Below, piece after piece: positions 1 to 64,000 of a DNA stretch of 64,000 nucleotides. The notes below the pieces were generated by a model. The model saw nothing but the letters and a program-made list of their open reading frames with translations, had not been told where the DNA came from and ran no database searches. The first letter of the stretch is position 1; the number at the start of each line of letters is the position of its first letter. This stretch comes from Escherichia phage PJNS034. The stretch lies in the sequence record PP391266.1. The stretch is one strand, 5' to 3'. Both the position numbers and the translations under genes were made by a program.

Positions 1-91
1 GTTTGAGCATGTCTCAGAGTTTACTACTGTGACGGAACGTGGTGATGGTGCCTTTGGTTCTACTGGTAACACAATTGAGGGTTCCAAGTGA
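1..91 (+). CDS. 3' end of a gene that starts upstream of the window (last 29 codons)
   Basis: Open frame from base 2 to TGA at 89-91; contains in-frame copy of ACTACTGTGACG. Confidence 0.3.
   Translation, partial: FEHVSEFTTVTERGDGAFGSTGNTIEGSK
23..34 (+). repeat. 12-mer ACTACTGTGACG, copy 1
   Basis: Exact match, in frame (TTVT) in partial upstream ORF. Confidence 0.9.
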
Positions 92-387
92 TTGATAAAG
101 TTCTTGAACAATGTGCGTCGATTAATCAGCCTCGTTCGCTGGCTTCTGTGGCTCTTAAAGTTTCCGAAGAGACTGGTGAACTCGCACAAGCGGTCAACAA
201 GAACATCGGGAATGTTGTCGAAGAAGCAGCAGATGTAATCATCGCAGCAACTGACACGGCATTCCTCTATATCCGTGAAAAGTATGGTGCTGAAGAAGCT
301 ACGGCTGCTGGTGCTTTACTTGAAATGGCTGTAGCTGATAAACTCCAGAAGTGGAAAAATCTTTATTCTTTAGAAGGAAAGCGCTAA
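88..387 (+). CDS. MazG-like nucleotide pyrophosphohydrolase
   Basis: 99 aa; EETGELAQAV and EEAADVIIA motifs typical of MazG NTP-PPase; GTG start with GAGGG upstream. Confidence 0.55.
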   Translation: MIDKVLEQCASINQPRSLASVALKVSEETGELAQAVNKNIGNVVEEAADVIIAATDTAFLYIREKYGAEEATAAGALLEMAVADKLQKWKNLYSLEGKR

Positions 388-623
388 TGCTGAAAGTATA
401 TACCTCCCCTATGTGTGGCCCGTGTCATGTCCTGAAGAACCGCATCAAAGCGGCAACTGAAGCTGGTAAAGAACTTCCAGAACATGAAATTGTGGATATC
501 ACGAAGGTAGATAAATCTACTCTACCTGAAGGTGTGCGTACCATTCCAACCATCATCGACGAAGAAACTGGTGATGTGTTCACTGGTATTCAGGCAACCT
601 CTGAACGTATGGGTGTGAAGTAA
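387..623 (+). CDS. glutaredoxin/thioredoxin-fold redoxin (CGPC active site)
   Basis: 78 aa from internal ATG (RBS AGGAAAG); VYTSPMCGPCHVLK then TIPTIIDEETGDVFTG, glutaredoxin-fold pattern. Confidence 0.55.
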   Translation: MLKVYTSPMCGPCHVLKNRIKAATEAGKELPEHEIVDITKVDKSTLPEGVRTIPTIIDEETGDVFTGIQATSERMGVK

Positions 624-847
624 TGGAAGTACGTGACCTCCGTAACGTTCCGATTGACTCGTTGACTCCGCAGGAGATAGCTGGACGTCTGGCTCTGATT
701 TCTGATAGAATGAAGGAAGTCAGCGAGGAGTTCAGCGAGTTACAAGACATGTACTCCGCCCTCGTTGAAGAAACTCAACGACGTGTAAAACGAAAGGCGG
801 AAGAATATGATTCCATTACTCGCAGCGGCGATTCCAGCCGTAGCTAA
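623..847 (+). CDS. hypothetical protein
   Basis: 74 aa ORF, ATG start overlapping preceding stop. Confidence 0.35.
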   Translation: MEVRDLRNVPIDSLTPQEIAGRLALISDRMKEVSEEFSELQDMYSALVEETQRRVKRKAEEYDSITRSGDSSRS

Positions 848-1253
848 AATGTTAGGTATGGCAGCAGGAGCAGCGGCTGCCGGAGGCGGAGCAGCAGCAG
901 GTGGTGCAGCAGCCGCAGGTGCTGGTGGAGCGGCGGCAGGGGGTGCTGCTGCTGGGGCTGGTGCTGGAGGTGCTGCCGCAGGTGGAGCCGCCGCTGGTGG
1001 TTCAGGTGGTGGCATCCTCGGTTCTCTGGGCAATATGTTCGGAGGCGGTGGTGGCGGAGGTGGAATGTCCTTTGAGATGGGTTCGAAGGAAGATGAAGCC
1101 GGAGCCGCTGCTGTCATGAACCAAGCTAAGCAAGGTGCTCAGGGTGGTGCTGGTGGCGGTAACATGGGTTCACTTGATGCTGTAATGGCAATGAATGAAC
1201 GCCAACGCCGTGAAGCCGAAGAAGCTGCCCGTCGCTATGGAGGTGTTCGATAA
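807..1253 (+). CDS. Gly/Ala-rich low-complexity protein
   Basis: 148 aa; ATG with RBS; hydrophobic N-terminus, about 80 residues of G/A repeats encoded by GCN/GGN repeat DNA, charged C-terminus. Confidence 0.4.
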   Translation: MIPLLAAAIPAVAKMLGMAAGAAAAGGGAAAGGAAAAGAGGAAAGGAAAGAGAGGAAAGGAAAGGSGGGILGSLGNMFGGGGGGGGMSFEMGSKEDEAGAAAVMNQAKQGAQGGAGGGNMGSLDAVMAMNERQRREAEEAARRYGGVR

Positions 1254-1376
1254 TGCCTGTCCATAAGGTGAAGGGTGGCTATAAGTGGGGTTCGAAGGGT
1301 AAGGTGTACAAGAAGAAGTCTGACGCTGAGAAGCAAGGACGTGCAGCTTACGCTAATGGTTATCGAGGAGTATTAG

Positions 1377-1685
1377 ATGCCGTCAAGTCCTAACTATGTT
1401 CGTGACTACGACCAAGAACGCAAGACAGCCAAAAAGCGTGGTGAGACTGGTGTTGGTAAAAAGTCTGGTGACGCTCAGCGTCATCGTGCTCGTCGTAAGT
1501 TTGAGAAGGCAACAGGTCGCAAACTCGACAAAGACGAACACGTAGACCACAAACGTACAATTAAGAATGGAGGGACTAACAATCCTAAAAATCTTCGAGT
1601 GCGTAGCGCTTCTGATAATATGGCTGCTGGTGGTCGCAGTGGTAGTAAGGCGGGGAAAGCCGCCGGTGGTCGCAAAGGCAAGTAA
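1377..1685 (+). CDS. HNH endonuclease
   Basis: 102 aa; DEHVDHKRTIKNGGTNNPKNLRV matches HNH core; RBS GGAG before ATG. Confidence 0.55.
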   Translation: MPSSPNYVRDYDQERKTAKKRGETGVGKKSGDAQRHRARRKFEKATGRKLDKDEHVDHKRTIKNGGTNNPKNLRVRSASDNMAAGGRSGSKAGKAAGGRKGK

Positions 1686-1697
1686 GTGAGGTTGTGA

Positions 1698-1982
1698 ATG
1701 GGTAAAACAATTCGTCGTAAAGATGTAAAAGGTAATGGCGGTTACTACGAACACAAAGATGAAATCAGCATGGGTAAATCTACTGCTTATTATCACAGTG
1801 ACATGCCTTCTCGTGGAGGCCGCTGGAGAATGACCGGCCCTGCTAAGGAGGACGAAAAGGTAACTCGTCGCAACTACATGCACAACGTCAATGCTCGTGA
1901 TTTGTTGGATGAAGATGTTGACCTTGTTAATTGTGATAAGGTTTCTCGGAAACAAACCAACAAACACTATGCCCATTACTAA
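1698..1982 (+). CDS. hypothetical protein
   Basis: 94 aa ORF with RBS. Confidence 0.35.
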   Translation: MGKTIRRKDVKGNGGYYEHKDEISMGKSTAYYHSDMPSRGGRWRMTGPAKEDEKVTRRNYMHNVNARDLLDEDVDLVNCDKVSRKQTNKHYAHY

Positions 1983-1988
1983 AATCAA

Positions 1989-2016
1989 GGCTGGCTGAAA
2001 AGCTGGCCTTTCTTGT
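1989..2016 (+). terminator. rho-independent terminator (GNRA-loop hairpin plus T-run)
   Basis: GGCTGGCT-GAAA-AGCTGGCC followed by TTTCTTGTCTCT directly after stop of 1698-1982. Confidence 0.5.
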
Positions 2017-2028
2017 CTCTGAGGTATT

Positions 2029-2226
2029 ATGAAAGTCAGCATTGATTATATTATACGTTCTGCCATTCTTAAACATGGTGAACGGAAGTGGGCTTTGCTA
2101 GAAATCCAGCATAGCTTAGGTGTCAGTCGAACTCGTGCAAAAGAACTCTTCTTTGCTTTTACCTATCATGCAAATGAAGAAAACTTACAACGTATTGCTC
2201 GTGGTGAAAAGGTAGGTAAAATTTGA
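2029..2226 (+). CDS. hypothetical protein
   Basis: 65 aa ORF. Confidence 0.3.
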   Translation: MKVSIDYIIRSAILKHGERKWALLEIQHSLGVSRTRAKELFFAFTYHANEENLQRIARGEKVGKI

Positions 2227-2474
2227 GTATACAACGCATTATCGGTGAACTTGAAGATATCGAAGTTCGCATGGATTCTCTTGAAACAGAGAATGCTGAG
2301 TTACGTGATGAACTTAACCGTCTCGCTGAAGAACGTGATGAAGCTATCGAGGAGCGTGATGAAGCATTAGAGCAACTGGAAGTCGTAAACGACGCTCTTG
2401 CTCAGGGTGCAGATATCATTGCTCGTCAAAACGACGTGATTCGTGAATTAGAAAACGAACTCCAAGGAAGTTAA
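2223..2474 (+). CDS. hypothetical coiled-coil protein
   Basis: 83 aa, heptad-rich acidic sequence. Confidence 0.35.
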   Translation: MSIQRIIGELEDIEVRMDSLETENAELRDELNRLAEERDEAIEERDEALEQLEVVNDALAQGADIIARQNDVIRELENELQGS

Positions 2475-2475
2475 T

Positions 2476-4161
2476 TTGGCAAATATTTGGACAACTCCGC
2501 TCGCTTTGGAAGCGAAGATAGCAAACATTATCTCCAATCAAGGGAAACATGGTGTTAACTTCAACAAGGCCAAAGCAGCGTTCGGTGTGTTTGTTCTTGC
2601 AGAGAAGATTATAAACATCGACAAAGAGCTTGTCCCTATGCTTCCCATGATGATGCACGTGGGCACTGAATATAAGGCTCCATTCAAAGCGAATGGCGAC
2701 TTTAAGGTGTTTGTGCAGAAATATGCGGATAAGGTAGGGTTAAGTCGTTGCGATGTTGGTGGGCCGTTTACAGCGGTTCATTTCACACCATTTGACCCTT
2801 CCAAGACTGACCGCATGAAGCACGTCATGGCTGACGCTGGATGGGTTCCGGCAGTTTGGAATATCAAGAAGAATCCGATTCAAGAGTTGGATGGTCTTGG
2901 TTATATAGAGCGTCAGAATGCGGAAGCATTGCTTCTTGATAAGTATATCGAGAAGAACATCTTAGGTCATGGTGCTGCATGGACTGAGTTGATGTTGAAA
3001 GAGCTTAAATTCCGTGGACAGCGGAAGATTAGTAAGCTCAAAGAACACATCAGAAAGGCTCGTTATTGGCCTACTTCACCGAAGATTACACCAGATGAAG
3101 ACAAGTTCGTTGGTGATTCAAGAATCGGTGAATTAATTCAATCTCGTATGGTATGGTCACATCGTCGGTCATTACTTGAAGGATTGATTAAACTTGTCAG
3201 ACCAGATGGGAAGATTAGCGCTGATGCAAACAGTTGTGCAACACCCACTGCTCGTATGCGGCATCGTGGTGTGGTCAACATTCCTGCCGCTCGTGCTCCT
3301 TTTGGTTATTGGTGCCGAAGTCTTTTCATGGGAGACTATGACAAGACGGTTAAGAAAGGTTCTGTGTTCTATCCGTTTGGTAAGGAATTGCCAGAAGGAT
3401 TAAGACGTAAACCGGGCACAAACATTGTCGAGGAATACGACAAGAAGAAAGATAAATGGAAACACGCTGGTAAATATCGGAAGTTTGTTCCAGCGGGTCA
3501 ACATATCTTTGTTGGTTATGATGGTGCAGGTCTTGAACTTCGTATGTTGGCTCACTATGTTGGTGATGAAAACTTTACGAACCAGATTCTTCACGGTGAT
3601 ATTCATAGCCACAACCAGTCACTTGCTGGTCTTCCAACTCGTGATAACGCAAAGACGTTTATCTACGCATTCCTGTATGGTGCAGGTGATGCGAAAATCG
3701 GTTCTATCATCGGTGGTACTGCTGATGATGGTGCAGAAATCAAAGCTCGATTCATGAAATCACTTCCGAAACTTGCAGCACTGATTGAGCGTGTTCAACA
3801 GATTGCAGGAACTGATGGTTATGTCGAAGCGATTGATGGTCGTCGTTTGTATCTTCGTAAAGGTACGAATGGTAAGTATCAGACTCACAAAGCATTGAAC
3901 GTCTTGTTACAAGGTGCAGGTGCAATTGTCATGAAGTATGCGATGGCTTGGTTGGATTCTCAGATTAAGAAACAAGGTCTGAGGGCTTACAAGGTTATCG
4001 ACATGCACGATGAAGGGCAATTCTCAGTGCATCCTGATGATGTTCCAGCGGTTCGTGAACTGATGGAAAGTTGTGTTAAATGGGCTGGTGAGTTCTTGAA
4101 AATGAACTGTCCACTGGCATCCGATTCAATTGTTGGTCATGACTGGTTTGACACGCATTGA
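2476..4161 (+). CDS. DNA polymerase, family A, polymerase domain only (T7 gp5-like)
   Basis: 561 aa; motif A GYDGAGLELRMLAHY, motif B RDNAKTFIYAFLYGAG, motif C DMHDEGQF, C-terminal HDWFDTH; N-terminus aligns to T7 gp5 after its exonuclease domain; TTG start with AGGAAG RBS. Confidence 0.88.
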   Translation: MANIWTTPLALEAKIANIISNQGKHGVNFNKAKAAFGVFVLAEKIINIDKELVPMLPMMMHVGTEYKAPFKANGDFKVFVQKYADKVGLSRCDVGGPFTAVHFTPFDPSKTDRMKHVMADAGWVPAVWNIKKNPIQELDGLGYIERQNAEALLLDKYIEKNILGHGAAWTELMLKELKFRGQRKISKLKEHIRKARYWPTSPKITPDEDKFVGDSRIGELIQSRMVWSHRRSLLEGLIKLVRPDGKISADANSCATPTARMRHRGVVNIPAARAPFGYWCRSLFMGDYDKTVKKGSVFYPFGKELPEGLRRKPGTNIVEEYDKKKDKWKHAGKYRKFVPAGQHIFVGYDGAGLELRMLAHYVGDENFTNQILHGDIHSHNQSLAGLPTRDNAKTFIYAFLYGAGDAKIGSIIGGTADDGAEIKARFMKSLPKLAALIERVQQIAGTDGYVEAIDGRRLYLRKGTNGKYQTHKALNVLLQGAGAIVMKYAMAWLDSQIKKQGLRAYKVIDMHDEGQFSVHPDDVPAVRELMESCVKWAGEFLKMNCPLASDSIVGHDWFDTH

Positions 4162-4577
4162 TTCACCCTAATCATTTTAAAGGTGCGGCATCTGAAATGA
4201 AGGCTGCTGCACACTTCCTATCGAAAGGTTACGAAGTATTCTTTCCAGCTATCACACAAAGTGCGGCTGACTTCGTTGTAAAAAGTGAAAGGGGTTATGA
4301 AGGTGTTCAAGTCAAATCTGCAACACCTTTGAAGTCTGGTGAGGCGAACTACCTCCAAATACGACTACAAGGGAAACCTACTCCATATGCTACCCACAAC
4401 TATTTAGAAGGTGATTTCGAACATCTGGTAGTGGTTTATGGTGATATGATGTGGGACTTTCCGTGGGAATTAGTCAAAGACAAAACATCAATGACCTTCG
4501 GACGCCTGAATGAAGATGGAACGATATCTACATCAGGGCGAGGTGGTTATAACCCAGAGGATTACAGACTACGATGA
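4158..4577 (+). CDS. PD-(D/E)xK-type nuclease-like protein
   Basis: 139 aa; AAAHFLSKGYEVFFP...ADFVVKS...GVQVKS resembles Hjc/restriction-endonuclease-fold core. Confidence 0.35.
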   Translation: MIHPNHFKGAASEMKAAAHFLSKGYEVFFPAITQSAADFVVKSERGYEGVQVKSATPLKSGEANYLQIRLQGKPTPYATHNYLEGDFEHLVVVYGDMMWDFPWELVKDKTSMTFGRLNEDGTISTSGRGGYNPEDYRLR

Positions 4578-4765
4578 TTCGTGTATACTATATGACTCGT
4601 GACTGTGGCGACGGTACTTCCGTCGTCGATTTCTTCACTGACTTAGCATTTGCTGAGAGCCTTCGTGAAAACGACGAAGAGTTCTTCATGAACGAAAGCA
4701 TTGATTACTTTGATGTTCCTGCTCTCGGTACTATCTCTATCTCAACTCCCAAGGATTATGAATAA
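4574..4765 (+). CDS. hypothetical protein
   Basis: 63 aa ORF, overlapping stop/start. Confidence 0.3.
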   Translation: MIRVYYMTRDCGDGTSVVDFFTDLAFAESLRENDEEFFMNESIDYFDVPALGTISISTPKDYE

Positions 4766-5019
4766 TGTCTCACTTATCTACTCAGAAAACTCTCAAATGG
4801 TCTGTAGCCTATCAGATTGATACTTCTAAAGCTGTGACACACAGCCTCTTCAATACTCGTGAGGAGGCTCGTGAGCATAAGCGTGGTATGCAGAAGCTGT
4901 TAGCTGGTATGCCTAACCAGAAGAATCACAAAGTCTGGCTGGAGCGTCATGAGACTGTGTACGACTTCAAAGATGGCAAACGCCACTTCACTATCACCAA
5001 CGTATCTCGTATTCGCTAA
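4765..5019 (+). CDS. hypothetical protein
   Basis: 84 aa ORF. Confidence 0.3.
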   Translation: MSHLSTQKTLKWSVAYQIDTSKAVTHSLFNTREEAREHKRGMQKLLAGMPNQKNHKVWLERHETVYDFKDGKRHFTITNVSRIR

Positions 5020-5312
5020 TGCAAAAGGAAACTACTGTGACGAACCCTATTAAACTGGAAGACGATGCAATCGCTGTTGTGGCATTCTCTGGCAAAGTTA
5101 TCAAGAAGTCCTTCGAAGACCTTGACCGACTGATTCCTGACGATGCTGTAGTATCTAACGAGCTTGTGGAGTTCATGAGCACTATGTGGGCAATCATCGA
5201 GAAAGGTGTTGAACCAGTGACACCTGAAATGATTGCTGAAATGGAGGCTGAGGAAGGTGAGATTCAGCCAGACGACCGTTCTGCAATTGAGGGAGAACGT
5301 AAAGATGGGTAA
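5019..5312 (+). CDS. hypothetical acidic protein
   Basis: 97 aa; contains in-frame 12-mer at codons 5-8. Confidence 0.35.
   Translation: MQKETTVTNPIKLEDDAIAVVAFSGKVIKKSFEDLDRLIPDDAVVSNELVEFMSTMWAIIEKGVEPVTPEMIAEMEAEEGEIQPDDRSAIEGERKDG
5031..5042 (+). repeat. 12-mer ACTACTGTGACG, copy 2
   Basis: Exact, codons 5-8 of ORF 5019-5312. Confidence 0.9.
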
Positions 5313-5438
5313 ATTCTTCCTGAAACTGGTTAAGATTTTCAACATGATGGTTGATATCTTTGTCCTGTATGTTCTGCTGTTTGGTCATATGTCAGCGAAC
5401 ATCGGTGGTAAACTTTACGAATTTAATGGACTGTTCCT

Positions 5439-5762
5439 ATGATTCTATCTGGCACTGTAAATCTTCAAACTGTTAACACTGAGAAGTTAGTAGAAATTGG
5501 TGAAGCTGTCTGCATCGCTATGGAGCAACGTAAGCAGCTCCTACGCAAGAAGTTCCGAAAGCATGGTAAGGATGCCCTTACTGACTTTGAACTCCGCCTG
5601 ATTGACGAGGCGCACGATTTGGGCACAGACTTCAACGAAGCACTGACTCTTGAATCAAAACGACACGATGAACAACTTGAATCTGACTTCGCTGCTATGA
5701 ACGCTGCTGATAACGTCGGTTCAGAAACATTAAAACTGTTAGACATTCCAGCAGAACGATGA
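5439..5762 (+). CDS. hypothetical protein
   Basis: 107 aa ORF. Confidence 0.35.
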   Translation: MILSGTVNLQTVNTEKLVEIGEAVCIAMEQRKQLLRKKFRKHGKDALTDFELRLIDEAHDLGTDFNEALTLESKRHDEQLESDFAAMNAADNVGSETLKLLDIPAER

Positions 5763-5805
5763 TACTCTAGGGCTTCCCGTTAGGGGAGAGTAAGAAATAA
5801 TATAA

Positions 5806-5831
5806 GGAATATTAGTAAGATATAATATTCC
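5806..5831 (+). promoter_or_regulatory. perfect 9-bp palindrome GGAATATTA-N8-TAATATTCC containing TATAAT
   Basis: Hairpin/operator-like element 25 nt upstream of ORF 5856 and the tRNA cluster; shares GGAATATTAsTAAGA with element at 47265. Confidence 0.4.
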
Positions 5832-5855
5832 TTAATATTACTCCTGAGGTGACTC

Positions 5856-6050
5856 ATGCTTGACTCAAAATGTTCACTATGCGGTTGCACTGGTATTCAT
5901 GCCTGTATGGGCAAGCCTTTAAGTGATGGTGTTATCTATTCAACTTACGGTAACACCGAAGTTAGAAAGTTAGCCGCGAAAGAGATTCAAGAAATCCAAG
6001 AATTATTGGAAAAGATTGTTGACACACAACCCAATAACTTGGTATCTTAA
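5856..6050 (+). CDS. hypothetical Cys-rich small protein
   Basis: 64 aa; RBS TGAGGTGA; CSLCGC...HAC. Confidence 0.35.
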   Translation: MLDSKCSLCGCTGIHACMGKPLSDGVIYSTYGNTEVRKLAAKEIQEIQELLEKIVDTQPNNLVS

Positions 6051-6137
6051 ATACATGGGGTGAGCAATCACCTCTTCCAGAAGTAGTTGGTGTCCACTGT
6101 CCCACAAGGGCTGAAACGGAACAGAACTTCTGGGTAT

Positions 6138-6215
6138 CTTGATGTAGCTCAGTTTGGTAGCAGCACTTGCTTTGGGAGCAAGGGGTCGAAGGTTCGAATC
6201 CTTCCATCAAGACCA
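6138..6215 (+). tRNA. tRNA-Pro (anticodon TGG)
   Basis: Manual cloverleaf: 7-bp acceptor CTTGATG/CATCAAG, anticodon arm CTTGC-TTTGGGA-GCAAG, T-arm GAAGG-TTCGAAT-CCTTC, 3' CCA. Confidence 0.7.
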
Positions 6216-6216
6216 A

Positions 6217-6298
6217 GTGGGATTGGCTGAGTGGTCGAAAGCACCTGACTGTAAATCAGGCATATCACGCGGTGGTTCGAATCCATCATCCCACACCA
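6217..6298 (+). tRNA. tRNA-Tyr (anticodon GTA)
   Basis: Acceptor GTGGGAT/ATCCCAC, anticodon arm CCTGA-CTGTAAA-TCAGG, long variable arm, TTCGAAT T-loop, CCA. Confidence 0.7.
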
Positions 6299-6300
6299 AA

Positions 6301-6377
6301 GCGTCACTAACTCAATTGGTTAGAGTAGCGGTCTTTTAAACCGCAGGTTCTGAGTTCGAGTCTCAGGTGGCGTACCA
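6301..6377 (+). tRNA. tRNA-Lys (anticodon TTT)
   Basis: Anticodon arm GCGGT-CTTTTAA-ACCGC, T-arm CTGAG-TTCGAGT-CTCAG, CCA. Confidence 0.7.
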
Positions 6378-6379
6378 AA

Positions 6380-6469
6380 GGAAGTTAGGGCTTTGTGGAA
6401 AGCAATCGGTCTTGAAAACCGACCCACTGTAGCGATATGGTGATGGTTCGACTCCATTAGCTTCCTCCA
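6380..6469 (+). tRNA. tRNA-Ser (anticodon TGA)
   Basis: Anticodon arm TCGGT-CTTGAAA-ACCGA, long variable arm, TTCGACT T-loop, CCA. Confidence 0.65.
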
Positions 6470-6471
6470 AT

Positions 6472-6548
6472 TGTTTCGTAGCTCAGTTGGTAAGAGCGTT
6501 CGGCTGATAACCGAAAGGTCACAAGTTCGAGTCTTGTCGAAACAACCA
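6472..6548 (+). tRNA. tRNA-Ile (anticodon GAT)
   Basis: Canonical cloverleaf: TGTTTCG/CGAAACA acceptor, GCTC-AGTTGGTAA-GAGC D-arm, TTCGG-CTGATAA-CCGAA, TTCGAGT T-loop, CCA. Confidence 0.8.
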
Positions 6549-6551
6549 AAT

Positions 6552-6640
6552 GACGGGTTGGCAGAGTTGGTTTATTGCAGCAGCTTGCTAAGTTGCCGAG
6601 TCGAAAGGCTCCGTGGGTTCGAATCCCACACCCGACGCCA
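6552..6640 (+). tRNA. tRNA-Ser (anticodon GCT)
   Basis: Anticodon arm GCAGC-TTGCTAA-GTTGC, long variable arm, GTGGG-TTCGAAT-CCCAC, CCA; one acceptor mismatch. Confidence 0.55.
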
Positions 6641-6641
6641 A

Positions 6642-6717
6642 GGACGATAAGCACATGTGGATGTGCGGCAGGCTGTTAACCTGATGGCAGTTGGTTCGAA
6701 TCCAACATCGTCCGCCA
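6642..6717 (+). tRNA. tRNA-Asn (anticodon GTT)
   Basis: Acceptor GGACGAT/ATCGTCC, loop CTGTTAA, T-arm GTTGG-TTCGAAT-CCAAC, CCA. Confidence 0.6.
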
Positions 6718-6719
6718 AT

Positions 6720-6794
6720 AGCGAGATAGTTCAGTGGTAGAATATCGGTTTCATACGCCGACCGTCGATGGTTCGATTCCATCTCTCGCTACCA
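6720..6794 (+). tRNA. tRNA-Met (anticodon CAT; elongator, initiator or lysidine-Ile not distinguishable)
   Basis: Acceptor AGCGAGA/TCTCGCT, anticodon arm TCGGT-TTCATAC-GCCGA, T-arm GATGG-TTCGATT-CCATC, CCA. Confidence 0.65.
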
Positions 6795-6810
6795 AACCTC
6801 TTTATCCGAT

Positions 6811-6882
6811 GGGAGTGTCCTTCTGGGAAGGATGTGGATTCCAACCCCACTAAGTAGAGTTCGATTCTTTACACTCCCGCCA
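6811..6882 (+). tRNA. tRNA, anticodon TCC (Gly) or alternatively CCA (Trp) depending on stem register
   Basis: Acceptor GGGAGTG/CACTCCC, loop region GGATTCCAACCCC, T-arm TAGAG-TTCGATT-CTTTA, CCA. Confidence 0.5.
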
Positions 6883-6889
6883 AATCCCT

Positions 6890-6966
6890 AGCCTTGTAGT
6901 GTAGTCTGGTTAGCACACGTGACTTTGACTCACGGAGCTTAGGTTCGAATCCTGACAGGGCTGCCA
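6890..6966 (+). tRNA. tRNA-Gln (anticodon TTG)
   Basis: Acceptor AGCCTTG/CAGGGCT, anticodon arm CGTGA-CTTTGAC-TCACG, T-arm TTAGG-TTCGAAT-CCTGA, CCA. Confidence 0.7.
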
Positions 6967-6982
6967 ATAAGAGGTAATATCA

Positions 6983-7273
6983 ATGTCTGTTCGTTGTTGG
7001 AATGCCGCTGGAAAGCTGGTAGCAGATGTTGGTGACTACAATGTCCGATACTTAGGACGTCAGACGATTACTTACCCTGCGAAAGCTGCTTCAGCAAGAG
7101 GCAACTTAGCGGGGTTAACTGCATCTGGCTCCTTTGGAGTCATTGTGGGAGCCAGTCAAGGTGCCTTTAATGATTATGTAGTAAAGGCAGTTAACGGTGG
7201 GTATGAAGTTCTGGCTAACAGGACAATCTACCAAAATACGACACTTACAGTGGATTTATATAGCTTCGTATGA
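6983..7273 (+). CDS. hypothetical protein
   Basis: 96 aa ORF starting 17 nt after tRNA cluster. Confidence 0.35.
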   Translation: MSVRCWNAAGKLVADVGDYNVRYLGRQTITYPAKAASARGNLAGLTASGSFGVIVGASQGAFNDYVVKAVNGGYEVLANRTIYQNTTLTVDLYSFV

Positions 7274-7935
7274 GTACCATTCAACTTCGTAATTCAGCAG
7301 GTGCGATAACGGTAGACTCAGATAACAAGGCTGCCCACTACCGTGACCACGTAGCCATGACCACTATTACTGACCGAGGGTATTATGTTTTACCCAATAA
7401 GTTAGGTGGTACTGGTGATATGGGTTATCCTGCAAGGAATCAGCAATTTAAAGCTGATGATAACCTTCAATGGTTCCGATTCAATAACAATGCCAAAGCA
7501 ATGTTCTGCATCAACCAATACCTTGGTGGTGGCTTAGTTACACAGAATGCTGGAGTGATGGCTCGTACACACTTCAACCTTCCGGTAGCTAAAGGCTATA
7601 TCAACATCTGGAATGCTCAAGGTCAGTTGATTTGGTCAGATGCTCAGGCAGCGAAGATTCCACGTATTGTGGGCTTCTTCACAATTCCTCCAAACTTTGA
7701 CTTAGACAACAACGTGTACTCCCAAAACATTGGTCTGGACAAGTTCATTCTTGCCAGTATGTGTCCGGGTGAAATCAGTGATGATGGTACAGTAGCAGGT
7801 TGGTCAGGCTTGTTCTTTCGAATGGTAAATGGAACGCTGCAAGTGCAGTGGCTCAACAAATACCAGAAAACATGGGCGCAAACTTTTAAGGCAACAGGGA
7901 TGAAAATCCCATATGCAATTTTTCCAAACTTATAG
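7270..7935 (+). CDS. hypothetical protein
   Basis: 221 aa ORF, ATG overlapping upstream stop. Confidence 0.4.
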   Translation: MSTIQLRNSAGAITVDSDNKAAHYRDHVAMTTITDRGYYVLPNKLGGTGDMGYPARNQQFKADDNLQWFRFNNNAKAMFCINQYLGGGLVTQNAGVMARTHFNLPVAKGYINIWNAQGQLIWSDAQAAKIPRIVGFFTIPPNFDLDNNVYSQNIGLDKFILASMCPGEISDDGTVAGWSGLFFRMVNGTLQVQWLNKYQKTWAQTFKATGMKIPYAIFPNL

Positions 7936-8136
7936 TTGACGCCAAAGGTTCAATTTAGTATATTGAACTTAACAGAGATGTGTTCCCTGTTACGGCATTG
8001 CGTTCGTCATCACAGCACATCCTTCAACAAATTACCTTGGGACTTAGCCTCTACGCTTCTTCGGAACTAGAGGCTTTTCTTCCCTCATGAGGTTGTCCAA
8101 GCGACAACAAAACAATCGACAAAGTGAGTATACATA

Positions 8137-8916
8137 ATGGCTAAGATTCCTTCTTCTCGTTCCGCTAAAGTTTCCAAAGTTCAGTACGAAGCAACCAAAC
8201 CGGGTCTGTACCCTGCACGTCTGGTTCGTTTCACCGGTCTGGGCACTCAGCCTCAGCCAGAGTTCCAAGGTCAGGCTAAAGACCCTGCACCGAAAGTAGC
8301 TGTAATGTTTGAGTTGTATGACCCGCAGACAGCGAAACCTCTGGATGTTATCGGTGTGAACATCGAAACGGAAGAGAAGGTGGCACGTCCTTCTTGTGTG
8401 TTCCAAGACTACTTCCTGTTCCCAGGCGCTACTCGTGGTAAAGTCTTCGAGTTGACTCAGGCTCTGGATGCAAGCATGGAAAAAGTTCCAGATGATTTCG
8501 AATGGTTCCTGTCTCGTCTCGGTGCTCCAGTTCAGGTTCAGGTAGGCAACTACAAGAAGAAAGATGGTTCTGTTGGTGTTAAAGTTGTTTCCGTAACAGG
8601 TGTCAACTCTTTCGTTTCCAACGCAATGGAACCTGCTCGTTCTGAACTGGTTGGCTTTGACCCATACGATGATAACGTTGAGAAGTTCGAACGTGCTTAT
8701 GCTCAGATGTTCCCATTCCAGCGTACCATGCTGAAAGATGCACTGGATGCGAAACACATTCCTCTGGCTGGTACTGAACCAGTTAAGATTGACGATAACC
8801 CAGCTAACACTGAAAACCGTCAGACTTCCAAGCCGGAAACTACTGTGACGCAAACTGGTTCTGCTCCAAGCGAACCGACTGGTAATTGGGAAGATGACGA
8901 CGACCGTCCTTTCTAA
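8137..8916 (+). CDS. single-stranded DNA-binding protein-like (acidic C-terminal tip)
   Basis: 259 aa; C-terminus WEDDDDRPF resembles the acidic DDD-IPF / terminal-Phe tail of SSB and T7 gp2.5; strong RBS. Confidence 0.5.
   Translation: MAKIPSSRSAKVSKVQYEATKPGLYPARLVRFTGLGTQPQPEFQGQAKDPAPKVAVMFELYDPQTAKPLDVIGVNIETEEKVARPSCVFQDYFLFPGATRGKVFELTQALDASMEKVPDDFEWFLSRLGAPVQVQVGNYKKKDGSVGVKVVSVTGVNSFVSNAMEPARSELVGFDPYDDNVEKFERAYAQMFPFQRTMLKDALDAKHIPLAGTEPVKIDDNPANTENRQTSKPETTVTQTGSAPSEPTGNWEDDDDRPF
8839..8850 (+). repeat. 12-mer ACTACTGTGACG, copy 3
   Basis: Exact, codons 235-238 of SSB-like gene. Confidence 0.9.
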
Positions 8917-8927
8917 TTAAATAATAA

Positions 8928-8952
8928 CCTCGCCTTCGGGCGGGGTTTCTTT
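8928..8952 (+). terminator. rho-independent terminator (UUCG tetraloop)
   Basis: CCTCGCC-TTCG-GGCGGGG then TTTCTTT, just after SSB stop. Confidence 0.6.
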
Positions 8953-8974
8953 GTCCCTAAATTCGAGGTAATAC

Positions 8975-9172
8975 ATGGCTGCTAAGCTGACAATTAAACG
9001 TACTGAAAAAGATAACTTCCACATTCGCTTTGGTAACTTCGAAACTTACCTGACCTTTGTTGAACTGAGCGAAATCAGTGAACAAATTCGTGAAGTGGTA
9101 AGTGATGAAGAGTCTCGTCTGCTACAGGCAGAACTGAGCGGTTCTCTGGTTTGTGATGGTTGCACTATTTAA
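8975..9172 (+). CDS. hypothetical protein
   Basis: 65 aa ORF with RBS. Confidence 0.35.
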   Translation: MAAKLTIKRTEKDNFHIRFGNFETYLTFVELSEISEQIREVVSDEESRLLQAELSGSLVCDGCTI

Positions 9173-9175
9173 GGA

Positions 9176-9475
9176 ATGAAGATGGAAAAGTTAAAGATTG
9201 CAGGTTGTGGTAAAGTTCATCGTGAAGGTCGTTTCATTCACTTCGAAGTAAAACAGAAATCTCCCGGTTCTGCTTACCTGAAGGTAGTAGGCCAGATTCT
9301 GAATATCGTTGATGCTACTGGTCAGCGTGAGAACATCATCATTGACGTGAACAGTGACCACCCTGAGTTACATGCAATGCGAGCTAACTTGCATCGTATG
9401 CACCGTCATACTGGCATCAAGGTAATGATTCGTCGTCATGGCGTACATGGCACTGTAACTGAGTTCGGGTGGTAA
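9176..9475 (+). CDS. hypothetical protein
   Basis: 99 aa ORF. Confidence 0.35.
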   Translation: MKMEKLKIAGCGKVHREGRFIHFEVKQKSPGSAYLKVVGQILNIVDATGQRENIIIDVNSDHPELHAMRANLHRMHRHTGIKVMIRRHGVHGTVTEFGW

Positions 9476-9476
9476 T

Positions 9477-9698
9477 ATGGAATTAGAGGTTGGTCGTCGC
9501 TATAAAGTGCTTTACCGTAATTACAAAGGTGAATGGGCTTGGCGTAAGATTGAAGTCATTGGCTTCAACTTCAAGGTCAACACATTCCATAGCCCACAGG
9601 AGGCTCTATACTTAACTGTGCTGGACGTAGAGCGTGAAGTAGTACGAGACTTCAAACCGTCTGACATTCGTGCTGTAACTCGCAAGGGAGCGAAATGA
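9477..9698 (+). CDS. hypothetical protein
   Basis: 73 aa ORF. Confidence 0.35.
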   Translation: MELEVGRRYKVLYRNYKGEWAWRKIEVIGFNFKVNTFHSPQEALYLTVLDVEREVVRDFKPSDIRAVTRKGAK

Positions 9699-9846
9699 CA
9701 GTATATGTCTTAATGGTTGAGAACCAAGTTGAAAGTGAGTGGGTGTTTGAGATGGACTCTATCTACTCCACTCACGAGAAAGCAACTGCGGCAGGGAAAG
9801 CCTTGCCAAGTGATTTTAATTTCTATGTCGAACCGATGGAGGTCGA

Positions 9847-10119
9847 ATGAGCGCATTAAATACTATGGTTGGTGGTTCACACTATCAGGCAGAAGGTGGC
9901 ATTCAGCCGATTCAGTTCTACCACGCAAATCCACAGTTGAACTTTCAACAGTGTAATATGATTAAGTATGCTTTCCGTCACAAAGATAAGAACGGTTTGC
10001 AGGACTTACTCAAGGTTGTGCATTATGCCATGCTGGAGGCAGAGTTCCATTATCCGAAAGAAGATGTTGAGAAGTGGAAGTTACAGGTAGCGAATCTGAT
10101 TGACCCACCTGCTTTTTGA
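9847..10119 (+). CDS. hypothetical protein
   Basis: 90 aa ORF. Confidence 0.35.
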   Translation: MSALNTMVGGSHYQAEGGIQPIQFYHANPQLNFQQCNMIKYAFRHKDKNGLQDLLKVVHYAMLEAEFHYPKEDVEKWKLQVANLIDPPAF

Positions 10120-10178
10120 TGTTACATTGGCTTTATTGATTCAGAACAATTTTAATTTCCATTCCAAGGTGGCAATAC

Positions 10179-10487
10179 ATGAACATGATTTACTCTAACG
10201 CACATTACGCAATCTACTTCGTACCGAACGGTACTCCTGAGAAAGAACACGACTTTACCAAGCAGTTCACCATCGTGAATATGCACCTCGGTACTGTCGA
10301 AGCTCAGGTTGGTTCTTTCCCACATGCTGTACAGTATTGCGATGTGTTTGCTGCTGATTGGGAAGCACTGGTAATGAATGCAAAAGGCCAGTTCAATCCT
10401 GAGATTCAGGGCAACGATAATGGTGCTGATAAAGCCGAAGCAAAAGCTGGTCTGAAACTGGCAACTGTGGATGGTGAAAACGTATAA
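10179..10487 (+). CDS. hypothetical protein
   Basis: 102 aa ORF. Confidence 0.35.
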   Translation: MNMIYSNAHYAIYFVPNGTPEKEHDFTKQFTIVNMHLGTVEAQVGSFPHAVQYCDVFAADWEALVMNAKGQFNPEIQGNDNGADKAEAKAGLKLATVDGENV

Positions 10488-11512
10488 TGAGCAAAATCCC
10501 CGTATGTAAGACAACACGACCTACGGTGGATTTAGCACTCATTGACGCAGACGTACTGCGTTACGAATTAGGGGCTGTGCAACTAGACCATCCTTATATC
10601 AAGGGTGAGAAGGTTCCAGCCCCTTCCTCGTTTGTTGAGGGCTTAGTTCAAGACCGTATTGAAACTATTCTGGACAGAACTGGTGCGAAAGACTTCTTAT
10701 TGTTCCTCACAGGGCCGGGAAACTTCCGGTTTGATATTGCCAAACAGCAACCATATAAAGGCAACCGAGAAGATTTTGAAAAGCCTTTCCATTGGAAGAC
10801 TGTTGACCGTTACCTCCGAACCGTTTATCCCTCCAAAATCCGTGAAGCATTCGGTAACGAGGCAGATGATGAATTGGGCATTACTCAATTACGTTCTGTC
10901 CTCGCAGGGGATAAGGATAACACCTGCATCGCTTCTCGTGACAAAGACCTGAGAACAGTGGAAGGATGGCATTACTCTTGGGCATGTGGTGAAGACCAGC
11001 CTGAGAAACCACTACGTTACATCACTCAGCTTGAAGGTTATCGCTTCTTCTTCCAACAGATGCTTACTGGTGATAACACTGATAACATCATTGGTTGTGG
11101 TAAAAAGAAAGAAGTGATGTGGGGTGGTAAGCTCATGATGCGGCGTAAAGGCGTGGGCAAGAAAACTGCTGAGAAGTTACTTGCAGAGCTTGAGAACCAA
11201 CAACAAATGTACGATGTTGTTCGTGAACAGTATGTCGAAGTGTTTGAGGATGAAGCTGATACAGTGATGCTCGAACAAGCTCGGTTATTGTTTATTGGAC
11301 AGACTGAGAAACAACAATTTAAATGGCACTGGATTGAGGTGGTTGAATATGGAATTGGCTCCGAAGAAAGCGAAGTTGTGGAAGGAAAAGAACCTGAAGG
11401 GACGTTGGATGTTCCTGAGGAAAATCGACGGAGTGAGAGCACTTCGGAACCTAGACCCAACGATTCCAGCGAAGTATGTGAGCCGGAATGCGAAACCTCT
11501 GTACAATCTTGA
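10487..11512 (+). CDS. 5'-3' exonuclease (T7 gp6-like)
   Basis: 341 aa; LALIDADVLRY, YKGNRE, EADDELG, SRDKDLRTV, TGDNTDNIIGCG align to conserved blocks of T7 gene 6 exonuclease; C-terminal about 55 aa overlap the ligase gene. Confidence 0.7.
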   Translation: MSKIPVCKTTRPTVDLALIDADVLRYELGAVQLDHPYIKGEKVPAPSSFVEGLVQDRIETILDRTGAKDFLLFLTGPGNFRFDIAKQQPYKGNREDFEKPFHWKTVDRYLRTVYPSKIREAFGNEADDELGITQLRSVLAGDKDNTCIASRDKDLRTVEGWHYSWACGEDQPEKPLRYITQLEGYRFFFQQMLTGDNTDNIIGCGKKKEVMWGGKLMMRRKGVGKKTAEKLLAELENQQQMYDVVREQYVEVFEDEADTVMLEQARLLFIGQTEKQQFKWHWIEVVEYGIGSEESEVVEGKEPEGTLDVPEENRRSESTSEPRPNDSSEVCEPECETSVQS

Positions 11513-12047
11513 CCACTTGGAGTTTGATGATGCTGAAATCTTTAATCAAAATTGGGAAACTTCCGTTTCAATGGTGCGTACTCATTGTGCGGCTCCTGTT
11601 CCTGCTGATTGCGTTTATCGTCTTGGTGATGGTCAGACCGATTCACGATTATACTTGTTCACGGTGCAAGACCCAACCGAAGAGTTCATTCGGAAGCATC
11701 TGGAAGAAGCTCTGGCGAAAGGTGATGAAGGCTTAATATTAAGGGAGGCCGATGTTGACGACCCGAAATGGCTCAAAGTCAAAAATAAAGAAACTCATGA
11801 CGTGGTGGTTACGGGTTATCAGCCGGGCACCGGTAAGCATGAAGGACGGATGGGTGCTCTACTTACGACGAGAGGCAAAGTTGGTACAGGCTTCACAGAC
11901 AGTGAACGAGACTACTGGCAGCAACGCTGGGAAGAGGGTACTGTCGTAGGTGTTACGATTGAGGTGGAATGTATGGAGTTAACTTCCACTGGTAAATTCA
12001 GACACCCACGCTTTATCCGTGAACGCCTTGATAAAGATGGCGAATAG
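11349..12047 (+). CDS. ATP-dependent DNA ligase (compact)
   Basis: Motif I KIDGVR, motif IV-like DEGLILR, motif V WLKVK, motif VI FRHPRFIRERLDKD; ATG at 11349 with GAGGTGG RBS; only about 233 aa. Confidence 0.7.
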   Translation: MELAPKKAKLWKEKNLKGRWMFLRKIDGVRALRNLDPTIPAKYVSRNAKPLYNLDHLEFDDAEIFNQNWETSVSMVRTHCAAPVPADCVYRLGDGQTDSRLYLFTVQDPTEEFIRKHLEEALAKGDEGLILREADVDDPKWLKVKNKETHDVVVTGYQPGTGKHEGRMGALLTTRGKVGTGFTDSERDYWQQRWEEGTVVGVTIEVECMELTSTGKFRHPRFIRERLDKDGE

Positions 12048-12267
12048 CAGTATATTAACTAAGGTCACTTCGGTGGCCTTTTCTTTCATCTAACTATAGG
12101 CAAAACAATGAAACAGGCTGTATTTGATTTCGCTTCTCGCATGGTCGATAAGCTGACTGCTGATTATGACAAAGCAGAAACCTCTGACGTTGCAGAACGC
12201 ATCATGTCAGAACTCAAAAACTACATCAAAATGCGTGATGATGCACAACGTTCTCTGGAGAAAGCTA

Positions 12268-12807
12268 ATGCGTAAGGTTTATATTGCAGGTCATATGTTA
12301 ACTCGTGGTGCTCAGATGCAACGTGCTGAGGAACGTGAGCTGGTATCTTCTTTGGGTCATCAACTCTACAACCCAATGGACAACAAGGAAATTAACGACA
12401 AGAAGCTCCACAAGGACGATACAGGGCTGGCTGAACGAATCGTTAAGCAAGACACCGACGCTATTTTCTGGGCTGATACAGTGCTGATTGAGCCGCTTGC
12501 TGAGGCAAATGGCACTCTGGTTGAGTTAGGACAGATTAAAGGTATGAAAGACCTCGCCAAGAAGCTGATGGAGTTACCTGCAACAAATGAGATTGAGTTC
12601 GCTGACCAAGCAATTGAATTGCTCAAACGAATCCTAGACCAGAAGGTTGTTGCTCACTTCGAAGATATCCGACGTGTCGAAGGTATCACCGAAACAGGCG
12701 ACCGTCGCTCTCTTGGCATTAACCAGTATGTATATGGTACTGTCCTTGACCTGACAGATGGCAAAGGCTTCACTGAGTTTAAAGACTTGCCGGAGGCTCT
12801 TGCTTGA
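12268..12807 (+). CDS. nucleoside 2-deoxyribosyltransferase / Rcl-like N-glycosidase family protein
   Basis: N-terminal VYIAGHM and C-terminal NGTLVELG match the NDT-family Rossmann and catalytic-Glu motifs; ATG 12268 with GGAG RBS. Confidence 0.55.
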   Translation: MRKVYIAGHMLTRGAQMQRAEERELVSSLGHQLYNPMDNKEINDKKLHKDDTGLAERIVKQDTDAIFWADTVLIEPLAEANGTLVELGQIKGMKDLAKKLMELPATNEIEFADQAIELLKRILDQKVVAHFEDIRRVEGITETGDRRSLGINQYVYGTVLDLTDGKGFTEFKDLPEALA

Positions 12808-13466
12808 ACTGGAGATTAATATGGTCAGTCTTTGCCGTGCTATCCATTCTGTTTGGGTGCGTTGTTTCAAAAGCAAGTTACGAAGTAATGGCGACGTCCC
12901 TAGTGGGCGTCATGTTCGTGATAGGGGTAGCCTTCAAGAAAGCAAGTGCGAATCTTTTGGGGGCTATACTGTGCGCTATGCTTGGGTTGATGAGCTGGCA
13001 AGCTGGATACTACATGAACGCGATTATCAACATCTTCTTATTGCTACCACTCCAGTTATTAGCTTACGCCAATTGGACGACAGGGGTGTCGAAGCGAGAG
13101 CATCACAGGTACTTGGTGGAAACGGTCTGTCGCAAACGATTCTTGATTTACACATGTTGGCTAATTCCTCTCTTGGTAGCCGCATACTTCTCAGGCAGCC
13201 GTTTGTGGGTACACGATGCTGTGACAGCCTCACTTGTGATTGTCGCAACACTTCTCCTCATGTTCAATACCAAAGAGCAATGGCAATTCTGGATTCCATA
13301 CAATCTGGTAGAAGTCTTCATGTGGTTCATCGCAGCGAGTACAGCCCCTGAAATGCTTGCAATTATGTTCATGCGTATTGTATTCTTCATTAACAGTCTG
13401 ATTGGCTATTACGAATGGAGGAACGATGGCAATCCACGGACGCTACTTTCGACAGAAACCCGCTGA
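12804..13466 (+). CDS. PnuC-like (nicotinamide riboside/nucleoside transporter family) membrane protein
   Basis: 220 aa, multiple TM segments, AYANW...KREHH region resembles PnuC signature; start codon uncertain (TTG 12804 or downstream ATG). Confidence 0.4.
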   Translation: MNWRLIWSVFAVLSILFGCVVSKASYEVMATSLVGVMFVIGVAFKKASANLLGAILCAMLGLMSWQAGYYMNAIINIFLLLPLQLLAYANWTTGVSKREHHRYLVETVCRKRFLIYTCWLIPLLVAAYFSGSRLWVHDAVTASLVIVATLLLMFNTKEQWQFWIPYNLVEVFMWFIAASTAPEMLAIMFMRIVFFINSLIGYYEWRNDGNPRTLLSTETR

Positions 13467-13887
13467 GTTAAAAGGTACTGACTATGACTCACGTCTTGAG
13501 AAAAGGCTGCATGAGGCGCTTCCCGTCCTCAACCACCATCCAGCGAAAAGGCCGTATGTTCGACACCATACCTACGAGCCAGATTTCGAAGTACAAGGAA
13601 ACAAGACATATCTTGTTGAAGCCAAAGGTTACTTCCAAGACCGTAACGAACTTGGCAAGTACCTCCCCATTGCGGAGTCTCTGGGCGATAGTGCTGAGTT
13701 GGTATTTGTGTTTGAGAATGCCGACAAACCAATCCACTTCCAAGCCAAACGTAAGGATGGAAGCAAAATGACACATCGTGAGTGGTGTGTTAAGAATGGA
13801 TTTCAAGTCTTTGACGAGGATGAGTTCCGAGTATGGATTCCAAGTGTTACTACTGTGACGGAATCGGGAGACACAGAGCTTTCGTAA
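13426..13887 (+). CDS. endonuclease I / Holliday-junction resolvase (T7 gp3-like)
   Basis: HTYEPDF and LVEAKG (T7: HTYTPDF, FVETKG) catalytic blocks, C-terminal HREWCVKNGFQVFD; ATG 13426 with GGAGGA RBS. Confidence 0.7.
   Translation: MAIHGRYFRQKPAELKGTDYDSRLEKRLHEALPVLNHHPAKRPYVRHHTYEPDFEVQGNKTYLVEAKGYFQDRNELGKYLPIAESLGDSAELVFVFENADKPIHFQAKRKDGSKMTHREWCVKNGFQVFDEDEFRVWIPSVTTVTESGDTELS
13849..13860 (+). repeat. 12-mer ACTACTGTGACG, copy 4
   Basis: Exact, codons near 3' end of endonuclease I gene. Confidence 0.9.
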
Positions 13888-13987
13888 TGAAAGTTCTTCT
13901 CTGCGAGAAATGTCATGCCGCTGAATTAGCCAGTGTTCGTAAAGAGTACATGCCGATTCGCAAATACCGCCCCTATTGATACAACAA

Positions 13988-14024
13988 AGCCCCAAGGGAT
14001 TTCTCCCAAGGGGCTTTTCTTTTA
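13988..14024. terminator. convergent (bidirectional) terminator hairpin
   Basis: AGCCCCAAGGGA-TTTC-TCCCAAGGGGCT with T-rich flanks on both strands, between converging + and - arms. Confidence 0.5.
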
Positions 14025-17000
14025 CGCCATTCCTGCCACAGAACCACCGAGATTCATGTACTCTGCAAGGTTAGTGCCGTAAGCATCAGTTGCTCGTAAG
14101 TTACGAGACTGGAGAGCTTTCTTAACAGCACCATGACCAAGCAAGTGAGCAGAAGCTCGGATGCCTTCCATAGTTACCGGAACACCATCAATAGTCTGAC
14201 CGATGTACTGGTCAAGACCCATGTTTTTGGTACGACGGTCTAACATCTTATTCCAATCTTCAAAAGCCTTTTCCTGTGCTTCTGGAGAGTTCAGGAACTC
14301 CTCTTTCGAGTTAACCCCATACTTACCAGTCCAGTTAGACTTCTCGTTCAGAATAGATTTCTGACCACGACCAACACGACCTTGTGACTTGATAATACCT
14401 AAGTCAACAAGAGCAGGCCATCCAAATTGGTACTTACCGACATAACCGAGAGTGTTCTCGATATCGTACTTACCACCGGATTCACGCTGGCCTAACACGT
14501 CACCATATGCACTCATCATACCTCCTGCATAAGCGCTACCAGCAAACATAGAAGTCAGACCAATTGCACTCAAACCTAATTTCTTAGCCAGTGCATTAGC
14601 TGATTTCTCGTTACGGGCATAACGAACGATAGTTTCTTTATCAGGGTCAACCATCGCATACTCATAGCCTTTATCAAAGGCTACCTCTGGTGAATCAACA
14701 CCTTCTGCCAGTTCGTATGGGTTTACCACTTTGATTTCTGGGTCAGATTCCAGTGCTTTACCATCCAGAGCTTCTGCTGCGGTGTCTACAACTTGCTTAA
14801 CCTGTTCGGTTGGCATGTCTTGCATAGCATCGAGCATATTCTCTACTGGTGCTTCTGGAGTAGGAGTCGGTTCAGGTTGTGGTTCAGTTACCACTGGTTC
14901 TTCACGTACTGGAGCAGCAAAGTCTTCCTCAGCCATAACTACTGGCTTCTGTACTGGTTCATCCATCATCGCCTTAGCAATTGGGGATTCATCAGCACGT
15001 AAGGCTTGTTTGTAGTCTTCCAGACTGTTGTAAACCTTCGGAGCACGTTCTGGGTCATACAGGCCGTAAGCAGATGCGATTGCTCGCTGGTTAGCTGGCC
15101 CCATATAGTTGGTAGTCTCACCTTTCCCGAACACTGCTTTAATCTGGTTACGCATGTCCATAGTGTACAGGCCGTTAGCCCCATTCACCATTTTATCGTA
15201 GCCTTTAGAGCGACGGTATTCGATAGCACCAAGTACATCACCCATCGTCTTCGCCTGAGTCATTACGTCAGTAACAGATTCAGAAGCCTTACCTGCGTTG
15301 ATTGCTTTCTTACCGAAGTTCTGAATTTGTTTCAGCATCGCATTGGATGCAGTAGCAATGTCAGCTTTCAGGGAATCAGCAATTGCAGCCACTTCTTCTG
15401 GAGTGTTACGGGCAATGATTTCATCCAACGATGCACGAGTCTGTGCAGCCGTTTCTTCCAGTGACTTAACTTGCTCTTTCAGTGCCTTGATTGGAGCATC
15501 CAGTTGAGTTGCTTTCTTCTCAAGAATTTCCAGCTTACGTTCGTGTGCTTCTTTGCGTTTCTGCTCAGCAGCTTGTTCACGTTTCTGTTTGTCTTGGAGA
15601 GCCTTCTCTTCCTTCGCCTGTTTATCACGGAGAGCTTTGTCAGCAGCTTCTTGCTTATCGTGCATCTTCTGATATTCAGCAGCCAGTTTACGTTGTTCAC
15701 GTTCCCAAGCCATATCAGCTTTCTCACGAGCAGCTTCGTCTTTCGCTTGAGCTTTCGCTTCATCACGTTTAACACGAGCAGCATCTAACAGTTCTTTCTC
15801 ACGGGCTTTGAAAGCAGCAATTTCCTCAGCATGTGAATCACGCTGTAAACGTTCTTCTGCACGTTGAGTTTCTTTCAGACGTTTCTGTTCAGCACTTGCT
15901 TGTTCTTTCTTCAGACGGTCGCCACGTTGTAACAGCTTGTTAGCAGTTGCACGAAGTTCTTTCTGAGTCAGTGGAGCAGTAGAGCCGAAGGTCTGTGCTT
16001 CAACAACTTGTAATGCTTGTTCTTTCGGAATGCCAAGTGAATCAGCAAAGTCCATCAGGTTTTCATGCTGAGCATAAATCTGATTAACTGCATCATCTTC
16101 AGCTTTACGGGCTACAGTCTCTTCTGGAGTCTCAGCACCTTTAGCCAGAGCATCACGCTCACGTTGCATTGCCTTAATCAGTGAAGCCTTCTCACTATTC
16201 GTAAGCTGACGCATAGAGCCAGTTACAGGGTCAATGTAAGGTGAAGTCAGGTCGTCCATTACGAACTGGTCAAGGCCGTACTTACTTGCCAAACCGGAAA
16301 TATGTTCGTTCTGGGTTGTGATGTTTTTAGCTGCTTCATCACGGATACCTGCTTTAACTTCCTCTGCCTCTGTCTTAGCTTTCTCAGCCTGTGCATTACG
16401 AGCTTCCTCACGAGCACGTTGAGCCAATTCAGTAATCTCACCAGCATCACGGATGTTAGCGATTTGGTCTTCCGGTACACCTGCACGACGAGCACGTTCT
16501 TCCAATGCTTGACGTTCAACTTGTGCTGCACGGTTACGAATGGTTTCAGTTTCACGAATAGCTGCACCCAATACTGCATCCAGACCACGAGGTGCTGGAG
16601 CATTTGGAGCAGGAGCCGCTGGAGTAGGTTCACCAGTTGCCAGTGCTTGCAGGTCAGATGGGTCACGAACTACAGGGGCAGGTTCTGGAACAACAGTAGG
16701 CTCTACAACCGTTGGTTCAGGAGTACGAGCGTATTCCATTGAAGCCAGAGATTGTAATGCTGCTTGTTCTTCTGCACGACTAATGAATCGAGCAGCCTGT
16801 TCAGAGTTAACTTCCGCAATCTGAGCATCAGACCAACCTTTGTTACGAAGCACTTCTGCCTGTACAGGAGAAACACCACCATCAGGTGCTGGCTGAGTCA
16901 TTTCTGGAGTAACAACTGGTTCAGGAGTTACAGTCTGTTCTGGAGCTACAGGTGGTACATCTGGAGTCGGCTCTGGAGCAACATCTGCTGGTGGCGGAGT

Positions 17001-18854
17001 TGGTTCTTCTGGAGCACGAGCAGCCATAACACGGTTCTGAGCATCTGAGTCACGAGCGATTGCACGTAAGCCTTCGAAGTCCTGAGCCATACGAGCACGA
17101 GCTTTACCTTCACGAGAACGAGCGATGATACCCGGTAATTCAGTTGCACCGAAGGTTTTCAGAGCTACTACTGGCTTAGCCACTTTACCGATTGTCGCTG
17201 GTTGTGAAGCATAATCTTCAATACCGTAACGATAAGCAGGGTCTTGGTTTGCCAACATCTTATCTTTGTAGATAAAGGATGCAGCATTCATTGCTGGGTT
17301 AAAACCTTTGTCACCAACAGTGAAACCATAGGTATCAAGTTGACGAGAGAGGTTTTCAGCACGTTGACCAATTGCATCGTAAATCAGTGAACGGTCAGAA
17401 GCGGTATCACGCATTGCTTTCACAATAGCGTTTGCATCGTTCATCATGTTACGCAGATTACGTTGCTGAGATATAGAAGCAGCAGGGTCAATCTCACCCA
17501 TATCTTGACGCAGTTTCAGTTCCTGAATTGAATCATTCAACTGGTTAACTACATCTTCGAAAGCTGATACGTCTTGTGCTTGTGCTTTCTTACCATTACG
17601 ACGGGCAGTAGCCAATTCTTCTGGAGAGAACACGCGAGAACCGAAGTCCAAGTCACCAAGTGCTGATGCACCTGAAATCTTACGACGACGAGCAGCAGAG
17701 CGAATGTCACCTTCAGTCAGACCCATCATAGCTGCGGCAGAGCCGTAATCATCAGACAGTTCAGACAAGCCACGTTTCACACCAATGTCACGCATTGCTT
17801 CTGGAGAAATATCAACACCAGCATCTTTCAAATCACCAAACGCTTTATAGAAAGCAGATGGGCCGATGTTTTCATTTACCTGAGCACGTTCCGTTACCAG
17901 TGCTTCACGCTGTTCTGGAGTAAGGTCTTTACCTACGAGGCTATTCAGTTCTTCATCACGGTGAAGGTTACGCATAGCTTCAACTTGGTCACGTTCAGTC
18001 AGGGCTGGATTACCACCTGCTTCACGGATGTTACGGTCATTACGACCTGCAAAGCTACGAACTGCTGGAGCAATTTCCATTGGGGCACGAATACCACCAG
18101 AAACCAGACCACCAGTTACTGCATAATCCAACAGGTTTTGTGGGTCAACAGCAAGTTCCTGACGACGACCCATTTCGTATGCTGCACCAGAAGCGCCTGC
18201 ACCGATTGCACCAGTTGCTACGGTTTCCGCCATTCGTCCAAGAGCAGTTTTACCGACAGTTGCAAAAGGCTTCCCATAGGGAATAAGCCCTAGAGCGGCT
18301 GCGGCAGTACCAGCAGTACGAGCGATATCCGTGTTACCAGCACCCTCTTGTTCAGCGTAGATAGAACCAGTGGTAGGGCCATATGAAGTAGCACCGAATG
18401 CTAAGTCACCAGCCATTGTTGGTAAGCCAGATGCAGTTTGTTCTGCAACAAACGTACCCAAGTCACCTAAACCACGAATGTCACGCCAGTTTTCCACGGC
18501 ATAACGTTGGTTCTTCTCACCATGCTCACGTAACTTACGGGCAAGTTCACGGTCATGATAAGACTGTTTAGTAACTTCACCTTCTTGCGTCTGACCAGCT
18601 TTCTGAGCCAAATCAGCCTGACGTGCTGCTGCTGCACCAAACAAACCTGATGCCAGTTCAGTACGTCCACGAGTAAACGCATTAGAGATGTTACCGAAGA
18701 ATCCACGGTCTTCTGTTGGAGCTTCTTGTACAGGCAGGGGAGCCTGAGAGATGTTTTGTTCCTGAGCCATTGGGACATTGCCCGTAGGTTGTGGAGAGCC
18801 ACCGCTTCCACTTTCCAATTGACGCAGTAATTCTGGGTCTGTAATTGGAGTCAT
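14022..18854 (-). CDS. large virion protein (tape-measure/internal-core-like) with C-terminal lytic transglycosylase-like domain
   Basis: 1610 aa; Pro-rich linkers, long Lys/Glu coiled-coil, C-terminal RESGG...GYVGKYQFG resembling SLT E-S...G-x-x-G-x-x-Q-F catalytic block (compare T7 gp16 N-domain). Confidence 0.55.
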   Translation of the reverse strand: MTPITDPELLRQLESGSGGSPQPTGNVPMAQEQNISQAPLPVQEAPTEDRGFFGNISNAFTRGRTELASGLFGAAAARQADLAQKAGQTQEGEVTKQSYHDRELARKLREHGEKNQRYAVENWRDIRGLGDLGTFVAEQTASGLPTMAGDLAFGATSYGPTTGSIYAEQEGAGNTDIARTAGTAAAALGLIPYGKPFATVGKTALGRMAETVATGAIGAGASGAAYEMGRRQELAVDPQNLLDYAVTGGLVSGGIRAPMEIAPAVRSFAGRNDRNIREAGGNPALTERDQVEAMRNLHRDEELNSLVGKDLTPEQREALVTERAQVNENIGPSAFYKAFGDLKDAGVDISPEAMRDIGVKRGLSELSDDYGSAAAMMGLTEGDIRSAARRRKISGASALGDLDFGSRVFSPEELATARRNGKKAQAQDVSAFEDVVNQLNDSIQELKLRQDMGEIDPAASISQQRNLRNMMNDANAIVKAMRDTASDRSLIYDAIGQRAENLSRQLDTYGFTVGDKGFNPAMNAASFIYKDKMLANQDPAYRYGIEDYASQPATIGKVAKPVVALKTFGATELPGIIARSREGKARARMAQDFEGLRAIARDSDAQNRVMAARAPEEPTPPPADVAPEPTPDVPPVAPEQTVTPEPVVTPEMTQPAPDGGVSPVQAEVLRNKGWSDAQIAEVNSEQAARFISRAEEQAALQSLASMEYARTPEPTVVEPTVVPEPAPVVRDPSDLQALATGEPTPAAPAPNAPAPRGLDAVLGAAIRETETIRNRAAQVERQALEERARRAGVPEDQIANIRDAGEITELAQRAREEARNAQAEKAKTEAEEVKAGIRDEAAKNITTQNEHISGLASKYGLDQFVMDDLTSPYIDPVTGSMRQLTNSEKASLIKAMQRERDALAKGAETPEETVARKAEDDAVNQIYAQHENLMDFADSLGIPKEQALQVVEAQTFGSTAPLTQKELRATANKLLQRGDRLKKEQASAEQKRLKETQRAEERLQRDSHAEEIAAFKAREKELLDAARVKRDEAKAQAKDEAAREKADMAWEREQRKLAAEYQKMHDKQEAADKALRDKQAKEEKALQDKQKREQAAEQKRKEAHERKLEILEKKATQLDAPIKALKEQVKSLEETAAQTRASLDEIIARNTPEEVAAIADSLKADIATASNAMLKQIQNFGKKAINAGKASESVTDVMTQAKTMGDVLGAIEYRRSKGYDKMVNGANGLYTMDMRNQIKAVFGKGETTNYMGPANQRAIASAYGLYDPERAPKVYNSLEDYKQALRADESPIAKAMMDEPVQKPVVMAEEDFAAPVREEPVVTEPQPEPTPTPEAPVENMLDAMQDMPTEQVKQVVDTAAEALDGKALESDPEIKVVNPYELAEGVDSPEVAFDKGYEYAMVDPDKETIVRYARNEKSANALAKKLGLSAIGLTSMFAGSAYAGGMMSAYGDVLGQRESGGKYDIENTLGYVGKYQFGWPALVDLGIIKSQGRVGRGQKSILNEKSNWTGKYGVNSKEEFLNSPEAQEKAFEDWNKMLDRRTKNMGLDQYIGQTIDGVPVTMEGIRASAHLLGHGAVKKALQSRNLRATDAYGTNLAEYMNLGGSVAGMA

Positions 18855-18920
18855 TTAAAGTCCTCACTCGTTAGGTCGTTTTAGAGAGTTTATTGGGTAA
18901 TTATACACCGTACTCTACAA

Positions 18921-18944
18921 ATAAGAAAGCCCTCCGAAGAGGGC
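18921..18944 (-). terminator. rho-independent terminator (minus strand)
   Basis: On minus strand GCCCTC-TTCG-GAGGGC followed by TTTCTTATTT; a TATAAT lies just downstream. Confidence 0.5.
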
Positions 18945-18950
18945 AGTATA

Positions 18951-20444
18951 TTATTTACGATGCGTTGGGTCGCCACCAACAAGGTCAGAAACTTTGTACC
19001 AGTTTCCATCTTCCAGTTTAACAGCACCTGCACCACGGTTGTAATCACGCACTTTACCAGCGTAACCAGCCATTTCCTGAACGACTTTCTCACCTTGGTT
19101 ATCAGACATGTTACCAGACTGAGCAAGGTTATACAGACTCTGAACAGTCATGTCACGTAACCACTGTTTCTGTCGGATAGATTGCTGAGTATCACCACGA
19201 CGAGGGAAGTAGATGTGACCGTAGTTCTTCCATTCAGCCAAGCCGATAGCAGAACCAGATTCAGGACGCAGAACACCAGCCAGATAACCCATTTCGTTAT
19301 CACGAGCTTTGATGATTTCTGGATACACCGCTTTGAGAGCCGCAGGAATCATTCCCGGTTTCCAGTCAGAGACTTCATCCATGTACATCGCTGGAAGCGT
19401 TGCAAGTGGGTAGTCTTTAACATCCTGAGCAACATCACCATAGCTTTCCATCCAACGGTTCTGAGAAGCCAGAGCACGGTCAGCACCGAACTGAGCTTTC
19501 GCTTGTTGTTCAGTTAAACCTTTCGCACCTTTAGCCTGAGCAGCAGCCAGCTTGTCTTGAGCCATTTGCAGCTTAGTAGCTGATGGAATTTCAGGAAGAA
19601 CACCTTCGTGAACGTAGTTATTAATCTCCGCAGAGTTATAACCTTTGCCATAAAGTTCTTTGGCATCTTGTTCACGTTGACGCATACCTTCTGTACCAGC
19701 CCAAGCAGCACCAGCGGCAGCAAGAGCAAATGGAATACCTGCACCAGTAGCAATGAACCCACCAAAGGTTGCCAGAGTAGCAAGGCTAGATACCAGTTTG
19801 GCACCGAAACTTTCACGCTGTACATCGGCATCTTTCCCGGTCAGTACACCCTCTTTTCCCGGAGCTTGTTGAGCCTTTTGTGCTTCTGCCATCTTAGCGT
19901 TAGCTAAATCTTTAGCAAATGCAGTTGAGTCTGCAACAGTCTGAGCAGCAGGGTCGTCTACAGCGGCACGTTCAGCATTAGCCTGAGCGGTACGAGTAGG
20001 GTCAGTCGGGGTCAGAGGCTTAGCACCAATTGGTGATGGAGTACCAACCTCAGCTTCTGCTGCTTCGAGAACACCTTTAGGTGCAATTCGAGTTGCAACA
20101 CCACGCTGTAAATCAGTCAACCAGTCACCTGAGCCACTCTCACCATACTGCTTATTCAGATAGGCTTGTTCATCCGCTGGCATACCACCTTGTGCCTTGA
20201 CAGCCATTTGCCCTTCTGGAGTAGCCAGTTGAGCTTGAGCAGCAGGAGATAACTTCCCACCACCAGTAGCAATCATCAATTTACGTTGACGTGCTTCTTC
20301 ATCCTCACGAGCTTTCTTCTGCTTCTGCATTTCGAGGACAGTAGGGTCAGTAGAACGCTTCTCGTACTTCAATCCCGTTTCAGGGTCAGTTGGACTCCAA
20401 TCAGGCATCCAACCTTTAATTGTATCGAGTACACCGCCAGCCAT
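18951..20444 (-). CDS. virion structural protein (hypothetical)
   Basis: 497 aa ORF in structural arm, ATGA overlap with next gene. Confidence 0.45.
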   Translation of the reverse strand: MAGGVLDTIKGWMPDWSPTDPETGLKYEKRSTDPTVLEMQKQKKAREDEEARQRKLMIATGGGKLSPAAQAQLATPEGQMAVKAQGGMPADEQAYLNKQYGESGSGDWLTDLQRGVATRIAPKGVLEAAEAEVGTPSPIGAKPLTPTDPTRTAQANAERAAVDDPAAQTVADSTAFAKDLANAKMAEAQKAQQAPGKEGVLTGKDADVQRESFGAKLVSSLATLATFGGFIATGAGIPFALAAAGAAWAGTEGMRQREQDAKELYGKGYNSAEINNYVHEGVLPEIPSATKLQMAQDKLAAAQAKGAKGLTEQQAKAQFGADRALASQNRWMESYGDVAQDVKDYPLATLPAMYMDEVSDWKPGMIPAALKAVYPEIIKARDNEMGYLAGVLRPESGSAIGLAEWKNYGHIYFPRRGDTQQSIRQKQWLRDMTVQSLYNLAQSGNMSDNQGEKVVQEMAGYAGKVRDYNRGAGAVKLEDGNWYKVSDLVGGDPTHRK

Positions 20445-20770
20445 TACTGTAACTCCCGTGCAATGAACAACTGAACTTGACGTTTGGCTTCGTCAGGAGA
20501 AATGTTCGGGTTAGTCTCACGAAGACCTTCTGCGAATTGCTGAACCTTCTGCATAGCGTTCTGTAAATCAGGGTCGCTATTCATATAGTTCTCAAACTGA
20601 GAAGCCTTCTCTTGGGTATCAACGTGTCGGGATAAGGCACTTGGAGGTTCCATCATCCCTTCCATACCAGATACATTGGGACGGGAAGTTTGATAACCTG
20701 CGTTGCCTGAAGTGATTTGTTGTTGACGAACACTTGCATTACCACGAATGCGGTCATAAATATCTGGCAT
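20444..20770 (-). CDS. hypothetical protein
   Basis: 108 aa; RBS AAGGAGG. Confidence 0.45.
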   Translation of the reverse strand: MPDIYDRIRGNASVRQQQITSGNAGYQTSRPNVSGMEGMMEPPSALSRHVDTQEKASQFENYMNSDPDLQNAMQKVQQFAEGLRETNPNISPDEAKRQVQLFIARELQ

Positions 20771-20830
20771 GTTGCCTCCTTCTTTTTAGTTATTATATCC
20801 CAACGGATTTACAAACTCAAAATTATATGG

Positions 20831-20867
20831 TATTTTAAGCTTCTAGCGTCCGAAGGGAAATAATAGG
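20831..20867. promoter_or_regulatory. conserved intergenic element, copy A
   Basis: TATTTTAAGCTTCTAGCGTCCGAAGGGAAATAATAGG; near-identical copy at 34719-34754, core copies at 47255 and 43104. Confidence 0.45.
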
Positions 20868-20911
20868 TAATAATATAGAAGGGAGAGATGTTACTCCCTC
20901 CCAACATACTA

Positions 20912-21928
20912 TTACTTAAATGAACCTGTAGCACCCATAGAGGTATTCGAGGTAGAGCCAGAGGTTTTGCCAGAGCCAGTGGTGGTTTTGTCCATCAGTG
21001 GGTTCATCTTATTCAGAATATCCATGATAGTGTTAATATCCGTCACACCTGCATCTTTCAACTGCTGACCGACTTGGTTCATGTAGCCAGTGTCCAGTTC
21101 CTTCTGACCTTGTTGCTGCTGGAGATTACCAGACAGTAACTGGTTGAGGATAGACTGCTGACCTGCACCACTGATACGGTCAAGCTGGCCTAACGCCGAA
21201 GTACCACCTGAGATGGAGCCTAACAGACCTTGCAGACGGTTTTGAACGTTCTGCTGGTTCATGTTCTGAGAGATACCAAGACCTTGCTGATACATCTGAG
21301 AAGTCAAGTCAGCTTTCTGCTGGTTCGCTTGGTTCAAGATGTTTTGAGCAACATTGGAACTCTGCTCCATAGCTCCACGAGCAGCCACACCTTGAGCGAT
21401 AGCAGAACGACTAGAGCCAACGTTGCCTTCGCCAACACCCTGACGGTAGATTGAGGGCATTGTGTTTTCTTGGAGGTTACGCTGGATAAGGCGGTTTGCT
21501 TGCTCAACTGAGCTTTGTGCAGACTGGTCGATTGCATCAGTTTGGTTCTTGAGAAAGTCACTGTTGACCATATCAAGAGCGCCCTGAGTCAGCTTACCAG
21601 TGGTCTGGTCAAAAGCACCTTCACCCATTTGGTTCAGGCTATCAACTGTACCCCACAGCTTATCAATACCGCCCTGAGTTTGGTCAAGAACAGATTGTAA
21701 GTGACCTGACTGATTGAGACGTTGAAGCGCAGCAAGCTGTTCTTCATTCATGCTCTCAATCTGTTTCTCAGTATAGCCTTGTTCTTTTAGCTTGTTATAG
21801 ACACCATTGGCATCACCTTTAATGGCATCAATGACGTCTTTTGGCAAGCCGGTTTGAGAAGTAGAAGTCGAAGACGACTTGCTGCTGCTCTTACCTTTAC
21901 TCTTACCGAAACTTAATCCGAAACCCAT
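20912..21928 (-). CDS. Gln/Asn/Ser-rich virion protein (hypothetical)
   Basis: 338 aa, low-complexity Q/N-rich. Confidence 0.4.
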   Translation of the reverse strand: MGFGLSFGKSKGKSSSKSSSTSTSQTGLPKDVIDAIKGDANGVYNKLKEQGYTEKQIESMNEEQLAALQRLNQSGHLQSVLDQTQGGIDKLWGTVDSLNQMGEGAFDQTTGKLTQGALDMVNSDFLKNQTDAIDQSAQSSVEQANRLIQRNLQENTMPSIYRQGVGEGNVGSSRSAIAQGVAARGAMEQSSNVAQNILNQANQQKADLTSQMYQQGLGISQNMNQQNVQNRLQGLLGSISGGTSALGQLDRISGAGQQSILNQLLSGNLQQQQGQKELDTGYMNQVGQQLKDAGVTDINTIMDILNKMNPLMDKTTTGSGKTSGSTSNTSMGATGSFK

Positions 21929-24198
21929 TATGGAGTCTCCTCGTTGTTGATAGGAGGAGCCTCCGTAGAGACTCCATTCATCTTGTCATTATACAACGCA
22001 TCCAGCTTCATCTCAAGCACTTGGACTCGTTCGTCAATCAGCCCCTTCACATTACTCTGTAACAGCTCTAAGGTCGTCCTGAGTGTCTCATTGTCGGCTT
22101 TGAGTTGTCGGTTCTGAGCAGAAAGTTCCTTGATAGCCTCGATGTGCAAAGCATGTAGCTGGTTGTAATCTACAGTGTAATAGTCCTCTTCATCCTCTTC
22201 GTCATTTGGATTGTTCCCAACGAAGACGGCATTGTCATATACTCCAAGCAATTCCTGAGCAATAACGCCTGCACTTGGTACATCGGAACCGTTATACATG
22301 AACGTATAACCATTCAGCTTCTCTACAGTTTCCAAGGCATTATCAACCTTTGTAACACTGTGTTTGAGACGTTCATCCGAGGCATTAACAACCTGACCAG
22401 TAATCTGACCATTCACAGATAACTTAGATTGGTTATTTGCCAGACCTGTATTACGCTCCAGATACATGCCGTAGGGAAGACCTTCCCAACCCCATTCCAG
22501 AACAGTCTCACGAGCACCAGAGCCCCACAAACGAAGGTTAGCCTCACGACCAGCACCATTAATACGTTTCCAGTATTGAGTAGAGTTGTAGTAAGTTGCA
22601 CCATTCAAATGCGTAGGACAACCAAAAGAGGTAGCACCGTCGGTCATATTGATAGTGATAGGACGATGCCCTGTCCAGCCTCCCCAGCCGCCATCTGTAT
22701 GAGATAACAGGAAGTACATGTTTGCACCATCCTGACGGAATATGAAACCTTTGTTACCGTAGACAGCTCGGAATGAGTCAGCATGGGTCGAAGCTACACC
22801 GTAATACACAAACTTGTTAGGGTCGAAGTAACCTTTAACTGCACTGTTTGACCAGAGGTTTACTGCACCATCTGCTCGGAAGCCAAAACCTGAGTCATTA
22901 TCGCCAATAGCTAACTGTAAGGTGTTGTTAGCTTTGCTCTCAAGTTGGATTCGATTCCCAACATTCACAATGTCCTTGATGTTTGCATTACCTGAAGATG
23001 TAATGCTACGGTTGCAGATGTAACTATCTGTAGAAGTCTTCAGGTCAACTAACAAGTTGGCATTGGTTGGAGTTGTTACAGGGCCGACAGGAAATACAGC
23101 AGCATTAGGGGCAGTTCCCAACGATACTTGAGCTTTATGCAGAATTGGTGGAGTCTGAGACTCAATGTGGTATACATTATCTCCACGGACATAAACTACA
23201 AAACCGTAAAAATCCCTGCTACCAGCGAAAATGCCACCAAGTGTACGTTCATTATAATCGTAGACTGACAAAACACCGGAAACTACTTGAGGTGTATCAG
23301 ACCAACCAGATGCTTGTACAAAACCAATAAATGAGTTCTGGTTGAAGGGGTCAGTACCGCCACGAGCTGTAGATTTGATACTCAGTCGAGTAGAGTTCCA
23401 AGTTTGGTCAAGGTTAAACTGGATTGGATAGAACCAGTCTTTATTCAATCCACGGGTATCAATTACATACCGTTTACCAATGTCCTGAGAAGCAGCATTC
23501 AATTCATCAAGAGAAGGTTTACGGCCTGTATGGTACACATCTTGGTCACTGTAAGTAAGGCGCCCATCATCTTTTAGTTGAAGGTACTTATTGGTTGCAC
23601 CATTCTTCAGATAAATGTCACCAGAACCAACGCCAAGGTCAAGAACTTTATTACCAGTTAGTTGTAGGTTCCCACCCTTCGGGATGTACTTACTGTCAGA
23701 TTCACCTTTGGTATAAACACTAATCTTAGCCGCATATCCATTATCTGACTGAGCTTTAGTGTAGTATCGACCATCAGCTTCTGCTTTTGAATAGTATTGT
23801 TTGAGAGCTACCTGTACTCGTGATTCTAGGTCTTGAATCCCTTCCGCTTGCTTGTTGAAATATGCAATAGCTGCTGAGATACGTTTAGCAAAGTCAGCAA
23901 TTGTTTCATTCAGTGTGTTGATAATTGCATACTCCGTATCAGTCACACTGTCTTTGTTGAAAGCGGTACGAAGTTCAATCTCTGTGTTGGAGTTGACAGT
24001 CTTAATCTCTGCCATCATGACATTATCGTCAGCAATAGAAATCAACACCAAGTCACCCGGAGTGATTCCCATCTTATCATCAGCCCACAAGGTATTTTTA
24101 CCAGTGATTAAGGCTGAACCTGCCTTGTACGTTACCGTACCAGTTTTATACCACATACTACCTCCGAGGGAAGAAAGGCTCCAGAAGGAGCCAGTCAA
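21928..24198 (-). CDS. tail fiber/spike protein with C-terminal intramolecular chaperone (peptidase S74-like) domain
   Basis: 756 aa; C-terminal SDERLKHSVTKVD...LNGYTFMY...AQELLGVY block typical of self-cleaving chaperone domains of endosialidase-type fibers. Confidence 0.55.
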   Translation of the reverse strand: MTGSFWSLSSLGGSMWYKTGTVTYKAGSALITGKNTLWADDKMGITPGDLVLISIADDNVMMAEIKTVNSNTEIELRTAFNKDSVTDTEYAIINTLNETIADFAKRISAAIAYFNKQAEGIQDLESRVQVALKQYYSKAEADGRYYTKAQSDNGYAAKISVYTKGESDSKYIPKGGNLQLTGNKVLDLGVGSGDIYLKNGATNKYLQLKDDGRLTYSDQDVYHTGRKPSLDELNAASQDIGKRYVIDTRGLNKDWFYPIQFNLDQTWNSTRLSIKSTARGGTDPFNQNSFIGFVQASGWSDTPQVVSGVLSVYDYNERTLGGIFAGSRDFYGFVVYVRGDNVYHIESQTPPILHKAQVSLGTAPNAAVFPVGPVTTPTNANLLVDLKTSTDSYICNRSITSSGNANIKDIVNVGNRIQLESKANNTLQLAIGDNDSGFGFRADGAVNLWSNSAVKGYFDPNKFVYYGVASTHADSFRAVYGNKGFIFRQDGANMYFLLSHTDGGWGGWTGHRPITINMTDGATSFGCPTHLNGATYYNSTQYWKRINGAGREANLRLWGSGARETVLEWGWEGLPYGMYLERNTGLANNQSKLSVNGQITGQVVNASDERLKHSVTKVDNALETVEKLNGYTFMYNGSDVPSAGVIAQELLGVYDNAVFVGNNPNDEEDEEDYYTVDYNQLHALHIEAIKELSAQNRQLKADNETLRTTLELLQSNVKGLIDERVQVLEMKLDALYNDKMNGVSTEAPPINNEETP

Positions 24199-24450
24199 TT
24201 ACTGCAACTTGCTGGCTAAGTCGCCATACAGATTATTCAATTCCATCATCTGATTAGTCAGGTCGAAAATTTGATTAGAGGTTTCAATTTTAAATGAAAC
24301 CAACTGAGAGTTAAGTTCATCCACTTCTTTCTGAAGCTTACGGTTATTCTCAGCATTACTCTCAATCAAATCACGAAGTTCTTGAAGACGGCTATCGTGA
24401 GAAGACAGGGAATTTTCGATACCTGACAAGCGAAGTTCTAGTTCAGTCAT
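24199..24450 (-). CDS. small coiled-coil protein
   Basis: 83 aa ORF. Confidence 0.35.
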   Translation of the reverse strand: MTELELRLSGIENSLSSHDSRLQELRDLIESNAENNRKLQKEVDELNSQLVSFKIETSNQIFDLTNQMMELNNLYGDLASKLQ

Positions 24451-24479
24451 TATTCACCTCAATGTTGTTGATAAATTAA

Positions 24480-27362
24480 TTATAACGAAATTTGTACACG
24501 CAGTACACCGGCATTGTCGTAGAGTCGGATTGCATTATTAGAAATCTTCAGACCACGGTTTGCGGCAGTGTTATCTTGAATCAAGATATTACCATTTGAC
24601 TCCACCTTCATTCGGTTTGAAATATTCAAAGTACCACCTGTGATGTTAGTACCATTGATATTACCTCCATTAATGTTAGAGCCAGTGATGGTTGCACCAT
24701 TCAAGTTCTTAACATTAATCTGCTGTGCTGCAAGGTTCACAATAGCAGCAGTATCGATGTAGGCAGTCTTGATTCGGACTGTACCATTGATAATCTCAAA
24801 TGGATTGATGGAGTTCTTTGAGTCTCGGTTACGAACAATGAATCGGTCAGCATCAACCACAAATGCAGAGTTAGCACCACCGTTAATCAAGCCAAAACCA
24901 GCAGGTACACCAGCCACATTTGAACGAACAGCCCAAAGAGCTTCGTGCTTGTTGTTAGCACTAGATGCAACACTTGAGACTTGCTGTAAGGTAGTTTTAG
25001 TACCATTCAGGTCAGTCTGTAAAGTGTTTGCCTGAGAGGTAAGTGCATTCGTCTTATCAGTCAGAGTTTTTACCTCGTTCGTGATTCGAGAAGTGTTTGC
25101 ATTCACCTTAGCATCAACGGAAGATACACGAGATGCCATTGCGGTATCTTTGGCAGTCACCACCTTTTCCAGTGCGGCAATCTGAGCCTTAACAGAAGTG
25201 TTCACTGTTGACTCAAGGCTGTTCAGTCGAGAGGTTACGTTACCATCGAGAGTAGAAACAGATTTCTTCACATCGTTGATAGAACCTTCGGCTGTACCTA
25301 AACGAGTGCTCAGTCCAGATACCTGAGTAGCGGTTGCGTTGGCTTTATCTGCTGTTGCCTTAACATCAGTTGTCACTTGTGCAATAGTTTTGCTCTGTGA
25401 ATCTAAATTAAGAGCATTATTAACTCCCGCTTTAGAAGCAGAATCAACACTAGCAACAAGATTGTCAACCCGCTGTGCAAGAGAAGAAGTGGAATCAGCA
25501 ACTGTCTTCTTGAGTGCTTGTACCGATGCGTCATTGTCATTTACCGTTGATTGCATCGCTTCTACTTGCTTTGAAATAGCCAAGATAGCAGTAGAACGAG
25601 CTTCGCTTTCCGCCTGAATCTTAGATTCGTTACCGGCAACACGAGAATCCATGCTGTCTACTTTCTTAACTGCTGCATCCATTTTGGTGGTTACAGTGCT
25701 TTCCAGTTCGGTAACTTTAGCGATAGTCTCGCCAATACGAGATTCAGCCCCAGATACTTTCTCAGTCACAGCTTTCAGTGCATCAGCCTGAGTCTGAGTT
25801 TGTTCTTTGATTGCAGCCTCATTGTGGTTAGCTTTTGCCTCGACACCACTTAACTGAGTAGCCAGAGAACCCATAGCATCTGAGCGAGCTTTGCTTTCAT
25901 CAGTAATTCGAGTATTAGCTAACTGCACTTCTTTCTCAAAGCGTTCAGCCTGAGAGTTGATACGGTCTTCAATCTCTTGGAATTGAGTAGCGGTAAAGCC
26001 ATCTAAACCAGTCAATTGGTCACGATACATAGAAGTGGTAACGTTGATTTTACCATCCATTTCAGGACGACCCACATGCTCCATACCTTGACCAGCGGGG
26101 ATAGTGTCATATCCCATCAGGGCATAAGAACCACCTTCTGCAACTGAGTCGATGCCAATTTCCGTACCACCAAGAGCAATCAGAGATTCTTTCAGTTTTG
26201 GAAGGAACTCACCAGCATACTGATAAGTATAAACCATCTGTAAGTAATCACGATTGAAGGATGCTACACGGTCTTTGAAATCTTGAACCCATTTAGCATC
26301 ATCACCATCATTGAACGACCAGTTGTAAGCACCAGTACGTTCCTGAGTCTTACGATTGATAACGACTAAGTTAATACCGGGTTTTGCAGTTGACAGGACA
26401 GTTTCTTCACGCAGTTCACGTACACCAAAGAACTCAGGGGCAGCCGCTTCACGTGAGGATGAAGCCACTTCTTCGTGAGGAGCACCGGCAGTAGACATAT
26501 TATATGTCTTCATGAACTCAGTGCTGTTCATTGCCATCTCTCCAGCTTTCTTCGCCTCGACAAAGGCTTGGTTCGCTGTATCGTTGACGTTGGTGTACTT
26601 GGTTTCTAGATTATCAATCTTCTGAGCAGTTGATTCCTTGTCAGTAGTGATAGTCTGCTTCATCTGCTCAATGTCAGCTTTGTTGGTGTTGGACTGTGAC
26701 TTAACACCTTCAATCTGAGTAGCTGTAGCTTTGTCCTGTTCAGTTACAACCTGTTGGAATGCAGCCAATTGAGCCAGAACCAAATCATCACCAGCTTTCA
26801 CCTTCTCAGCGATATCAGATGATAGCGCATCCTTAATCCCCTGAAGGGCTTCCCCATCTGCACCAATGTTATCCCATTTCTCTTGAGCCTCTGTTGCTGA
26901 CTTATTCAGATTCGAAATCTGTTCAGACAGTTTGGTTTGAGACTCTTTAAGAGCTTCACGAGCTTCATTGGTTTCTTTCAGGAGTTGGTTAACGACTTCA
27001 TCCTGAGCGTGGGAGATATCTTCACGGAGAAACTCACTCAACTTCTTGGTAAGGGCATCTTCATCAGTAGAGATTGCATCAAGTTGCTTTTTAACTTCAT
27101 CAACTTGCTTTCCAATGTCACCAAGTTCTGTCCCATTCAGTTTGTTGATAGCCTCCCAAAGTTTCTTGATTTCTTCCTTGAGAGCTTCAATAGCAGCGGG
27201 GTCGCCTCCCGAAGAAGAGAGGCGCATCAGTTCATCAATAGCGATTTCGAGTTTGTCGAACTCAGCCATTACGTCTGCCACCGACTGAGTTAAGTCGTTA
27301 GCGGTAATAAAACCACGACGATATGGTAACGCTACTTCTAAACGCTTATTAGTGGCAGCCAT
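24480..27362 (-). CDS. long coiled-coil fiber/structural protein
   Basis: 960 aa, extensive Ser/Thr/Ala-rich helical repeats, Asn/Gly-rich C-terminal beta region. Confidence 0.45.
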   Translation of the reverse strand: MAATNKRLEVALPYRRGFITANDLTQSVADVMAEFDKLEIAIDELMRLSSSGGDPAAIEALKEEIKKLWEAINKLNGTELGDIGKQVDEVKKQLDAISTDEDALTKKLSEFLREDISHAQDEVVNQLLKETNEAREALKESQTKLSEQISNLNKSATEAQEKWDNIGADGEALQGIKDALSSDIAEKVKAGDDLVLAQLAAFQQVVTEQDKATATQIEGVKSQSNTNKADIEQMKQTITTDKESTAQKIDNLETKYTNVNDTANQAFVEAKKAGEMAMNSTEFMKTYNMSTAGAPHEEVASSSREAAAPEFFGVRELREETVLSTAKPGINLVVINRKTQERTGAYNWSFNDGDDAKWVQDFKDRVASFNRDYLQMVYTYQYAGEFLPKLKESLIALGGTEIGIDSVAEGGSYALMGYDTIPAGQGMEHVGRPEMDGKINVTTSMYRDQLTGLDGFTATQFQEIEDRINSQAERFEKEVQLANTRITDESKARSDAMGSLATQLSGVEAKANHNEAAIKEQTQTQADALKAVTEKVSGAESRIGETIAKVTELESTVTTKMDAAVKKVDSMDSRVAGNESKIQAESEARSTAILAISKQVEAMQSTVNDNDASVQALKKTVADSTSSLAQRVDNLVASVDSASKAGVNNALNLDSQSKTIAQVTTDVKATADKANATATQVSGLSTRLGTAEGSINDVKKSVSTLDGNVTSRLNSLESTVNTSVKAQIAALEKVVTAKDTAMASRVSSVDAKVNANTSRITNEVKTLTDKTNALTSQANTLQTDLNGTKTTLQQVSSVASSANNKHEALWAVRSNVAGVPAGFGLINGGANSAFVVDADRFIVRNRDSKNSINPFEIINGTVRIKTAYIDTAAIVNLAAQQINVKNLNGATITGSNINGGNINGTNITGGTLNISNRMKVESNGNILIQDNTAANRGLKISNNAIRLYDNAGVLRVQISL

Positions 27363-27365
27363 AAT

Positions 27366-29090
27366 TTATCGAACTCCTCCTGCGACAATATCTAAGTCGT
27401 AGCCTGTAAATGCCCAACGACCGATATTATCATCTGTGAATCGCATAGCGATGTATTTATTGTTGGTTCGGAATGAAGTTTGGTACTGCTGACCAATGGT
27501 AAACATTTGCTGTTCTTTCCAATTTGGTGCCGAGTTAGAGTCATTAACACCACCAACTTCGATACGAACTGAACCCTCACCAGTGAATTGAGGGTAGCAT
27601 TTACGAACCTTCACATTCCCCCAAGTCTGTAGGCCAACCTCGTCAAAGTCCAACTGACGACGTTCCATTCGTGCCAGAAGAGGCTTCTGAACACTTTGAT
27701 AAACATCCTGAGTAATTGGGATAATAGCACCTGAGTCGGGCTTGTTATATGCCTCTGTGAACTCGTCGTTATAGAATCGCTCACCAGTATCAATCTGGAA
27801 TACTGTACCGAACTTGCCCATAGCAACAAAGTGTTGAGATGCAAAGTTCTGAGAAGTGATTTCCCACTGTTCAAGAGGGTCAACATTTGCCCAAGAGTGT
27901 TTCGGGTCGTTAACATCCTGACCATCATAGTCTTCCCATTTACGGGTATCAACTGCCAGAGGTGCTACGAGGTTTACGTCTGTGTTATCTGGAAGGTCAT
28001 AGAAAGTCCAAGTATCGAACTCCCAATTCCATACAGCAGCACGGTTCGTAGTCCAGTCACCTTCGTTACGTAAGTCAGTACCGGGACGTGCATAACACAC
28101 CCAAATCTCTTTCTTTGGATAAATGGTGAATACACGAGTTGCCAGTGGGTTAACAGAGGTAATCTCACGCATCAATCGTTCACGAATACGACCAGCAACA
28201 ATAGACTTACGAGAAGAACCGTCATGAACGTATACGTCGTTGTTAGAGATTACGAAGTGCTTACCATCGAACTCTGCAACACATTGACGTCCAAGAATAC
28301 CGGAACCAGAGAACAGCTTGGTGAAACGGAAGATAGAGTTACCACCGATGAACTGCATCTGGAAGGTATCTTCTGTAGTGTAGATGATGAATGAGTCACG
28401 CATAGGCAGACCATCAATAATCTCACCAGTTGCATCAGTCAGGTCGTTAAAACCAGCACTGTTAGTTGTAGAGCGGTCATCCCAATCTTGTGGAAGGTCG
28501 TTTACATCGGCAATGTCACTCCAGCGAATACGCTGTGGATACTCTTTACCATCCTCGAAGGTGTTCAGAGCAATCAGGAAGTTTTTGTATGAACGCATCA
28601 GATAGGTACGCCATTCCAACTTCACCTTCTTACCATCTGCACCAGTAACCATACCCCACTCAGGTAATGGCTGGAACTTCTCTTCTGTTGGACGAATGCC
28701 TTGAGGTTCATCACCAAGGTTGTTCATTACCAAGCAGTTTGACAAGGTTGTATAGTACCAAGTCTGAGAAGGACGAGCATTGTATCCATCGAGAGTAGAA
28801 GAAGCAATAATTACATCTGTTGGAGATTTAATTTTGTAGAGATTCTTGGTTGTACCGATAATCCATGAAGAGTCTGTACGGGTATCACGAAGCCCTGCAA
28901 TTGCCAGAGTTACTTCACCATCCTTAACCTTACGCTCCATTGCACGGGAGTTACCACCAAACTTCTCAACCTTAGAACCTTCAAAGCGAACGTTCTGAGC
29001 ATCATTCCACGCATTAGGTGGAAGGTCATATGGAGGGATATCTGAGATAACTCCCACCTGACCAACATTTCGAACTTTATACGTTGGCAT
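27366..29090 (-). CDS. virion structural protein (tail/baseplate-like)
   Basis: 574 aa; RBS AAAGGA. Confidence 0.4.
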   Translation of the reverse strand: MPTYKVRNVGQVGVISDIPPYDLPPNAWNDAQNVRFEGSKVEKFGGNSRAMERKVKDGEVTLAIAGLRDTRTDSSWIIGTTKNLYKIKSPTDVIIASSTLDGYNARPSQTWYYTTLSNCLVMNNLGDEPQGIRPTEEKFQPLPEWGMVTGADGKKVKLEWRTYLMRSYKNFLIALNTFEDGKEYPQRIRWSDIADVNDLPQDWDDRSTTNSAGFNDLTDATGEIIDGLPMRDSFIIYTTEDTFQMQFIGGNSIFRFTKLFSGSGILGRQCVAEFDGKHFVISNNDVYVHDGSSRKSIVAGRIRERLMREITSVNPLATRVFTIYPKKEIWVCYARPGTDLRNEGDWTTNRAAVWNWEFDTWTFYDLPDNTDVNLVAPLAVDTRKWEDYDGQDVNDPKHSWANVDPLEQWEITSQNFASQHFVAMGKFGTVFQIDTGERFYNDEFTEAYNKPDSGAIIPITQDVYQSVQKPLLARMERRQLDFDEVGLQTWGNVKVRKCYPQFTGEGSVRIEVGGVNDSNSAPNWKEQQMFTIGQQYQTSFRTNNKYIAMRFTDDNIGRWAFTGYDLDIVAGGVR

Positions 29091-29150
29091 CTAATAAATC
29101 CTTTGGGTTTGTGTCAAGTTTTATTTTAGCACATTTGCTGTCGTTGTATA

Positions 29151-29174
29151 CAAGAAAACCCTCCGAAGAGGGTT
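29151..29174 (-). terminator. rho-independent terminator (minus strand)
   Basis: On minus strand AACCCTC-TTCG-GAGGGTT followed by TTTCTTG. Confidence 0.5.
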
Positions 29175-29180
29175 AACTTA

Positions 29181-30065
29181 TTAGGCAGTACGTTGCCAGA
29201 TGAACATCGCAAAGCCTGGGTCATATGTATCGAAACGAGCGTTACCACCAGTGTTCTGAGAACGGAAGTCGATTCGGTGTGAGTGATTACCAGCCGCAGA
29301 GGTGTTGGTATCAATATACAGGAATCGGTCGTTATCGTTATCTGAACCTTTGGAACCGAGGTTACGGTTATAGCCACCCGGAGTTGGTTCGATAAAAGGC
29401 AGTGACCATACAGTCGTGTTTGCTTCGATGTAGTAACGGTCACGGTATGGGTGGGTGTGGTTCCCAGCATCCTGGGTCTGACCTACAACTTGGTGGCTGT
29501 GAGCAGGTAAGTTACCTTCAACCAACTGAGTTTTATAGAAGCCCGGAGTCTTACCAACGTTAGGGAAGTTGATAGAATCACGACCATCTGAGTCAGAGCC
29601 TTGACCTACAATATAACGACCAGCAGCAATACGAACCCAAGTACCTACGCCAAGTAACTGAGCAGGGTTTTGGTTTACCATAGTGAAGTACACAGAGCCT
29701 ACAGGCCATGCTTGTCCACGAGCTGCTGCTGAGTTGAAGTAAGCAAGAGTTACTGCATCCTGAGGAGCAGCAGGGTTGGATACGTTCTGAAGACGGTTGC
29801 CACCACAGTTCATGGTCTTATTAGCTGCCATCGTTACAGAACCATTGATAGTCACATCACCATTCGTGTTAGTAGCTGAGAACGTCTTATCAAGGTTATT
29901 CAACTTGTCAGCACTCATTGTGACAACTTTGTTGATATTCGGGAAGGTAGTTTTCAGTACCTGCTTAATCAAACGGAGGTGGTCATCACCTTCTTTAATC
30001 AAGTCAACGTTACGCGGGAATGATGGATTGAGTTGGTCAATAGTGTTAGCTACTTCTACACTCAT
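29181..30065 (-). CDS. tail fiber protein
   Basis: 294 aa; DAVTLAYFN and G-rich beta region reminiscent of phage fiber/collar domains. Confidence 0.45.
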   Translation of the reverse strand: MSVEVANTIDQLNPSFPRNVDLIKEGDDHLRLIKQVLKTTFPNINKVVTMSADKLNNLDKTFSATNTNGDVTINGSVTMAANKTMNCGGNRLQNVSNPAAPQDAVTLAYFNSAAARGQAWPVGSVYFTMVNQNPAQLLGVGTWVRIAAGRYIVGQGSDSDGRDSINFPNVGKTPGFYKTQLVEGNLPAHSHQVVGQTQDAGNHTHPYRDRYYIEANTTVWSLPFIEPTPGGYNRNLGSKGSDNDNDRFLYIDTNTSAAGNHSHRIDFRSQNTGGNARFDTYDPGFAMFIWQRTA

Positions 30066-30310
30066 TTGCGTTTGTCCTCTTTCAGTTCTCGAAGTGCATC
30101 TTTCACTGCATCAAGAGCTTGGTTATTCAGGGCGACTTGCTTTTCCAGAGAAGCTACAACAGTAGACAAACTTGATTGCTGCTCTTGCTTCGCTTTCAGG
30201 ATTTGCACGTCAGTATAGAGAGTTAAGGCTAATCCAAGAGTAATAACAGATAGGGATGTTGCCACCCCTACCAACCACTCTTTCATAACCCCTTGTGGTT
30301 TGTTGTCCAT
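30062..30310 (-). CDS. small membrane protein
   Basis: 82 aa; TM segment WLVGVATSLSVITLGLALTLY, coiled-coil tail. Confidence 0.4.
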   Translation of the reverse strand: MDNKPQGVMKEWLVGVATSLSVITLGLALTLYTDVQILKAKQEQQSSLSTVVASLEKQVALNNQALDAVKDALRELKEDKRK

Positions 30311-30314
30311 TCGA

Positions 30315-33182
30315 TTACTTGTTCGTTTTGTCAGGTTTGATAGTCAGGTCGTACATGTCGTCGCCGACGTTCATCTGTTTCGTCAACAGATACAAGGCCA
30401 TTCCTCGGAGAATCTCACCAGACCAGAAACCGAAGAACATACCGTTGTCAGTGCCCAGACGTACTGCTGGACTCCAAGAACCATTCATGATTTGGTCAGG
30501 TACACCAGTGTTAATGAAGTTGTTTTCCAACTCAGTCACACAAGTTTCAATGAGGAAATCAAGACCTTCAACCTTACTACCAGCCAGCTTAGCGAAACAA
30601 GAACCTGCTAACCACAGACCACACATGTGACCAGTGAAGTCATTCGGGTCAGGCTTAGGAAGGCTTTCTGGTGGGAAGTCAGTTGGAGTGATACCACCAC
30701 TGTCCTTCACGAACTGTACAAGCCATTTAATCCAGTTCTCGGAATAATCTTTGAGCTTCTGAGGGATGGGCTTGCCTTGCAGCATAAGCTCATACCAAGC
30801 TCGACATGCACCCATCATAGCACGAGGTTGGTATCCAGACCAAGCAGTTCCATCACCCCAATGGTACATTGTCCACGTATCAGGTTTACCATATTTCAGG
30901 TTATCCCAACGGTTCCAGATGTAAGCACTCATGCCCGGCCCAACGACACCAAATTTCTTCGTGTATGCAACCTGAGAGTCCCACAACATGTTAACCATCT
31001 GTGTCATGTGTCCCGCCCACTCGTTTGGAGTCTGGTCAATGGTGTAGATGAATGGATACTGATATCCCGGATAAGGCATACCACGCCAACCATCGAACTG
31101 AGCAGTATCAGGAACAGAGATGTTCGAGAATGGAATAGTTCCCGGTGTGTACGCCAAGTTATTCTCTTTGAAGTCAACAATCGTACAGTCACCAACCTTA
31201 GCTACGAAGTCTTTCTGACCACTAATAGTTAAGGAGAATAGGAGAGTGTAAGTATCATTGGTAGTGAATCGACGAGGCAGTTCGTTTACAGAGTACCACT
31301 GGAAATAGCAATCCTTCTCGGTGTCCAGAATCACAGCAACAACTTGTTTCAGCTTGGTGTAATTAGGACGAGAAGGACGAGGAGGTGGAACCCAACCCGG
31401 AGGCTTGCCTTCTGGGTCTTCATTTGGCTGATACTCATTCAGAATCAAAGAAGAGCGAGGTAATGATTTATTTACCCACTTATCTTTTGTATCCTGCATC
31501 ACCCAATGCCAACGCCAACCATCATCATCGACAACACGAAGCTCGAATGAGTTGTTAGTCTTGAACGACATTGCTGTTACATCCAGCGCTTCATCATCTA
31601 GAAGCCAGAAGCCGATAATCAAGCCATCACTGAATTTAGACATATCCACTCGGTTAGTCAAGGCAGAGCGAGTATCAACAACATTGTTCTCATACACCAT
31701 GTCTGATTTGGCATCACCATAGACTACCACAGAACGAGAATCTGACAGGACGAATGATGAACCATCTGCTTTAGTTGCTTCAACCAAGCCAGAGAACGGA
31801 ATATCAAAAGTATTAACTGCACTCGTCTTTGAAACAGGGAAAGGGGCAGCCCAACGAGTTGAACCCGGAGCATCTGAATCTTTAACTGAGTTTAAGCGTA
31901 ATACAGCACGAGCCTCTAATGCACTACCATCTGATGCAACACCACCGTATTGAACACGCAGTTTGGAGTTCTGACCAGCACGGAACCAAATAGCCTGTTG
32001 CTCAATCGTAACCTGAGCACCAGTTGGCTCTTTAATTTGGATGTTGATATAACCTTCTTCATCACGAGTGTAGATGGGTTCTACTTCAGATGGGTAGGTG
32101 TAATCGTAGGAGATGCCATCAGTGAATGGGGTATTATCGTTGACTGACTTACGGAAGAATTTATCTTTGCTGTCAATCTCTGAATAAGCACGACATGTTT
32201 CAAGGGCACATTGCCAACCCATCCAATACTTATCTTCGCCAGTAACACGCCACATCAGGTAACAAGCATCCGCCCACCATAACTCAGCATCCGCAGCATT
32301 ACCAAGATAGTCAGGAGGTACAGGAACGTTCAAGGGGCGGTTGTGCCAAGGTTGGTTACGTTCGATATACTCACCACCAAACTCGATAGGTTGACGGTTA
32401 GCGAAGTTAGTTTTGTGTTCACCATTCACAGTGGTGTCTTGAAGTTTAATCAGACCTTTCTGGTCTTCAGGTAAACCTTCCTCAATTACATCACCATCCC
32501 AATTGATTTTCTTCCCTTCCCAATTGACAATCCAATCCACTGGATAAACAACACCGTCGTGATTCCAGTCAGTTGAACCATCTTCATTGATAGCCTGTAC
32601 ACTTGCGTTGATTGCATCCCAAGCAAGAGCACCATCAAATGCGAAGGTAGCTTTATCAAGGAACTGACCGAAGTATTTATCATCGTGTGGAATCTGAGTG
32701 ATACCATTATTGTAGAACATCATCTCACCCTTAAAACCTGAGTGAGTTGGAGCCTTACGGTCAATAGGCCAGTTAGCAAGGATAGGCTCCTTACCATTCA
32801 CAATCCAGTTACAAATGAACGGTTGTGGTGAGGTCGGCATCTTCTGACCCCAATAGAAGAAGTTGAAGTAAGCATCCCAACACCACTTCGCTTTCTCCAA
32901 CCAAACTTCATCACGAGTTGCAATGTACATGTACACATAACCCATCACCTGAAGAGACTGACCTTCCGTGGTCGCGTCTCCATTAGGCTGTGCTTCCATC
33001 TGTGATGCAGCAATGAAGTGACGGTTGTTTGCAAGTACGCCATCAGGGTTAAACACAAAGTGGTCTACCTGAGCGTCATTAGTCAGGCCAGTGTTACGGT
33101 CGAGAAAGTATTGGTGGCCTTTAGCCATTTGCAATACACCTGCCGTATCACTAATGTTCTCGAAGCACAGCGATTTAATCAT
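30315..33182 (-). CDS. large Trp-rich virion protein (possible carbohydrate-active tail protein)
   Basis: 955 aa, aromatic-rich; no specific motif recognised. Confidence 0.4.
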   Translation of the reverse strand: MIKSLCFENISDTAGVLQMAKGHQYFLDRNTGLTNDAQVDHFVFNPDGVLANNRHFIAASQMEAQPNGDATTEGQSLQVMGYVYMYIATRDEVWLEKAKWCWDAYFNFFYWGQKMPTSPQPFICNWIVNGKEPILANWPIDRKAPTHSGFKGEMMFYNNGITQIPHDDKYFGQFLDKATFAFDGALAWDAINASVQAINEDGSTDWNHDGVVYPVDWIVNWEGKKINWDGDVIEEGLPEDQKGLIKLQDTTVNGEHKTNFANRQPIEFGGEYIERNQPWHNRPLNVPVPPDYLGNAADAELWWADACYLMWRVTGEDKYWMGWQCALETCRAYSEIDSKDKFFRKSVNDNTPFTDGISYDYTYPSEVEPIYTRDEEGYINIQIKEPTGAQVTIEQQAIWFRAGQNSKLRVQYGGVASDGSALEARAVLRLNSVKDSDAPGSTRWAAPFPVSKTSAVNTFDIPFSGLVEATKADGSSFVLSDSRSVVVYGDAKSDMVYENNVVDTRSALTNRVDMSKFSDGLIIGFWLLDDEALDVTAMSFKTNNSFELRVVDDDGWRWHWVMQDTKDKWVNKSLPRSSLILNEYQPNEDPEGKPPGWVPPPRPSRPNYTKLKQVVAVILDTEKDCYFQWYSVNELPRRFTTNDTYTLLFSLTISGQKDFVAKVGDCTIVDFKENNLAYTPGTIPFSNISVPDTAQFDGWRGMPYPGYQYPFIYTIDQTPNEWAGHMTQMVNMLWDSQVAYTKKFGVVGPGMSAYIWNRWDNLKYGKPDTWTMYHWGDGTAWSGYQPRAMMGACRAWYELMLQGKPIPQKLKDYSENWIKWLVQFVKDSGGITPTDFPPESLPKPDPNDFTGHMCGLWLAGSCFAKLAGSKVEGLDFLIETCVTELENNFINTGVPDQIMNGSWSPAVRLGTDNGMFFGFWSGEILRGMALYLLTKQMNVGDDMYDLTIKPDKTNK

Positions 33183-33997
33183 TTAAACCAACCTCCATTG
33201 AAGAATCCTAACCAAGTTTTACCTTCGTCATAAGTCAGGAGCGTAACAACATCCTTACGTCCCATTTCCAATGATAACACAGGTTTACGGTCTTGACTCC
33301 ACTTAATCTTGCTGTCCCAATTTGGAATCTTGTTCGCACCAGTACCTTGTTCCAGAATAACAGTCAACTGACGTGCTACTGTAGGCTCTGTCTTGAACTC
33401 AGCAAAACTGACAGAGGTTTCTGCTTCCATGAGTACATGGTGAGATACAGAACCCTTAGTTGGGTCTAGTACGATGAAGTTGGATGCGTCTTCTTCCCAG
33501 AAAGAGTAAGCAGAAGCAAGGGCGTAAGACTTAATCAAAGCTAAGGTTTCATTTACTTCTTTTCGGAAGTTAGCCATCTGAACTTCAAGGGCATTCATCT
33601 CACCCTTCAGTTCTTCTGACATTTGACGAATCACAACAACTTGAGCATCAATGTAAGGCTTCTGAACATTAACAATGTCGTCGTACACTTCCATGATGTT
33701 ATCCAGAACACCGAGCTTATCAATGATTTCTTCCAGACGAGGATAGTAATCATCAATCAGCTTCATATAGTCCTGCATCTTTTCATCAATCTGACGAACC
33801 TCTTTAAGCGTATCCTCAATCAACTGAGTCTTATACAGCAGAGAAATGATATCCATAATCTCTGCTGTGTTATTCCCGAACTGACCAACGTTTGCCTCAT
33901 AACGTTCGATGATTGCACGTTGCTCAGCATCGAGAGCTTCAGCGGGCATGATTGAGTTGGGAGCATAAGATTCGACAGTACGTGAATATAAGCCCAT
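33179..33997 (-). CDS. virion protein (hypothetical)
   Basis: 272 aa ORF. Confidence 0.4.
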   Translation of the reverse strand: MGLYSRTVESYAPNSIMPAEALDAEQRAIIERYEANVGQFGNNTAEIMDIISLLYKTQLIEDTLKEVRQIDEKMQDYMKLIDDYYPRLEEIIDKLGVLDNIMEVYDDIVNVQKPYIDAQVVVIRQMSEELKGEMNALEVQMANFRKEVNETLALIKSYALASAYSFWEEDASNFIVLDPTKGSVSHHVLMEAETSVSFAEFKTEPTVARQLTVILEQGTGANKIPNWDSKIKWSQDRKPVLSLEMGRKDVVTLLTYDEGKTWLGFFNGGWFK

Positions 33998-34006
33998 CTC
34001 TAGTCC

Positions 34007-34672
34007 TTACCAGTAAACGCGAGAACGAGTCTCACTATAGAATTGAGTATTCTTCTCAACCACCTGAGGAGAACCTGACATGTCATCGTCTTCGAGTTGT
34101 TGCTTAACTTCACCCATGACGTTATCTGCACGTTGTTCCCAAATCGCAGCCTTCTCCATGTCTTCCGCGTAAACAGAACCATGACGTAACGCTGTGAACA
34201 AAAGCAGGTCAGGGGATAGAGTCAGGAGGGGAGTTACTTGGTTGTTATAGCTCAACTCTTCTGGGTCACAGAAATAGTGACAATATACTTCCAACTTCCC
34301 TTCATCACCCGGAGCACTATCCATGTCCTTGAAGAAGTGGTACTCGTTACCAACACGAGAGAAATAGAACTGCTCATGCAGAACATCATCTGATTGGTGA
34401 CGAATCAATTCTCGGTGTGAGGTATGACGACCGACACGTTTGTCGTTTGTATAAATCTCGATAAGCTGGACGAGGTTAAATGGAACCTCTGCACGACCAT
34501 TCTTAATAGTCAGTTGCACTACCGATTCATAAACAGGAAGTTTCAGAACACGATAGATTTCCTTCTCAGCGAAGTTGATGAACGTTGGGATTCGGTTGAT
34601 TGTGTCAGGGTCATCTCGGTTGAGCCAAGCCTTAACTTCTTCAACCAGTTCCGCATAGTTAGTTGCTGCCAT
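34007..34672 (-). CDS. virion protein (possible head-tail adaptor)
   Basis: 221 aa, position downstream of capsid genes. Confidence 0.35.
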   Translation of the reverse strand: MAATNYAELVEEVKAWLNRDDPDTINRIPTFINFAEKEIYRVLKLPVYESVVQLTIKNGRAEVPFNLVQLIEIYTNDKRVGRHTSHRELIRHQSDDVLHEQFYFSRVGNEYHFFKDMDSAPGDEGKLEVYCHYFCDPEELSYNNQVTPLLTLSPDLLLFTALRHGSVYAEDMEKAAIWEQRADNVMGEVKQQLEDDDMSGSPQVVEKNTQFYSETRSRVYW

Positions 34673-34718
34673 GTTTCACCTCGTTGAAATAACACTTCCC
34701 TTCTTCAACTTTTCATGC

Positions 34719-34754
34719 TATTTTAAGCTTCTAGCGTCCGAAGGGAATAATAGG
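34719..34754. promoter_or_regulatory. conserved intergenic element, copy B
   Basis: TATTTTAAGCTTCTAGCGTCCGAAGGGAATAATAGGG, 35/37 identical to copy A. Confidence 0.45.
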
Positions 34755-34929
34755 GTATGTATTACCAACCCATAGTTTTCTTCACCTTCTCCCACACTTC
34801 ATCATCGTATGGGGTCTTGGTGTTCTTCACTAACACATCAATTGATGCTTTAGCGATAGCTTGAGTCAGTTGCAAACCAAGAGCCTTCATAGCCCAAGTC
34901 AGAACGATTGGCATAATGCCTCCTACAAT

Positions 34930-35193
34930 TTAGATTTCATCCCACCAGTTTACACCCATCTCACTAAAAGGTACACCCGACATTGAGGGATTGTTGACGT
35001 ACTGTTTGTACGCTTTCAAAGCTCGCTTACGCCATTTCAGTTTGTAACCGTAACGTTGCAAGTTGTCTGCTGCATTACTCTCATCCAGTGAGAATGCGAT
35101 GATTGCTTTCACTTGGTTAAGGATATGAGGTGATGCCCAGAATTTCTGAGCTTCGGGAGTTTCAATTGGAAAGTTGAGAATGGTCTTTGCCAT
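34930..35193 (-). CDS. hypothetical protein
   Basis: 87 aa ORF. Confidence 0.35.
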   Translation of the reverse strand: MAKTILNFPIETPEAQKFWASPHILNQVKAIIAFSLDESNAADNLQRYGYKLKWRKRALKAYKQYVNNPSMSGVPFSEMGVNWWDEI

Positions 35194-35208
35194 ACAAACC
35201 TCATAAAC

Positions 35209-35247
35209 GAAAAAAGGGAGGCGGAGAGATTAACCCTCCAACCTCCC
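35209..35247 (-). terminator. rho-independent terminator (minus strand)
   Basis: On minus strand GGGAGG...CCTCCC hairpin followed by TTTTTT. Confidence 0.55.
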
Positions 35248-35295
35248 ATTCAGGTTGTTACTCCTATTAACTCCATAGAGTTATTTAAGAGCTTC

Positions 35296-35511
35296 TTAGT
35301 GTGAAACCACACACTTACTTGACTCTACCGACCCATGCAGAGGTGCGGAGGCTACGAAATGAACCGTACCTACGCGGTTGTCGATAAGAGTATCCTGTAG
35401 TGTCTCTAATGACTCGTCTCGAATAAGACTCCCATCAAGGAACCACTGGAAAGTAGAACGCTTATCTACTACTCCTGTTAGCTGCCAGTTCTCCCCTTCC
35501 GTTGCTTTCAA
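35296..35511 (-). CDS. hypothetical protein
   Basis: 71 aa ORF. Confidence 0.3.
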   Translation of the reverse strand: MKATEGENWQLTGVVDKRSTFQWFLDGSLIRDESLETLQDTLIDNRVGTVHFVASAPLHGSVESSKCVVSH

Positions 35512-35531
35512 CGTTGGAGGAAGGTCGGTTA

Positions 35532-35993
35532 CTACATTACCGCTTCAAGGTCTTCCGCAGGGATTACATTCACTCGGCTACCACCAGTAGGGCCGGTAGT
35601 CCACTCGCTACCATCAACGGTAACTTTAAAACCAATACGACCACCGCCACCCGCTGTAACACCAGTTAGGTCACAAGACTTACCATCAGCAGATTGTTTG
35701 AAAGTGAAGCTTCCTTCTTGCCCAGAGTCATAAGTAGCGAACCACTCATACACAGCAGAATCAGGAAGAGTACCACCAGAAATAACCACTTTGTCAGTTT
35801 TAGTCTCACCTACTTTGAGGTCTTGACCAATACCATCAGTATCAATTGAAATGTCTAACACTTCAACTTCGATTGAATCTTTCTTAGTTGCATCACTCAC
35901 AGACTCTACAGTAATAGTGCTGGTGCCCTTATCGACACCAGTCACTTCAAGAGCCTGAGTAGCGAGAGCAGCTTTAGCTTGACGCTTCGCCAT
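35532..35993 (-). CDS. bacterial Ig-like (Big_2-type) domain protein, probable capsid decoration or fiber
   Basis: 153 aa; own RBS GAGGAA; beta-rich TITVESVSD...KVTVDGSEW pattern. Confidence 0.45.
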   Translation of the reverse strand: MAKRQAKAALATQALEVTGVDKGTSTITVESVSDATKKDSIEVEVLDISIDTDGIGQDLKVGETKTDKVVISGGTLPDSAVYEWFATYDSGQEGSFTFKQSADGKSCDLTGVTAGGGGRIGFKVTVDGSEWTTGPTGGSRVNVIPAEDLEAVM

Positions 35994-36005
35994 TCACGAT
36001 TCCTC

Positions 36006-37303
36006 TTATGCTACAGTTGCAGCAGCAGGGTCGCTAGAGGTTGCTTTAATTTCCTGAGGAGCACCATCTGGAGAGACAGTTACTGACAGAGGAAGTTTAG
36101 CACCCTTCTTAACGTACCGCTTTTTTGCACCGGCTATTGCCACACTTTCTACGGCTGGTTGTTCGTCGTTGACTACCACAGTTGCTGCATTGGTAGGAGT
36201 AGTACCAACTTTGTTAGTAAACTCGGCTACATACGAACCTGCATCTTCTTTCTGAGCATTAGCTTTGGTGAAAGATGGAGAGGTTGCACCTTCGATTGCA
36301 GCCCCATCCTTTTTCCACTGCACGGAGTCAAAGTTCTCCGCAGCAGCAGTTAAGGTAAAACTACCGCCAACAACGACGGTAGCATTACTTGGATGGGTTA
36401 GGATTTTGGGGCAGTATCTCCACCCGCTTTAGCAGTAATCATAGCCGCTGCTTTAGGGTTGTTCAGACGCAGACCAACTTCCTGCTCAATCATGAACTTC
36501 TCAGCAGAACCAGATTTCGCCAGAGCTACTTTCTTAGGAGCACGCAGTACAGCCATACCGAGGTCAGATGGGTTGAAGATGTAGATAACATCTTTCGGCA
36601 TCCAACGGTTAGGAATGCACTTCAGTTCCTGGCCCAGCGGGTCAACGATGTACTCAACCTGCTTAACAAAGCGTTTGTCGTTCTCGAAGATACGCATACG
36701 AGTACCAGACTTCTCTTGCAGTGAAGCGAAGAAGTCAGCTTTGCTTGGGTGGTACATGATGATGCTTGGGTCAGCACCTTCGGTGTACAGCAGAGCAGTA
36801 GTTTCGAACAGCAGTTCTTCTTTCAGCTCGCCAGTTTTCTTCATGGTTGCATCAATCATCGTACCGAAAGAAGCAGTCAGACGAGCAGTACCAGCAGCAC
36901 CCGGAGTTGCTTTCTGGTCAGCCAACAGGAAGATACCTTCGTTGTCACGCTTCAGCTCTTTAGCAGCTTTCTTCAGTTGATAGAACAGCTCTTTCTCACG
37001 ACCATGAGAACTAACGGCGTTAGCAGAGTCAGATACGAACACAACTTTACGCATAATCTGAGTGTAGTTCTGAACCACAGTGGTTGGGGTCAGGTCTACG
37101 TCTTCAGCATCAGATGCTTCAGCGAATGCGTTGCCGGTGTTGATATCACTCAGCTTATCCCACTGCCACTGGAACATAGTGTTGTGAACAGGGAATTTGC
37201 GAATCATGGAAATCAGCGGAGTGTATTCAGGAGAGATGTTGCTGACCCAATCAGCAAAGTCTTCCTTGATGCCAGCCATCTTGTAAGTCTGGTAAGTTGC
37301 CAT
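36006..37303 (-). CDS. major capsid protein, long form (MCP-Ig fusion via -1 frameshift)
   Basis: -1 frame is open across the MCP stop and encodes a complete Ig-like domain; slippery CCCAAAA sits two codons before the stop. Confidence 0.5.
36398..37303 (-). CDS. major capsid protein (short form)
   Basis: 301 aa; between scaffold and Ig-extension, size and position typical of T7-supergroup MCP. Confidence 0.65.
36404..36410 (-). other. -1 programmed ribosomal frameshift slippery heptamer C_CCA_AAA
   Basis: X_XXY_YYZ heptamer in zero frame (gcC CCA AAA tcc TAA); -1 frame continues as [16 protein letters not shown]... Confidence 0.5.
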
Positions 37304-37324
37304 GAGTTTGTTTCCTCAATAGTG

Positions 37325-38344
37325 TTAAATGAATTTCAAGAACTCGGTAAACTCAGAGGCTTCCGAACCTTGTAGGCCAGTAGTATTCACAGGCTTCTTA
37401 GAAGCAGTGGATTTCTTGGCTTGAGCAGAGACTACACGTGATGGAGACTTAACAGCCTTCTTCACTTTCGCCTTAACAACATTCTCGCCCTTAGCTAAAC
37501 GCATAGAGTCGTAGAACGCCTTGAGTACGCTGGCATCAGTACAGGTGGTAATGTATTTTTCATCCACACCTGAGTTCACAGCATATTCTAGGATTTGGTG
37601 ATACAGACCATTGCTCCAGCCCGGAATGTTCTTCTGAAGAGAACGAACACACTCTACAGCTTTCGCTTGGTTTTCTGTTTCGGCTTTCTTAGCTTCTTTA
37701 GCATTAAGGTCAGCCATTGCTTTCTGAATGTCTTGGGAACGCTTCTGATAGCGCTCGACAAACATTTTAGTTTTGCCAAACTCTTCTGGCGATTCTTGCA
37801 GGAGTGCATTCCAGTCGAAGCCTTCAAACTTCTCTAGCACATCATCTGCTTCCAGCTTAGCCAGTTTCAGCTTATCGGACAGGTCAGCATACTGAGAAGC
37901 ATATTCATCTTCTTTTGCTTTCAGAGCTTGTTCACGTTCAGCGATAAGGGTGTTATCGGCAAAGCCTTGAGTCAATTCTTCAATAGTACGTTCAGTACCA
38001 TCGGGCAGAGTAATAACGGTATCGAGGTCAACTTCGAGAGGGGAATCATCCTCCTCAGCCTCTTCTTCATCGTTTTCTTCTGCGGGGAGTTCTTCTTCCT
38101 CTTCCTCAGTTTCAGACTCTTCTTCGTCTTCATCTGCTGGGAGTGGTTCATCGTTTTCTTCATCGACCGCTTCATCAGGGTCAACAGGAATTTCGTTTTC
38201 GTCGGACTCAGGTTCAGCAGTGACGGATTCACCGTTCATCATTGCTAGGAAACCTTCATAGTCGTCTTCGGGGCGAATCACGCTATCGGTGATTACTTCG
38301 TTTTCGTCATCCATCGTTTCAACCTTCGTCGTCTTCAAGTTCAT
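37325..38344 (-). CDS. scaffolding protein
   Basis: 339 aa, strongly acidic Glu/Asp runs, helical, between portal and MCP. Confidence 0.55.
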   Translation of the reverse strand: MNLKTTKVETMDDENEVITDSVIRPEDDYEGFLAMMNGESVTAEPESDENEIPVDPDEAVDEENDEPLPADEDEEESETEEEEEELPAEENDEEEAEEDDSPLEVDLDTVITLPDGTERTIEELTQGFADNTLIAEREQALKAKEDEYASQYADLSDKLKLAKLEADDVLEKFEGFDWNALLQESPEEFGKTKMFVERYQKRSQDIQKAMADLNAKEAKKAETENQAKAVECVRSLQKNIPGWSNGLYHQILEYAVNSGVDEKYITTCTDASVLKAFYDSMRLAKGENVVKAKVKKAVKSPSRVVSAQAKKSTASKKPVNTTGLQGSEASEFTEFLKFI

Positions 38345-38537
38345 TCATGACATTTTGGATTTCAGATTCAAGTGCTTTCAACCCACGAATCATATTGATA
38401 GTATCGTCTAATGCCTTCGGATTGTCAATAGTTAATTTGAAGGAATTGTAACATTTTTTATCAATGATTGATGTTAGGGTTGAAAGGGCACCCGACTCTA
38501 CAAGATTGCGAATACACGCACGTTGGTAGTCGTTCAC
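38319..38537 (-). CDS. hypothetical protein
   Basis: 72 aa ORF. Confidence 0.3.
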   Translation of the reverse strand: MNDYQRACIRNLVESGALSTLTSIIDKKCYNSFKLTIDNPKALDDTINMIRGLKALESEIQNVMNELEDDEG

Positions 38538-38550
38538 CCTTTCTTACCTC

Positions 38551-40731
38551 TTATTGTGGAAGTGTGGTTGTTGGTTTGCGAGTTCCCATAGACAGGGCTA
38601 CAGGTCGCTGTTGAGCCATTTCAAGTTGAGCTTCAATCTCAATCTGACGAGCCTTGAGGTCTAACTCTTGCTTCATCAGCTCAAGCTCCAGCATCTTGAG
38701 TTCCAGCTTACGTTCTTCAAGTTCCAATCCACGTTCAGCAACAAACGAATCACTAGCCATCTTACTCTGACGAGATTCAGATTCAGCTTGGTCAATGTTC
38801 ATCTTATCACCTGCAACCGCTTCATCCAACTCAGCACGTTTCAGCTTAGCTTGCGCTTCCATCTGCTCAGCCTGCATACGACCAGTTGCAACTTCCATCT
38901 CATTCTGAATCTTCTGGAGTTCAAGTTGAACACGTTGTGATTCGAGTTCGATACGTTGCTGCTCAGCTTGCTGTTCTGGAGTCGGGCCTTGAGGTTGAAC
39001 TTGTTCCATCGGAGTGATGAAGTTGTTCACATCATAGAATCCCATTGCCAGTGTAAGTTCACGAGCAAGGTGGTTTGCATTCTCAGCGGTGAAAGTAGTA
39101 CCAGCCAGTAACGGGTTCTGGGTCAAGAACTGAGAGAGTTGTACAAGGTTGTTAGCACGTTCACGACGTTCGTTCTGACCAATCGCAACTGCAACAATCA
39201 CTTTGTCTCGGTCAGGCCAATTCGCTGGCATGACTTCCTTCATCTCACCATTAACTTCAATACGGAGGGTGTTTGTTTCACTCTCTTTCAGAAGACGGTA
39301 GATAGCAAGGAACAGTTGAGTCATGAAGTTCTGAGCGATGTTACGAGCAACCATACGCATACGGTTCTGTGCAGCACTCATCATCATATCAACAGTAGCG
39401 TAGCTGTTGTCGTTCTTAAACACTTCAGGGGACAAGCCCATGCCGATACGGGTTACACCAGTACGACGTTCTTTAGCTTGTTCGATTTGTTCAAGGATAT
39501 TATCAACACCTGCTGGCAGGGGGTGATGTGGGAACAGGTCTACCATCCCTACAGCATTCTCTTCTACTACACCACCCGGACGGTTATCCAGAAGGGAGCG
39601 CTTATCATACTGACCTTTAACAGCACGGAAGCGACCATAGTTAGCAGACATGATGTTATCAATGTAACCACGAACCAGTGCAGTCTTAACGTTCTGAATG
39701 TCACGAGTAATATCGAAGACTGACTCACCAATGATGCTGCCCGGAACAGGGAATGGGGTACAGACGTCGAATGGAATCTCACTCACTTCCTCGTAACTGA
39801 CAATCTGGTTGTTCACTTGGAACACCTGATACAGACGAGTCTTACGTCCTTTCAGATTAGTACGAACATAGACTTCATCTACGATGTACTTCTCAAAGTC
39901 ACGTGGGTCGCCAAAGTCCAGACCAGTCATGTCTTGGTCACGAGTCATTTCGATATCTTCTGCCACAAGGTCAGTTGAACCTGCACGAGCACGTTCGATA
40001 TCTTCTTCATCAAAGCCAAGGTCTACCAGTTCGTTACGAGTCTTCTGAACACGATGGCGGAAGTATGAACATTCCTGAATATTCTTGGAGAATTGGTCGA
40101 AGTCGATTTCCTCAGCGGGAACAAACTCAACACGTACACCAGAGGTATTCACTGGAATGGAGATAGTAGCAGAAACAGTACCATCGTCATTCTTCTCAAT
40201 CGTCAACATTGAATCGTCAACTTCATCATTGTCGTCATATTCAGACAGGATGATTTTCAGTTCGTCTTCAGTGACATGCTCCACCTTACGAACGTCTTGT
40301 TCAACAGAATGCTGCCAGTAACGTTTAACAAACGAAACTTTAGACAGGAGACACTCTTTGAATGCGTCGTGAAGTGTGATGTAACCGGGGTTGTCACGCA
40401 GCAGAACTTTGTTAACCATTGCAGTAGCAGCACGGGCACCATCTGCATCGTAACTGTTTAGAGGAGCAAATCGAACAGCATCTTCACCTGATGTAAATAC
40501 ATTGAGCAGGTCTTGAAGAGTACCGTTAACTGATTCCCATACAGTTCGGTCAACATAAGAACTACCACCGCGAGTATAAGCAGCAGGAAGTTCACCATAG
40601 TAATACTTGTATGCCTCCTTGATTGATTCACCCAACTTACCTTCCGTAATCGTCAGACTACGACCAGTAAATTGGGTGATGGCTGACTTGAGTTTAGTTA
40701 ACTCTTTCGTGTCACGTTTAATCGCCATCAC
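38551..40731 (-). CDS. portal protein
   Basis: 726 aa, directly downstream of terminase large subunit, C-terminal Gln/Glu coiled-coil. Confidence 0.6.
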   Translation of the reverse strand: MMAIKRDTKELTKLKSAITQFTGRSLTITEGKLGESIKEAYKYYYGELPAAYTRGGSSYVDRTVWESVNGTLQDLLNVFTSGEDAVRFAPLNSYDADGARAATAMVNKVLLRDNPGYITLHDAFKECLLSKVSFVKRYWQHSVEQDVRKVEHVTEDELKIILSEYDDNDEVDDSMLTIEKNDDGTVSATISIPVNTSGVRVEFVPAEEIDFDQFSKNIQECSYFRHRVQKTRNELVDLGFDEEDIERARAGSTDLVAEDIEMTRDQDMTGLDFGDPRDFEKYIVDEVYVRTNLKGRKTRLYQVFQVNNQIVSYEEVSEIPFDVCTPFPVPGSIIGESVFDITRDIQNVKTALVRGYIDNIMSANYGRFRAVKGQYDKRSLLDNRPGGVVEENAVGMVDLFPHHPLPAGVDNILEQIEQAKERRTGVTRIGMGLSPEVFKNDNSYATVDMMMSAAQNRMRMVARNIAQNFMTQLFLAIYRLLKESETNTLRIEVNGEMKEVMPANWPDRDKVIVAVAIGQNERRERANNLVQLSQFLTQNPLLAGTTFTAENANHLARELTLAMGFYDVNNFITPMEQVQPQGPTPEQQAEQQRIELESQRVQLELQKIQNEMEVATGRMQAEQMEAQAKLKRAELDEAVAGDKMNIDQAESESRQSKMASDSFVAERGLELEERKLELKMLELELMKQELDLKARQIEIEAQLEMAQQRPVALSMGTRKPTTTLPQ

Positions 40732-40740
40732 CGCTCCTAA

Positions 40741-42240
40741 TTAATAAGCGTTATTGAAGTTATTCCAGTTGTCATTATAACTCATTGAGCCATTAAGTCC
40801 AGCATGTTCTGAAATACCTCGATGGGTAACAGACAATGCTGCATAACGCATAGCATCCACAGAGTCATCTTCGACCTTTTTAATCTTACCTTCTTTACGT
40901 TGGTAAGAGCGCATTTCTTCGAAGATTTTATGACAAGTGTTGAAGATTTTGAATCGACCGGTTTTCATTCGCTGGAGAATTTCCATGATGCCGGGTTCAA
41001 CAAAGTTATTTTTCTTCCCATCAAACCCGATTGGGTTGTAGAAAGTGTCTGGCTGTACGTTCACACCAGCTTCACGATAGTACATAGCAACACTACGTCC
41101 AGAACCACGTTCAACGTTGTCAGCGTCGTGAGGCAGAACAACAGGAATCCAAGTCCCTCGTTGGTTAATGGCGTGTGCGTGGATGGCTGGGATGCCTTCG
41201 GCTGCTGCATAGTGGTCATAGATGTAAATCGTGTCTGTATCGACGTCATAAGCCGCCCAAGAAGCCGCAGTATCGTGGTTGATACCGATATCAACACCAC
41301 ATACACGAGGCCAATGGTCTGGAATTTTGAAGGGTTCCACCTTAATGGATTCTTCACTAACTGGATACACGAGTCCGCTCCCCAAGATTGGTAAACCTTT
41401 AGAACGCATGTCATGTTGCCACTCAGGAATAGACGCCAGAAGCTCTTTCTTCGTCTCTTCACTCAGGTGAGGTGCATCATCCCACGTTGCGTTCTGCCAA
41501 TACAGTGCTCCAGACTCATCATTCATGAACTTCTTAACCAGTTCAGTCAGACCGTTCTCAGGAGTAGCTGTGATAGTTACAAGACCGCCTGTAGTAGCTG
41601 TACGAGTAACACATTGTGCATAAATCTGCATTGAACGATAAGGGTCTTCTTCGTCAATCCAGATAAAATCAACTGTAGCACCCATCAGAACGTGTTCACC
41701 CTGCTGGGTAGAACGAAATTCGATAGTGCTGTAACCATCTTGACGTCCTTTCGCATCAAAATGCTTAATTCGACAGGCCAGAATACGTTGACCGTCTTTT
41801 GCCAGCGAATCAAAGTCGATATATTTCTTCGGAATAGCACCAGTACCAATAGCTTTTGTATCACGCACGTCAGCAGTACCGAACAATTCCTTCTGAAGCA
41901 CCTTCTGGGTTGATTCACCAGTAATACCAACACACCAAGCTAGAATCGGCTTCTCAAAACGATGCCCATCCCACCAATCCTTATATACGCCTGTAAGGTG
42001 CTGAGACACTTCCTGTGCCTCTGAAAAGGATTTACCAATACGGTTAGCTGCACAAAGAAAACGTCGCTTAAAACGCTTCCCAGCCGCATAGAAATCGCGT
42101 TGGAATTTGTAAGGTTTGAAGTAATCCAGCGAGTTGTAGCGTTGATACTGCTCTCGCATCTGGATTAGCTCCAGTAACTCAATCTTGTCGTCAGGAGATA
42201 AGGCTGACAGGTCGAGTCCTTGCAGAATTTCATCAATCAT
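40741..42240 (-). CDS. terminase large subunit
   Basis: 499 aa; Walker A CAANRIGKS, Walker B DFIWIDEE, C-terminal RNase-H-like nuclease block GVDIGINHD. Confidence 0.85.
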   Translation of the reverse strand: MIDEILQGLDLSALSPDDKIELLELIQMREQYQRYNSLDYFKPYKFQRDFYAAGKRFKRRFLCAANRIGKSFSEAQEVSQHLTGVYKDWWDGHRFEKPILAWCVGITGESTQKVLQKELFGTADVRDTKAIGTGAIPKKYIDFDSLAKDGQRILACRIKHFDAKGRQDGYSTIEFRSTQQGEHVLMGATVDFIWIDEEDPYRSMQIYAQCVTRTATTGGLVTITATPENGLTELVKKFMNDESGALYWQNATWDDAPHLSEETKKELLASIPEWQHDMRSKGLPILGSGLVYPVSEESIKVEPFKIPDHWPRVCGVDIGINHDTAASWAAYDVDTDTIYIYDHYAAAEGIPAIHAHAINQRGTWIPVVLPHDADNVERGSGRSVAMYYREAGVNVQPDTFYNPIGFDGKKNNFVEPGIMEILQRMKTGRFKIFNTCHKIFEEMRSYQRKEGKIKKVEDDSVDAMRYAALSVTHRGISEHAGLNGSMSYNDNWNNFNNAY

Positions 42241-42460
42241 AGAAGCCTCTCACTTCTGTATCGACGGCTCGACACCGCCAACCTTTAACTTTCACATCAC
42301 AGTGCATTAAAAGGGTTAAGTCTTCATCCTTAATCCCTTGTTCCAGAGCAAATTTTCGAGGGTGGCTGACGACGACATGTTCAAATGGGTCAGCATCCTT
42401 GTAGAACTCATAGGTGCGTACAGTCAGAATACCATCATCCGAGTAAATCATCGCCAGCAC
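42233..42460 (-). CDS. hypothetical protein
   Basis: 75 aa ORF between terS and terL. Confidence 0.3.
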   Translation of the reverse strand: MLAMIYSDDGILTVRTYEFYKDADPFEHVVVSHPRKFALEQGIKDEDLTLLMHCDVKVKGWRCRAVDTEVRGFYD

Positions 42461-42463
42461 CTC

Positions 42464-42919
42464 TTAGTTACTTTCTGGAACAGCAACAGTCAGCTTAATA
42501 CCAGCCAACTTGTCTGCAATCATCTTGTCCAGCTCTTCAGCAGTCAGTTCTTCATCATTCTTAATGTCCACTTCAACAGAAGCAGCTTTAGGATAGACGA
42601 TATCGACCAGCTTCATAGCAGCCATCAGACGCTCTTTAGGAGTAGCTGTGGGGCTTTCCATCACATCAATGAGGTATTCATCAGGGCGAATACGAGCGTT
42701 TGCTATAGCGTCTAACATTTGCTGTGTGAGCTTGTTACGGGAGCCTTTCTTACGACCGCGACCAAAATTATTGCCGGGTAAGAAGGTGTTTTTGACAAGA
42801 TTTCGACCTTTCGAGCAGGGATGGCCTTCTTCACTGAAAAATTCAATGGTTTTGCCTTTATACTCGTCTCCTACGCTGAGATGAGAGTAATCATCCACAT
42901 AAGTCTTTTCATTAGACAT
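42464..42919 (-). CDS. putative terminase small subunit
   Basis: 151 aa, basic GRGRKKGSRNK region, first gene of late arm. Confidence 0.4.
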   Translation of the reverse strand: MSNEKTYVDDYSHLSVGDEYKGKTIEFFSEEGHPCSKGRNLVKNTFLPGNNFGRGRKKGSRNKLTQQMLDAIANARIRPDEYLIDVMESPTATPKERLMAAMKLVDIVYPKAASVEVDIKNDEELTAEELDKMIADKLAGIKLTVAVPESN

Positions 42920-42920
42920 T

Positions 42921-43048
42921 CATGCCACCTAATAATGGGGTTAGTTGAAAGATACACTGTAAGATGGAACCATTCATGCCAGTTCATCTACATGCCATGT
43001 CATAAGTATACACTGATAAGAGGCTATCATGCCACCTCATACATGCCA
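42921..43048. repeat. five direct repeats of CATGCCA (minus strand TGGCATG) upstream of terS
   Basis: Copies at 42921, 42975, 42991, 43028, 43042 with similar flanks. Confidence 0.55.
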
Positions 43049-43103
43049 GTCCATACTTCTGTGGGGATATAGGTAAGAGATGCTACATCTTACACTACTT
43101 ATA

Positions 43104-43125
43104 CCTATTATTTCCCTTCGGAATA
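43104..43125 (-). promoter_or_regulatory. conserved intergenic element, copy D (inverted)
   Basis: Minus strand reads TATTCCGAAGGGAAATAATAGG; contains TATTCC-GAAG-GGAATA hairpin. Confidence 0.4.
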
Positions 43126-43793
43126 TAATGTTTAGGGTACAGGAAGAAGTGCCATATGACAAGACTTATTTACCAATTGAATTACAAATTCAGTGAATTT
43201 ATAAGTGTGAGATAACAAAGTGTGGATATTGCTCACTTTTTAACCAGAAACGTAAATTTCACTTGAGCGGTATGTGGCATATCAGCTTTAGCATAATGTT
43301 CAAAAAGGGGGAACGGGTTCCGCTCATGTTCCGGCGTGTGAATGAGGCGTGTAGACTACCACTAGCCCCTACCCTGAGTCAATACCCTCACTGGTCTGAT
43401 GAGTGTGACTGCTCAAGTAGTAACCGTGTGATGCCGTGTGATGAGTACCCATCGTGCATAGTTATTCATGATAATTTATTTTTGGATAGCCTGAATAAAT
43501 AATAGCCAGTGACCCGTTAGAATCTGCGTGCGTGTCTGATACTGCCTGAGTTATACCTCCATAACGCCAACGTTTAAACGGTGTATTGATAACGGGTAAC
43601 AAGCCAGCGACAAGTGAATAAATATTCCAAGAGATAGCATATCTAATCAATCTATCTTCTCTTTATTCCTTTTACAGTGTAATTCTTATTTGTTTATAAG
43701 TAATAATTCTCCTCGACCTATTGACAATTACCGTCGAGTAAATTACGCGTGTGTTTCATTACGTCTTAAAGAAATGATTTGTTTGTTTTGCTA

Positions 43794-43821
43794 TTGACTT
43801 TTTAACTCATTCGTTTAATAT
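43794..43821 (+). promoter_or_regulatory. sigma70-like promoter candidate
   Basis: TTGACT, 16-17 nt spacer, TAATAT. Confidence 0.4.
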
Positions 43822-43876
43822 AGCTCCCCGTTGAAACGCAGAACATCGCGGAGTAAACAAGTTAATCACTAAGTGG

Positions 43877-43905
43877 TTGACTGAATCGGGTTAGTATGTT
43901 TTAAT
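43877..43905 (+). promoter_or_regulatory. sigma70-like promoter candidate
   Basis: TTGACT, 17 nt spacer, TTTAAT. Confidence 0.35.
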
Positions 43906-44086
43906 GCTTACCGATTCAAACGCTCTTTAAAAATGTGGTCTGTCTTTAGGTGGTGTTTAACATCATTACTACAAGGCGCTTAGTTAGTTATCTGGTTTTG
44001 ATTCCTGTTTCATTAGTGATTCAGGCGGATTGATAAAGCATCTTCAATAAGTCTTTAACAGTTCGATACTTCGAAGAAATTAACGA

Positions 44087-44114
44087 TTGACAGCGTACTA
44101 GATTCCTGTAAGAT
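44087..44114 (+). promoter_or_regulatory. sigma70-like promoter candidate
   Basis: TTGACA, 16 nt spacer, TAAGAT. Confidence 0.4.
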
Positions 44115-44232
44115 AGACCACGTTTTAACGCTCTTTAACAATATGAATCATTAACGCTTAAACGTTAGTTTAATCAGACGTTATCAAGTGAAGCTGAAAA
44201 GTAACACGATAACAAATGATGAAAATAAACGG

Positions 44233-44260
44233 TTGACAGCGTGAAATGATTCGGTATAAT
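44233..44260 (+). promoter_or_regulatory. strong sigma70-like early promoter
   Basis: Consensus TTGACA, 16 nt spacer, consensus TATAAT, about 480 nt upstream of first early gene. Confidence 0.6.
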
Positions 44261-44741
44261 GAGCGCCATCGAATGACAGAACGTTGTCAGACGATAGCCG
44301 GATAAGTGGATAACTTATAACGGCAGTTCGATAAAGTAGTGTGGTAGCGGGTAGCGGTATGTAACACGGATAATCTACGGATTAACGGCTTATTTGTTGC
44401 TTGCTTAAAGCATAAAACGTCGGGCGGCACGATGGGAGAAGTGCATAAAATCAATTAGGCTCCCTGACTCTTTAACAATTAGGAAACTACGCACCACAAT
44501 TAACGTTGGATAACGTAAAGAGTGGGTTAATTTAGGGTGATTCCCTGCGTAGGCTTGTCGAGCTGATAACAGCGGTATGTGATGGACGCTTATATACTCC
44601 CTCCATGATAGTGTATGACTGATTCCACCTAGGCCAAAGTGAAAGGGCGATAACGAATAGCAAGTAACAATCTCGTTTGATATGGGCATTTAATAGTGAG
44701 TGTCCAGATTAAACGATAAAACTGAATTGAGGATTAAACCT

Positions 44742-45323
44742 ATGTCTATCTTAATTGCTGACCTGATTCGTAACGCTGACGGTGTTAACTCTCTGGCTGA
44801 CTCTATCCAGTCCGAAGGTAAAAAGCTGGATAACATGATTCATCTGGCGCTGGCTTCTGCTACTGTTCTGGTGCATGAGCATGGCGATGTTACCGTGTTA
44901 AACCGTGTCATTAACAAGCTGTCTTCTGGTGTCCGTACCAATGCGGCTCGTGCTTTCGCTGAAACTTTCGCTCCGGTAACTTTCGATAAGAAAGCAAAAG
45001 AGTTCCGCTTCAACAAACACAAACGCAATGAAGCATTCATTGACAGTGAAGCGGCGAAAGAAATGTGTGAAACTGTCTGGACTAAATTCCGTCCTGAGCC
45101 TGAGTATAAGCCAATGAATCTGGCTGACTCTTTCACTAAGCTGATTGACCGTGCCGCTAACGATATGGATAAGAACGACACCATTTCCGAAGCACAAATC
45201 GCTCTGCTGCGCTCTTTCCAAGAGCAATTGGTAACACTCCAGACCAAAGAAGCGGCTGAACGTGATGCGGCAAAGGCACAAGCTGCAATCGCTGACGCTC
45301 CGGCTGAGGAAGTAGCGGCATAA
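44742..45323 (+). CDS. first early protein (hypothetical)
   Basis: 193 aa from ATG with RBS GAGGA. Confidence 0.5.
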   Translation: MSILIADLIRNADGVNSLADSIQSEGKKLDNMIHLALASATVLVHEHGDVTVLNRVINKLSSGVRTNAARAFAETFAPVTFDKKAKEFRFNKHKRNEAFIDSEAAKEMCETVWTKFRPEPEYKPMNLADSFTKLIDRAANDMDKNDTISEAQIALLRSFQEQLVTLQTKEAAERDAAKAQAAIADAPAEEVAA

Positions 45324-45348
45324 GATAGGCGATAGTCTATAAACATCT

Positions 45349-45387
45349 AGCCCCTTGCATTGAATAAATGTGAGGGGCTTTTTGTTT
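45349..45387 (+). terminator. rho-independent terminator
   Basis: AGCCCCT-N17-AGGGGCT followed by TTTTTGTTT. Confidence 0.55.
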
Positions 45388-45396
45388 ATGTACTGA

Positions 45397-45717
45397 ATGG
45401 AATTAATCCGCATGACTCCTTTACAGATTAGACGTAACGCCAAACGTAAGGCGGCAGCAATGAAACAAGTTGTAACTCTCAAGTCTAAGCGTGAGAAAAC
45501 TTTACTCATTACTCCACCTGACGATGTTAAAAAGATTGTGGATAACTTTAAGTTCCCATCTGGTAAAACGTTTCGGGCTGTTCCCACTCGCAACAAAGGC
45601 ACTGATGCGAAAGGTGCTAGCAGTGCTGATAAGATTGCTTGCCGTGGTAAACAGAAGTGTAAAGGGTCTAGCGTTAGGCCGTCTGGTTGGTATAGCAAGT
45701 CACAATTAGCGGGGTAA
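45397..45717 (+). CDS. hypothetical basic protein
   Basis: 106 aa, Lys/Arg-rich. Confidence 0.35.
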   Translation: MELIRMTPLQIRRNAKRKAAAMKQVVTLKSKREKTLLITPPDDVKKIVDNFKFPSGKTFRAVPTRNKGTDAKGASSADKIACRGKQKCKGSSVRPSGWYSKSQLAG

Positions 45718-45718
45718 C

Positions 45719-45979
45719 ATGGCTGCGGGATATTTAGGCGGTGATTGTGTACACGGTGAGATTCAAGCCGTTGTAGATAACGCCGTTGACTTTGCCCGTT
45801 CTCAATTGAATTGTGGCGAGTCAGAAATGTTTTGTCTTGAATGTGATGAAGAAATCCCACAAGCAAGGCGTGAGGTTGCGAAAGGCTGCAAGTATTGTAT
45901 TACCTGCCAGTCTAAGCACGATAGAAAACAAGCCAGCCAATTCAACAGGCGAGGCAGTAAAGATAGTCAATTGAGGTAA
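45719..45979 (+). CDS. TraR/DksA-family C4 zinc-finger protein
   Basis: CLEC-x17-CITC spacing matches TraR/DksA C-x2-C-x17-C-x2-C finger. Confidence 0.5.
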   Translation: MAAGYLGGDCVHGEIQAVVDNAVDFARSQLNCGESEMFCLECDEEIPQARREVAKGCKYCITCQSKHDRKQASQFNRRGSKDSQLR

Positions 45980-45983
45980 TAGA

Positions 45984-46565
45984 ATGAGTCAGTGGTCTGA
46001 GTTTTACAAAGGGCGTCTAGGTGGACGCTATCAAGCCCACGTTTTAAAGCAGTATGCCCCATTCATCAATCGAATCATTCAGGCTGGGCGTGGTATCAGT
46101 TCGCCAGTGGTTAACTTCCGTGAGGAGGGCGCTGGTATTGGTACGGTTACGGCTATCCTGCAACAATATGCTGAGTCTCGCTTTGACTTAGACAACTGGA
46201 AGTTTGAAATGGTTGACCGTTGCCCTGAAATGGCTGAGTTAGCTTTTCAAAATACCGGTGTACGCTGTGAGATATTCGATATCCTTAAACGGCGTGAAAT
46301 GCTGGATTCTTTACGGCCTCACATTATCCATTCTCATGGTGTACTTGAACACTTCGAGGACGATGATATACGGGCAATCATTGACAATCAGCGTACACTT
46401 GCAAAGTCTTGTGTAATTGCATACGTTCCCACTAACGGCTATGAAAAGCCTAGCTTCGGTGATGAACGGCTCTTAGATGTGAAACATTGGGTCAAAGAGT
46501 TTAGACCTACAGATGTTCACGCTTTCAACAATGGCTGCGACCTGATGCTTTACTGGCGGGCGTAG
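45984..46565 (+). CDS. putative SAM-dependent methyltransferase
   Basis: 193 aa; FREEGAGIG resembles class-I MTase motif I, acidic FEMVD motif II; substrate unknown. Confidence 0.35.
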   Translation: MSQWSEFYKGRLGGRYQAHVLKQYAPFINRIIQAGRGISSPVVNFREEGAGIGTVTAILQQYAESRFDLDNWKFEMVDRCPEMAELAFQNTGVRCEIFDILKRREMLDSLRPHIIHSHGVLEHFEDDDIRAIIDNQRTLAKSCVIAYVPTNGYEKPSFGDERLLDVKHWVKEFRPTDVHAFNNGCDLMLYWRA

Positions 46566-46568
46566 TTT

Positions 46569-46580
46569 ACTACTGTGACG
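46569..46580 (+). repeat. 12-mer ACTACTGTGACG, copy 5
   Basis: Exact, 3 nt after stop of methyltransferase-like gene. Confidence 0.9.
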
Positions 46581-46688
46581 GGTGGCTCTTATGGTCGAGT
46601 ATGGTGAAGAAGATTTTGTTAAGGCGGCTAATCGCTTCTGGCTTTGGGTCGCTATCGTTGGGACTGTAATTATCTGGGCGGTGTGCTG

Positions 46689-46886
46689 ATGGAAGTATTA
46701 ACAATGTTCGCTGTGTTCGTCATAGAGCTTCTCTGGGTGCATCCTATGGCATTCTTCGCAGACTTAGGTGCTGCGGGTCACTTTGGCTGGTCTTTGGCCT
46801 TCCTGATGGTGTACGGGCTGTTTATCGCTACGTTGCCATACAATATCCTCAAGCTATTCATTAAACGTAAGGAAATCCCTGCATGA
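46689..46886 (+). CDS. small membrane protein
   Basis: About 65 aa, two hydrophobic helices; start uncertain. Confidence 0.35.
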   Translation: MEVLTMFAVFVIELLWVHPMAFFADLGAAGHFGWSLAFLMVYGLFIATLPYNILKLFIKRKEIPA

Positions 46887-47209
46887 TTACTATCGGAGAC
46901 CGTGTACTGTATCGTTATTCACCTGCTGGCTTACCTGTGTATGGTGTGGTAGCTGATGTGTTTCAAGGTGTTGCGGCTGTAAGGGTTAACATTGAGAACC
47001 CAAACCAGACAAGAAGCGGCACTAAGGCGCTAGTCATGTATCGTAAGGTGGAAAGCTGGGAGCCTTTGAGTGAGAAGTCGCCTCTTCACGATGATTTTGT
47101 GTTGCTTGTACTGCCTCATAACGTTCGTATTTGGATTGTTAAGCAGTTGAAACGACACTCCGTAACACCCGTCATGCTTGAAAAGCTGATGGATATGAGC
47201 CGAGTTTAA
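46883..47209 (+). CDS. hypothetical protein
   Basis: 108 aa ORF, ATGA overlap. Confidence 0.4.
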   Translation: MITIGDRVLYRYSPAGLPVYGVVADVFQGVAAVRVNIENPNQTRSGTKALVMYRKVESWEPLSEKSPLHDDFVLLVLPHNVRIWIVKQLKRHSVTPVMLEKLMDMSRV

Positions 47210-47217
47210 TCCGGCTA

Positions 47218-47246
47218 TTGACAACCTTCGGATGTGACGGTAAGCT
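47218..47246 (+). promoter_or_regulatory. weak sigma70-like promoter candidate
   Basis: TTGACA, 17 nt spacer, TAAGCT (poor -10). Confidence 0.3.
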
Positions 47247-47263
47247 AAGCCCAAGCGTCCGAA

Positions 47264-47331
47264 GGGAATATTACTAAGAAATAATATAAGAAAGATTATA
47301 TCTAACTATATTACTTCTTATTAATATTCCC
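47264..47331 (+). repeat. long inverted repeat: 17-bp stem (1 mismatch) with 34-nt AT-rich loop
   Basis: GGGAATATTACTAAGAA ... TTCTTATTAATATTCCC; left arm overlaps conserved element copy C. Confidence 0.55.
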
Positions 47332-47349
47332 TTACTTATTGGAGGAGTT

Positions 47350-47436
47350 ATGTTATCTCTTATCAAACTTCATCAAGATAAACTAATCATTGCACTGGTT
47401 GTGATTCTGTCCTGCTTGAACATGGATGGTGTGTGA
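47350..47436 (+). CDS. small hydrophobic peptide (28 aa)
   Basis: Strong RBS GGAGGAG then ATG; MLSLIKLHQDKLIIALVVILSCLNMDGV; TGATG coupling to next gene. Confidence 0.3.
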   Translation: MLSLIKLHQDKLIIALVVILSCLNMDGV

Positions 47437-47792
47437 TGCAGGGTGTTTATCTTAAACCTCGCATTCAAGACCACATTAAAGCGACTCTGGACTTTCACTC
47501 TGCGGGTGGCAAGATTAACGAGGTGATGGTGTTGGAGTTGTGTGATGTGATGCTGACCTTCGGCATATGTCTGCGAAATCATCCACCAGAAGCTCAAGGA
47601 CAGGCTCTAAAGGGTTGCGCTAGGGAAATGCTCAAGCGGATTAAATATCCTGCCCTGCGTATTCTGGTGCGTAAAATGCTAGTGCCTTTCGCTTTACCTA
47701 AAGGTGTGTTTAACGAGTTGGAACACATCATGGAATCCTGCATCAACGGGATGAATGAAACAACTCACCAAACGATTGAACAAAAGGATTAA
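47436..47792 (+). CDS. hypothetical protein
   Basis: 118 aa ORF. Confidence 0.4.
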   Translation: MQGVYLKPRIQDHIKATLDFHSAGGKINEVMVLELCDVMLTFGICLRNHPPEAQGQALKGCAREMLKRIKYPALRILVRKMLVPFALPKGVFNELEHIMESCINGMNETTHQTIEQKD

Positions 47793-47796
47793 TAAC

Positions 47797-48051
47797 ATGG
47801 CTAAGATTGCAACTGTGTGGTTTAACAAAACTGGTACTAACACTGTGTACCTCAAGCTGAATGGTAAGCTGCACAAGACTGAGGTGACTATCCCTCGTAC
47901 TCACCTTATCAGCGGTCACATGCTAAATGATGCTGTTAAGAAGAAGCTGGTCGAAGAAGCGATTCGTGCTGACCTCGGCTGTGGCGTAGTTATCGCTGAC
48001 AACCTCAAGAACTATCAACACAATGGGGTACGCTTCCAGTATGGAAAATAA
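47797..48051 (+). CDS. hypothetical protein
   Basis: 84 aa from ATG with RBS AAGGA. Confidence 0.4.
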   Translation: MAKIATVWFNKTGTNTVYLKLNGKLHKTEVTIPRTHLISGHMLNDAVKKKLVEEAIRADLGCGVVIADNLKNYQHNGVRFQYGK

Positions 48052-48052
48052 A

Positions 48053-48469
48053 ATGAAGCGTGTGCTTAACCTGTCTGCCGATAAGGTGAACGGGTATGTG
48101 TTTAAAGATAGCCCGTCTATCTACTGGTCATGGTGGCATGTATTGCTCACCGTGGCCTTTGTTGTATTGGTGGTGTTCGCTTTGTGTGCTCCATTCAGTA
48201 AGGCACACGCTGCATCATTCCCTGCTGGTGAGCATTTACAATGCCGCATTGAATTAGAAAGTGTTGGTGGTGGTCGTAAGCTGACGTTTAAATCTTACGA
48301 TGATTCACACATCAAACTTGCTAATAGTAATACTCTGGTGCTTCGCGGTGATGCTCAAGTGCCTGAGTCAACTGTTAACCTGAACAATGGTGAGTTGTTC
48401 GCAACAAGGGGTAGCTGGACTTATCGCGGCCTCTGTAAAAACGTAGATAATATCAGGATAAACCCATGA
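48053..48469 (+). CDS. membrane-anchored protein (N-terminal TM)
   Basis: TM segment WSWWHVLLTVAFVVLVVFALCAPF then soluble domain. Confidence 0.4.
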   Translation: MKRVLNLSADKVNGYVFKDSPSIYWSWWHVLLTVAFVVLVVFALCAPFSKAHAASFPAGEHLQCRIELESVGGGRKLTFKSYDDSHIKLANSNTLVLRGDAQVPESTVNLNNGELFATRGSWTYRGLCKNVDNIRINP

Positions 48470-48789
48470 AAAAGATTTTTACTACTGTGACGATTCTGGC
48501 TGGCCTGTTTGCTTCATCGGCTAACGCCTTTGTTTGCACTGGTACTGCTACCCATAAAGACGGTGGCACGGCTGACATTATCGTTAACACCAACGATATG
48601 GTGTTTGATGATGCTGTCGGTCTGTATCGTGCTGAAACTCAGTGGCATCCTAAGCTGGCCTCTACGCTGTATGTAGACCAGTCTGAAAAGACAATCGAAG
48701 GTGTTGGCTTCCGTGGCATGTACACCGCCGTAGCAGTCGATAGCAAAGACGTTATCATGATTGCTGACGACCTTGTTTGCTATGAGTAA
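48466..48789 (+). CDS. secreted/periplasmic protein (signal peptide)
   Basis: MKKIFTTVTILAGLFASSANA-F: Sec signal with AxA cleavage site. Confidence 0.45.
   Translation: MKKIFTTVTILAGLFASSANAFVCTGTATHKDGGTADIIVNTNDMVFDDAVGLYRAETQWHPKLASTLYVDQSEKTIEGVGFRGMYTAVAVDSKDVIMIADDLVCYE
48481..48492 (+). repeat. 12-mer ACTACTGTGACG, copy 6
   Basis: Exact, codons 6-9 of signal-peptide protein. Confidence 0.9.
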
Positions 48790-49174
48790 ACTTGAGTGGG
48801 CTTGGTATATCTTTGCAATTACTGCCATAGTTGCATGGGGTGTATGGCTCAATAGTCTGCTGTAAGCTGCCTAATGCCTGCCTCATTGGTGGGCATTGTG
48901 AAGCATACCGCTTCAAACAACATTCTCATTAATTCCCTTTAGGGACTATCGCTATGTCTGAATGGCAATCCGATAGCCAACTTGGAACCTGTCCGTGAGT
49001 TGAAAAGAATCCTCTATATGAGGGGTTTTGGGATAAGTAACGCAATATGGTAATCAACCTCAGGGGTGGGGTTGGTTATCTAAGTGTGTTTACGGAAATC
49101 ATTGGTCATTGAGCTAAAGTACCAGTGGTAACTGATAAGCATACTTAGACAACCAACTAAATAAGGAATCCCCA

Positions 49175-49453
49175 ATGAAAAGAATTGCAATGCTGTTAAG
49201 TGCTGTAATGCTGACTGGCTGTGTATCACTGACTGAGCAGACTGATAAAGAGTTGTGCTTTGGTTATGGTCGTGCTGAGTCAGAAGCGATGCGTGATGCT
49301 ATCTTGCAAGAGATGCAAGAGCGTCAGGATGCTGGTATGTTCCCGATTGCTATCGAGGAATGTAAGAAGCAAGTGTTTCGTGGTATTCAATCACGGAATG
49401 AATCAAACCTTCTATCTGCGAGCATGATTGGTGCTCGTTACCAACAACAATAA
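49175..49453 (+). CDS. lipoprotein
   Basis: MKRIAMLLSAVMLTGC lipobox (L-T-G-C); 92 aa. Confidence 0.5.
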   Translation: MKRIAMLLSAVMLTGCVSLTEQTDKELCFGYGRAESEAMRDAILQEMQERQDAGMFPIAIEECKKQVFRGIQSRNESNLLSASMIGARYQQQ

Positions 49454-49463
49454 GGATGTAACA

Positions 49464-49913
49464 ATGTCTCAAGTTCTGAATGATGTAAACCGCAGCTTTG
49501 GTTATGAGTTCTACGAAGAATCAAAAGCTCTGTCTGGTGTTCAAGGCTATCTGGCTGACCAGCCTAAGTTTCGTGTGTTCCTCAAGCTGCGTCGTCGCAT
49601 GATTGAAGGTGAACTGCGTCAACTGAAAGTGATGCTGAAAACTGCCTCTGGTCTGGATGCTGCCGCTATCTACAAGCTGCGCTCTGCACTGAAAGATGAT
49701 TTGCGTCGTATCGGTCAGCAACTGAAAGACCTGCGACTGCATACGCTGGGTGCTAAGAAAGCAGAAGCACAGCGTTACCTGAACGTAATGGCAATGCACG
49801 ACCAGTGTGAGAAGGTCGGTGTTGATGGTACAAAACTCCTGAATGAAGTACATGCTGAAATTCAGGCTCGTAAGGCTTTGGATAATGAGTCTCGCAAACT
49901 GGTTTCTGAATAA
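49464..49913 (+). CDS. hypothetical protein
   Basis: 149 aa from ATG with RBS AAGGATG. Confidence 0.4.
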   Translation: MSQVLNDVNRSFGYEFYEESKALSGVQGYLADQPKFRVFLKLRRRMIEGELRQLKVMLKTASGLDAAAIYKLRSALKDDLRRIGQQLKDLRLHTLGAKKAEAQRYLNVMAMHDQCEKVGVDGTKLLNEVHAEIQARKALDNESRKLVSE

Positions 49914-50102
49914 GATGGAAGCAGGGGTTGATTTGACCCCTGTTAAAAATGTAGGGCTGGTTAAGGCCAGCACCTCACACAATGGCGGCGTTAACTTATC
50001 TGAGAAAGAACGTTATCGTCGTCGTGAATTATCTGGAGGGATTGCTGAGCATCATTGCACACATCCCGGTTATCAAATCTTCCCTTCATAAGAGAGTACA
50101 AA

Positions 50103-50774
50103 GTGAAACGTCCTGAAACTGCAATCCGACCGTTTATGAAGTCCAGCATTGAGAAGCTGGAAGCTGGTCAACTGTTCTATGTTCGCAATGAGAAAGGTAG
50201 TGGTTATCGTCCTCGTTGCTTTGTTGGTGTGTTGCCTGATGGTAAGACGTATCAGTATCAGTCTTACATGAACAACGATATCTTTGATTCGGTTTATGAA
50301 GAACCGCATCTTGACGACCAGCCTGTGTTTGTCCCGAAACCATTTGCAATGAAAATCATGCAACGTGGTAAGGCACTGGCTGAGGAAGTTGCTGAGGTAT
50401 TCAGCGAGATTCCAGCGAACGAAATTCAACGTTCGAATCTGGATGAACTGTTCGACCGTCTGCCTGATGAAGTTATCGACTACGACGCTTATGAAGCGAT
50501 TCGTCAGGCTGTACGTCGTTTGGGTTGGCAGGACGCATCAATTGTTCGTCGTCAGAATGGCGGCTGGATGGTTGATGATGAAGCGTTTGAATATATGTAC
50601 AACGCTGTGACTGGCAAGGCTGAGCGTGAAGCAGCGGATACTACTGTGACGATTGCTCCGGTGGTTGATGTGGTTGATAGCTCGATTAGCCGACCAAAAG
50701 CTAATTCATTCGTTAAGAAGCTGAGCGGTTTCTTGTTTGGTAATTCTAAGCAAGGGGATAGCTGCGGCATCTAA
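50103..50774 (+). CDS. hypothetical protein
   Basis: About 223 aa; start uncertain (GTG 50103 or ATG 50136); contains in-frame 12-mer. Confidence 0.4.
   Translation: MKRPETAIRPFMKSSIEKLEAGQLFYVRNEKGSGYRPRCFVGVLPDGKTYQYQSYMNNDIFDSVYEEPHLDDQPVFVPKPFAMKIMQRGKALAEEVAEVFSEIPANEIQRSNLDELFDRLPDEVIDYDAYEAIRQAVRRLGWQDASIVRRQNGGWMVDDEAFEYMYNAVTGKAEREAADTTVTIAPVVDVVDSSISRPKANSFVKKLSGFLFGNSKQGDSCGI
50640..50651 (+). repeat. 12-mer ACTACTGTGACG, copy 7
   Basis: Exact, within ORF 50103-50774. Confidence 0.9.
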
Positions 50775-50785
50775 ACGGTGATTGT

Positions 50786-51235
50786 ATGAGTGTTGCAGCA
50801 ACAGCAGCATTTCTGTGTATGACGTTAGTTATTCACGAAGAAGCACGAGGCGAGCCTATCGCTGTGAAATACGAGGTAGGCCACGTGGTGAAGAATCGGA
50901 TGGATTCACGCCAGTATCCAGATACATGCGAGGCGGTTGTACTGCAACCCAAACAGTTCTCGTGGACAAAAACAAAAGGTGTACAAGATGAGTACGATTT
51001 GCGACAACGTTATTATCGCGTCCTTGACTCGCTCGACACTCCCCAAAAGCGACTTTCGTTTGCTGCTTCTCAAAGAGCGGCAGATGAAGTGCTCAGTGGT
51101 AAGCATAAATCTCGAATCGGAGCTGCGCTCCACTTCGTTACTCGCGGTCACTCAACTCATTGGGCGTCCAAATTTAAACGCCATACTATAGCAGGTATGG
51201 ATTTCCTACTCCCAAGGAAGAAGAAAAATGCTTAA
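50786..51235 (+). CDS. cell-wall hydrolase, SleB/CwlJ-like (Hydrolase_2 family); candidate endolysin
   Basis: HEEARGEPIAVKYEVGHVVKNRM...YPDTCEAVVLQPKQFSW matches Hydrolase_2 signature. Confidence 0.55.
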   Translation: MSVAATAAFLCMTLVIHEEARGEPIAVKYEVGHVVKNRMDSRQYPDTCEAVVLQPKQFSWTKTKGVQDEYDLRQRYYRVLDSLDTPQKRLSFAASQRAADEVLSGKHKSRIGAALHFVTRGHSTHWASKFKRHTIAGMDFLLPRKKKNA

Positions 51236-51431
51236 ATGGCTGTTCCGTCAGGGAAAAGACCTGAACTCTATTCTGGCTCCGCTTCGTAAGATGAAGCTGG
51301 AACTGGAAGAACGCCTCCACAAGAATGCTGATGATATTGTGGAAGCACAAAAGACCATCACCGAAAAGACCAAAGAAAATGGTTCTATTGGTGAAGCCCT
51401 GCAAACTGACCTGTTCAAATCTATCAAGTGA
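51228..51431 (+). CDS. hypothetical small protein
   Basis: 67 aa; RBS AGGAAG. Confidence 0.35.
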   Translation: MLKWLFRQGKDLNSILAPLRKMKLELEERLHKNADDIVEAQKTITEKTKENGSIGEALQTDLFKSIK

Positions 51432-51442
51432 GACAAACGACT

Positions 51443-52360
51443 ATGATTCGCACCCCATTCGGTAACTTCTCTGGTAAGACTATCGGTATCACTGCTGGCG
51501 TGATTGTGTTCCTCTTCATCCTGCTGCTGTTGAAGCCGTTCAAAGTTATCTCTGACACCGAGGAGGGTGTGCAGAAGTCGTGGTCAGGCCAGATTTACAG
51601 TCAACCAATGACTGCTGGCTTCCACTGGATGAACCCGTTCAACAGCGTCACAACGTTCCCAATGACGTATAAGAACGTTCAACTGACAAATATCGGCGTT
51701 CCTGCTCAGGACGGTTTCAAAACCACGATGGATATCAGCGTAACTGGTAAATTTATTCCGGGCATGACCCCTGCTGTCCTGAAGTCTACCGGTAATTCTG
51801 AACAGTTTGCAGCAGTGCATATCTCTAAACGTATCACAGCTAAGCTGATTGATGCTGGTAAGAAGCACGCTGTAATCAGTCAGAACTTCTACGATGAAAG
51901 CACTCTGAACAAAGTTCGTGAAGAAATCATCGTAACGGCTAACCAAGAGCTTGAGCCTCTGGGTTGGAAAGTGACTGCGGTTGAAATCAGCAACATCGAC
52001 CTGCCGGACGTTATCAAGAACGCTATCAGCGAGTCCAAGGTTCGTGCTGAACAGGTTAAGCGTCAGAAAGAATCCTTAGCAATTGCTGCTCTGAAAGCAC
52101 AAGAGATTGAGAAAGTTGCAGAGTCTAACTCTAAAGCAACTATCCTCGATGCTGATGCTAACGAGTACAAAGCTAAGAAAGAAGCTGATGCTAAAGTGTA
52201 TGCTGCTGCTCAGGAAGCAAAAGGTAACAAAGAAGTTGCTGCCTCTGTAACTCCTGCTCTGGTTGAATACATGAATGCTCAAGCTAAGATGAAGTGGGAT
52301 GGTCAGATGCCAACAACGAATGTTGGTTCTAACACTCCTGTCATCATGAGCATGAAGTAA
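51443..52360 (+). CDS. SPFH/band-7 (HflK/HflC-like) membrane protein
   Basis: N-terminal TM, SPFH core ...VTAVEISNIDLPDVIKNAISE..., C-terminal Ala/Lys coiled-coil. Confidence 0.5.
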   Translation: MIRTPFGNFSGKTIGITAGVIVFLFILLLLKPFKVISDTEEGVQKSWSGQIYSQPMTAGFHWMNPFNSVTTFPMTYKNVQLTNIGVPAQDGFKTTMDISVTGKFIPGMTPAVLKSTGNSEQFAAVHISKRITAKLIDAGKKHAVISQNFYDESTLNKVREEIIVTANQELEPLGWKVTAVEISNIDLPDVIKNAISESKVRAEQVKRQKESLAIAALKAQEIEKVAESNSKATILDADANEYKAKKEADAKVYAAAQEAKGNKEVAASVTPALVEYMNAQAKMKWDGQMPTTNVGSNTPVIMSMK

Positions 52361-52368
52361 TATACTCA

Positions 52369-52393
52369 AGCCCATCTATATGGTGGGCTTTAT
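52369..52393 (+). terminator. terminator/attenuator hairpin in conserved cassette
   Basis: stop-TATACTCAAG, AGCCCATC-TATAT-GGTGGGCT, TTTATGAAT. Confidence 0.45.
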
Positions 52394-52730
52394 GAATGTT
52401 ACTTAAACGAGGAACTAAAAGATGTTTGAATTTATCGGTGATTGTATTGCAACAACACTCAAGGCTGGATTGGGTGTGGTATTCATTGTGCTTATCTGGG
52501 TTGGCTTCCAGATGGCATGGAACTGGACGCTTGACCGTATTCGCTGGGGATTCAAATGAAAATTGAGTTCACTGGAATGAAAGGTGGTCAGCATTGCTTC
52601 AAGAAAGGGGCATTGACTTACCGCTTTAGCGAGGACGAACTCGCACAAATCGTTGGCTATGCTGTACGTATGGCAAAGGCTAACAACAACAAAACCCTGA
52701 AACAAACTAACTCCAAAAAGGACAAATGAA

Positions 52731-54128
52731 ATGCCAATCGTAACTATCGTAACTAACCGTAATAACTCTGAAACTAAGCGTGTTGAAGCTCAGTCAGGCG
52801 GTTGCTTCGGCTTTATGGCATCAACCTCTTTCTTCCGTGACCATCGCCGCGATGTTGAGTACGTTGGTTATCATATGGAGTCATCCAATCAGGCTAAGCA
52901 TTGTAGCGAAGTCTTTGATGGTAAGAATAAGTTATTCCCGTATCACAAATTCATGACCAACAATGAGTTCCATGCTATGTTCGGTGAGAACTTTGTGGAT
53001 ACTCGCCACGGTACTGTTAGTCACCACGGTTATGTGGTTGTTGAAATGCAGCCAGAAGGTTTTGAAGGTGTTGGTATTCCACAGGACATGTTCATCTCTG
53101 GTCTGTTCACTGCTCGTCAGTTGAGCTATGGCCTGTATCCGAACATGCGTGACACCATTAAGAAAGGTGTTCACCCAATGATGGCTTACGTTATCAGTGA
53201 GCTGATTCAGTGGGAAGATACAAGCACTGCTCTTGCTGCACAGCTTCGCTGGAAACGTCAGCGTGTTAGTTCTTCCAACATCGACAGCACAGCGTTCGGT
53301 AAGAAGAACCTGATTAACATGTTCAACTGCCTGAAAGGTAAGAAGCATGTGCCTTACTTCGGTCACGAAGGTGGCATCATTCAGCGTGGTGGTTACAAGC
53401 GTGACCATAACTTCAACACCTCTGCTGATAATCGTCCGGGTATTTATCAGACAATCACGGCGAACATGAACACTTCATCTGCACCGATTGAAGCTGATGA
53501 ACCAATCATCAACCCGTTCCACTTCTCTCCAGCTTACCTCGGTCATGTACTGAATGAACTGCTGGGTTGTGAAGTATTTGATATGTCGAAGATGCTTGAC
53601 CGTCAGGGTATGAAAGTTAACCCAAAATCTTCGGTGTACAAGTTCTACCAGATGCGTGATGTGAAGTTCCGTAAGTCATATCGAAAAGGTGATATGGTTG
53701 AAGTTCGTGCTGATATGTTCGGTGCTGACCAGTACATCAACCGTCACAACACTCCGCTGAGCAATCTGGTTTCTTATCGTCATGGTGAGAACAACACCAC
53801 TAACCGTGTTGGTTTCGTACCGGTTAAGACTCATGTTGAGAAGGTCAGCGTGAAGAACGGTGTGGAAAGCGTTAAGCTGGAAAACGGTTGCTGGGTATCT
53901 CCACGTTACATCAAAACTGCTGGTACTCATGCGGTTGAAGGTGTGAAGATTCAGGCAGGTACTGACACTCCGGTAAATGCACTGTATACAGTTCGTAATT
54001 CAAAAGAAGTGTATGCTGCACGTACCTTTGACTTGTTCGAAGCATCTGTTCGACTGATTCAGGTTACTGGTAACAGTATCGGTCAAGAGATTATCAAGCG
54101 TCCACGTGACCTGATTCCAGCGCTCTAA
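52731..54128 (+). CDS. hypothetical protein (first gene of amidoligase module)
   Basis: 465 aa; no motif recognised. Confidence 0.45.
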   Translation: MPIVTIVTNRNNSETKRVEAQSGGCFGFMASTSFFRDHRRDVEYVGYHMESSNQAKHCSEVFDGKNKLFPYHKFMTNNEFHAMFGENFVDTRHGTVSHHGYVVVEMQPEGFEGVGIPQDMFISGLFTARQLSYGLYPNMRDTIKKGVHPMMAYVISELIQWEDTSTALAAQLRWKRQRVSSSNIDSTAFGKKNLINMFNCLKGKKHVPYFGHEGGIIQRGGYKRDHNFNTSADNRPGIYQTITANMNTSSAPIEADEPIINPFHFSPAYLGHVLNELLGCEVFDMSKMLDRQGMKVNPKSSVYKFYQMRDVKFRKSYRKGDMVEVRADMFGADQYINRHNTPLSNLVSYRHGENNTTNRVGFVPVKTHVEKVSVKNGVESVKLENGCWVSPRYIKTAGTHAVEGVKIQAGTDTPVNALYTVRNSKEVYAARTFDLFEASVRLIQVTGNSIGQEIIKRPRDLIPAL

Positions 54129-54282
54129 TGGGTATTAATAAGACCATGACTACAGCGTTCTTTATCCTCGCTGTAGCATCGCCAATACTTGCCTGTTTCA
54201 ATACAACAGCAGCAGCATTTAGTGCTGGCATGGCTGTCTTCGCAATGCTTTGTTATGTTGTAGCGAACGGTTGATATACTCA

Positions 54283-54312
54283 AGGTCATTCACAAAGTGA
54301 GTGGCCTTTATG
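54283..54312 (+). terminator. terminator/attenuator hairpin in conserved cassette
   Basis: stop-TATACTCAAG, GGTCATTCAC-AAA-GTGAGTGGCC, TTTATGAAT. Confidence 0.45.
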
Positions 54313-54360
54313 AATATCATCTGCCAATAACGGCAACTTAAACTGAACGAGGAAACTACT

Positions 54361-55170
54361 ATGACGATTCGCCTGATTACTCTTGGTGCTGACCCTGAAA
54401 CTATTGTTGCTCGCAACGGTGTTCCAACTCACGCTATTGGTCTTATCGGCGGTACTAAGGAAGAACCACGTAAGATTATCCGTGGTGGTCGTGAAGTTGG
54501 TGCGGTGCAGGAAGATAATGTCCTGTATGAGTTCAACATCATGCCACACGATACTCGTCAGGGATTCATTGACAACATTCAGCAGATGTTGGAAGTGGGT
54601 CGTGAGATTCTGGGTGATGGTTACGAAATCACTAATAAGACTTCTCACATCTTCTCTGATGAAGACATGGCTCATTTCCCTGACTCAGCGTTTATCTTCG
54701 GTTGTGAACCGGATTTCTTCGCTGGTAATGGTGAGATGAATCCGAAGCCTGCTGCACCGTGGCCGGGTCTGCGTACCGCAGGTGGTCATGTTCACTTCGG
54801 GTTCGATGAGCGTGTAGTTCGTGATGATGAGAATGTTCGTTCTCTGATTCAACTGTGCGATATGTATATGGCGTTGCCGTCAATGCTTCTGGACACTGAC
54901 GACCTGCGTAAAGAACTGTATGGTAAGGCCGGTGCATTCCGTCCGAAAGCATATGGTGCTGAATATCGTACACTGTCAGGTTTCTGGATTCATAATCCTG
55001 AAAATACTGGCTTCGTGTTTGACCAAGCGCAGAAAGCGTATGATGCGTTGGCAACTGGTCTGGGTCGTGAGATGTTGGCACGTTTCCCATACGAACTGGT
55101 TGTCGATATCATCAACAGCAATGACCGTGGACGTGCTGAACGTGCCCTGAAAGTTATGCAGGTTGCATAA
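54361..55170 (+). CDS. amidoligase-like (GCS2/carboxylate-amine ligase-like) protein, divergent paralog
   Basis: 269 aa; GGHVHFGFD (H-x-H) and GAEYRTLSGFW (E-x-R) as in GCS2-type ligases; N-terminal E-x-E replaced by D-P-E. Confidence 0.4.
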   Translation: MTIRLITLGADPETIVARNGVPTHAIGLIGGTKEEPRKIIRGGREVGAVQEDNVLYEFNIMPHDTRQGFIDNIQQMLEVGREILGDGYEITNKTSHIFSDEDMAHFPDSAFIFGCEPDFFAGNGEMNPKPAAPWPGLRTAGGHVHFGFDERVVRDDENVRSLIQLCDMYMALPSMLLDTDDLRKELYGKAGAFRPKAYGAEYRTLSGFWIHNPENTGFVFDQAQKAYDALATGLGREMLARFPYELVVDIINSNDRGRAERALKVMQVA

Positions 55171-55352
55171 TGGAAGAAGGTCTGCTGATTAGCTGGGTTG
55201 AATCTCCAGCGAACCGTAAGACCAAGACTCATACCCTCTTCTTCGAAAGCCTGGACGAGGGTTATGAGTTCATGGCCTCTAAAAGTTGTGTAATTCAAGT
55301 ACAACGCATTCCACTGGTGAGAAAGAATGGCGAAACTGGTAACGGTAAATAA
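55170..55352 (+). CDS. hypothetical small protein
   Basis: 60 aa, ATG overlapping upstream stop. Confidence 0.3.
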   Translation: MEEGLLISWVESPANRKTKTHTLFFESLDEGYEFMASKSCVIQVQRIPLVRKNGETGNGK

Positions 55353-55518
55353 CGCAGATAAAACTGTAACTCGTCGTGTCTTTATGGACAACGAAGAGGG
55401 TATCATGTGGGCAGTTGACCAAGCCCGCACAGCACTGTCAGTCGTGACTGATGATGTGGAAGTGGTCGAGGCTTCCAGCCGTAAAGGTTGGGAAGGTCAT
55501 ATCGCATGTGATTGCTAA
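55327..55518 (+). CDS. hypothetical small protein
   Basis: 63 aa ORF. Confidence 0.3.
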   Translation: MAKLVTVNNADKTVTRRVFMDNEEGIMWAVDQARTALSVVTDDVEVVEASSRKGWEGHIACDC

Positions 55519-55542
55519 TTTAAACTGAACGAGAGAACTAAA

Positions 55543-56151
55543 ATGTCAATCAATATGTCAAGTGGTGATTTACGTCTGTATTGGGGTGGGTGTTATGCAC
55601 CTGTTGCATGGGATGCAGCAGATAGTGGCGTAGCAACACTGGTAATTCACGACGTTCGTGTGATAAATCCAATGTCACGTGACTACACCGAAGCACGAGT
55701 TCAAGGTGAACTATTCTTCATTCGTAATGGAGAAGAGGCTCGTGGTAATTTTGAAGGTCGTATGTCTGACCTCCTCGGTGATGGGTTCACCACTCCTCAA
55801 CGCAATATCGGTTATATCCGTGTTCACGGTCAACCGTATTGGATTACCTTCAAACGTCGTCGTACAAATCGTAAAGGCATCACCAATGACCGTCTGGCTG
55901 TGTATGTAGCTGGGCATCGTGGTGAAGCAGGTTTGAACTTCGGTAGTGATGTGTTGTGTCGTCTGTATGCAACCTTTGATGGTCGTATCTCTGATGATTT
56001 CTGTATTCATCAGAACATGATTCATTATAAAGGTGTGGTTGTCGGACGTTATGAGCGTCACAATCGTATTGTATTAGCTGAACGTTTTGCGTATCTTAGC
56101 TGGTCGCTGGAACGTATCGGTGGTTACGACGTAACGGTGGAGGTTGAGTAA
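55543..56151 (+). CDS. hypothetical protein
   Basis: 202 aa; RBS GAGAGAA. Confidence 0.4.
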   Translation: MSINMSSGDLRLYWGGCYAPVAWDAADSGVATLVIHDVRVINPMSRDYTEARVQGELFFIRNGEEARGNFEGRMSDLLGDGFTTPQRNIGYIRVHGQPYWITFKRRRTNRKGITNDRLAVYVAGHRGEAGLNFGSDVLCRLYATFDGRISDDFCIHQNMIHYKGVVVGRYERHNRIVLAERFAYLSWSLERIGGYDVTVEVE

Positions 56152-56975
56152 TGATTATTGCTGACATTTTAGGGCATGGTCGTGGGTCGGATGTTGTTGA
56201 TACGCATCCGTTGATTGTTGGTCGAGGCCGTGTAGGACTCGAATTAGAACTGGAGAATATGCCAAATGCTCGACAAGCTGCTGGTTGGACAGTTACTGGT
56301 GACGGTTCTCTGCGTAATAGCGGCGTGGAATATGTACTCCGTGGTGCTCAGGGAGGTATGGAGTTATTTAATTCGATACTTTCTCTGGAAGAAGCACTCA
56401 TGGCACATCAATGTGATGCTAACCTTCGCTGCTCTACTCACGTTCACCTTGATATACGTCGGCTCACTGTGGCTCAACTCAAGCGTTTACTTCTGGCTTA
56501 TACAGTCTTTGAGCCATTAATCTTTGAGTTGTCCGGTGCGCATCGTCGTACTAACAACTTCTGTCCGTCGTTTAGTTTCGCTCAGCAACAAATTCGTAAG
56601 CTGAGTAACAACTGGCATCATGATGGTGAACGATTCCTTGCTCGTATTGTGGAAGGTCGTGACCGCCAATCCAGTGATAAGTATTCAGCACTGAATCTGG
56701 TTCCAATCTTCACTCAGGGTTCTGTAGAGTTCCGTGGTGCAGAAGCGAAGCCAAGTGCAGGTAAGATGATTCGTCTGGCTAACCGTATTCTAAGTCTGTA
56801 TGACTTAGCGGTTAACTCTGATATGAATCAGTCTGATGCTGAGTTCATTAACTCACTGGCGAACCTTGATGTTCAACAGGCATTGATGGGTACGATTCCT
56901 CGTGACTTCGAACTCAGCGAAGAACTGGTGAATGAAGGACGTGTCTTAGCGTTCGATATTATCTCTCTGGGGTGA
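56151..56975 (+). CDS. amidoligase (GCS2-like carboxylate-amine ligase)
   Basis: 274 aa; VGLELELE (E-x-E), CSTHVHLD (H-x-H), GSVEFRGAE (E-x-R): the three signature blocks of gamma-glutamyl-cysteine-synthetase-2-like amidoligases. Confidence 0.55.
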   Translation: MIIADILGHGRGSDVVDTHPLIVGRGRVGLELELENMPNARQAAGWTVTGDGSLRNSGVEYVLRGAQGGMELFNSILSLEEALMAHQCDANLRCSTHVHLDIRRLTVAQLKRLLLAYTVFEPLIFELSGAHRRTNNFCPSFSFAQQQIRKLSNNWHHDGERFLARIVEGRDRQSSDKYSALNLVPIFTQGSVEFRGAEAKPSAGKMIRLANRILSLYDLAVNSDMNQSDAEFINSLANLDVQQALMGTIPRDFELSEELVNEGRVLAFDIISLG

Positions 56976-56976
56976 C

Positions 56977-57192
56977 ATGAGCTGGAACGAACGAGAGTAT
57001 CGTAAACCAAAGTTGGGCACTGTATGTGTCCACTTCGAACCTTCGTATAAGTCAACCTTTGGAAGTACGAAGAAGTTCCCTAACGCATCGTTCTACTTGA
57101 GTACGAACGGTGTAATCATCATCCGTGATATGGATGGTGACAACATCTGTGCATACCCTGAAGGTGTGTGGCTGAATGTTGAAATGAAGTGA
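56977..57192 (+). CDS. hypothetical small protein
   Basis: 71 aa ORF. Confidence 0.3.
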   Translation: MSWNEREYRKPKLGTVCVHFEPSYKSTFGSTKKFPNASFYLSTNGVIIIRDMDGDNICAYPEGVWLNVEMK

Positions 57193-57202
57193 TTAACTCA
57201 AG

Positions 57203-57224
57203 CCCTTCTTCGGGAGGGTTTTAT
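57203..57224 (+). terminator. terminator/attenuator hairpin in conserved cassette (UUCG loop)
   Basis: stop-TTAACTCAAG, CCCTTC-TTCG-GGAGGG, TTTTATGG. Confidence 0.5.
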
Positions 57225-57278
57225 GGTAATCATTACCACAAACTATTGAAACTAACTATTGAACTTGAGGAAAGTATT

Positions 57279-58871
57279 ATGTGCGGAATCGTTGGAATTA
57301 TGCGTGGCGTTATGACTGAAGGTATGGTGGACATGTTTGAACAACTGCTGTATGCAGATGTGTTCCGTGGCCCGCACTCCACTGGCGTCTATCGTGTTAA
57401 TAAAGATGGTCAATCAGGGTTGTATAAGGATGCAGTACCTGCGTCTTTATATCTTGGCTCGAAAGGCTGGGATGATTTACGTGGGAATCTGAATGGAACT
57501 GCTGGTCATCAGGCACTGTCTCAAGTTTATGTTGGTCATAACCGTTGGGCAACTGTAGGTGCAGTTAACGCTGTGAACTCACATCCATTCAAGTGCGGTA
57601 ACATCACGATGGTACACAATGGTACTGTTGCGAAGTGGCGTTTGAATGACCACCTGAAGTATGACGTTGATAGTCATGCGGTGTGTGCGATGTTGGATTC
57701 ACATGGTCTGGCTGAAACTCTGAAAGTTCTGGATGGTAAGTTTACTCTGGTGTGGCATGACGCATCTGATAACACCATGAACTTTATCCGTAATGCAGAA
57801 CGTCCTCTGCACATGGTTGAGTTCACTGATGGTGGTTGGGCGTTTGCATCAGAAGGTGAGATGTTAACGTGGATTAATGGTCGTCGTAAGACCCCGTTTG
57901 GTATTAAACGTGCTTTCGAACTGCCAGTTGGCTTCCATCATAAATTCCAGTTATCCGCGAGCAAAGTAGAGCTTGCGGAGGTCGTTAAGTACGAACTCCC
58001 AAAGTTCACCAGCTACGCCAGCAACAGCACGTATTATCCAAACCGAAGCTCAGTCGCAAGCAGCAGCGCAAGCTCAACAAACTCAGAAAGCGCAACCGCT
58101 AGACGTGTGCGTCTGATGAAAGAGTGGGGCATTGACGTTGGAGACCGCAAAGATGTAGAGAACATGATTGTGTCTCTGGATAACATCGCGTTCACAGCGT
58201 ACTCAACCAATGCAGCATCAGGTCGTATTGATGCAGACGCATGGGGTTACGATGAAGCTGTTGATGCCTGTGATGCTGGTCATATGGAAATTGACTGTAA
58301 GCGTGGTGGTAAAACTGAAGATGTTCAGGTAACAGTTTACGGTGTTGATACTGTTAAGTGGAAAGACAACTACTCTCAGGGCGACCGTCTGTACGGTAAG
58401 ATTGACAGTGTGTTTGAATCCACTGAGCATGGCAAGACTCGTCTTCGTATCACTTTGAAACCACTGACTCTGTGTACTGAGTTGGCTGATGGCGTTGAAG
58501 CCTTTAATGAGAAAGTGTTCCCGCTCCTCATTAAGAAAGAGGCCGAAAAGGTTGATGCCGACAAAAGTAAATCAGATGTTGCAGGAAGCACTGGAAGCGC
58601 AGGAACTGCAACTGGTCAGGGAACTCAGTTATCGGTTGTAGTGGATAACACTGCAAAAAAGCCGGAAGGTACGGACTCATCAAGCGGCTCGCCGAACTTG
58701 TTCAACATGTCCGCAATTCCAATGAGTCTTAAAGACTTGCGTGAAGACAAGCTGAGTTGTGCTTGGTGCGGAAATGCAATCCACGAACATAACTACGAAA
58801 TGTCTGATATGTTCTTTAAATCTCACATCTGCCCAGATTGTGCCAAGGAGTTACCGGGTTATGGCGACTGA
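57279..58871 (+). CDS. class-II glutamine amidotransferase (Ntn hydrolase) domain protein with C-terminal extension and Zn-ribbon
   Basis: N-terminal Met-Cys-Gly-Ile-Val-Gly (catalytic Cys after Met removal), Ser-rich linker, C-terminal CAWCG...CPDC. Confidence 0.55.
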   Translation: MCGIVGIMRGVMTEGMVDMFEQLLYADVFRGPHSTGVYRVNKDGQSGLYKDAVPASLYLGSKGWDDLRGNLNGTAGHQALSQVYVGHNRWATVGAVNAVNSHPFKCGNITMVHNGTVAKWRLNDHLKYDVDSHAVCAMLDSHGLAETLKVLDGKFTLVWHDASDNTMNFIRNAERPLHMVEFTDGGWAFASEGEMLTWINGRRKTPFGIKRAFELPVGFHHKFQLSASKVELAEVVKYELPKFTSYASNSTYYPNRSSVASSSASSTNSESATARRVRLMKEWGIDVGDRKDVENMIVSLDNIAFTAYSTNAASGRIDADAWGYDEAVDACDAGHMEIDCKRGGKTEDVQVTVYGVDTVKWKDNYSQGDRLYGKIDSVFESTEHGKTRLRITLKPLTLCTELADGVEAFNEKVFPLLIKKEAEKVDADKSKSDVAGSTGSAGTATGQGTQLSVVVDNTAKKPEGTDSSSGSPNLFNMSAIPMSLKDLREDKLSCAWCGNAIHEHNYEMSDMFFKSHICPDCAKELPGYGD

Positions 58872-59154
58872 TAAAATTGTAATTCGTATGCCGAAAGACG
58901 ACATTGAATGTGAGCGGAAATATCCGTTCACTTACTTCATGAATGCAGCGCTGCGTGGTATGCAGCGTCGCTACTCTGAACAAGCGTCGGCAAAGTTTGG
59001 TAGTGAAGTTGAGATTCTATTCCCAACTGCATTATCAAAAATGATTCATGACCACATGGTCACTCTGTATCAACAGGAAGGATTCGAACTCGCTGAAGAA
59101 GATTTCGAAGACTCCGAACAATACCGCAAATATCTGAAACTAATTAAGGGCTAA
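58861..59154 (+). CDS. hypothetical protein
   Basis: 97 aa from ATG overlapping upstream stop. Confidence 0.35.
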   Translation: MATDKIVIRMPKDDIECERKYPFTYFMNAALRGMQRRYSEQASAKFGSEVEILFPTALSKMIHDHMVTLYQQEGFELAEEDFEDSEQYRKYLKLIKG

Positions 59155-59159
59155 AACAA

Positions 59160-60653
59160 ATGCTGCGTATCTTCAACTACAACAACGGTTCTCAAGGTCT
59201 GGGTGCTCTGCGTGAACATGTAGAGCCATTGATTCGTGAGATGAATACTCATCGTGGTTTCCGTAACATTCGTCCGGTTATGGGTAGCGAGAATGGTTCT
59301 GCTCGTCTGTTTCAGGCGACTAACCGCTTCATTATGAACTGGGGTTCTTCGCAACCCCTGAACACTGATGAAAGCAACTTCGTTCTCAACAAACCGGAAG
59401 CTGTTGGTTTAGCAACTCATAAACTCCGCTTCTTCCAACATGTTCACCAGTGGAACCAAGAGAAGATTGCTCAGGGTGTGAATGGCCTGACTGTTCCGAT
59501 TCCTGAGTGGACAACTTCTCGTGATGAAGCTCAGACTTGGGCAGGGCATGACCATCTGGTTTATGCCCGTCAACGTCTGCAAGGTCATAGCGGTGAAGGT
59601 ATCGAAGTATACGGTATCAATCAGGTTGTTGAACGTGCTCCACTGTACACCAAAGGCATCATCGGTGCTCGTCGTGAGTATCGTGTTCATGTCATTGCTG
59701 GTCAGGTGGCACTGGTTCAGTTGAAGAAACGCCGCAATGGTGGTGAGGCTGTGGGCAATGGTAATGACCATGTTCGTAACCTCGGCTCTGGTTGGGTGTA
59801 TGCAGTAAGTGATGCTCGTCCATCACCAGTCGTATTGAGTGCAGCACAGAATGCAGTTCGTGCTCTGGGTCTGGACTTTGGTGCGGTAGACATTATCGCT
59901 AAAGGTCGTAAAGGTCAGGAGCGTGAGTGCTGGGTGTTGGAAGTTAACACTGCACCGGGTCAGCGTGGTGATACTACTGTGACGCTGTATGCTCGTGCTG
60001 TTGCATCGGCATATGCAATCTGGATGAATCGTGATAGCGTTGACGTCCGTGATTTAGGAGGTGTCAAAGCTGCATGGGAAACACTTCCTTGGCTGAACGA
60101 TGAAACCTTCCTTGCTCTGATGCGTGATGAAGGTGCAGATGGTTCGGTACTTCTGCGTTCTCAGCGTGAAACTCAGGCAGCAGAGGCAGAAATGCCTAAC
60201 ACTGACGATGATGTGGCGGCAGATGAAAACTTTGCCCTTCCTGCTGATGAACTGACACCTGCTCGTGCAACCTCTGGTGCTCATGTAGTTCACACTGGTA
60301 CTCGTTGGGTTGATGTAGAAGCAGCACCTCAAGTTCGTGCTGAGCCTGTACGTCGTCGTGACGGTGAGCCAATGCCGTTCAATGGTAATCCATTCGATGC
60401 ACGTATTCGTCGTGAACCTGCACCACGTCCTGCACCTGAACCGGTTGTAATGCCAGAACGTCGTGTCATGTTGTCTCGTCTGGGACAGAATGACCCACAG
60501 AACGAACAGTTCGTGGTATTCACATGGAACGGTCGTCGTGAAGTCGGTGTAGTCAATACTCGTCTGGGTGTTGTTTACATGGCTGGTAGCGAAGTTCAAC
60601 TTCCACTGGCTCAGGTTGATTTGATTGCGGTAGTTGATACCGAAATTCGTTAA
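59160..60653 (+). CDS. ATP-grasp family ligase (RimK-like) with C-terminal extension
   Basis: 497 aa; GEGIEVY, EYRVHVIAG, LGLDFGAVDII, WVLEVNTAPG (E-x-N) ATP-grasp blocks; about 200-aa extension. Confidence 0.5.
   Translation: MLRIFNYNNGSQGLGALREHVEPLIREMNTHRGFRNIRPVMGSENGSARLFQATNRFIMNWGSSQPLNTDESNFVLNKPEAVGLATHKLRFFQHVHQWNQEKIAQGVNGLTVPIPEWTTSRDEAQTWAGHDHLVYARQRLQGHSGEGIEVYGINQVVERAPLYTKGIIGARREYRVHVIAGQVALVQLKKRRNGGEAVGNGNDHVRNLGSGWVYAVSDARPSPVVLSAAQNAVRALGLDFGAVDIIAKGRKGQERECWVLEVNTAPGQRGDTTVTLYARAVASAYAIWMNRDSVDVRDLGGVKAAWETLPWLNDETFLALMRDEGADGSVLLRSQRETQAAEAEMPNTDDDVAADENFALPADELTPARATSGAHVVHTGTRWVDVEAAPQVRAEPVRRRDGEPMPFNGNPFDARIRREPAPRPAPEPVVMPERRVMLSRLGQNDPQNEQFVVFTWNGRREVGVVNTRLGVVYMAGSEVQLPLAQVDLIAVVDTEIR
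59973..59984 (+). repeat. 12-mer ACTACTGTGACG, copy 8
   Basis: Exact, codons 272-275 of ATP-grasp gene. Confidence 0.9.
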
Positions 60654-60682
60654 TTGCTTTAGGGTATTCTTCGGAGTACCCT

Positions 60683-60904
60683 ATGTCGATTGAACCGAAC
60701 GAGGAATATATGAAAGTATGGGTAGTTATGTTCCAAGAGTATGACCTAGCCGAAGTGCTGGAAATCTACTCGAAGGAAGAAGATGCTATAGCACATCGTC
60801 AGGCTGAAATTGATAAGAGCTTGTCATACGCTAAGAAGTGGAATGTCAAACCACACCCTGCGCTCGAACAGTTTTATACAATTCACGAAAAAGAGGTAAA
60901 GTAA
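60683..60904 (+). CDS. hypothetical small protein
   Basis: 73 aa ORF. Confidence 0.3.
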   Translation: MSIEPNEEYMKVWVVMFQEYDLAEVLEIYSKEEDAIAHRQAEIDKSLSYAKKWNVKPHPALEQFYTIHEKEVK

Positions 60905-61311
60905 TGAGCAATTTAGTCGCTGTATATGGTTCCCTTCTGTCTGGTCTGCATAACCACGGTGTTATGGAACGTGCAAAGGGTAAGTTGATTGGTGCTGGTG
61001 AATCGGTGCAGAACATCAACATGTATTCTCTGGGTGGTTTCCCTTCCATCTCTCTGGAACACTCCAGCCACGGTAATACAATTCGTGTTGAAGTATATGA
61101 AGTACCGGATGAAGGTATGCGTCCTCTGAATGCACTGGAAGGTTATCGTGGTGAAGATGGCCCGAACTTCTACAACCGCACTCCAATCAAAATTAAGATG
61201 GACAACGGTGATATGCTGGAAGCGTTCATCTATCACATCGACGAAACTCAATCCCATCCGGTTATTGATGGTGACTGGCGTAAATATCTGGAACAGCGAG
61301 GTCGTGCATAG
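60904..61311 (+). CDS. gamma-glutamyl cyclotransferase (AIG2/GGCT-like)
   Basis: 135 aa from ATG 60904; N-terminal VAVYGSLLSG (YGSL motif) and size typical of AIG2-like cyclotransferases. Confidence 0.5.
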   Translation: MSNLVAVYGSLLSGLHNHGVMERAKGKLIGAGESVQNINMYSLGGFPSISLEHSSHGNTIRVEVYEVPDEGMRPLNALEGYRGEDGPNFYNRTPIKIKMDNGDMLEAFIYHIDETQSHPVIDGDWRKYLEQRGRA

Positions 61312-61523
61312 TGGAATATGATGCAATCCTTGAAGACCCAAGACTCTCACCAATTAGTAAGAGCAAGAAGGTCGCCGTAGGTTATATCTACGAAGATAAG
61401 AAAGGCCGCTGGCCTGATGGAACTTTCATTCGTACCTCTCTGATTGAAAAGGAAATCAAAGAAGGGAATGATGTTTACATCAAAACAATGAACACTGTGT
61501 ATAAGGTGCGTGAGAATGCCTAA
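61311..61523 (+). CDS. hypothetical protein
   Basis: 70 aa ORF. Confidence 0.3.
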   Translation: MEYDAILEDPRLSPISKSKKVAVGYIYEDKKGRWPDGTFIRTSLIEKEIKEGNDVYIKTMNTVYKVRENA

Positions 61524-61935
61524 TGTTGTAATTTTCCAGAAGCGTAATGGTCTGTATGTTCAATTCAATGAACGTGGTGAGCGTATTGCAACACCGTACA
61601 TTCATCTGGCTAAACGTTACGAAGCTGGTGAGGAAACTCGTCGTGTCATTACGCAGTTGAATGCGAATGGTCATGAGTTCTCCGCTGTAGTGGTAACTAA
61701 TCCGCCGTATTACAGTGAACGTGGTGGCTGGCACCTGACGTCAGTGAAGGAAGCTAAGAAATTAGCTGAAGCTCTGGGAATTAAGAATGTATCCCGTTTC
61801 ATTAACCAAATCCCACACATGCGAGCATTAGCCGATGCTGGGAAGATTGAGGAGTTAAACGAGTATGTCTTATCCATCAAATCTAGTCGGGTCGCAATCG
61901 GTTATCCTAACTCGTATACCTACTACAACGGTTGA
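61516..61935 (+). CDS. hypothetical protein
   Basis: 139 aa from ATG 61516. Confidence 0.4.
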   Translation: MPNVVIFQKRNGLYVQFNERGERIATPYIHLAKRYEAGEETRRVITQLNANGHEFSAVVVTNPPYYSERGGWHLTSVKEAKKLAEALGIKNVSRFINQIPHMRALADAGKIEELNEYVLSIKSSRVAIGYPNSYTYYNG

Positions 61936-62111
61936 GTTTCTCAGAGACTTAGCTGATGTATGTAACAAACATGGGATGGGCATTCACCCGTCCCACGAAC
62001 CACTTGAAGTGTACAAATTTGACCGGATGGATTTTCACTTTGACTTCCGGTTCTCTAACTCCAGTGAATTGGTAGATAAATTTCTACCGTCCCTTTTCCC
62101 AATCCAAGGTA

Positions 62112-62570
62112 ATGATAATGAATCTGTCTAAAATCGAAAACAAAGCTGACTTCCTGCGTCGTGTCTCTGCTGGTAAGTTCATTGTTCGTAAGCGTGGTGT
62201 GAGTGTTCTGGGCTTCTATAAGGTTCGCTCTGTCACTGAGCGTCATATCATCACTGATACCCGTACCTTTACCTATCAGGAGCTGTTCAACTTCGCTAAG
62301 GTGTTCCTGCTGACTGGCGAGATTGCACCGAAGGAAGAGACAGCACCTCAATTCAAGAAAGATGCGAAGTTCATCCTGTGGGCACCGAAGTCAAACAAGC
62401 CACCTCGTGTAGTGCTGGAAGATGGTATCGACGCTGCCCTGCATGTAGCGAATGATATGGCTCGTCGTCACGGTGGCAAGTTCTACGTTGCCCATCTGGT
62501 CGCTGAGGCTGAGAAGAAAGTAACTCGTCGTGTTATCGAAGATGTTACTCAAACCTCTCGTATGCTGTAA
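62112..62570 (+). CDS. hypothetical protein
   Basis: 152 aa ORF. Confidence 0.4.
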   Translation: MIMNLSKIENKADFLRRVSAGKFIVRKRGVSVLGFYKVRSVTERHIITDTRTFTYQELFNFAKVFLLTGEIAPKEETAPQFKKDAKFILWAPKSNKPPRVVLEDGIDAALHVANDMARRHGGKFYVAHLVAEAEKKVTRRVIEDVTQTSRML

Positions 62571-62737
62571 GGAGCCATCATGCTACCATTATCTTGCCTC
62601 CTAATTGGAGGCTTGATTGGCTTCTTTATCAGCGGTATGATTGTCTCCTCTGTCTACAAGCGTCAGATTCGTGATGGCTATGTGGAAATCAAAGGTGTGG
62701 TCTACCGTACCTATAAAGCAAGCAAGTGAGGTAAACA

Positions 62738-64000
62738 TTGTCCCAAGAGTATCAAGGTGGTAAACGATTAACGCACGACGGCCCATGTCCAACATGTCGT
62801 TCTCATGGACGTGACAGAACTGGCAACCACTTACAGTTCTGGGAGAATGATAAAGGCGAGCATTGGGCTTTCTGTAACCGATGCGGTCACTACGAAGACG
62901 ATGGAAACAAACTCGGCTCGTATGAAAAGAAAGAACGTCGTGAGTTAAGCGATGAAGAAGTAGCGGAGGTGTTGTCAGAGATTGCCGAACTTCCGTATCA
63001 AGCGTTGGGTAGTCGTGGTATCACATTAGCAGTTGCCGAACGTTATGGTGTTCGTGTTGGATTAAGTCCACAGGACGGACAAACTCAAGTCTCTCACTTC
63101 TATCCGAAGATGAAGGGCAAGGATATCACTGGTTACAAAGTACGTCAGTTGAATCCGAAGTTCTTTTATCATCAAGGTCGTGGTGGTGGATGTGACTTGT
63201 TTGGTATGCAGCAAGCGTTGTTGAAGGATGTGTTTAAACATTCGTTGTATATCTTCGAAGATGAGTTGTCGGCAATGTCTGGTTTTCAGGTATTGAAACA
63301 ATTCGCAAAAGAGGGTTACAAGAACTACTCACCAGCGGTTGTTTCATTGCCAGATGGAACGAAATCAGCAGCACGAGTGTGTGGTCAGAACCGTGAGTTC
63401 ATCCAGAGTTTCAAAGAAGTTGTTGTCTGTATGGATAACGACAAAGCTGGTGATGATGCGGTTGAAGTGATTCGTTCACTTTATCCTGACAAAGTAAAAG
63501 TGGTACGACTTCCGCTGAAAGATGCGAACGATATGCTTATGGCAGGTCGTGAAATGGAGTTGTATCAGCACTTACGATTCAATGCCAAGACTGAGACGCC
63601 AGACGGTGCAGTATCCATTATGGATTGCATTGAAGATGCGTTGAAGAAACCGGAATGGGGTTTATCATTCCCGTGGCAGGGTCTTACGAACTTAACTTAT
63701 GGCATTCAGTACGGTGAGATTATCGCTGTTGGTGGTGGTGTAGGTTTGGGTAAGACCTTGATTGGTCATGAGTTGTGTGCTCACTTGATTAATGTCGAGA
63801 AACAACGAATCGGCATGTTCATGCTGGAGGAAACTGTTGGCAATACCATCAAGAACATTTCTGGTAAGGTTGCTAATATTCCTTTCCATCGCCCAGATGT
63901 TGAGTATGACCCTCAAACCCTTCGTGACGTAGCAATGTCGTTTGGCGACAATGTAGCGTTGTGGCAGAACAAAGGTCAGAACTCATGGGAGAACATTAAG
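62738..64000 (+). CDS. DNA primase-helicase (T7 gp4-like), 5' part; continues beyond window
   Basis: TTG start after GAGGT RBS; Zn-ribbon CPTCRS...CNRCGH, TOPRIM-like VVVCMDNDKAGDDA, helicase Walker A GGGVGLGKT; open to window end. Confidence 0.8.
   Translation, partial: MSQEYQGGKRLTHDGPCPTCRSHGRDRTGNHLQFWENDKGEHWAFCNRCGHYEDDGNKLGSYEKKERRELSDEEVAEVLSEIAELPYQALGSRGITLAVAERYGVRVGLSPQDGQTQVSHFYPKMKGKDITGYKVRQLNPKFFYHQGRGGGCDLFGMQQALLKDVFKHSLYIFEDELSAMSGFQVLKQFAKEGYKNYSPAVVSLPDGTKSAARVCGQNREFIQSFKEVVVCMDNDKAGDDAVEVIRSLYPDKVKVVRLPLKDANDMLMAGREMELYQHLRFNAKTETPDGAVSIMDCIEDALKKPEWGLSFPWQGLTNLTYGIQYGEIIAVGGGVGLGKTLIGHELCAHLINVEKQRIGMFMLEETVGNTIKNISGKVANIPFHRPDVEYDPQTLRDVAMSFGDNVALWQNKGQNSWENIK

What the first reader, a model, noticed from the sequence alone, without database searches (positions are those of the whole stretch)
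10487..12047. gp6-like exonuclease and a very compact DNA ligase overlap out of frame by about 165 nt
The ligase needs the motif I lysine (KIDGVR, around 11420), which lies about 90 nt before the exonuclease stop at 11512; the best ligase start (ATG 11349 with RBS) gives about 165 nt of overlap in a different frame. The exonuclease tail in the overlap is low-complexity and acidic. The ligase is only about 233 aa, with about 100 residues between motifs I and IV and a degenerate motif III (FDDAEIF), which would be among the smallest ATP-dependent ligases.
Basis: partly seen in the sequence, partly recalled or inferred. Interest (0 to 1): 0.5.

Follow-up and report, generated by a model that had tools for sequence, protein, structure and literature searches.

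The report
Exonuclease tail overprinted on mini-ligase gene
In this phage the floppy, acidic tail of a DNA-trimming enzyme is written in a second reading frame across the first 164 bases of the gene for an unusually small DNA-joining enzyme; the overlap is real and conserved, but both enzymes belong to known kinds.

Summary
A 341-aa FEN-type 5'-3' exonuclease (10487-11512) and a 232-aa ATP-dependent DNA ligase (ATG 11349-12047) overlap by 164 nt, with the ligase in the +1 frame. The same layout occurs in four independently sequenced phages, so a sequencing indel is excluded. Comparison fixes the ligase start at ATG 11349.

In the overlap, substitutions follow the ligase codon pattern, and the exonuclease tail is only 48-70% identical between genomes. 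The tail frame is still not a passive by-product:
- It stays open for 54 codons; 41 of 42 homologous ligase genes elsewhere stay open for at most 13 (median 4).
- Its net charge is -8 to -12, against about +4 expected from random synonymous codons.
- Ligase third positions before A-starting codons are about 80% G, only in the overlap and only in this clade.

Long tails are common in this exonuclease family and mostly acidic. AlphaFold2 predicts this one to be disordered.

The ligase is an ordinary member of a large phage family with a median length of 221 aa. Its catalytic residues are near-invariant and it folds like Chlorella virus ligase. I found no biochemical study of any member; published surveys stop at 250 aa. 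Verdict: real, moderately interesting, a new variant of known kinds.

The parts
10487..11512 (+). FEN-type 5'-3' exonuclease CDS, 341 aa
   Evidence: ORF. PHROG 107 'exonuclease' matches residues 14-284 (6e-61). Foldseek hits T5 D15 FEN, T4 RNase H and E. coli ExoIX. The product is 341 aa in all four clade genomes.
10487..11344 (+). Folded exonuclease core, residues 1 to about 286
   Evidence: The core is 92-95% identical among the four genomes. The family-wide conserved domain ends at F278/W280/W282. AF2 pLDDT is above 90 up to about residue 285.
11348..11509 (+). Exonuclease C-terminal tail, residues 288-341: acidic, predicted disordered, encoded in the -1 frame of the ligase 5' end
   Evidence: pLDDT is 42-51 with no secondary structure. 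Net charge is -12, against a null of +3.9 +/- 3.3. Identity between genomes is 48-70%. The tail lies outside the PHROG 107 match.
11336..11339 (+). Shine-Dalgarno-like GAGG for the ligase, inside the exonuclease coding sequence
   Evidence: Position. GAGGT is conserved in all four genomes, 9 nt upstream of the ATG.
11349..12047 (+). Compact ATP-dependent DNA ligase CDS, 232 aa
   Evidence: The start is fixed by a stop 2 codons upstream of the ATG in three of the four genomes. It is also fixed by synonymous changes at codons 3, 4, 8, 9 and 10 that preserve MELAPKKAKLWKEK.
11349..11512 (+). 164-nt dual-coding overlap (ligase frame = exonuclease frame +1)
11421..11438 (+). Ligase motif I KIDGVR (catalytic Lys25), inside the overlap
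   Evidence: Position. K25 is present in 148 of 148 aligned family sequences, D27 in 146 and G28 in 148. It aligns to KFDGIR of PDB 9fzx.
11523..11543 (+). Ligase motif III FDDAEIF (Glu63)
   Evidence: Position. E63 is invariant in 151 of 151 sequences.
11727..11783 (+). Ligase motifs IV (EGLILR) and V (WLKVK), joined by a shortened connector
   Evidence: Position. E127 is conserved in 150 of 151 sequences, G128 in 151, K143 in 142 and K145 in 139. Solved ligases carry a 9-residue insertion here relative to the family profile.
12000..12035 (+). Ligase motif VI RHPRFIRERLDK in the OB domain
   Evidence: Position. R226 and D228 are invariant in 151 of 151 sequences. Pfam PF14743 scores 41.7 bits against a cut-off of 28.
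12061..12080 (+). Terminator-like hairpin followed by a T-rich tract, 14 nt after the ligase stop
   Evidence: Consensus scan only. Function was not tested.

Best explanation
This is a genuine dual-coding junction in the replication module of a roughly 65-kb enterobacterial phage, probably Escherichia phage PJNS034.

The upstream gene encodes a flap-endonuclease-type 5'-3' exonuclease. Its folded domain ends at about residue 285. Translation then runs on for about 55 more codons, to TGA 11510-11512, through the 5' end of the next gene in another frame. This adds a disordered, strongly acidic C-terminal tail.

The downstream gene encodes a 232-aa two-domain (nucleotidyltransferase plus OB) ATP-dependent DNA ligase. 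It is initiated independently at ATG 11349 from its own GAGG, which sits inside the exonuclease coding sequence.

The ligase frame is ancestral and is under ordinary amino-acid-level purifying selection. The exonuclease frame is the overprinted one. It is selected only for staying open and for negative charge, and it achieves both through the ligase's synonymous third positions, which avoid T and prefer G before A-starting codons.

Inferred, not shown:
- Both proteins act together in Okazaki-fragment or nick processing, with the flap nuclease removing primers and the ligase sealing the nick.
- The acidic tail serves the role that separately encoded acidic tails serve in most relatives. A likely role is an electrostatic or protein-binding tether, by analogy with the acidic tails of T7 gp2.5 and gp4 (my own knowledge).
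- The ligase is catalytically active.
For: The layout is conserved in four independent genomes: the window, Pantoea phage TacPo2 and two Logan metagenome contigs. In each the exonuclease is 341 aa and the ligase ATG sits at exonuclease nt 863.

Variable sites in the overlap fall 14/6/28 by ligase codon position. The ligase-only region gives 38/23/77. By exonuclease position the overlap gives 28/14/6, the reverse of the exonuclease-only region at 30/18/120.

Ligase residues 1-54 are 85-94% identical between genomes. The exonuclease tail is 48-70% identical, against 92-95% for the core.

The tail frame is kept open.
- Synonymous resamplings leave it open in 0.015% of trials.
- Outgroup ligase genes are open for a median of 4 codons, with a maximum of 13 apart from one at 33.
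- T at third positions before AA/AG/GA codons is 1 of 15 in the overlap against 19 of 40 in the rest of the gene (p = 0.005 for the window).

The tail is kept acidic.
- Observed net charge is -8 to -12, against a constrained null of +3.9 to +4.9 (sd about 3.2); none of about 9,500 samples reached the observed value.
- G at third positions before A-starting codons is 11-14 of 15-17 in the overlap against 3-8 of about 30 elsewhere (p = 6e-6 to 1e-3 per genome).
- This bias is absent in the outgroups L002 and L003.

Acidic tails are a family trait. Of 95 homologues, 57 have tails of at least 20 aa, and 52 of those 57 are net negative. The tail here is predicted to be disordered.

The ligase looks like a working enzyme.
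- The AF2 model has pLDDT 93.6.
- Foldseek top hits are Lig E, Pmar-Lig and a Rhizobium phage ligase.
- Catalytic residues are invariant or nearly so across 151 sequences.
- A free-standing 232-aa orthologue with no overlap exists in L003.
Against: There are no expression or protein data, so translation of either frame across the overlap is inferred.

The four genomes are close relatives (77-87% nt identity in the overlap). They are not independent, and some of the codon bias could be inherited rather than maintained.

Variable sites in the overlap are no rarer than in the ligase-only region (48 of 164 against 138 of 524). Any constraint from the second frame is therefore weak and compositional.

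The nearest outgroup, L002, has no upstream exonuclease. It still shows a 33-codon open stretch and some depletion of T at third positions. Part of the signal may therefore predate the present arrangement or have another cause.

The tail lacks the C-terminal aromatic residue seen in about a quarter of the long tails of homologues.

Pfam's nucleotidyltransferase model PF01068 scores below its cut-off (13.7 against 26.2 bits), and a motif IIIa aromatic is not conserved. Activity is likely but unproven.
Confidence: 0.7

Rival explanations
1. The exonuclease tail is a neutral read-through by-product. A deletion or stop loss fused the exonuclease 3' end to the ligase start, the ribosome simply runs to the first stop in that frame, and the tail has no function.
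For: The tail's amino-acid sequence is poorly conserved, at 48-70% identity. Substitutions in the overlap follow only the ligase codon pattern, and site variability is not reduced. Many homologues do without a tail: 38 of 95 have fewer than 20 residues after the domain. The tail also lacks the aromatic tip.
Against: A 54-codon open frame is very unlikely by chance. Net charge lies 4-5 sd from the constrained null in all four genomes. The G-before-A bias at ligase synonymous sites is confined to the overlap and to this clade. Long tails in homologues are overwhelmingly acidic.
Confidence: 0.2
2. The overlap is an artefact. A sequencing or assembly indel near 11.3-11.5 kb shifts one frame, and the true genes abut.
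For: None was found. Long out-of-frame overlaps in phage annotations are often artefacts (general knowledge).
Against: Four independent assemblies have identical frame structure with no indel across the region. They come from two cultured phages and two unrelated sequencing runs. The ligase N-terminus MELAPKKAKLW and motif I lie upstream of the exonuclease stop, and they are conserved in free-standing homologues.
Confidence: 0.01
3. A programmed +1 ribosomal frameshift inside the overlap produces an exonuclease-ligase fusion protein, and the ligase is not initiated separately or not only so.
For: The ligase frame is +1 relative to the exonuclease frame, and a flap nuclease fused to a ligase would make functional sense.
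Against: A conserved ATG with GAGGT nine nucleotides upstream is present in all four genomes, and the first 14 ligase residues are invariant. Homologues are free-standing proteins of the same length. Reading the sequence, I saw no RF2-, Ty- or antizyme-like +1 shift site between 11349 and 11420. There is no stable or covarying RNA structure (z = 0.05, 0 compensatory pairs).
Confidence: 0.02
4. The 232-aa protein is not a nick-sealing DNA ligase. It could be an inactive relic, or a nucleotidyltransferase with another substrate, such as RNA or a DNA-RNA hybrid.
For: Pfam PF01068 is below its cut-off. The motif IIIa aromatic and motif I Arg30 are variable in the family. The connector between motifs IV and V is 9 residues shorter than in all solved ligases. 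I found no report of any member being assayed.
Confidence: 0.07

Closest known systems
Putative DNA ligases of Vibrio phage ICP2 (gp64, 229 aa), Escherichia phage ST32 (gp45, 251 aa), phiEcoM-GJ1 and related phages
   Same: They belong to the same protein family: 36-49% identity over more than 90% of the length. They share the compact size and lie in the same replication module, a few genes downstream of a phiEco32-type exonuclease.
   Different: They are encoded with only the usual few-nucleotide overlaps, and no exonuclease tail is overprinted on them. ST32 gp45 is annotated 'No experimental evidence'.
Chlorella virus PBCV-1 DNA ligase (298 aa, PDB 2q2t)
   Different: The window protein is 66 residues shorter and only 23% identical. 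From my own knowledge of PBCV-1 ligase it should lack the OB-domain latch, but this was not mapped residue by residue here.
Lig E minimal bacterial ligases (Psy-Lig 4d05, 257 aa; Ame-Lig 6gdr; N. gonorrhoeae 8u6x)
   Same: These are the top Foldseek hits, and profile matches reach 5e-17 to 1e-13. They share the PF14743-type OB domain and lack both a latch and a DNA-binding domain. Psy-Lig was described as the smallest ligase studied structurally, at 257 residues (PMC4220977).
   Different: Lig E proteins carry a periplasmic leader and are bacterial accessory enzymes (PMC4220977). The phage protein has 24 residues before the catalytic Lys and no hydrophobic leader. It is 25 residues shorter than Psy-Lig, and family members go down to about 205 aa. 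Solved ligases have 9 extra residues between motifs IV and V.
Phage flap endonucleases and 5'-3' exonucleases (T5 D15, T4 RNase H, T7 gp6, phiEco32-type exonuclease)
   Same: They share the FEN fold and invariant acidic active-site residues: D20, D22, E125, D127, D128, D152, D154, D196 and D199. PHROG 107 matches. The DNA is 66-78% identical to the exonuclease genes of phage 7-11, GAP52 and phiEco32-like phages over the conserved core.
   Different: The window protein carries a 55-aa acidic disordered tail. PhiEco32-type homologues end 5-6 residues after the conserved W-x-W. Pfam 5_3_exonuc models score below their cut-offs.
Acidic C-terminal tails of phage replication proteins (T7 gp2.5 and gp4, T4 gp32, bacterial SSB C-terminus)
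   Same: All are disordered, strongly acidic C-terminal extensions on a replication protein. In about a quarter of the exonuclease homologues with long tails, the tail also ends in an aromatic residue, often as P-x-F. The comparison itself rests on my own knowledge.
   Different: No binding partner is known here. The tail of the window clade lacks the terminal aromatic residue. The resemblance is compositional and was not tested.
Overprinted (out-of-frame overlapping) genes of viruses
   Same: An ancestral frame and a younger frame share the same DNA, and the younger product is disordered, as is commonly reported for overprinted viral genes (my own knowledge).
   Different: Here the overprint is not a new gene but a C-terminal extension of an existing enzyme. 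It appears to be selected for composition rather than sequence. A 164-nt overlap is long for a tailed dsDNA phage, where overlaps of 1-4 nt dominate, as seen in 28 of 42 control loci.

Membership tests
ATP-dependent DNA ligase (covalent nucleotidyltransferase superfamily) | Motif I KxDGxR with the adenylated lysine | tested here: met
   KIDGVR at residues 25-30. K is present in 148 of 148 aligned sequences, D in 146 and G in 148. The final R is variable: R 89, Q 33. The motif aligns to motif I of PDB 9fzx and 6ras.
ATP-dependent DNA ligase (covalent nucleotidyltransferase superfamily) | Motif III glutamate | tested here: met
   E63 in FDDAEIF is invariant in 151 of 151 sequences. The flanking residues vary, so the usual 'DGE' reads D-A-E here and x-Y-E in most members.
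ATP-dependent DNA ligase (covalent nucleotidyltransferase superfamily) | Motif IIIa aromatic residue that stacks on adenine | tested here: inconclusive
   The strand LYLFTV (residues 101-106) has Y102 and F104. Across the family these columns are V/I/Y/F and G/C/T/A, and no residue-level structural superposition was available.
ATP-dependent DNA ligase (covalent nucleotidyltransferase superfamily) | Motif IV (EGhhh[K/R]) and motif V (hhKhK) | tested here: met
   EGLILR is at 127-132 and WLKVK at 141-145. E127 is conserved in 150 of 151 sequences, G128 in 151, K143 in 142 (with 9 R) and K145 in 139. The connector is 9 residues shorter than in 9fzx, 6rau and 8u6x.
ATP-dependent DNA ligase (covalent nucleotidyltransferase superfamily) | C-terminal OB domain carrying motif VI | tested here: met
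   Pfam PF14743 scores 41.7 bits (cut-off 28) and PF04679 scores 34.1 bits (cut-off 27.5). In RHPRFIRERLDK, R226 and D228 are invariant.
ATP-dependent DNA ligase (covalent nucleotidyltransferase superfamily) | Two-domain NTase plus OB fold | tested here: met
ATP-dependent DNA ligase (covalent nucleotidyltransferase superfamily) | Match to Pfam PF01068 (DNA_ligase_A_M) at the gathering score | tested here: not met
   13.7 bits against a cut-off of 26.2, E = 0.049. The NTase domain is too trimmed and divergent for the curated model.
ATP-dependent DNA ligase (covalent nucleotidyltransferase superfamily) | ATP-dependent self-adenylation and nick sealing | not testable with these tools
   This needs purified protein. 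I found no report on any family member.
Lig E subgroup | N-terminal periplasmic leader; bacterial chromosomal accessory gene | tested here: not met
   The N-terminus MELAPKKAKLWKEKNLKGRWMFLRK is charged and has no hydrophobic segment. The gene is phage-borne. No signal-peptide predictor was run.
FEN / 5'-3' exonuclease family (T5 D15, T4 RNase H, Pol I 5' nuclease; T7 gp6 by annotation) | FEN fold: PIN-like nuclease core with a helix-hairpin-helix region | tested here: met
   Foldseek matches T5 D15, T4 RNase H, ExoIX and the Taq polymerase N-terminal domain at E around 1e-7 with probability 1.00. The AF2 core has pLDDT above 90.
FEN / 5'-3' exonuclease family (T5 D15, T4 RNase H, Pol I 5' nuclease; T7 gp6 by annotation) | Clusters of conserved metal-binding carboxylates | tested here: met
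   D20, D22, E125, D127, D128, D152, D154, D196 and D199 are invariant in 18 diverse homologues. Their assignment to metal sites is by analogy, not by superposition.
FEN / 5'-3' exonuclease family (T5 D15, T4 RNase H, Pol I 5' nuclease; T7 gp6 by annotation) | Pfam 5_3_exonuc_N / 5_3_exonuc at the gathering score | tested here: not met
   20.3 bits against 34.3, and 23.2 bits against 40. PHROG 107 'exonuclease' matches strongly (6e-61).
FEN / 5'-3' exonuclease family (T5 D15, T4 RNase H, Pol I 5' nuclease; T7 gp6 by annotation) | Specific orthology to T7 gp6 | not tested
   No direct comparison with T7 gp6 was made. The nearest annotated relatives are the exonucleases of phage 7-11, GAP52 and phiEco32-like phages.
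Functional out-of-frame overlapping genes (overprinting) | Both frames open and conserved in relatives | tested here: met
   The frame structure is identical in four genomes.
Functional out-of-frame overlapping genes (overprinting) | Selection detectable in both frames | tested here: inconclusive
   The ligase frame shows clear amino-acid-level constraint. The exonuclease frame shows none at the amino-acid level, but strong signals for openness and for negative charge. Only four related genomes were available, and the outgroup L002 shows a partial signal.
Functional out-of-frame overlapping genes (overprinting) | Both products translated across the overlap | not testable with these tools
   This needs proteomics or ribosome profiling.

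The most novel reading that the evidence does not exclude
The exonuclease's acidic tail is a functional module that this clade re-created by overprinting. After the ancestral, separately encoded tail was lost, selection used only the 'silent' third positions of the ligase's first 54 codons to spell out an open, negatively charged, disordered peptide. This would be coding for composition rather than sequence. The partner gene would also be an active member of the smallest known family of DNA ligases (about 205-235 aa), which published surveys of minimal ligases excluded with their 250-aa lower limit.
Probability: 0.45. Interest if true: 0.55.

Novelty: new variant of a known kind. Interest (0 to 1): 0.42.

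Why it matters
**Annotation.** The overlap makes gene callers truncate the ligase. It was called as a 158-aa 'hypothetical protein' in the deposited PJNS034 record, and as 157 and 194 aa in two metagenome contigs. All three calls lose the catalytic lysine, so phages of this clade look as if they have no ligase.

**Enzymology and biotechnology.** The protein belongs to a large family: at least 259 clusters at 50% identity, with a median length of 221 aa. These are smaller than the smallest structurally studied ligase (Psy-Lig, 257 aa), and the 250-370-aa survey of minimal ligases did not cover them. If active, they would lower the known size limit for a nick-sealing scaffold.

**Evolution.** The junction is a clean and genetically tractable case of a second frame selected for charge and openness only. 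Single ligase-silent mutations can truncate or recharge the tail.

Tried and rejected
- **Alternative ligase starts.** The TTG 11295 extension has a stop two codons before the ATG in three of the four genomes. ATG 11409 is Thr or Ala in two genomes and would leave only 4 residues before the catalytic Lys. Family members have 19-28. Both starts are rejected.
- **Sequencing error.** Rejected.
- **RNA structure around the ligase start that could gate translation.** The minimum free energy is no better than shuffled sequence (z = 0.05). The consensus fold is weak, with no compensatory pairs. Nothing was found.
- **A +1 frameshift fusion.** Reading the sequence, I saw no RF2-, Ty- or antizyme-like +1 shift site, and a stop lies just upstream of the ATG in the ligase frame. 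Judged unlikely.
- **Whether the 366-aa ligase next to the exonuclease in L006 is the ancestor of the compact one.** It shows only 26% identity over the C-terminal part (E = 0.013). This points to a different ligase type in the same slot rather than a deletion series.
- **Ligase remnants under the long exonuclease tails of L092 and L009.** tblastn found none.
- **Sequence search of the exonuclease against PDB.** It gave only weak RuvA helix-hairpin-helix hits. The fold search was needed.
- **The test 'G positions encoding D/E are invariant'.** Discarded as circular.
- **Literature searches** for any characterised ligase under 250 aa, or for PJNS034 or TacPo2. No relevant paper was found in the held library.
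Full report
**1. What is in the sequence**

Two + strand ORFs overlap out of frame.
- The first runs 10487..11512 and encodes 341 aa.
- The second is open from 11295, has ATG at 11349 and stops at 12047, giving 232 aa from the ATG.
- GAGG lies at 11336-11339, 9 nt upstream of the ATG.
- The overlap 11349-11512 is 164 nt. The ligase frame is the exonuclease frame +1.
- The motif I lysine codon (11421-11423) lies upstream of the exonuclease stop (11510-11512).

**2. Identity of the two proteins**

The upstream protein is a flap-endonuclease-type 5'-3' exonuclease.
- It matches PHROG 107 'exonuclease' over residues 14-284.
- It has weak, sub-threshold Pfam 5'-3' exonuclease hits.
- An AF2 model built on 18 homologues has a confident core. 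That core matches T5 D15 flap endonuclease, T4 RNase H and E. coli ExoIX.
- Nine acidic residues typical of FEN active sites are invariant in the homologues.

The downstream protein is an ATP-dependent DNA ligase.
- It matches Pfam DNA_ligase_OB_2 and DNA_ligase_A_C above their cut-offs, but the nucleotidyltransferase model PF01068 only at E = 0.049.
- It matches PHROG 114 'ATP-dependent DNA ligase'.
- Its closest solved relatives by sequence are a Rhizobium phage ligase (9fzx), Pmar-Lig and Lig E.
- An AF2 model from 67 family members has mean pLDDT 93.6.

**3. The overlap is not an artefact, and the ligase starts at ATG 11349**

The nearest cultured relative is Pantoea phage TacPo2, 87.6% identical in DNA over the two genes. 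It is annotated with the same pair: a 341-aa and a 231-aa protein overlapping by 164 nt. Two unrelated metagenome contigs, L007 and L008, have the same structure.

Three observations fix the start.
- In three of the four genomes, a stop in the ligase frame lies two codons before the ATG.
- GAGGT upstream of the ATG is conserved.
- The first 14 ligase residues are invariant although codons 3, 4, 8, 9 and 10 carry synonymous changes.

The downstream ATG 11409 is not conserved. A relative with a 73% identical ligase (L002) has the same N-terminus but a different upstream sequence, with stops in all three frames. A relative with a 55% identical ligase (L003) encodes a free-standing 232-aa protein after an intein-containing methylase gene. 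In 45 loci the catalytic lysine lies 19-28 residues after the best-placed start codon.

The ligase N-terminus is therefore ancestral, and the overlap cannot be shorter than 164 nt.

The window is probably Escherichia phage PJNS034. That phage has a 158-aa 'hypothetical protein' that is 100% identical to the C-terminal two thirds of the ligase.

**4. How the overlap evolves**

Among the four genomes, variable sites in the overlap fall 14/6/28 by ligase codon position. This matches the ligase-only region (38/23/77). By exonuclease codon position the counts are 28/14/6, the opposite of the exonuclease-only region (30/18/120).

Pairwise, ligase residues 1-54 are 85-94% identical. The exonuclease tail is 48-70% identical, while the exonuclease core is 92-95% identical. 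At the amino-acid level only the ligase frame is constrained.

Even so, the exonuclease frame is not a passive passenger.

(a) It is kept open.
- With the ligase protein fixed and codons drawn from the window's codon usage, the frame stays open for 54 codons in 0.015% of trials. The median first stop falls at codon 8.
- In the same frame through the rest of the ligase gene there are 19 stops in 178 codons, giving P of about 0.002 for 54 open codons.
- In 42 homologous ligase genes from other phages the frame is open for a median of 4 codons. The maximum is 13, apart from L002 at 33.
- T at third positions before AA/AG/GA-starting codons occurs once in 15 sites in the overlap, and that one site is the real stop. 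In the rest of the gene it occurs at 19 of 40 sites (p = 0.005 in the window and 0.001-0.02 in the other three genomes).

(b) It is kept acidic.
- A Gibbs sampler fixed the ligase protein and forbade stops. It gave a tail net charge of +3.9 to +4.9 (sd about 3.2).
- The observed values are -12, -8, -9 and -10. None of about 9,500 samples per genome reached them.

(c) The mechanism is visible in the codons.
- Ligase third positions before A-starting codons are G in 11-14 of 15-17 cases in the overlap, which makes GAx (Asp or Glu) in the exonuclease frame. Elsewhere in the gene they are G in 3-8 of about 30 cases (p = 6e-6 to 1e-3).
- The outgroups L002 and L003 show no such bias.

**5. Why an acidic tail**

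The conserved exonuclease domain ends at F278-x-W280-x-W282. The tail is absent from the PHROG profile match and is predicted to be disordered, with pLDDT 42-51.

Of 95 homologues in which the end-of-domain motif could be located:
- 38 stop within 20 residues, among them the phiEco32-type proteins;
- 57 carry tails of 20-100 aa that cannot be aligned with one another;
- 52 of those 57 tails are net negative, with a mean charge of -6.5;
- 15 of the 57 end in an aromatic residue, often as P-x-F(G), where about 7 would be expected.

In those phages the tail is encoded without a long overlap, for example in L003.

My inference is that an acidic C-terminal tail is a recurrent functional accessory of this nuclease. 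By analogy with the acidic tails of T7 gp2.5 and gp4 or of SSB, it may act as a tether or a DNA mimic; this analogy rests on my own knowledge and was not tested. On this view the PJNS034/TacPo2 clade encodes its version inside the ligase gene. The clade's tail lacks the aromatic tip, which weakens the analogy.

The most economical history has three steps. A rearrangement placed the end of the exonuclease core next to the ligase start. The exonuclease lost its own stop. Stops in the new frame were then removed, and G-ending codons favoured, under selection for a long acidic tail. This history is an inference.

**6. The ligase as a compact enzyme**

The size is a family property.
- A profile search of 1.84 billion representatives found 259 clusters at E of 1e-30 or better. 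The best 150 have a median length of 221 aa, and 140 of them are under 250 aa.
- Across 151 aligned sequences, K25, G28, E63, G128, R226 and D228 are invariant. D27, E127, K143, K145, R218 and K229 are nearly so.
- Motif III is therefore not degenerate in the sense that matters. Motif I Arg30 and a motif IIIa aromatic are variable.
- Relative to solved ligases, the family lacks 9 residues between motifs IV and V and several residues in OB-domain loops.

Family members are already annotated as '(putative) DNA ligase' in Vibrio phage ICP2 (229 aa), Escherichia phage ST32 (251 aa, 'No experimental evidence') and Erwinia phage Y2, among others. In all, 170 phage records hold a match.

In the literature library I found no biochemical or structural study of any member.
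- The sequence-similarity survey of minimal ligases covered only 250-370 aa (PMC8455567).
- Psy-Lig, at 257 residues, was described as the smallest ligase studied structurally (PMC4220977).

'Among the smallest ATP-dependent ligases' is correct, but this gene is an ordinary member of that family.

**7. Context**

The pair sits in a replication and nucleotide-metabolism module. It is followed by a terminator-like hairpin, a nucleoside 2-deoxyribosyltransferase, a PnuC-like transporter and an endonuclease I homologue. A cluster of 10 tRNA genes lies upstream.

In relatives the slot after the exonuclease varies.
- It can hold an unrelated T7-type ligase of 328-366 aa. In L093 that ligase is itself overlapped by 50 nt of the exonuclease's acidic tail, as called.
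- It can hold no ligase at all, as in L009.

**8. Limits**

- Nothing here shows translation of either frame.
- The four overlapping genomes are close relatives, so their tests are not independent.
- The null models depend on codon usage. L002 shows a partial depletion of T at third positions.
- The function of the tail and the activity of the ligase are inferred.

**9. Verdict**

The new element is the evidence that the overprinted tail is maintained for openness and charge through the ligase's synonymous sites.

Both enzymes are of known kinds, and overlapping genes are a known phenomenon. I rate the finding a new variant of a known kind, of moderate interest.

Noticed in passing
window 11349-12047; L007 4085-4558; L008 2035-2619: Gene callers truncate the ligase because of the overlap. 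It appears as a 158-aa 'hypothetical protein' in Escherichia phage PJNS034 (P0004, 100% identical), as 157 aa in L007 and as 194 aa in L008. All three lack motif I. Only TacPo2 has the full 231-aa call, and it carries no functional name there.
   Followed up: yes
proteins P0121-P0240 (exonuclease homologues): Long C-terminal tails after the conserved F-x-W-x-W are common (57 of 95) and nearly always acidic (52 of 57). They often end in an aromatic residue within a P-x-F(G)-like tip, for example TSIPSFG, TPIPVFG, DSPF and EHRPF. This recalls the SSB C-terminus and the tails of T7 gp2.5 and gp4. The enrichment is 15 of 57 against about 7 expected.
   Followed up: partly
L093 3001-4966: In a distant relative the exonuclease's 56-aa acidic tail overlaps a T7-type 328-aa ligase gene by 50 nt as called. 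Exonuclease-ligase junction overlaps may therefore have arisen more than once. The true ligase start there was not checked.
   Followed up: no
L092 about 1230-1800: The 76-aa tail of a 376-aa exonuclease homologue overlaps a long uncalled ORF in another frame. That ORF is open for at least 190 codons, and the region 1441-1792 has no called gene. It shows no similarity to the ligase.
   Followed up: partly
L003 1995-3959 and L005 1995-3959: A 654-aa DNA cytosine methylase carrying an intein (Hint and LAGLIDADG domains) sits between the exonuclease and the compact ligase in a relative.
   Followed up: no
L006 5072-6172; L009 4001-5329: The slot after the exonuclease is variable. It holds an unrelated 366-aa T7-type ligase in L006 (26% identity over the C-terminal part only) and no ligase in L009. 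The downstream deoxyribosyltransferase-PnuC synteny is kept in both.
   Followed up: partly
window 6138-6966: A cluster of 10 tRNA genes on the + strand: Pro, Tyr, Lys, Ser, Ile, Ser, Asn, Met, Trp and Gln. TacPo2 has 11 at the same place, with a partly different set.
   Followed up: no
window 12268-13466: A nucleoside 2-deoxyribosyltransferase (PHROG 1817) and a PnuC-like nicotinamide mononucleotide transporter (PHROG 1880) follow the ligase. These auxiliary nucleotide/NAD-related genes are conserved in relatives.
   Followed up: no
window 13402-13466: The PnuC-like gene (12804-13466) and the endonuclease I-like gene overlap by 41 nt if the start is as annotated in TacPo2 (window 13426), or by 65 nt from TTG 13402. 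This is a second longer-than-usual overlap in the same module.
   Followed up: no
window 12061-12080: A terminator-like hairpin (8-bp stem, TTCG loop, T-rich tail) lies 14 nt after the ligase stop. A promoter-like site at 12028-12056 straddles the ligase stop. Both are consensus matches only, and neither class of site is more frequent than in shuffled sequence.
   Followed up: no
window 11349-11512, both frames: The two products of the overlap carry opposite charge. Ligase residues 1-54 have 14 K/R against 4 D/E, and the exonuclease tail has 16 D/E against 4 K/R. Whether the tail contacts the ligase's basic N-terminal or DNA-binding face is unknown.
   Followed up: no

What the first reader, a model, noticed from the sequence alone, without database searches (positions are those of the whole stretch)
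12268..13466. Nucleoside 2-deoxyribosyltransferase-family enzyme adjacent to a PnuC-like transporter
12268-12807 has the NDT/Rcl-type motifs (VYIAG... and NGTLVELG with the catalytic Glu) and is translationally coupled to a multi-pass membrane protein resembling PnuC nucleoside/nicotinamide-riboside transporters. The pair sits among replication genes, suggesting phage-directed nucleoside or nicotinamide-riboside salvage. This could feed dNTP pools, exchange bases for a non-canonical nucleotide, or replenish NAD+ against NAD-depleting defences.
Basis: inference. Interest (0 to 1): 0.6.

Follow-up and report, generated by a model that had tools for sequence, protein, structure and literature searches.

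The report
Phage deoxynucleoside salvage gene pair
A phage carries a tightly coupled pair of genes, a base-swapping enzyme of the deoxyribosyltransferase superfamily and a phage-specific relative of the vitamin B3 importer PnuC. Their neighbours in related phages point to scavenging DNA building blocks rather than rebuilding NAD+, but no one has tested this.

Summary
Window 12268-12807 encodes a 179-aa member of the nucleoside 2-deoxyribosyltransferase (NDT) superfamily. Window 12804-13466 encodes a 220-aa, 8-helix Pnu-family transporter, and its TTG start overlaps the NDT stop codon (TTGA).

The pair is a conserved cassette. In 35 of 35 cultured-phage records that could be cross-checked, and in 7 of 7 IMG/VR loci, the NDT-like gene lies upstream of this PnuC-like clade on the same strand. 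The clade is sharply bounded, almost phage-only, and only about 24% identical to NR-type or NadR-linked PnuCs.

No NadR, NMNAT or Nampt gene accompanies the cassette. The neighbours in relatives are thymidine kinase, deoxynucleoside kinase, dNMP kinase, anaerobic ribonucleotide reductase, ThyA/DHFR and nucleobase permeases.

The enzyme keeps the Tyr/Asp/Glu triad and the Pro typical of transferases. It has Ala where NDTs have the Asp that binds the 5'-OH, and it has five invariant Arg. This suggests a 2'-deoxy substrate, possibly a 5'-phosphorylated one, as in DmtZ.

Best reading (confidence about 0.5): deoxynucleoside import plus base exchange to feed phage dNTP pools. It is not a NARP3-type NAD+ reconstitution pathway. 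The function is untested, so I rate it a new variant of known kinds, of moderate interest.

The parts
12061..12080 (+). Terminator-like GC hairpin followed by a T-rich tract, between the ligase gene and the small ORF. It may mark the upstream edge of the transcription unit.
   Evidence: Consensus scan. It is a pattern match only and is not enriched over shuffles. The sequence was read.
12108..12275 (+). 55-aa ORF whose stop codon overlaps the NDT start (ATGCGTAA). It has no family match, and its membership in the module is uncertain.
   Evidence: no Pfam or PHROG hit. It is conserved in TacPo2 (40% identity). Its resemblance to the small ORFs upstream of NDT in other lineages is only weak.
12268..12807 (+). 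NDT-superfamily enzyme, 179 aa. The N-terminal half, about 95 residues, is the NDT-like core, with Y5, P36, D62, A80 and E86. The C-terminal half is specific to this family and rich in Arg (H130, D133, R135, R136, D145, R146, R147).
12804..13466 (+). Pnu-family (PnuC-like) facilitator, 220 aa, 8 transmembrane helices. It has the WxxWxxxN motif (W160-N167) and the gate tryptophans W91 and W205. Its TTG start overlaps the NDT stop codon.
   Evidence: PF04973, TIGR01528 and PHROG 1880. Match to 4QTN by sequence and by fold. Clade alignments.
13426..13887 (+). Endonuclease I-like gene (T7 gp3-like) overlapping the 3' end of the PnuC-like gene by 41 nt. It is a syntenic neighbour, not part of the salvage function.
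   Evidence: PF05367 at E 5e-7 and PHROG 945 at E 4e-27. The same order is seen in TacPo2, A24, LAh_9, L052 and L055.

Best explanation
The two genes form a phage cassette for salvaging deoxynucleosides and deoxynucleotides, which feeds phage DNA synthesis.

Proposed steps:
1. The PnuC-like protein is a facilitated-diffusion carrier of a phage-specific Pnu subfamily. It lets 2'-deoxynucleosides into the infected cell (inferred).
2. As with all Pnu transporters, net uptake depends on cytoplasmic conversion of the substrate. Here that would be phosphorylation by the host thymidine kinase. Relatives supply their own TK, dNK or dNMP kinase next to the cassette (the adjacency is shown; its role is inferred).
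3. The NDT-like enzyme uses the conserved Tyr5/Asp62/Glu86 machinery to form a covalent deoxyribosyl-enzyme intermediate and pass the sugar to another base. This redistributes the imported or host-derived deoxyribose among A, G, C and T/U to match phage demand (inferred).
4. The Asp that grips the 5'-OH in nucleoside NDTs is Ala here, and five Arg are invariant. I therefore think it somewhat likely (about 0.4) that the enzyme works on 5'-phosphorylated substrates. That would make it a natural phosphodeoxyribosyltransferase like the phage enzyme DmtZ, handing dNMPs directly to a dNMP kinase.

The cassette is not a NAD+ reconstitution pathway of the NARP3 type.
For: 1. Linkage is strict.
- The close PnuC-like clade has 69 cultured-phage records, in the same genera as the NDT-like hits.
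- In all 35 accessions present in both lists, NDT lies upstream on the same strand, with a gap of 0-1407 nt (median 47).
- All 7 IMG/VR loci of the clade are NDT loci.
- The cassette occurs in unrelated phage backbones: T5-like Demerecviridae, Grimontviridae, TacPo2-like phages and 90-100 kb phages. It therefore moves as a unit.

2. The neighbours are deoxynucleotide genes.
- TK lies directly downstream of the PnuC-like gene in L029, L050, L052 and L053.
- TK plus a PHROG 139 dNMP kinase, the kinase wedged between NDT and PnuC, occurs in L010-13.
- A dNK (PF01712), NrdD and a MazG-like gene occur in L054.
- NrdD lies downstream in the Proteus and Cronobacter phages.
- NDT is followed by a dNMP kinase in the Aeromonas LAh phages, next to RNR and thioredoxin genes.
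- NDT is followed by ThyA and DHFR in L031.
- NCS2 nucleobase permeases lie next to or near NDT-like genes in L026, L032 and L035-37.

3. Pnu genes are typically co-localised with the kinase that traps their substrate (PMC5749112). Here those kinases are TK and dNK, never NadR.

4. The clade is separate from NR-type PnuCs.
- Identity is 45% on average within the clade and 24% to E. coli PnuC, N. mucosa PnuC and NadR-linked phage PnuCs.
- Bit scores run from 182 to 321 and then drop to 72.
- Only 2 loci were found among 185,579 bacterial species genomes.
- All 3 distant phage PnuCs that I sampled sit next to NadR.

5. Enzyme anatomy.
- Y5, D62 and E86 align with Y7/D72/E98 of LlNDT and Y13/D69/E93 of Rcl. 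P36 aligns with P42 of LlNDT. Position E-6 is Ala80 (>=90% of the family), against Asp92 in NDT and Ser87 in Rcl.
- The roles of these residues are described in PMC12884076 and PMC10603095.

6. One family member, P0243, is fused to a guanylate-kinase-like domain.

7. A deoxynucleoside-specific Pnu subfamily, PnuN, has been predicted before (Rodionov & Gelfand 2005, as cited in PMC7749635).
Against: - No biochemical data exist for either protein or for any close relative.
- The window phage itself encodes no TK, dNK or dNMP kinase, so trapping must rely on the host.
- The Pnu motifs are family-wide. The four NR-contact positions named for PnuC do not discriminate between the clades (N conserved; T, F and Q/S also occur in NadR-linked phage PnuCs). 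NR transport is therefore not excluded by sequence.
- TIGR01528, an 'equivalog' model for NR PnuC, is passed.
- The case for dNMP-level activity rests on one substituted residue, conserved Arg residues in a low-confidence loop, and gene adjacency. By eye, N152 (Asn or His in the family) could be the counterpart of the 5'-OH-binding Asn123. The nearest solved relative, 7M5H, keeps the Asp.
- Two phage NDTs from unmodified genomes showed no transglycosylation with purine deoxynucleosides in one preprint (10.1101/2025.10.22.683976). Their relation to this family is unknown.
- Enterobacteria already have NupC and NupG for nucleoside uptake, so the benefit of an extra carrier is unproven.
Confidence: 0.5

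Rival explanations
1. NAD+ replenishment. The PnuC-like protein imports nicotinamide riboside as in NARP3, and host NadR converts it to NAD+. The NDT-like enzyme either acts on NR or NMN or is functionally unrelated to the transporter.
For: - The transporter passes PF04973 and the NR-PnuC model TIGR01528, and its only structural match is the NR transporter 4QTN.
- Phage PnuC plus NadR has been shown to counter Sir2-HerA (PMC13464706).
- Enterobacterial hosts have NadR.
- The NR-contact positions are not clearly altered.
Against: - No NadR, NMNAT or Nampt gene was found in about 30 NDT-linked loci or in the window, whereas 3 of 3 sampled distant phage PnuCs have NadR next door.
- The clade is only about 24% identical to NR-type PnuCs and is sharply bounded.
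- The linked kinases are TK and dNK.
- The partner enzyme keeps the Tyr said to exclude ribose substrates (PMC12884076).
- This reading gives no role to an NDT-like enzyme in the route from NR to NAD+, yet linkage to that enzyme was seen in every record that could be checked.
Confidence: 0.17
2. Pool clearing or export. The enzyme is an Rcl/MilB-like N-glycosidase that destroys particular (deoxy)nucleotides. These could be host-derived, damaged or defence-made. The bidirectional Pnu facilitator lets the products, or deoxynucleosides, leave the cell, as T5-like phages are known to discard host DNA breakdown products.
For: - Ala replaces the 5'-OH-binding Asp, as small residues do in the hydrolases (PMC12884076).
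- Pnu carriers are facilitators without an intrinsic direction (PMC5749112).
- About 50 carriers of the cassette are T5-like Vibrio phages.
Against: - The family keeps the Pro found in transferases and thought to shield the active site from water (P36; PMC12884076).
- It lacks the phosphate-binding Ser of Rcl and DNPH1.
- Adjacent TK, dNK, dNMP kinase, RNR and H+-coupled NCS2 importers all point to acquisition, not disposal.
Confidence: 0.1
3. Non-canonical DNA. The enzyme loads an unusual imported base or nucleoside onto deoxyribose (5-phosphate), so that the phage makes modified DNA. DmtZ does this with 2-aminoadenine.
For: - DmtZ is a precedent within the same superfamily (PMC12884076).
- NDT is associated with dZ phages (10.1101/2025.10.22.683976).
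- Dedicated importers sit next to the enzyme.
- The window phage has several unannotated early genes.
Against: - No PurZ/PurA-like gene, hydroxymethylase/ThyA-like gene or other known modification gene was found among the ORFs scanned.
- The enzyme family is more than 50% identical across phages of Escherichia/Pantoea, Proteus and Vibrio and (pro)phage loci of Bacillus and relatives, with about 31-37% homologues in Staphylococcus phages. That fits a universal metabolite better than a lineage-specific base.
- The neighbours (TK, ThyA, DHFR, RNR) belong to canonical pathways.
Confidence: 0.07
4. Counter-defence by signal destruction. The enzyme's fold resembles TIR and NDT domains, and it would cleave the N-glycosidic bond of a nucleotide immune signal or of an antiviral nucleotide analogue.
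For: - The conserved Arg residues suggest a phosphorylated ligand.
- Phages often carry enzymes that degrade immune signals.
Against: - No PADLOC match.
- This reading gives the strictly linked transporter no role.
- The genes always sit in nucleotide-metabolism neighbourhoods.
Confidence: 0.04

Closest known systems
NARP3 (phage PnuC-like NR transporter Bas30_87 plus NadR-like Bas30_86; PMC13464706)
   Same: It is a two-gene phage cassette that couples a Pnu-family facilitator to a cytoplasmic enzyme acting on the imported nucleoside. The transporter has the same fold and motifs.
   Different: The partner here is an NDT-superfamily enzyme, not NadR, and there is no NMNAT or RNK gene anywhere in the window. 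The transporter clade is about 24% identical to NR-type or NadR-linked PnuCs. The surrounding genes serve dNTP metabolism, not NAD+.
Class II nucleoside 2'-deoxyribosyltransferase (L. leichmannii NDT, 1F8X; EC 2.4.2.6)
   Different: Asp92, which binds the 5'-OH, is Ala80 here. The base-binding Gln46 is Lys40. Only about 90 residues superpose. The C-terminal half is a family-specific, Arg-rich extension.
DmtZ, phage dAMP hydrolase and deoxyribose-5-phosphate transferase (PMC12884076)
   Same: It is a phage NDT-superfamily enzyme with the Tyr/acid/Glu triad, the transferase Pro, and an uncharged small residue in place of the Asp of the 5'-OH pocket. It is genetically linked to other nucleotide-pool enzymes.
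   Different: No detectable close sequence relationship: no Gordonia or Wayne-like phages appear among the tblastn hits. DmtZ is about 145 aa and lacks the Arg-rich C-terminal half. It works in the dZ pathway with PurZ0 and DutZ, which were not found here. It has no linked transporter.
DNPH1/Rcl and MilB/BlsM nucleotide N-glycosidases
PnuN, the predicted deoxynucleoside transporter of the Pnu family (Rodionov & Gelfand 2005, cited in PMC7749635)
   Same: It is a Pnu-family member whose predicted substrate comes from its link to deoxyribonucleotide metabolism rather than to NAD genes.
   Different: PnuN is bacterial (Lactobacillus), was predicted from NrdR regulation, and as far as I know is uncharacterised. 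I could not obtain a reference sequence, so relatedness to the phage clade is untested.
7M5H, an Enterococcus faecalis V583 'nucleoside 2-deoxyribosyltransferase' from structural genomics
   Same: It is the closest solved relative by sequence (profile E 1.6e-6). It shares the ENxxINDK motif and the D-x-R motif after the last strand.
   Different: It keeps Asp at E-6, lacks the helical insert and the GDRRSLG loop, and has no known function.

Membership tests
NDT superfamily (PF05014, N-(deoxy)ribosyltransferase-like fold) | Significant profile match | tested here: inconclusive
   PF05014 gives E 3.4e-6 but 27.6 bits, below the gathering score of 28.8, and covers residues 4-93 only. PHROG 1817 gives E 3.3e-50 over the full length. 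68 of 70 relatives match PF05014 at E <= 1e-3.
NDT superfamily (PF05014, N-(deoxy)ribosyltransferase-like fold) | Flavodoxin-like alpha/beta core superposable on solved NDT, Rcl or MilB structures | tested here: met
NDT superfamily (PF05014, N-(deoxy)ribosyltransferase-like fold) | Catalytic triad of Tyr (beta1), Asp (general acid) and Glu (nucleophile) | tested here: met
   Y5, D62 and E86 are invariant in 70 sequences. They align with Y7/D72/E98 of 1F8X and Y13/D69/E93 of 2KHZ.
Nucleoside 2'-deoxyribosyltransferase proper (EC 2.4.2.6) | Asp at position E-6 (LlNDT Asp92), which binds the 5'-OH of the nucleoside | tested here: not met
   The residue is Ala80, conserved in >=90% of the family. 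The role of this Asp/Asn is described in PMC12884076.
Nucleoside 2'-deoxyribosyltransferase proper (EC 2.4.2.6) | Conserved Pro of the YxPxDN motif, found in transferases | tested here: met
   P36 is invariant and aligns with P42 of LlNDT.
Nucleoside 2'-deoxyribosyltransferase proper (EC 2.4.2.6) | Base exchange between 2'-deoxynucleosides | not testable with these tools
   This needs an enzyme assay.
Rcl/DNPH1/MilB nucleotide N-glycosidases | Phosphate-binding Ser at E-6 (Rcl S87, DNPH1 S98), plus a second Ser from the partner subunit | tested here: not met
   Position E-6 is Ala80. The second site could not be aligned reliably, because the C-terminal half diverges.
DmtZ-type phosphodeoxyribosyltransferase | Uncharged small residue in the 5' pocket, together with the transferase Pro and the ribose-excluding Tyr | tested here: met
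   A80, P36 and Y5. The criteria are taken from PMC12884076.
DmtZ-type phosphodeoxyribosyltransferase | Genomic association with the dZ pathway (PurZ/PurZ0, DutZ) | tested here: not met
   None of the scanned window ORFs matched an adenylosuccinate-synthetase-like or dUTPase family. Not every small ORF was scanned.
Pnu transporter family (PF04973) | Profile match above the curated threshold | tested here: met
   PF04973 scores 77.5 bits against 27.3. TIGR01528 scores 73.8 against 42.45.
Pnu transporter family (PF04973) | 3+1+3 helical fold, optionally with an N-terminal helix, as in 4QTN | tested here: met
   The model has eight helices and pLDDT 88.2. Foldseek matches 4QTN at TM 0.82 over 217 columns with E 8e-9.
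Pnu transporter family (PF04973) | WxxW(x)3D/N motif in TM6 and gate Trp residues at the ends of TM3 and TM7 (PMC5749112) | tested here: met
   The motif is W160-Q-F-W163-I-P-Y-N167. W91 is invariant and W205 is conserved in >=90% of the 48-sequence clade alignment.
NARP3 (PnuC plus NadR-like NAD+ reconstitution) | Adjacent bifunctional NadR-like RNK/NMNAT enzyme | tested here: not met
   phmmer with three phage NadR queries found nothing in the window or in any NDT-linked locus at E <= 1e-4. The adjacent enzyme is NDT-like.
NARP3 (PnuC plus NadR-like NAD+ reconstitution) | Transport of nicotinamide riboside | not testable with these tools
   Sequence positions do not discriminate. This needs uptake assays.
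PnuN (predicted deoxynucleoside Pnu transporters) | Genomic link to deoxyribonucleotide metabolism instead of NAD genes | tested here: met
   TK, dNK, dNMP kinase and NrdD lie next to the clade in several lineages.
PnuN (predicted deoxynucleoside Pnu transporters) | Sequence clustering with reference PnuN proteins | not tested
   No PnuN reference sequence could be obtained with the tools available.

The most novel reading that the evidence does not exclude
The enzyme is a natural phosphodeoxyribosyltransferase that swaps bases directly on dNMPs, and it is paired with the first functionally assignable deoxynucleoside-specific Pnu carrier. In hosts that possess only thymidine kinase, the two together would let a phage convert any imported deoxynucleoside, once trapped as dTMP or dUMP, into all four dNMPs. 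This would be a kinase-sparing, RNR-independent route to balanced dNTP pools. It could also blunt dNTP-depleting defences.
Probability: 0.2. Interest if true: 0.75.

Novelty: new variant of a known kind. Interest (0 to 1): 0.55.

Why it matters
Phage-encoded PnuC homologues are now being read as NAD+ counter-defence genes, because the PnuC plus NadR pair (NARP3) was shown in 2026 to rebuild NAD+. This analysis finds a second phage PnuC lineage that is at least as common among cultured phages. It has 69 records in at least three unrelated phage groups. It is never paired with NadR and was paired with an NDT-like enzyme in every record that could be cross-checked.

Its surroundings point to deoxynucleoside salvage. 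Annotating these genes as NAD+ transport or anti-defence would therefore probably be wrong.

If the proposed function holds, three things follow:
- It would give the first function for a deoxynucleoside-type Pnu transporter.
- It would add a widespread phage enzyme family to the short list of NDT-superfamily members with altered 5' pockets, alongside DmtZ and the engineered phosphodeoxyribosyltransferases. These enzymes are also of interest as biocatalysts for making nucleotide analogues.
- It would show that lytic phages invest in importing DNA precursors from outside the cell, not only in recycling host DNA and running RNR.

Tried and rejected
- **Kinases and NAD genes in the window.** I searched the whole window for TK, ThyA, DHFR, dNMP kinase, dNK, NCS2 permease and NadR with tblastn and phmmer. 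There were no hits, so the window phage carries only the two-gene core.
- **NR-contact positions.** I mapped the four NR-contact residues quoted for N. mucosa PnuC in PMC13464706 onto the alignment (offset 25: Q99, Q171, N189, Y217). They do not separate NDT-linked from NadR-linked transporters, so I dropped them as a substrate test.
- **Phage-type promoter.** I looked for one upstream (TCTAACTATAGG at 12089). It is not repeated above chance. The sigma-70 and terminator scans are not enriched over shuffles.
- **Defence models.** The PADLOC models gave no hit.
- **Small upstream ORF (12108-12275).** Its similarity to the small ORFs upstream of NDT in other lineages is only weak, so I do not count it as a confirmed module member.
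- **Bacterial relatives of the transporter clade.** Only two loci turned up. One is a lone chromosomal gene in Endozoicomonas. The other is a 2-kb phage-like contig filed under Herbiconiux. Neither gives informative bacterial context.
- **Longer family members.** Nearly all of their N- or C-terminal extensions match nothing in my query set. Only P0243, with a guanylate-kinase-like domain, was informative.
- **C-terminal half of the enzyme.** MAFFT could not align it to the beta5/Asn123 region of NDT or Rcl. The by-eye match of GINQYVYG to PINLMSWG is reported as uncertain only.
- **Resources not available.** The afdb50 fold library was not installed. The papers of Jaehme 2014, Sikowitz 2013 and Kaminski & Labesse 2013 are not held.
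Full report
**What the window is**

The 64-kb window is almost a whole lytic phage genome. The NDT-like protein is 100% identical to a hypothetical protein of Escherichia phage PJNS034, which sits on a 65.7-kb contig. The region is 83% identical at DNA level to Pantoea phage TacPo2, in which every gene is annotated 'hypothetical'.

The plus strand around the finding carries replication genes:
- a DNA polymerase at 2476-4161;
- ten tRNAs at 6138-6966;
- a 5'-3' exonuclease at 10487-11512;
- a short ATP-dependent ligase at 11295-12047;
- an endonuclease I-like gene at 13426-13887;
- a primase-helicase that runs off the window end.

The minus strand from 14 to 42 kb is the virion module.

ORF 12268-12807 (179 aa) starts at an ATG that overlaps the stop codon of a 55-aa ORF, and a GGAGA sequence precedes it. 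ORF 12804-13466 (220 aa) starts at a TTG that overlaps the NDT stop codon (TTGA), with GGAGG seven bases upstream. The N-terminus read from that TTG is conserved in homologues.

For the enzyme:
- It matches PF05014 weakly (E 3.4e-6, 27.6 bits against a gathering score of 28.8, residues 4-93 only). It matches PHROG 1817 strongly over its full length (E 3.3e-50).
- 68 of 70 relatives hit PF05014.

For the membrane protein:
- It passes PF04973 and TIGR01528 and matches 4QTN by sequence (E 6.8e-11).
- Its eight-helix model (pLDDT 88.2) matches 4QTN at TM 0.82 and matches nothing else.

**The pair is a conserved, mobile cassette**

- At E <= 1e-20 the transporter has 69 hits in the cultured-phage collection: Vibrio 51, Proteus 8, Cronobacter 6, Aeromonas 2, Pantoea 1, Escherichia 1.
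- The enzyme at E <= 1e-35 hits the same genera, plus eight further Aeromonas and 32 Clostridium phages.
- In all 35 accessions that appear in both printed lists, the NDT-like gene lies upstream on the same strand. The gap is 0-1407 nt, with a median of 47.
- All seven IMG/VR loci found with the transporter profile were already found with the enzyme profile.
- The carriers belong to unrelated backbones: T5-like Demerecviridae, Grimontviridae, TacPo2-like phages, and 90-100 kb phages of Proteus, Cronobacter and Aeromonas.

The cassette has therefore moved horizontally as a unit.

**The transporter clade is distinct and almost phage-only**

- In the 5.8-billion-protein collection it forms 52 clusters with bit scores of 182-321. 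The next hit scores 72.
- Among 185,579 bacterial species genomes only two loci turned up. One of them is a 2-kb phage-like contig.
- Identity averages 45% within the clade. It averages 24% to E. coli PnuC, N. mucosa PnuC and three phage PnuCs.
- Those three more distant phage PnuCs, from Klebsiella KP13-26, Vibrio ICP1 and Bacillus Kirov, each sit next to a NadR-like gene. That is the arrangement shown experimentally to import NR and rebuild NAD+ as 'NARP3' (PMC13464706), and anticipated earlier in 10.1101/2024.02.11.579819.
- By contrast, phmmer with three NadR queries found nothing in the window or in any NDT-linked locus.

**What sits next to the cassette elsewhere**

- In L029, L050, L052 and L053, thymidine kinase (PF00265, E 4e-51) follows the transporter directly.
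- In L010-13, a PHROG 139 dNMP kinase is wedged between enzyme and transporter, and TK lies 2 kb upstream.
- In L054 the order is MazG-like, NDT, PnuC-like, NrdD and then a PF01712 deoxynucleoside kinase.
- In the Proteus and Cronobacter phages, NrdD follows the cassette.
- The Aeromonas LAh phages have NDT followed by the dNMP kinase and no transporter. This sits beside class Ia RNR and thioredoxin genes.
- In Gram-positive-type loci the enzyme has no Pnu partner. It neighbours ThyA-DHFR (L031), NrdI/NrdE (L005), or dUTPase and a dNMP kinase (L007-9).
- NCS2 nucleobase permeases lie beside or near NDT-like genes in three further lineages: L026, L032 and L035-37.

Pnu transporters are facilitators. 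Their genes are typically co-localised with the kinase that traps the substrate, and phosphorylated forms are not transported (PMC5749112). By that rule the substrate here is a deoxynucleoside, thymidine where the kinase is TK. A deoxynucleoside-type Pnu subfamily, PnuN, was predicted long ago but never characterised (cited in PMC7749635).

**The enzyme**

The family is small: 230 representatives at E <= 1e-3 among 1.84 billion cluster representatives. It is also unusually conserved. Thirty-three columns are invariant across 70 sequences from phages and (pro)phage-like loci of Escherichia, Vibrio, Proteus, Aeromonas, Bacillus and relatives.

I confirmed my recalled sequences of L. leichmannii NDT and rat Rcl against 1F8X and 2KHZ and aligned them with the family. 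The result:
- Y5, D62 and E86 correspond to the Tyr/Asp/Glu triad.
- P36, within Y-x-P-x-D-N, corresponds to Pro42 of the transferases.
- Six residues before the nucleophile, nucleoside NDTs have the 5'-OH-binding Asp92. Rcl and DNPH1 have the phosphate-binding Ser87/Ser98 (PMC10603095). This family has Ala80, conserved in >=90% of members.

The recent DmtZ paper (PMC12884076) uses the same features to explain an enzyme that hydrolyses dAMP and transfers deoxyribose-5-phosphate to a base. Those features are the ribose-excluding Tyr, the water-excluding transferase Pro, and an uncharged small residue instead of Asp/Asn in the 5' pocket.

The family also has five invariant Arg: R19, R135, R136, R146 and R147. 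Four of them lie in a low-confidence loop after the last core strand.

One family member, P0243, is fused to a guanylate-kinase-like domain. In the LAh phages the dNMP kinase gene abuts the enzyme gene.

From this I infer a 2'-deoxy-specific glycosyl-transfer enzyme that may act at the dNMP level. That last step is the weakest:
- the C-terminal half could not be aligned to known structures;
- N152 might stand in for Asn123;
- the nearest solved relative, 7M5H, keeps the Asp.

**Synthesis**

Shown by the analysis:
- the two family assignments;
- the coupling of the two genes;
- linkage in every record that could be cross-checked;
- the separateness of the transporter clade;
- the absence of NAD genes;
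- the recurrent neighbourhood of deoxynucleotide-metabolism genes;
- the active-site substitutions.

Inferred from it:
- deoxynucleoside import;
- trapping by host Tdk in this phage;
- base redistribution by the enzyme;
- possible dNMP-level chemistry.

I give the salvage-for-dNTP reading about 0.5. The rivals are NR import for NAD+ at about 0.17, nucleotide clearing or export at about 0.10, non-canonical base loading at about 0.07, and immune-signal destruction at about 0.04.

**Comparison with what is known, and novelty**

The components belong to known superfamilies, and related phage genes already carry the labels 'nucleoside 2-deoxyribosyltransferase' and 'PnuC-like' in GenBank. I found no paper that mentions PnuC, deoxyribosyltransferase and phage together. 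The one paper that mentions both in phages treats them as separate functions (PMC6669764).

The cassette is not a member of NARP3, because the defining NadR is absent. The enzyme is not a bona fide EC 2.4.2.6 NDT, because the defining Asp is absent. It works most like a Pnu transporter with a trapping or processing enzyme, and like DmtZ or an engineered phosphodeoxyribosyltransferase.

I class it as a new variant of known kinds, of moderate interest. Part of its value is as a caution against annotating these transporters as NAD+ counter-defence genes.

Noticed in passing
window 54361-61311 (+): A cluster of a COOH-NH2 ligase, an amidoligase, a glutamine amidotransferase (GlmS-like), an ATP-grasp (RimK/S6-glutaminyl-transferase-like) protein and a gamma-glutamyl cyclotransferase. 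It looks like a peptide or amide-bond metabolite or modification system. Its target is unknown.
   Followed up: no
window 6138-6966 (+): An array of ten tRNA genes (Pro, Tyr, Lys, Ser x2, Ile, Asn, Met, Trp, Gln). TacPo2 has eleven at the same place, with a partly different set.
   Followed up: no
window 1377-4161 (+): The DNA polymerase ORF 2476-4161 matches only the C-terminal polymerase part of PHROG 17 (positions 836-1233 of 1445). An HNH/endonuclease VII-like ORF lies just upstream at 1377-1685. The polymerase gene may be split or interrupted.
   Followed up: no
window 11295-12047 (+): An unusually short ATP-dependent DNA ligase of about 231-250 aa, with a KIDG motif and an OB domain. Its ORF overlaps the acidic C-terminal tail of the exonuclease ORF by about 200 nt.
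   Followed up: no
window 9847-10119 (+); L003 5952-6221; L055 4747-5004: A DUF3310 protein, which PHROG wrongly suggests is a kinase through fused family members. In Cronobacter A24 and in a metagenomic relative, a near-identical DUF3310 gene sits between the NDT-like and PnuC-like genes.
   Followed up: partly
L005, L018-L022, L030, L031, L034: In Gram-positive-type phage and prophage loci, the NDT-like gene is followed by a conserved protein of about 205-240 aa with unknown function (PHROG 8902, no Pfam hit). It may be a functional partner replacing the transporter.
   Followed up: partly
L035-L037 (5468-6754), L032 (7047-8171), L026 (8768-9886): NCS2 (xanthine/uracil permease family) transporters are encoded next to or near NDT-like genes in three other phage lineages. 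L035 also has a formate/nitrite-transporter-like gene and NrdD/NrdG upstream.
   Followed up: partly
P0243 (380 aa); L026 4971-6152 (393 aa): Natural fusions of the NDT-like domain. P0243 carries an N-terminal guanylate-kinase-like domain (PDB 6MFU, E 1.9e-4). L026 and P0194 carry a 200-aa C-terminal extension with no match.
   Followed up: partly
L040 (NZ_JANLCJ010000054.1, Herbiconiux daphne, 2043 bp): A 2-kb contig in a bacterial assembly, annotated as bacterial PnuC, encodes the phage-type PnuC-like protein followed by an endonuclease I-like gene, as in the window. It is probably phage DNA in the assembly.
   Followed up: partly
L007-L009 (about 7123-7473 in L007): Two small ORFs downstream of the NDT-like gene in a Bacillaceae prophage-like locus lies a 114-aa protein with a weak hit to the Ia domain of NAD+-dependent DNA ligase (PF22745). 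An ECF-transporter S-component gene lies about 5.5 kb upstream of the NDT-like gene.
   Followed up: no
window 14022-18854 (-): A 1610-aa virion protein with long Pro/Ala/Glu-rich and Lys/Glu-rich low-complexity stretches and a C-terminal lysozyme-like domain (PHROG 27932). It is probably an ejected internal protein.
   Followed up: no

Follow-up and report, generated by a model that had tools for sequence, protein, structure and literature searches.

In short-tailed phages, the channel across the cell envelope is made from proteins stored in the head. In the kuravirus SU10, gp20-24 are found in virions and are absent from genome-release intermediates, gp20 is a transglycosylase, and the tail is fully made up of portal, adaptor, nozzle, needle and fibres (PMC9509320). 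In T7, the helical part of gp16 forms part of a trans-envelope ejectosome (PMC5380687; bioRxiv 10.64898/2026.05.18.726046). C-terminal lysin domains have been documented on the virion proteins phiKMV gp36 and T5 Pb2 (PMC5380687), and three alternative positions of the lysin domain have been described for ejectosome proteins (bioRxiv 10.64898/2026.05.18.726046). We compared with these systems a stretch of 64,000 nucleotides from Escherichia phage PJNS034 (PP391266.1), the whole of which we call the window, and PJNS034 is a distant phiEco32/SU10-like podovirus. In our reading, to which we give a probability of roughly 70%, the last gene of its late structural operon encodes a giant ejected head protein, consisting of a gp24-like carrier and a C-terminal wall-cutting domain that replaces gp20. 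The genes and protein regions concerned are as follows.

18951..21928, minus strand: three upstream genes of the ejection module (338 aa, 20912-21928; 108 aa, 20444-20770; 497 aa, 18951-20444)
14022..18854, minus strand: open reading frame with ATG start for the giant virion (putative ejection) protein, 1610 aa, last gene of the late structural operon
17043..18854, minus strand: conserved N-terminal domain, all alpha-helical, aa 1-604, in every full-length homologue, down to 25% identity
17043..17312, minus strand: motif block GFNP...NQDP...PG..R, aa 515-604, common to kuravirus gp24
16575..17042, minus strand: Pro/Ala/Val/Glu-rich linker, aa 605-760, recognized by composition, with indels that make its length differ among homologues
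15465..15914, minus strand: charged Glu/Lys/Arg/Ala helix, aa ~981-1130, ER/K single-alpha-helix-like
14943..15464, minus strand: conserved middle block GANGLYTMD...GETTNYMGPANQRA, aa ~1131-1304, defined by invariant alignment columns
14025..14516, minus strand: lysozyme-like/lytic-transglycosylase-like domain, aa 1447-1610, with candidate catalytic Glu E1458 at nt 14481-14483

As the first-pass annotation had it, this is the largest gene in the window, with 1610 aa against 960 aa for the runner-up. Its product is the "hypothetical protein" of Escherichia phage PJNS034 (100% identity), and shares 75% of its residues with TacPo2_55 of Pantoea phage TacPo2, a phage annotated as "hypothetical" throughout. 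At the DNA level, the giant gene is 80.8% identical to that of TacPo2, compared with a higher 91-95% in intergenic DNA. Homologues range in length from 1469 to 2908 aa, and indels in the linkers and the charged helix account for this range. Scans of the IMG/VR and JGI metagenome collections returned no additional giants, only relatives of the enzyme domain with at most 49% identity, and a search of PDB sequences with the whole 1610-aa protein gave a single chance match, to homoserine kinase (E 0.39).

The operon runs in the order terminase, portal, scaffold, capsid, SU10-type adaptor, tail and fibres, gp21/22-like ejection protein, 108-aa protein, 497-aa protein and giant protein. The gp21/22-like product is the 338-aa protein, which matches phrog_4287, "DNA ejection protein" (2.4e-24), as well as SU10 gp21 and gp22. 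The same four genes are kept in order in the relative L009 (331-114-501-1766 aa), and the last three in the cut contig L010 (107-495-1917 aa). SU10 and phiEco32 likewise have a late operon with one or more gp21/22-like genes, a protein of about 500 aa, a giant last gene and a terminator; their last gene is gp24, of 1473 aa, to which the 1610-aa protein corresponds. The layout of 7-11-type phages is unlike that of PJNS034. The earlier description of an ejection or cell-wall-penetrating virion protein is very probably right: the gene closes the ejection module, and its product corresponds to SU10 gp24.

The correspondence with gp24 is also seen in sequence, within narrow bounds. In an hhalign comparison, aa 515-604 paired with aa 497-582 of kuravirus gp24 (probability 95.9%, E 5e-9), and BLASTP matched the same block to aa 499-638 of Bas88_0020 (E 9e-6); F518, N519, P520, Q537, D538 and P539 are invariant in homologues. 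This homology covers only about 85 aa, outside which SU10 gp24 and the PJNS034 giant have no detectable sequence similarity, and the remainder of the correspondence rests on position and composition. Searches by tblastn with either SU10-type gp24 or the PJNS034 giant as query did not recover the other family. The compositional likeness comprises an A/G-rich hydrophobic stretch (aa 70-265 in gp24; aa ~135-268 here), the GFNP...NQD motif near aa 500-600, Pro-rich linkers and long charged helices.

The two phages differ in where the wall-cutting enzyme is found. SU10 has it as a separate protein, gp20, a classical SLT of 260 aa (PF01464, 1e-23), whereas the giant of PJNS034 ends in a different, fused lysozyme-like domain with no Pfam model, preceded by a segment resembling a signal peptide. 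Neither a homologue of SU10 gp20 nor a second copy of the enzyme domain was found in the window, and phmmer searches of all window ORFs with the kuravirus holin, endolysin, spanin, sigma factor, gp19, gp20 and gp23 gave no matches. Since the window contains no gp20 homologue, the fused domain probably replaces this separate SLT ejection protein. The job of gp20 would then have been taken over by an unrelated member of the lysozyme-like superfamily fused to the giant, that is, by non-orthologous replacement.

The C-terminal domain has the alpha-helical fold of the lysozyme-like superfamily and is nearest to the family-1 lytic transglycosylases (GH23, SLT). The block RESGGKY...GYVGKYQFG at aa 1457-1478 had been likened to the catalytic motif of soluble lytic transglycosylases, and the likeness holds for the fold and for the Glu-Ser motif followed by G-x-x-Q (GLMQ in SLT), which are present as E1458-S1459 and G1473-K-Y-Q1476, but it does not extend to membership of PF01464. 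Both motifs, together with H1570 and Y1599, are invariant across 23 diverse homologues. BLASTP and hhalign also gave a weak pairing of QRESGG...GYVGKYQF with QRESSG...GPVGLMQI of the kuravirus SLT protein gp20. No model in Pfam or NCBIfam scored above threshold for the domain: PF01464 had no match, PF06737 (Rpf-like) stayed at 16-19 bits, short of its cut-off of 27, and NCBIfam had no match at all. As no curated SLT or lysozyme profile matches above threshold, the domain is to be regarded as a separate family within the superfamily rather than as part of PF01464. Profiles of this family found nothing relevant among PDB sequences with hmmsearch, and none of its members has a solved structure. 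We describe the domain as a predicted lysozyme-like enzyme with E1458 as candidate catalytic acid, whose chemistry may be either lytic transglycosylation or hydrolysis.

This family is large, with about 5,900 cluster representatives and no Pfam model. Its domain also occurs in gp5-like hubs of T4-like rhizobiophages, in LysM proteins, in one endolysin and in the N4-like Pseudoalteromonas phage pYD6-A, where it is the N-terminus of an ejected virion RNA polymerase (vRNAP) of 3264 aa. The enzyme domain is 35-42% identical to those of the pYD6-A vRNAP and of the rhizobiophage hubs (Atu_ph04, phiM9 and others; tblastn E 3e-24 to 4e-13), and in all these cases the virion protein that carries it enters or pierces the cell. 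It is N-terminal in the vRNAP and in mid-protein in the hubs, however, and the remaining parts of those proteins are unrelated to the PJNS034 giant. Phages have repeatedly attached this domain to proteins of cell entry, namely hubs, the N4-like virion RNA polymerase and the putative giant ejection protein, and aa 1447-1610 constitute a candidate new virion-associated lysin.

Among better described proteins, T7 gp16 is similar in being a large ejected head protein in which a lysozyme-like enzyme with a single Glu is joined to a long helical portion. It differs in that the enzyme is N-terminal in T7 and C-terminal (aa 1447-1610) in PJNS034, and in that the PJNS034 carrier is of the kuravirus gp24 type; Pfam and PHROG scans of the giant found no T7-type internal virion protein family, the C-terminal lysozyme family being the sole match. 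As had been pointed out, the domain order is the inverse of that in T7 gp16, but this is not unusual, given the precedents of phiKMV gp36 and T5 Pb2. These two, along with Ar-KM gp42 (like phiKMV gp36, a periplasmic-tunnel ejection protein), share with the giant a C-terminal muralytic domain on a large virion protein of cell entry. In phiKMV, however, the domain is T4-lysozyme-like and its carrier gp15-like, whereas the carrier in PJNS034 is unrelated. That the carrier of the wall-cutting activity varies is known from T7-like phages, and the present case extends this modularity to the poorly studied phiEco32/SU10-like group. The practical gain is modest, being a better annotation of TacPo2 and of PJNS034, the latter having been proposed for food biocontrol.

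The carrier consists of several regions of different character. Within the N-terminal domain, aa ~135-268 (nt 18051-18452) are rich in Ala and Gly and weakly hydrophobic. The AF2 model of this domain has an overall pLDDT of 60, with values of 80-92 at aa 290-545 and below 50 at aa 135-268. A Foldseek search of the PDB with this model gave no significant neighbour (best E 0.067, TM <=0.12). The list returned consists mostly of generic long-helix proteins, ClyA-type pore-forming toxins among them, and carries no evidential weight. A profile of the N-terminal domain run against a set of 5.8 billion proteins recovered no sequences, those of its own family included, low-complexity words being the probable cause. 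The Pro-rich linkers noted by the first-pass annotation are indeed there, at aa ~605-660 and 700-756 (21-29% Pro) and at aa ~1290-1345 (about 20% Pro). The stretch that it described as a long Lys/Glu/Ala coiled coil has the composition claimed, but a coiled coil is not borne out: aa ~981-1130 contain 50-54% D/E/K/R, 0% Pro/Gly and 11-18% hydrophobic residues, with poor occupancy of the heptad a/d positions. The segment looks like an ER/K-type single alpha-helix rather than a classic coiled coil, and it is shortened by a deletion of ~56 aa in the homologues P0003-P0006. The middle block that follows can be traced even in P0123, a relative of 2908 aa (aa 1141-1292, E 4e-17).

On this basis, the giant protein would be synthesized late and then packaged inside the head, and at infection it would leave through the tail nozzle, either before or alongside the DNA. 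As the counterpart of gp24, the helical domain at its N-terminus may help, along with the linkers and the charged helices, to build or extend a channel across the envelope, and the predicted C-terminal enzyme, with E1458 as acid, would open the peptidoglycan locally. Because the model of the N-terminal domain is poor and has no significant structural neighbour, the channel role is purely inferential; the virion location, the ejection and the enzymatic activity are likewise proposed rather than observed.

Between the carrier and the enzyme lie two further features.

14526..14585, minus strand: signal-peptide-like or SAR-like segment KKLGLSAIGLTSMFAGSAYA, aa 1424-1443, with a basic n-region, a weakly hydrophobic core and an Ala-x-Ala end
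14514..14526, minus strand: internal AGGAGG-N4-ATG over codons A1443, G1444, G1445, M1446 and M1447, a candidate in-frame ribosome-binding site and start

The first of these is the top hydropathy window of the protein, and it is kept as KK-hydrophobic-A(Y/F/M)A in homologues down to 38% identity. It abuts the enzyme domain, and free-standing relatives of this domain have an N-terminal leader at the equivalent place. As the segment lies ~1420 residues from the N-terminus, it provides no N-terminal export signal for the full-length protein.

The second feature suggests that the gene might yield two products, the 1610-aa fusion and a free 164-aa enzyme starting at M1447 and equivalent to kuravirus gp20, which would be compatible with the ejection of the giant protein and which we rate at somewhat under even odds. 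Each of seven homologous genes (4.4-5.8 kb) contains one AGGAGG/GGAGG only, in all seven AGGAGG stands 4 nt ahead of an in-frame ATG (M1447) at the domain boundary, and this ATG is invariant. In 7/7 genes, G1444 is encoded by GGA, a triplet that accounts for just 6-16% of Gly codons; among 28 invariant Gly positions, G1444 alone is fixed on a codon other than GGT, and the background level of synonymous codon identity with the two deepest relatives is just 56-58%. Moreover, the true start of the neighbouring 108-aa gene has the identical AGGAGG-N4-ATG geometry. On the other hand, the site was picked out after the fact, the seven sequences amount to no more than about 3-5 independent lineages, the arrangement is missing from the P0009 lineage (38% identity), and the window has further intragenic AGGAGG sites with no start codon; nor would the 164-aa product have an obvious packaging or export signal. 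Still more tentatively, we suggest a gene within a gene with free and fused forms of the enzyme, of which only the fused form would carry the KK...AYA segment. There, this segment could tether the protein to the membrane, or else serve as a host signal-peptidase site by which the enzyme is placed or set free in the periplasm. To our knowledge, no other case of dual (fused plus free) lysin expression from a phage ejection-protein gene has been reported.

The other explanations are far less probable. The giant might be an external lysin of the tail tip or hub like T4 gp5 or phiKZ gp181, carried on the tail rather than inside the head, as its sole PHROG match bears the name "baseplate hub subunit and tail lysozyme" and the nearest phage homologues of the enzyme domain are gp5-like hubs. 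However, the PHROG similarity is confined to the enzyme part (profile positions 347-492 of 855), Pfam and PHROG scans found no OB-fold, beta-helix or other hub domain, and the gene comes after the ejection-protein genes, not amid the tail genes. In SU10, furthermore, the counterpart is lost on genome release along with other core proteins and the tail is otherwise complete (PMC9509320). We thus rejected this explanation as improbable, in view of the enzyme-only similarity, the position in the ejection module and the loss of the SU10 counterpart on release. More doubtful still is a SAR-type endolysin that acts from within at the end of infection with no role in entry. A weakly hydrophobic, Gly/Ala/Ser-rich segment directly ahead of a muralytic domain is SAR-like, but here it is internal, the candidate start M1447 lies downstream of it, and the gene is inside the virion operon. 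In addition, a separate endolysin or cell-wall hydrolase candidate is located at 50762-51235 (PF07486, 3.7e-16), so that lysis from within does not require the fused domain; on these grounds we rejected the SAR endolysin too. Finally, a tape-measure-like length ruler, as the title of the first-pass annotation suggests, is hardly credible and was rejected, for in spite of the great length, the helical character, the low-complexity linkers and the muralytic domains of some tape-measure proteins (T5 Pb2; PMC5380687), the tail module is of the podovirus type (SU10 adaptor PF24175, a needle homologous to SU10 gp18, and fibres), the structural-module proteins scanned include no tail tube, sheath or tape-measure chaperone PHROG/Pfam family, the giant itself has no tape-measure PHROG or Pfam match, and its length varies among homologues through the linkers and the charged helix.

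The regulatory context of the proposed ejection-protein gene comprises the following elements.

18929..18944, minus strand: hairpin GCCCTC-UUCG-GAGGGC followed by a U-run, between the 497-aa and giant genes, a candidate leaky terminator or attenuator
18900..18905, minus strand: TATAAT hexamer upstream of the giant gene, kept in TacPo2, not in L010 or L009
18861-18865, minus strand: Shine-Dalgarno sequence GAGGA of the giant gene
13990..14011, minus strand: strong hairpin with flanking A- and U-runs just past the stop codon, a candidate bidirectional terminator between convergent operons

The gene had been credited with its own TATAAT and terminator context; the hexamer and the hairpins are present, but a dedicated promoter is not borne out, as the -35 match of the hexamer is 2/6 only and the more distant relative L009 has a hairpin only, with too little space for a promoter. 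A repeated phage promoter around GGTGTATAAT was rejected: this is not a repeated motif, because 3 matches were observed against 3.3 expected by chance. The hairpin at 18929-18944 (-12 kcal/mol, z -3.2) is identical in TacPo2, L010 retains it with a compensatory G-C to A-U change, and L009 has another hairpin with a T-run in its place. Read-through of this putatively leaky hairpin is as likely to account for expression of the giant gene as a dedicated promoter. The hairpin past the stop codon (-22.8 kcal/mol, z -5.3) is also identical in TacPo2, and SU10 has an annotated terminator in the same position.

The largest ORF in the window (14022-18854, minus strand) starts with ATG and encodes a 1610-aa protein, to which the identical (100%) PJNS034 entry assigns the name "hypothetical protein". 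The following features were located along this giant protein.

aa ~605-760 and ~1290-1345: Pro-rich linkers
aa ~981-1130: very charged stretch rich in Glu, Lys, Arg and Ala
aa 1457-1478: RESGGKY...GYVGKYQFG block

The ORF, its rank by size and its Pro-rich linkers are as the first-pass annotation had described them; the observation is confirmed, and its interpretation is supported in part. In particular, the proposed Lys/Glu/Ala coiled coil has the expected charged composition (50-54% D/E/K/R, no Pro or Gly), but its heptad occupancy is poor and only 11-18% of its residues are hydrophobic. By this simple composition heuristic, the stretch resembles an ER/K single alpha-helix more closely than a classic coiled coil.

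In the phage collection, the giant protein is closest to that of Pantoea phage TacPo2 (75% amino acid identity), a record whose genes are all annotated as hypothetical. The portal shares 93% identity with its counterpart in Serratia phage KSP100, ~41% with those of the Kuravirus phages phiEco32 and SU10, and 41-48% with those of 7-11-like phages; since the adaptor also matches the Pfam family "SU10_adaptor", PJNS034 is a distant relative of the phiEco32/SU10 podovirus group. The late operon (minus strand) reads, in order, large terminase, portal, scaffold, major capsid protein, adaptor, and tail, fibre and needle proteins, followed by genes for proteins of 338, 108 and 497 aa and, as the last gene, the giant one. 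The 338-aa protein matches phrog_4287, "DNA ejection protein", and is homologous to SU10 gp21 and gp22. This four-gene order is kept as 331-114-501-1766 in the distant relative L009, whose giant protein is 38% identical to that of PJNS034, and the last three genes occur in the same order (107-495-1917) in L010, a shorter, cut contig.

Outside the aa 1451-1608 region, no part of the giant protein matched the family libraries. This region matches phrog_27932, "baseplate hub subunit and tail lysozyme" (2.8e-20), and the Rpf-like family PF06737 alone in Pfam, at a sub-threshold 16-19 bits (cut-off 27); no NCBIfam match was found. An AlphaFold2 model of the enzyme domain, built from an alignment of 10 sequences, is confident (pLDDT 85, pTM 0.79). 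Compared with predicted viral structures, it is most similar to the Agrobacterium phage Atu_ph04 protein named "baseplate hub + tail lysozyme" (TM 0.80) and next to SLT-domain proteins. Six residues (E1458, G1473, Q1476, G1478, H1570 and Y1599) are invariant in 23 diverse homologues and S1459 is nearly so; E1458/S1459 and G1473...Q1476 agree with the E-S and G-x-x-Q pattern of SLT enzymes. Fold and motif therefore support the suggestion that the C-terminal block resembles a soluble lytic transglycosylase, and the domain is best described as a predicted lysozyme-like (lytic-transglycosylase-like) one, compatible with either lytic transglycosylase or hydrolase chemistry. An exhaustive profile search found 5,937 cluster representatives of this family at E <= 1e-3 (4,166 at E <= 1e-10), in which the domain is accompanied by LysM or by RTX repeats, is N-terminal in proteins of 200-1000 aa or is C-terminal in giants of 1522-2908 aa; a sequence search returned no solved structure of any member.

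In the kuraviruses Bas88, SU10 and Bas92, the corresponding operon ends with a membrane protein, the transglycosylase gp20, ejection proteins gp21 and gp22, a ~550-aa gp23, a ~1470-aa gp24 and a terminator. Cryo-EM of SU10 has shown gp20-24 to be present in virions and absent from genome-release intermediates, and peptidoglycan degradation was assigned to gp20 (PMC9509320), which is a classical SLT protein (PF01464, 1.1e-23). We aligned aa 515-604 of the giant protein with aa 497-582 of gp24 (hhalign probability 95.9%, E 5e-9; BLASTP E 9e-6), and both proteins combine a helical domain with Pro-rich linkers, long charged helices and, towards the N-terminus, a weakly hydrophobic stretch rich in Ala and Gly. 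In SU10 gp24 there is no counterpart of the C-terminal hydrophobic segment or of the enzyme domain of the PJNS034 protein. As neither a gp20 homologue nor a second copy of the enzyme domain was found in the window, the simplest reading is a non-orthologous replacement. The best description of the giant protein is a gp24-type ejection protein to which a lysozyme-like domain has been fused, and this domain probably stands in for the free kuravirus gp20. The wall-cutting task of the ejection module would thereby have passed from a stand-alone SLT protein to a lysozyme-like domain of another kind, carried on the giant protein. The N-domain, the C-terminal enzyme and, between them, a block at aa ~1141-1292 are retained in more distant full-length relatives of up to 2908 aa, which differ in the length of their linkers and charged helix. 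Since the N-domain was modelled with only partial confidence (pLDDT 60 overall, 80-92 at aa 290-545) and has no significant structural neighbour, it is from the SU10 and T7 paradigms that we infer a possible role of this domain as part of an envelope-spanning channel.

The enzyme is C-terminal in the giant protein, whereas in T7 gp16 the transglycosylase is at the N-terminus. This inverted order, which had been pointed out in the first-pass annotation, is real but unsurprising, because virion lysins are known with the enzyme N-terminal, C-terminal (phiKMV gp36, T5 Pb2) or at both ends (PMC5380687), and a 2026 preprint stressing modularity describes three alternative lysozyme/transglycosylase positions in Autographivirales ejectosome proteins (bioRxiv 10.64898/2026.05.18.726046). 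What is specific to PJNS034 is the gp24-type carrier, an enzyme family with neither a Pfam model nor a solved structure, a signal-like segment before the enzyme and, possibly, an internal start. Hits to the enzyme domain by tblastn also came from T4-like rhizobiophages (in gp5-like hubs), Tenacibaculum phages (in LysM proteins) and a Sulfitobacter phage (in an endolysin). In the N4-like Pseudoalteromonas phage pYD6-A, the domain forms the extreme N-terminus (aa ~28-168) of the virion RNA polymerase, a 3264-aa protein and another case of a wall-cutting domain on a giant ejected protein. The pYD6-A domain (NC_020849, 12001-12423) is 42% identical to that of PJNS034. A separate cell-wall hydrolase candidate (50762-51235, plus strand) matches endolysin PHROGs (3.9e-15) and, above threshold, PF07486 Hydrolase_2 (3.7e-16), a SleB-like family; phmmer found no holin or spanin homologous to kuravirus ones in the window. 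The gene at 50762-51235 is the putative endolysin, and the enzyme domain of the giant protein is probably not the lysis enzyme.

The most hydrophobic stretch of the giant protein, KKLGLSAIGLTSMFAGSAYA (aa 1424-1443), immediately precedes the enzyme domain. This segment has the n-h-c layout of a signal peptide and ends in Ala-x-Ala. It is kept in homologues down to 38% identity, for example as KKLGVAAIPLLTLVTGQAMA|SN in P0016, and several free-standing enzyme homologues begin with a leader in the corresponding position. One possible reading is that a gene for a secreted transglycosylase was captured and gave rise to the last ~190 aa; another is that the segment tethers the protein to a membrane.

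Codons A1443-G1444-G1445-M1446-M1447 (GCA GGA GGT ATG ATG) place AGGAGG 4 nt before an in-frame ATG, which encodes the residue where the enzyme domain begins. We compared seven homologous genes with available DNA (50-100% overall amino acid identity): in all seven, the M1447 ATG is invariant and this site holds the sole AGGAGG and the sole GGAGG of the 4.4-5.8-kb gene. GGA makes up 6-16% of their Gly codons. Among 28 Gly positions that are invariant within the last 230 codons, G1444 alone is fixed on a codon other than GGT, and the background level of synonymous codon identity is 56-58% for the two deepest relatives. The 108-aa gene has this geometry (AGGAGG-N4-ATG) at its true start, and GGAGG-N4-ATG is found where several other genes start. 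The site is absent at the equivalent position in the lineage of the homologue P0009. This pattern suggests that a 164-aa enzyme might be translated separately from a candidate internal start at M1447; that one gene would supply the enzyme both fused and free is a tentative proposal, to which we give somewhat less than even odds.

Two elements lie between the 497-aa gene and the giant gene.

18929-18944: hairpin with UUCG loop and U-run (-12 kcal/mol, z -3.2)
18900-18905: TATAAT, after the hairpin and followed by a GAGGA Shine-Dalgarno sequence

This intergenic DNA is 91% identical to that of TacPo2, compared with 80.8% for the coding sequence. The hairpin is retained in L010 with a compensatory G-C to A-U change; in L009, where there is no room for a promoter, a different hairpin and T-run take its place. 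Therefore, the conserved element is the hairpin, probably a leaky terminator that keeps the giant protein at a lower expression level than the products of the upstream ejection genes. A strong hairpin also follows the giant stop codon (-22.8 kcal/mol, z -5.3) and is identical in TacPo2. The gene had been credited with its own TATAAT and terminator context; the hexamer and hairpins are present, but a dedicated promoter is doubtful, given the poor -35 match and the lack of further copies of the motif in the window.

Several other loci were noted. In the late operon, a 960-aa protein (24480-27362, minus strand) is homologous by its N-terminus alone to the 322-aa SU10 tail needle gp18 (7.8e-12) and matches tail-fibre PHROGs in its C-terminal part, which we read as a needle with a large added distal domain. 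Directly after the major capsid gene (36398-37303), two ORFs with Ig-like/Hoc-like matches (35532-36428, minus strand), one overlapping the capsid end, could be a capsid-decoration extension or frameshift product; phage 7-11 has two 'major head protein' CDSs annotated at the equivalent position. Between these and the adaptor gene, a 50-aa ORF (~34762-34924, minus strand) starts at a perfect AGGAGG-N4-ATG and is probably a genuine small gene of the virion module; TacPo2 has a 153-nt CDS annotated there. At the end of the early region converging on the giant gene, a nucleoside 2-deoxyribosyltransferase (phrog_1817) adjoins a PnuC-like nicotinamide mononucleotide transporter (phrog_1880; 12166-13466, plus strand), with the same neighbours in three relatives (L008, L106 and L108). 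Ten tRNA genes (Pro, Tyr, Lys, two Ser, Ile, Asn, Met, Trp and Gln) lie at 6138-6966 (plus strand), where TacPo2 has an eleven-tRNA cluster. Finally, a COOH-NH2 ligase (phrog_3815, 1.9e-85), an amidoligase (56148-56975) and a gamma-glutamyl cyclotransferase (60835-61311) at 54331-61311 (plus strand) look like a nucleotide/DNA modification or peptide-ligation module.
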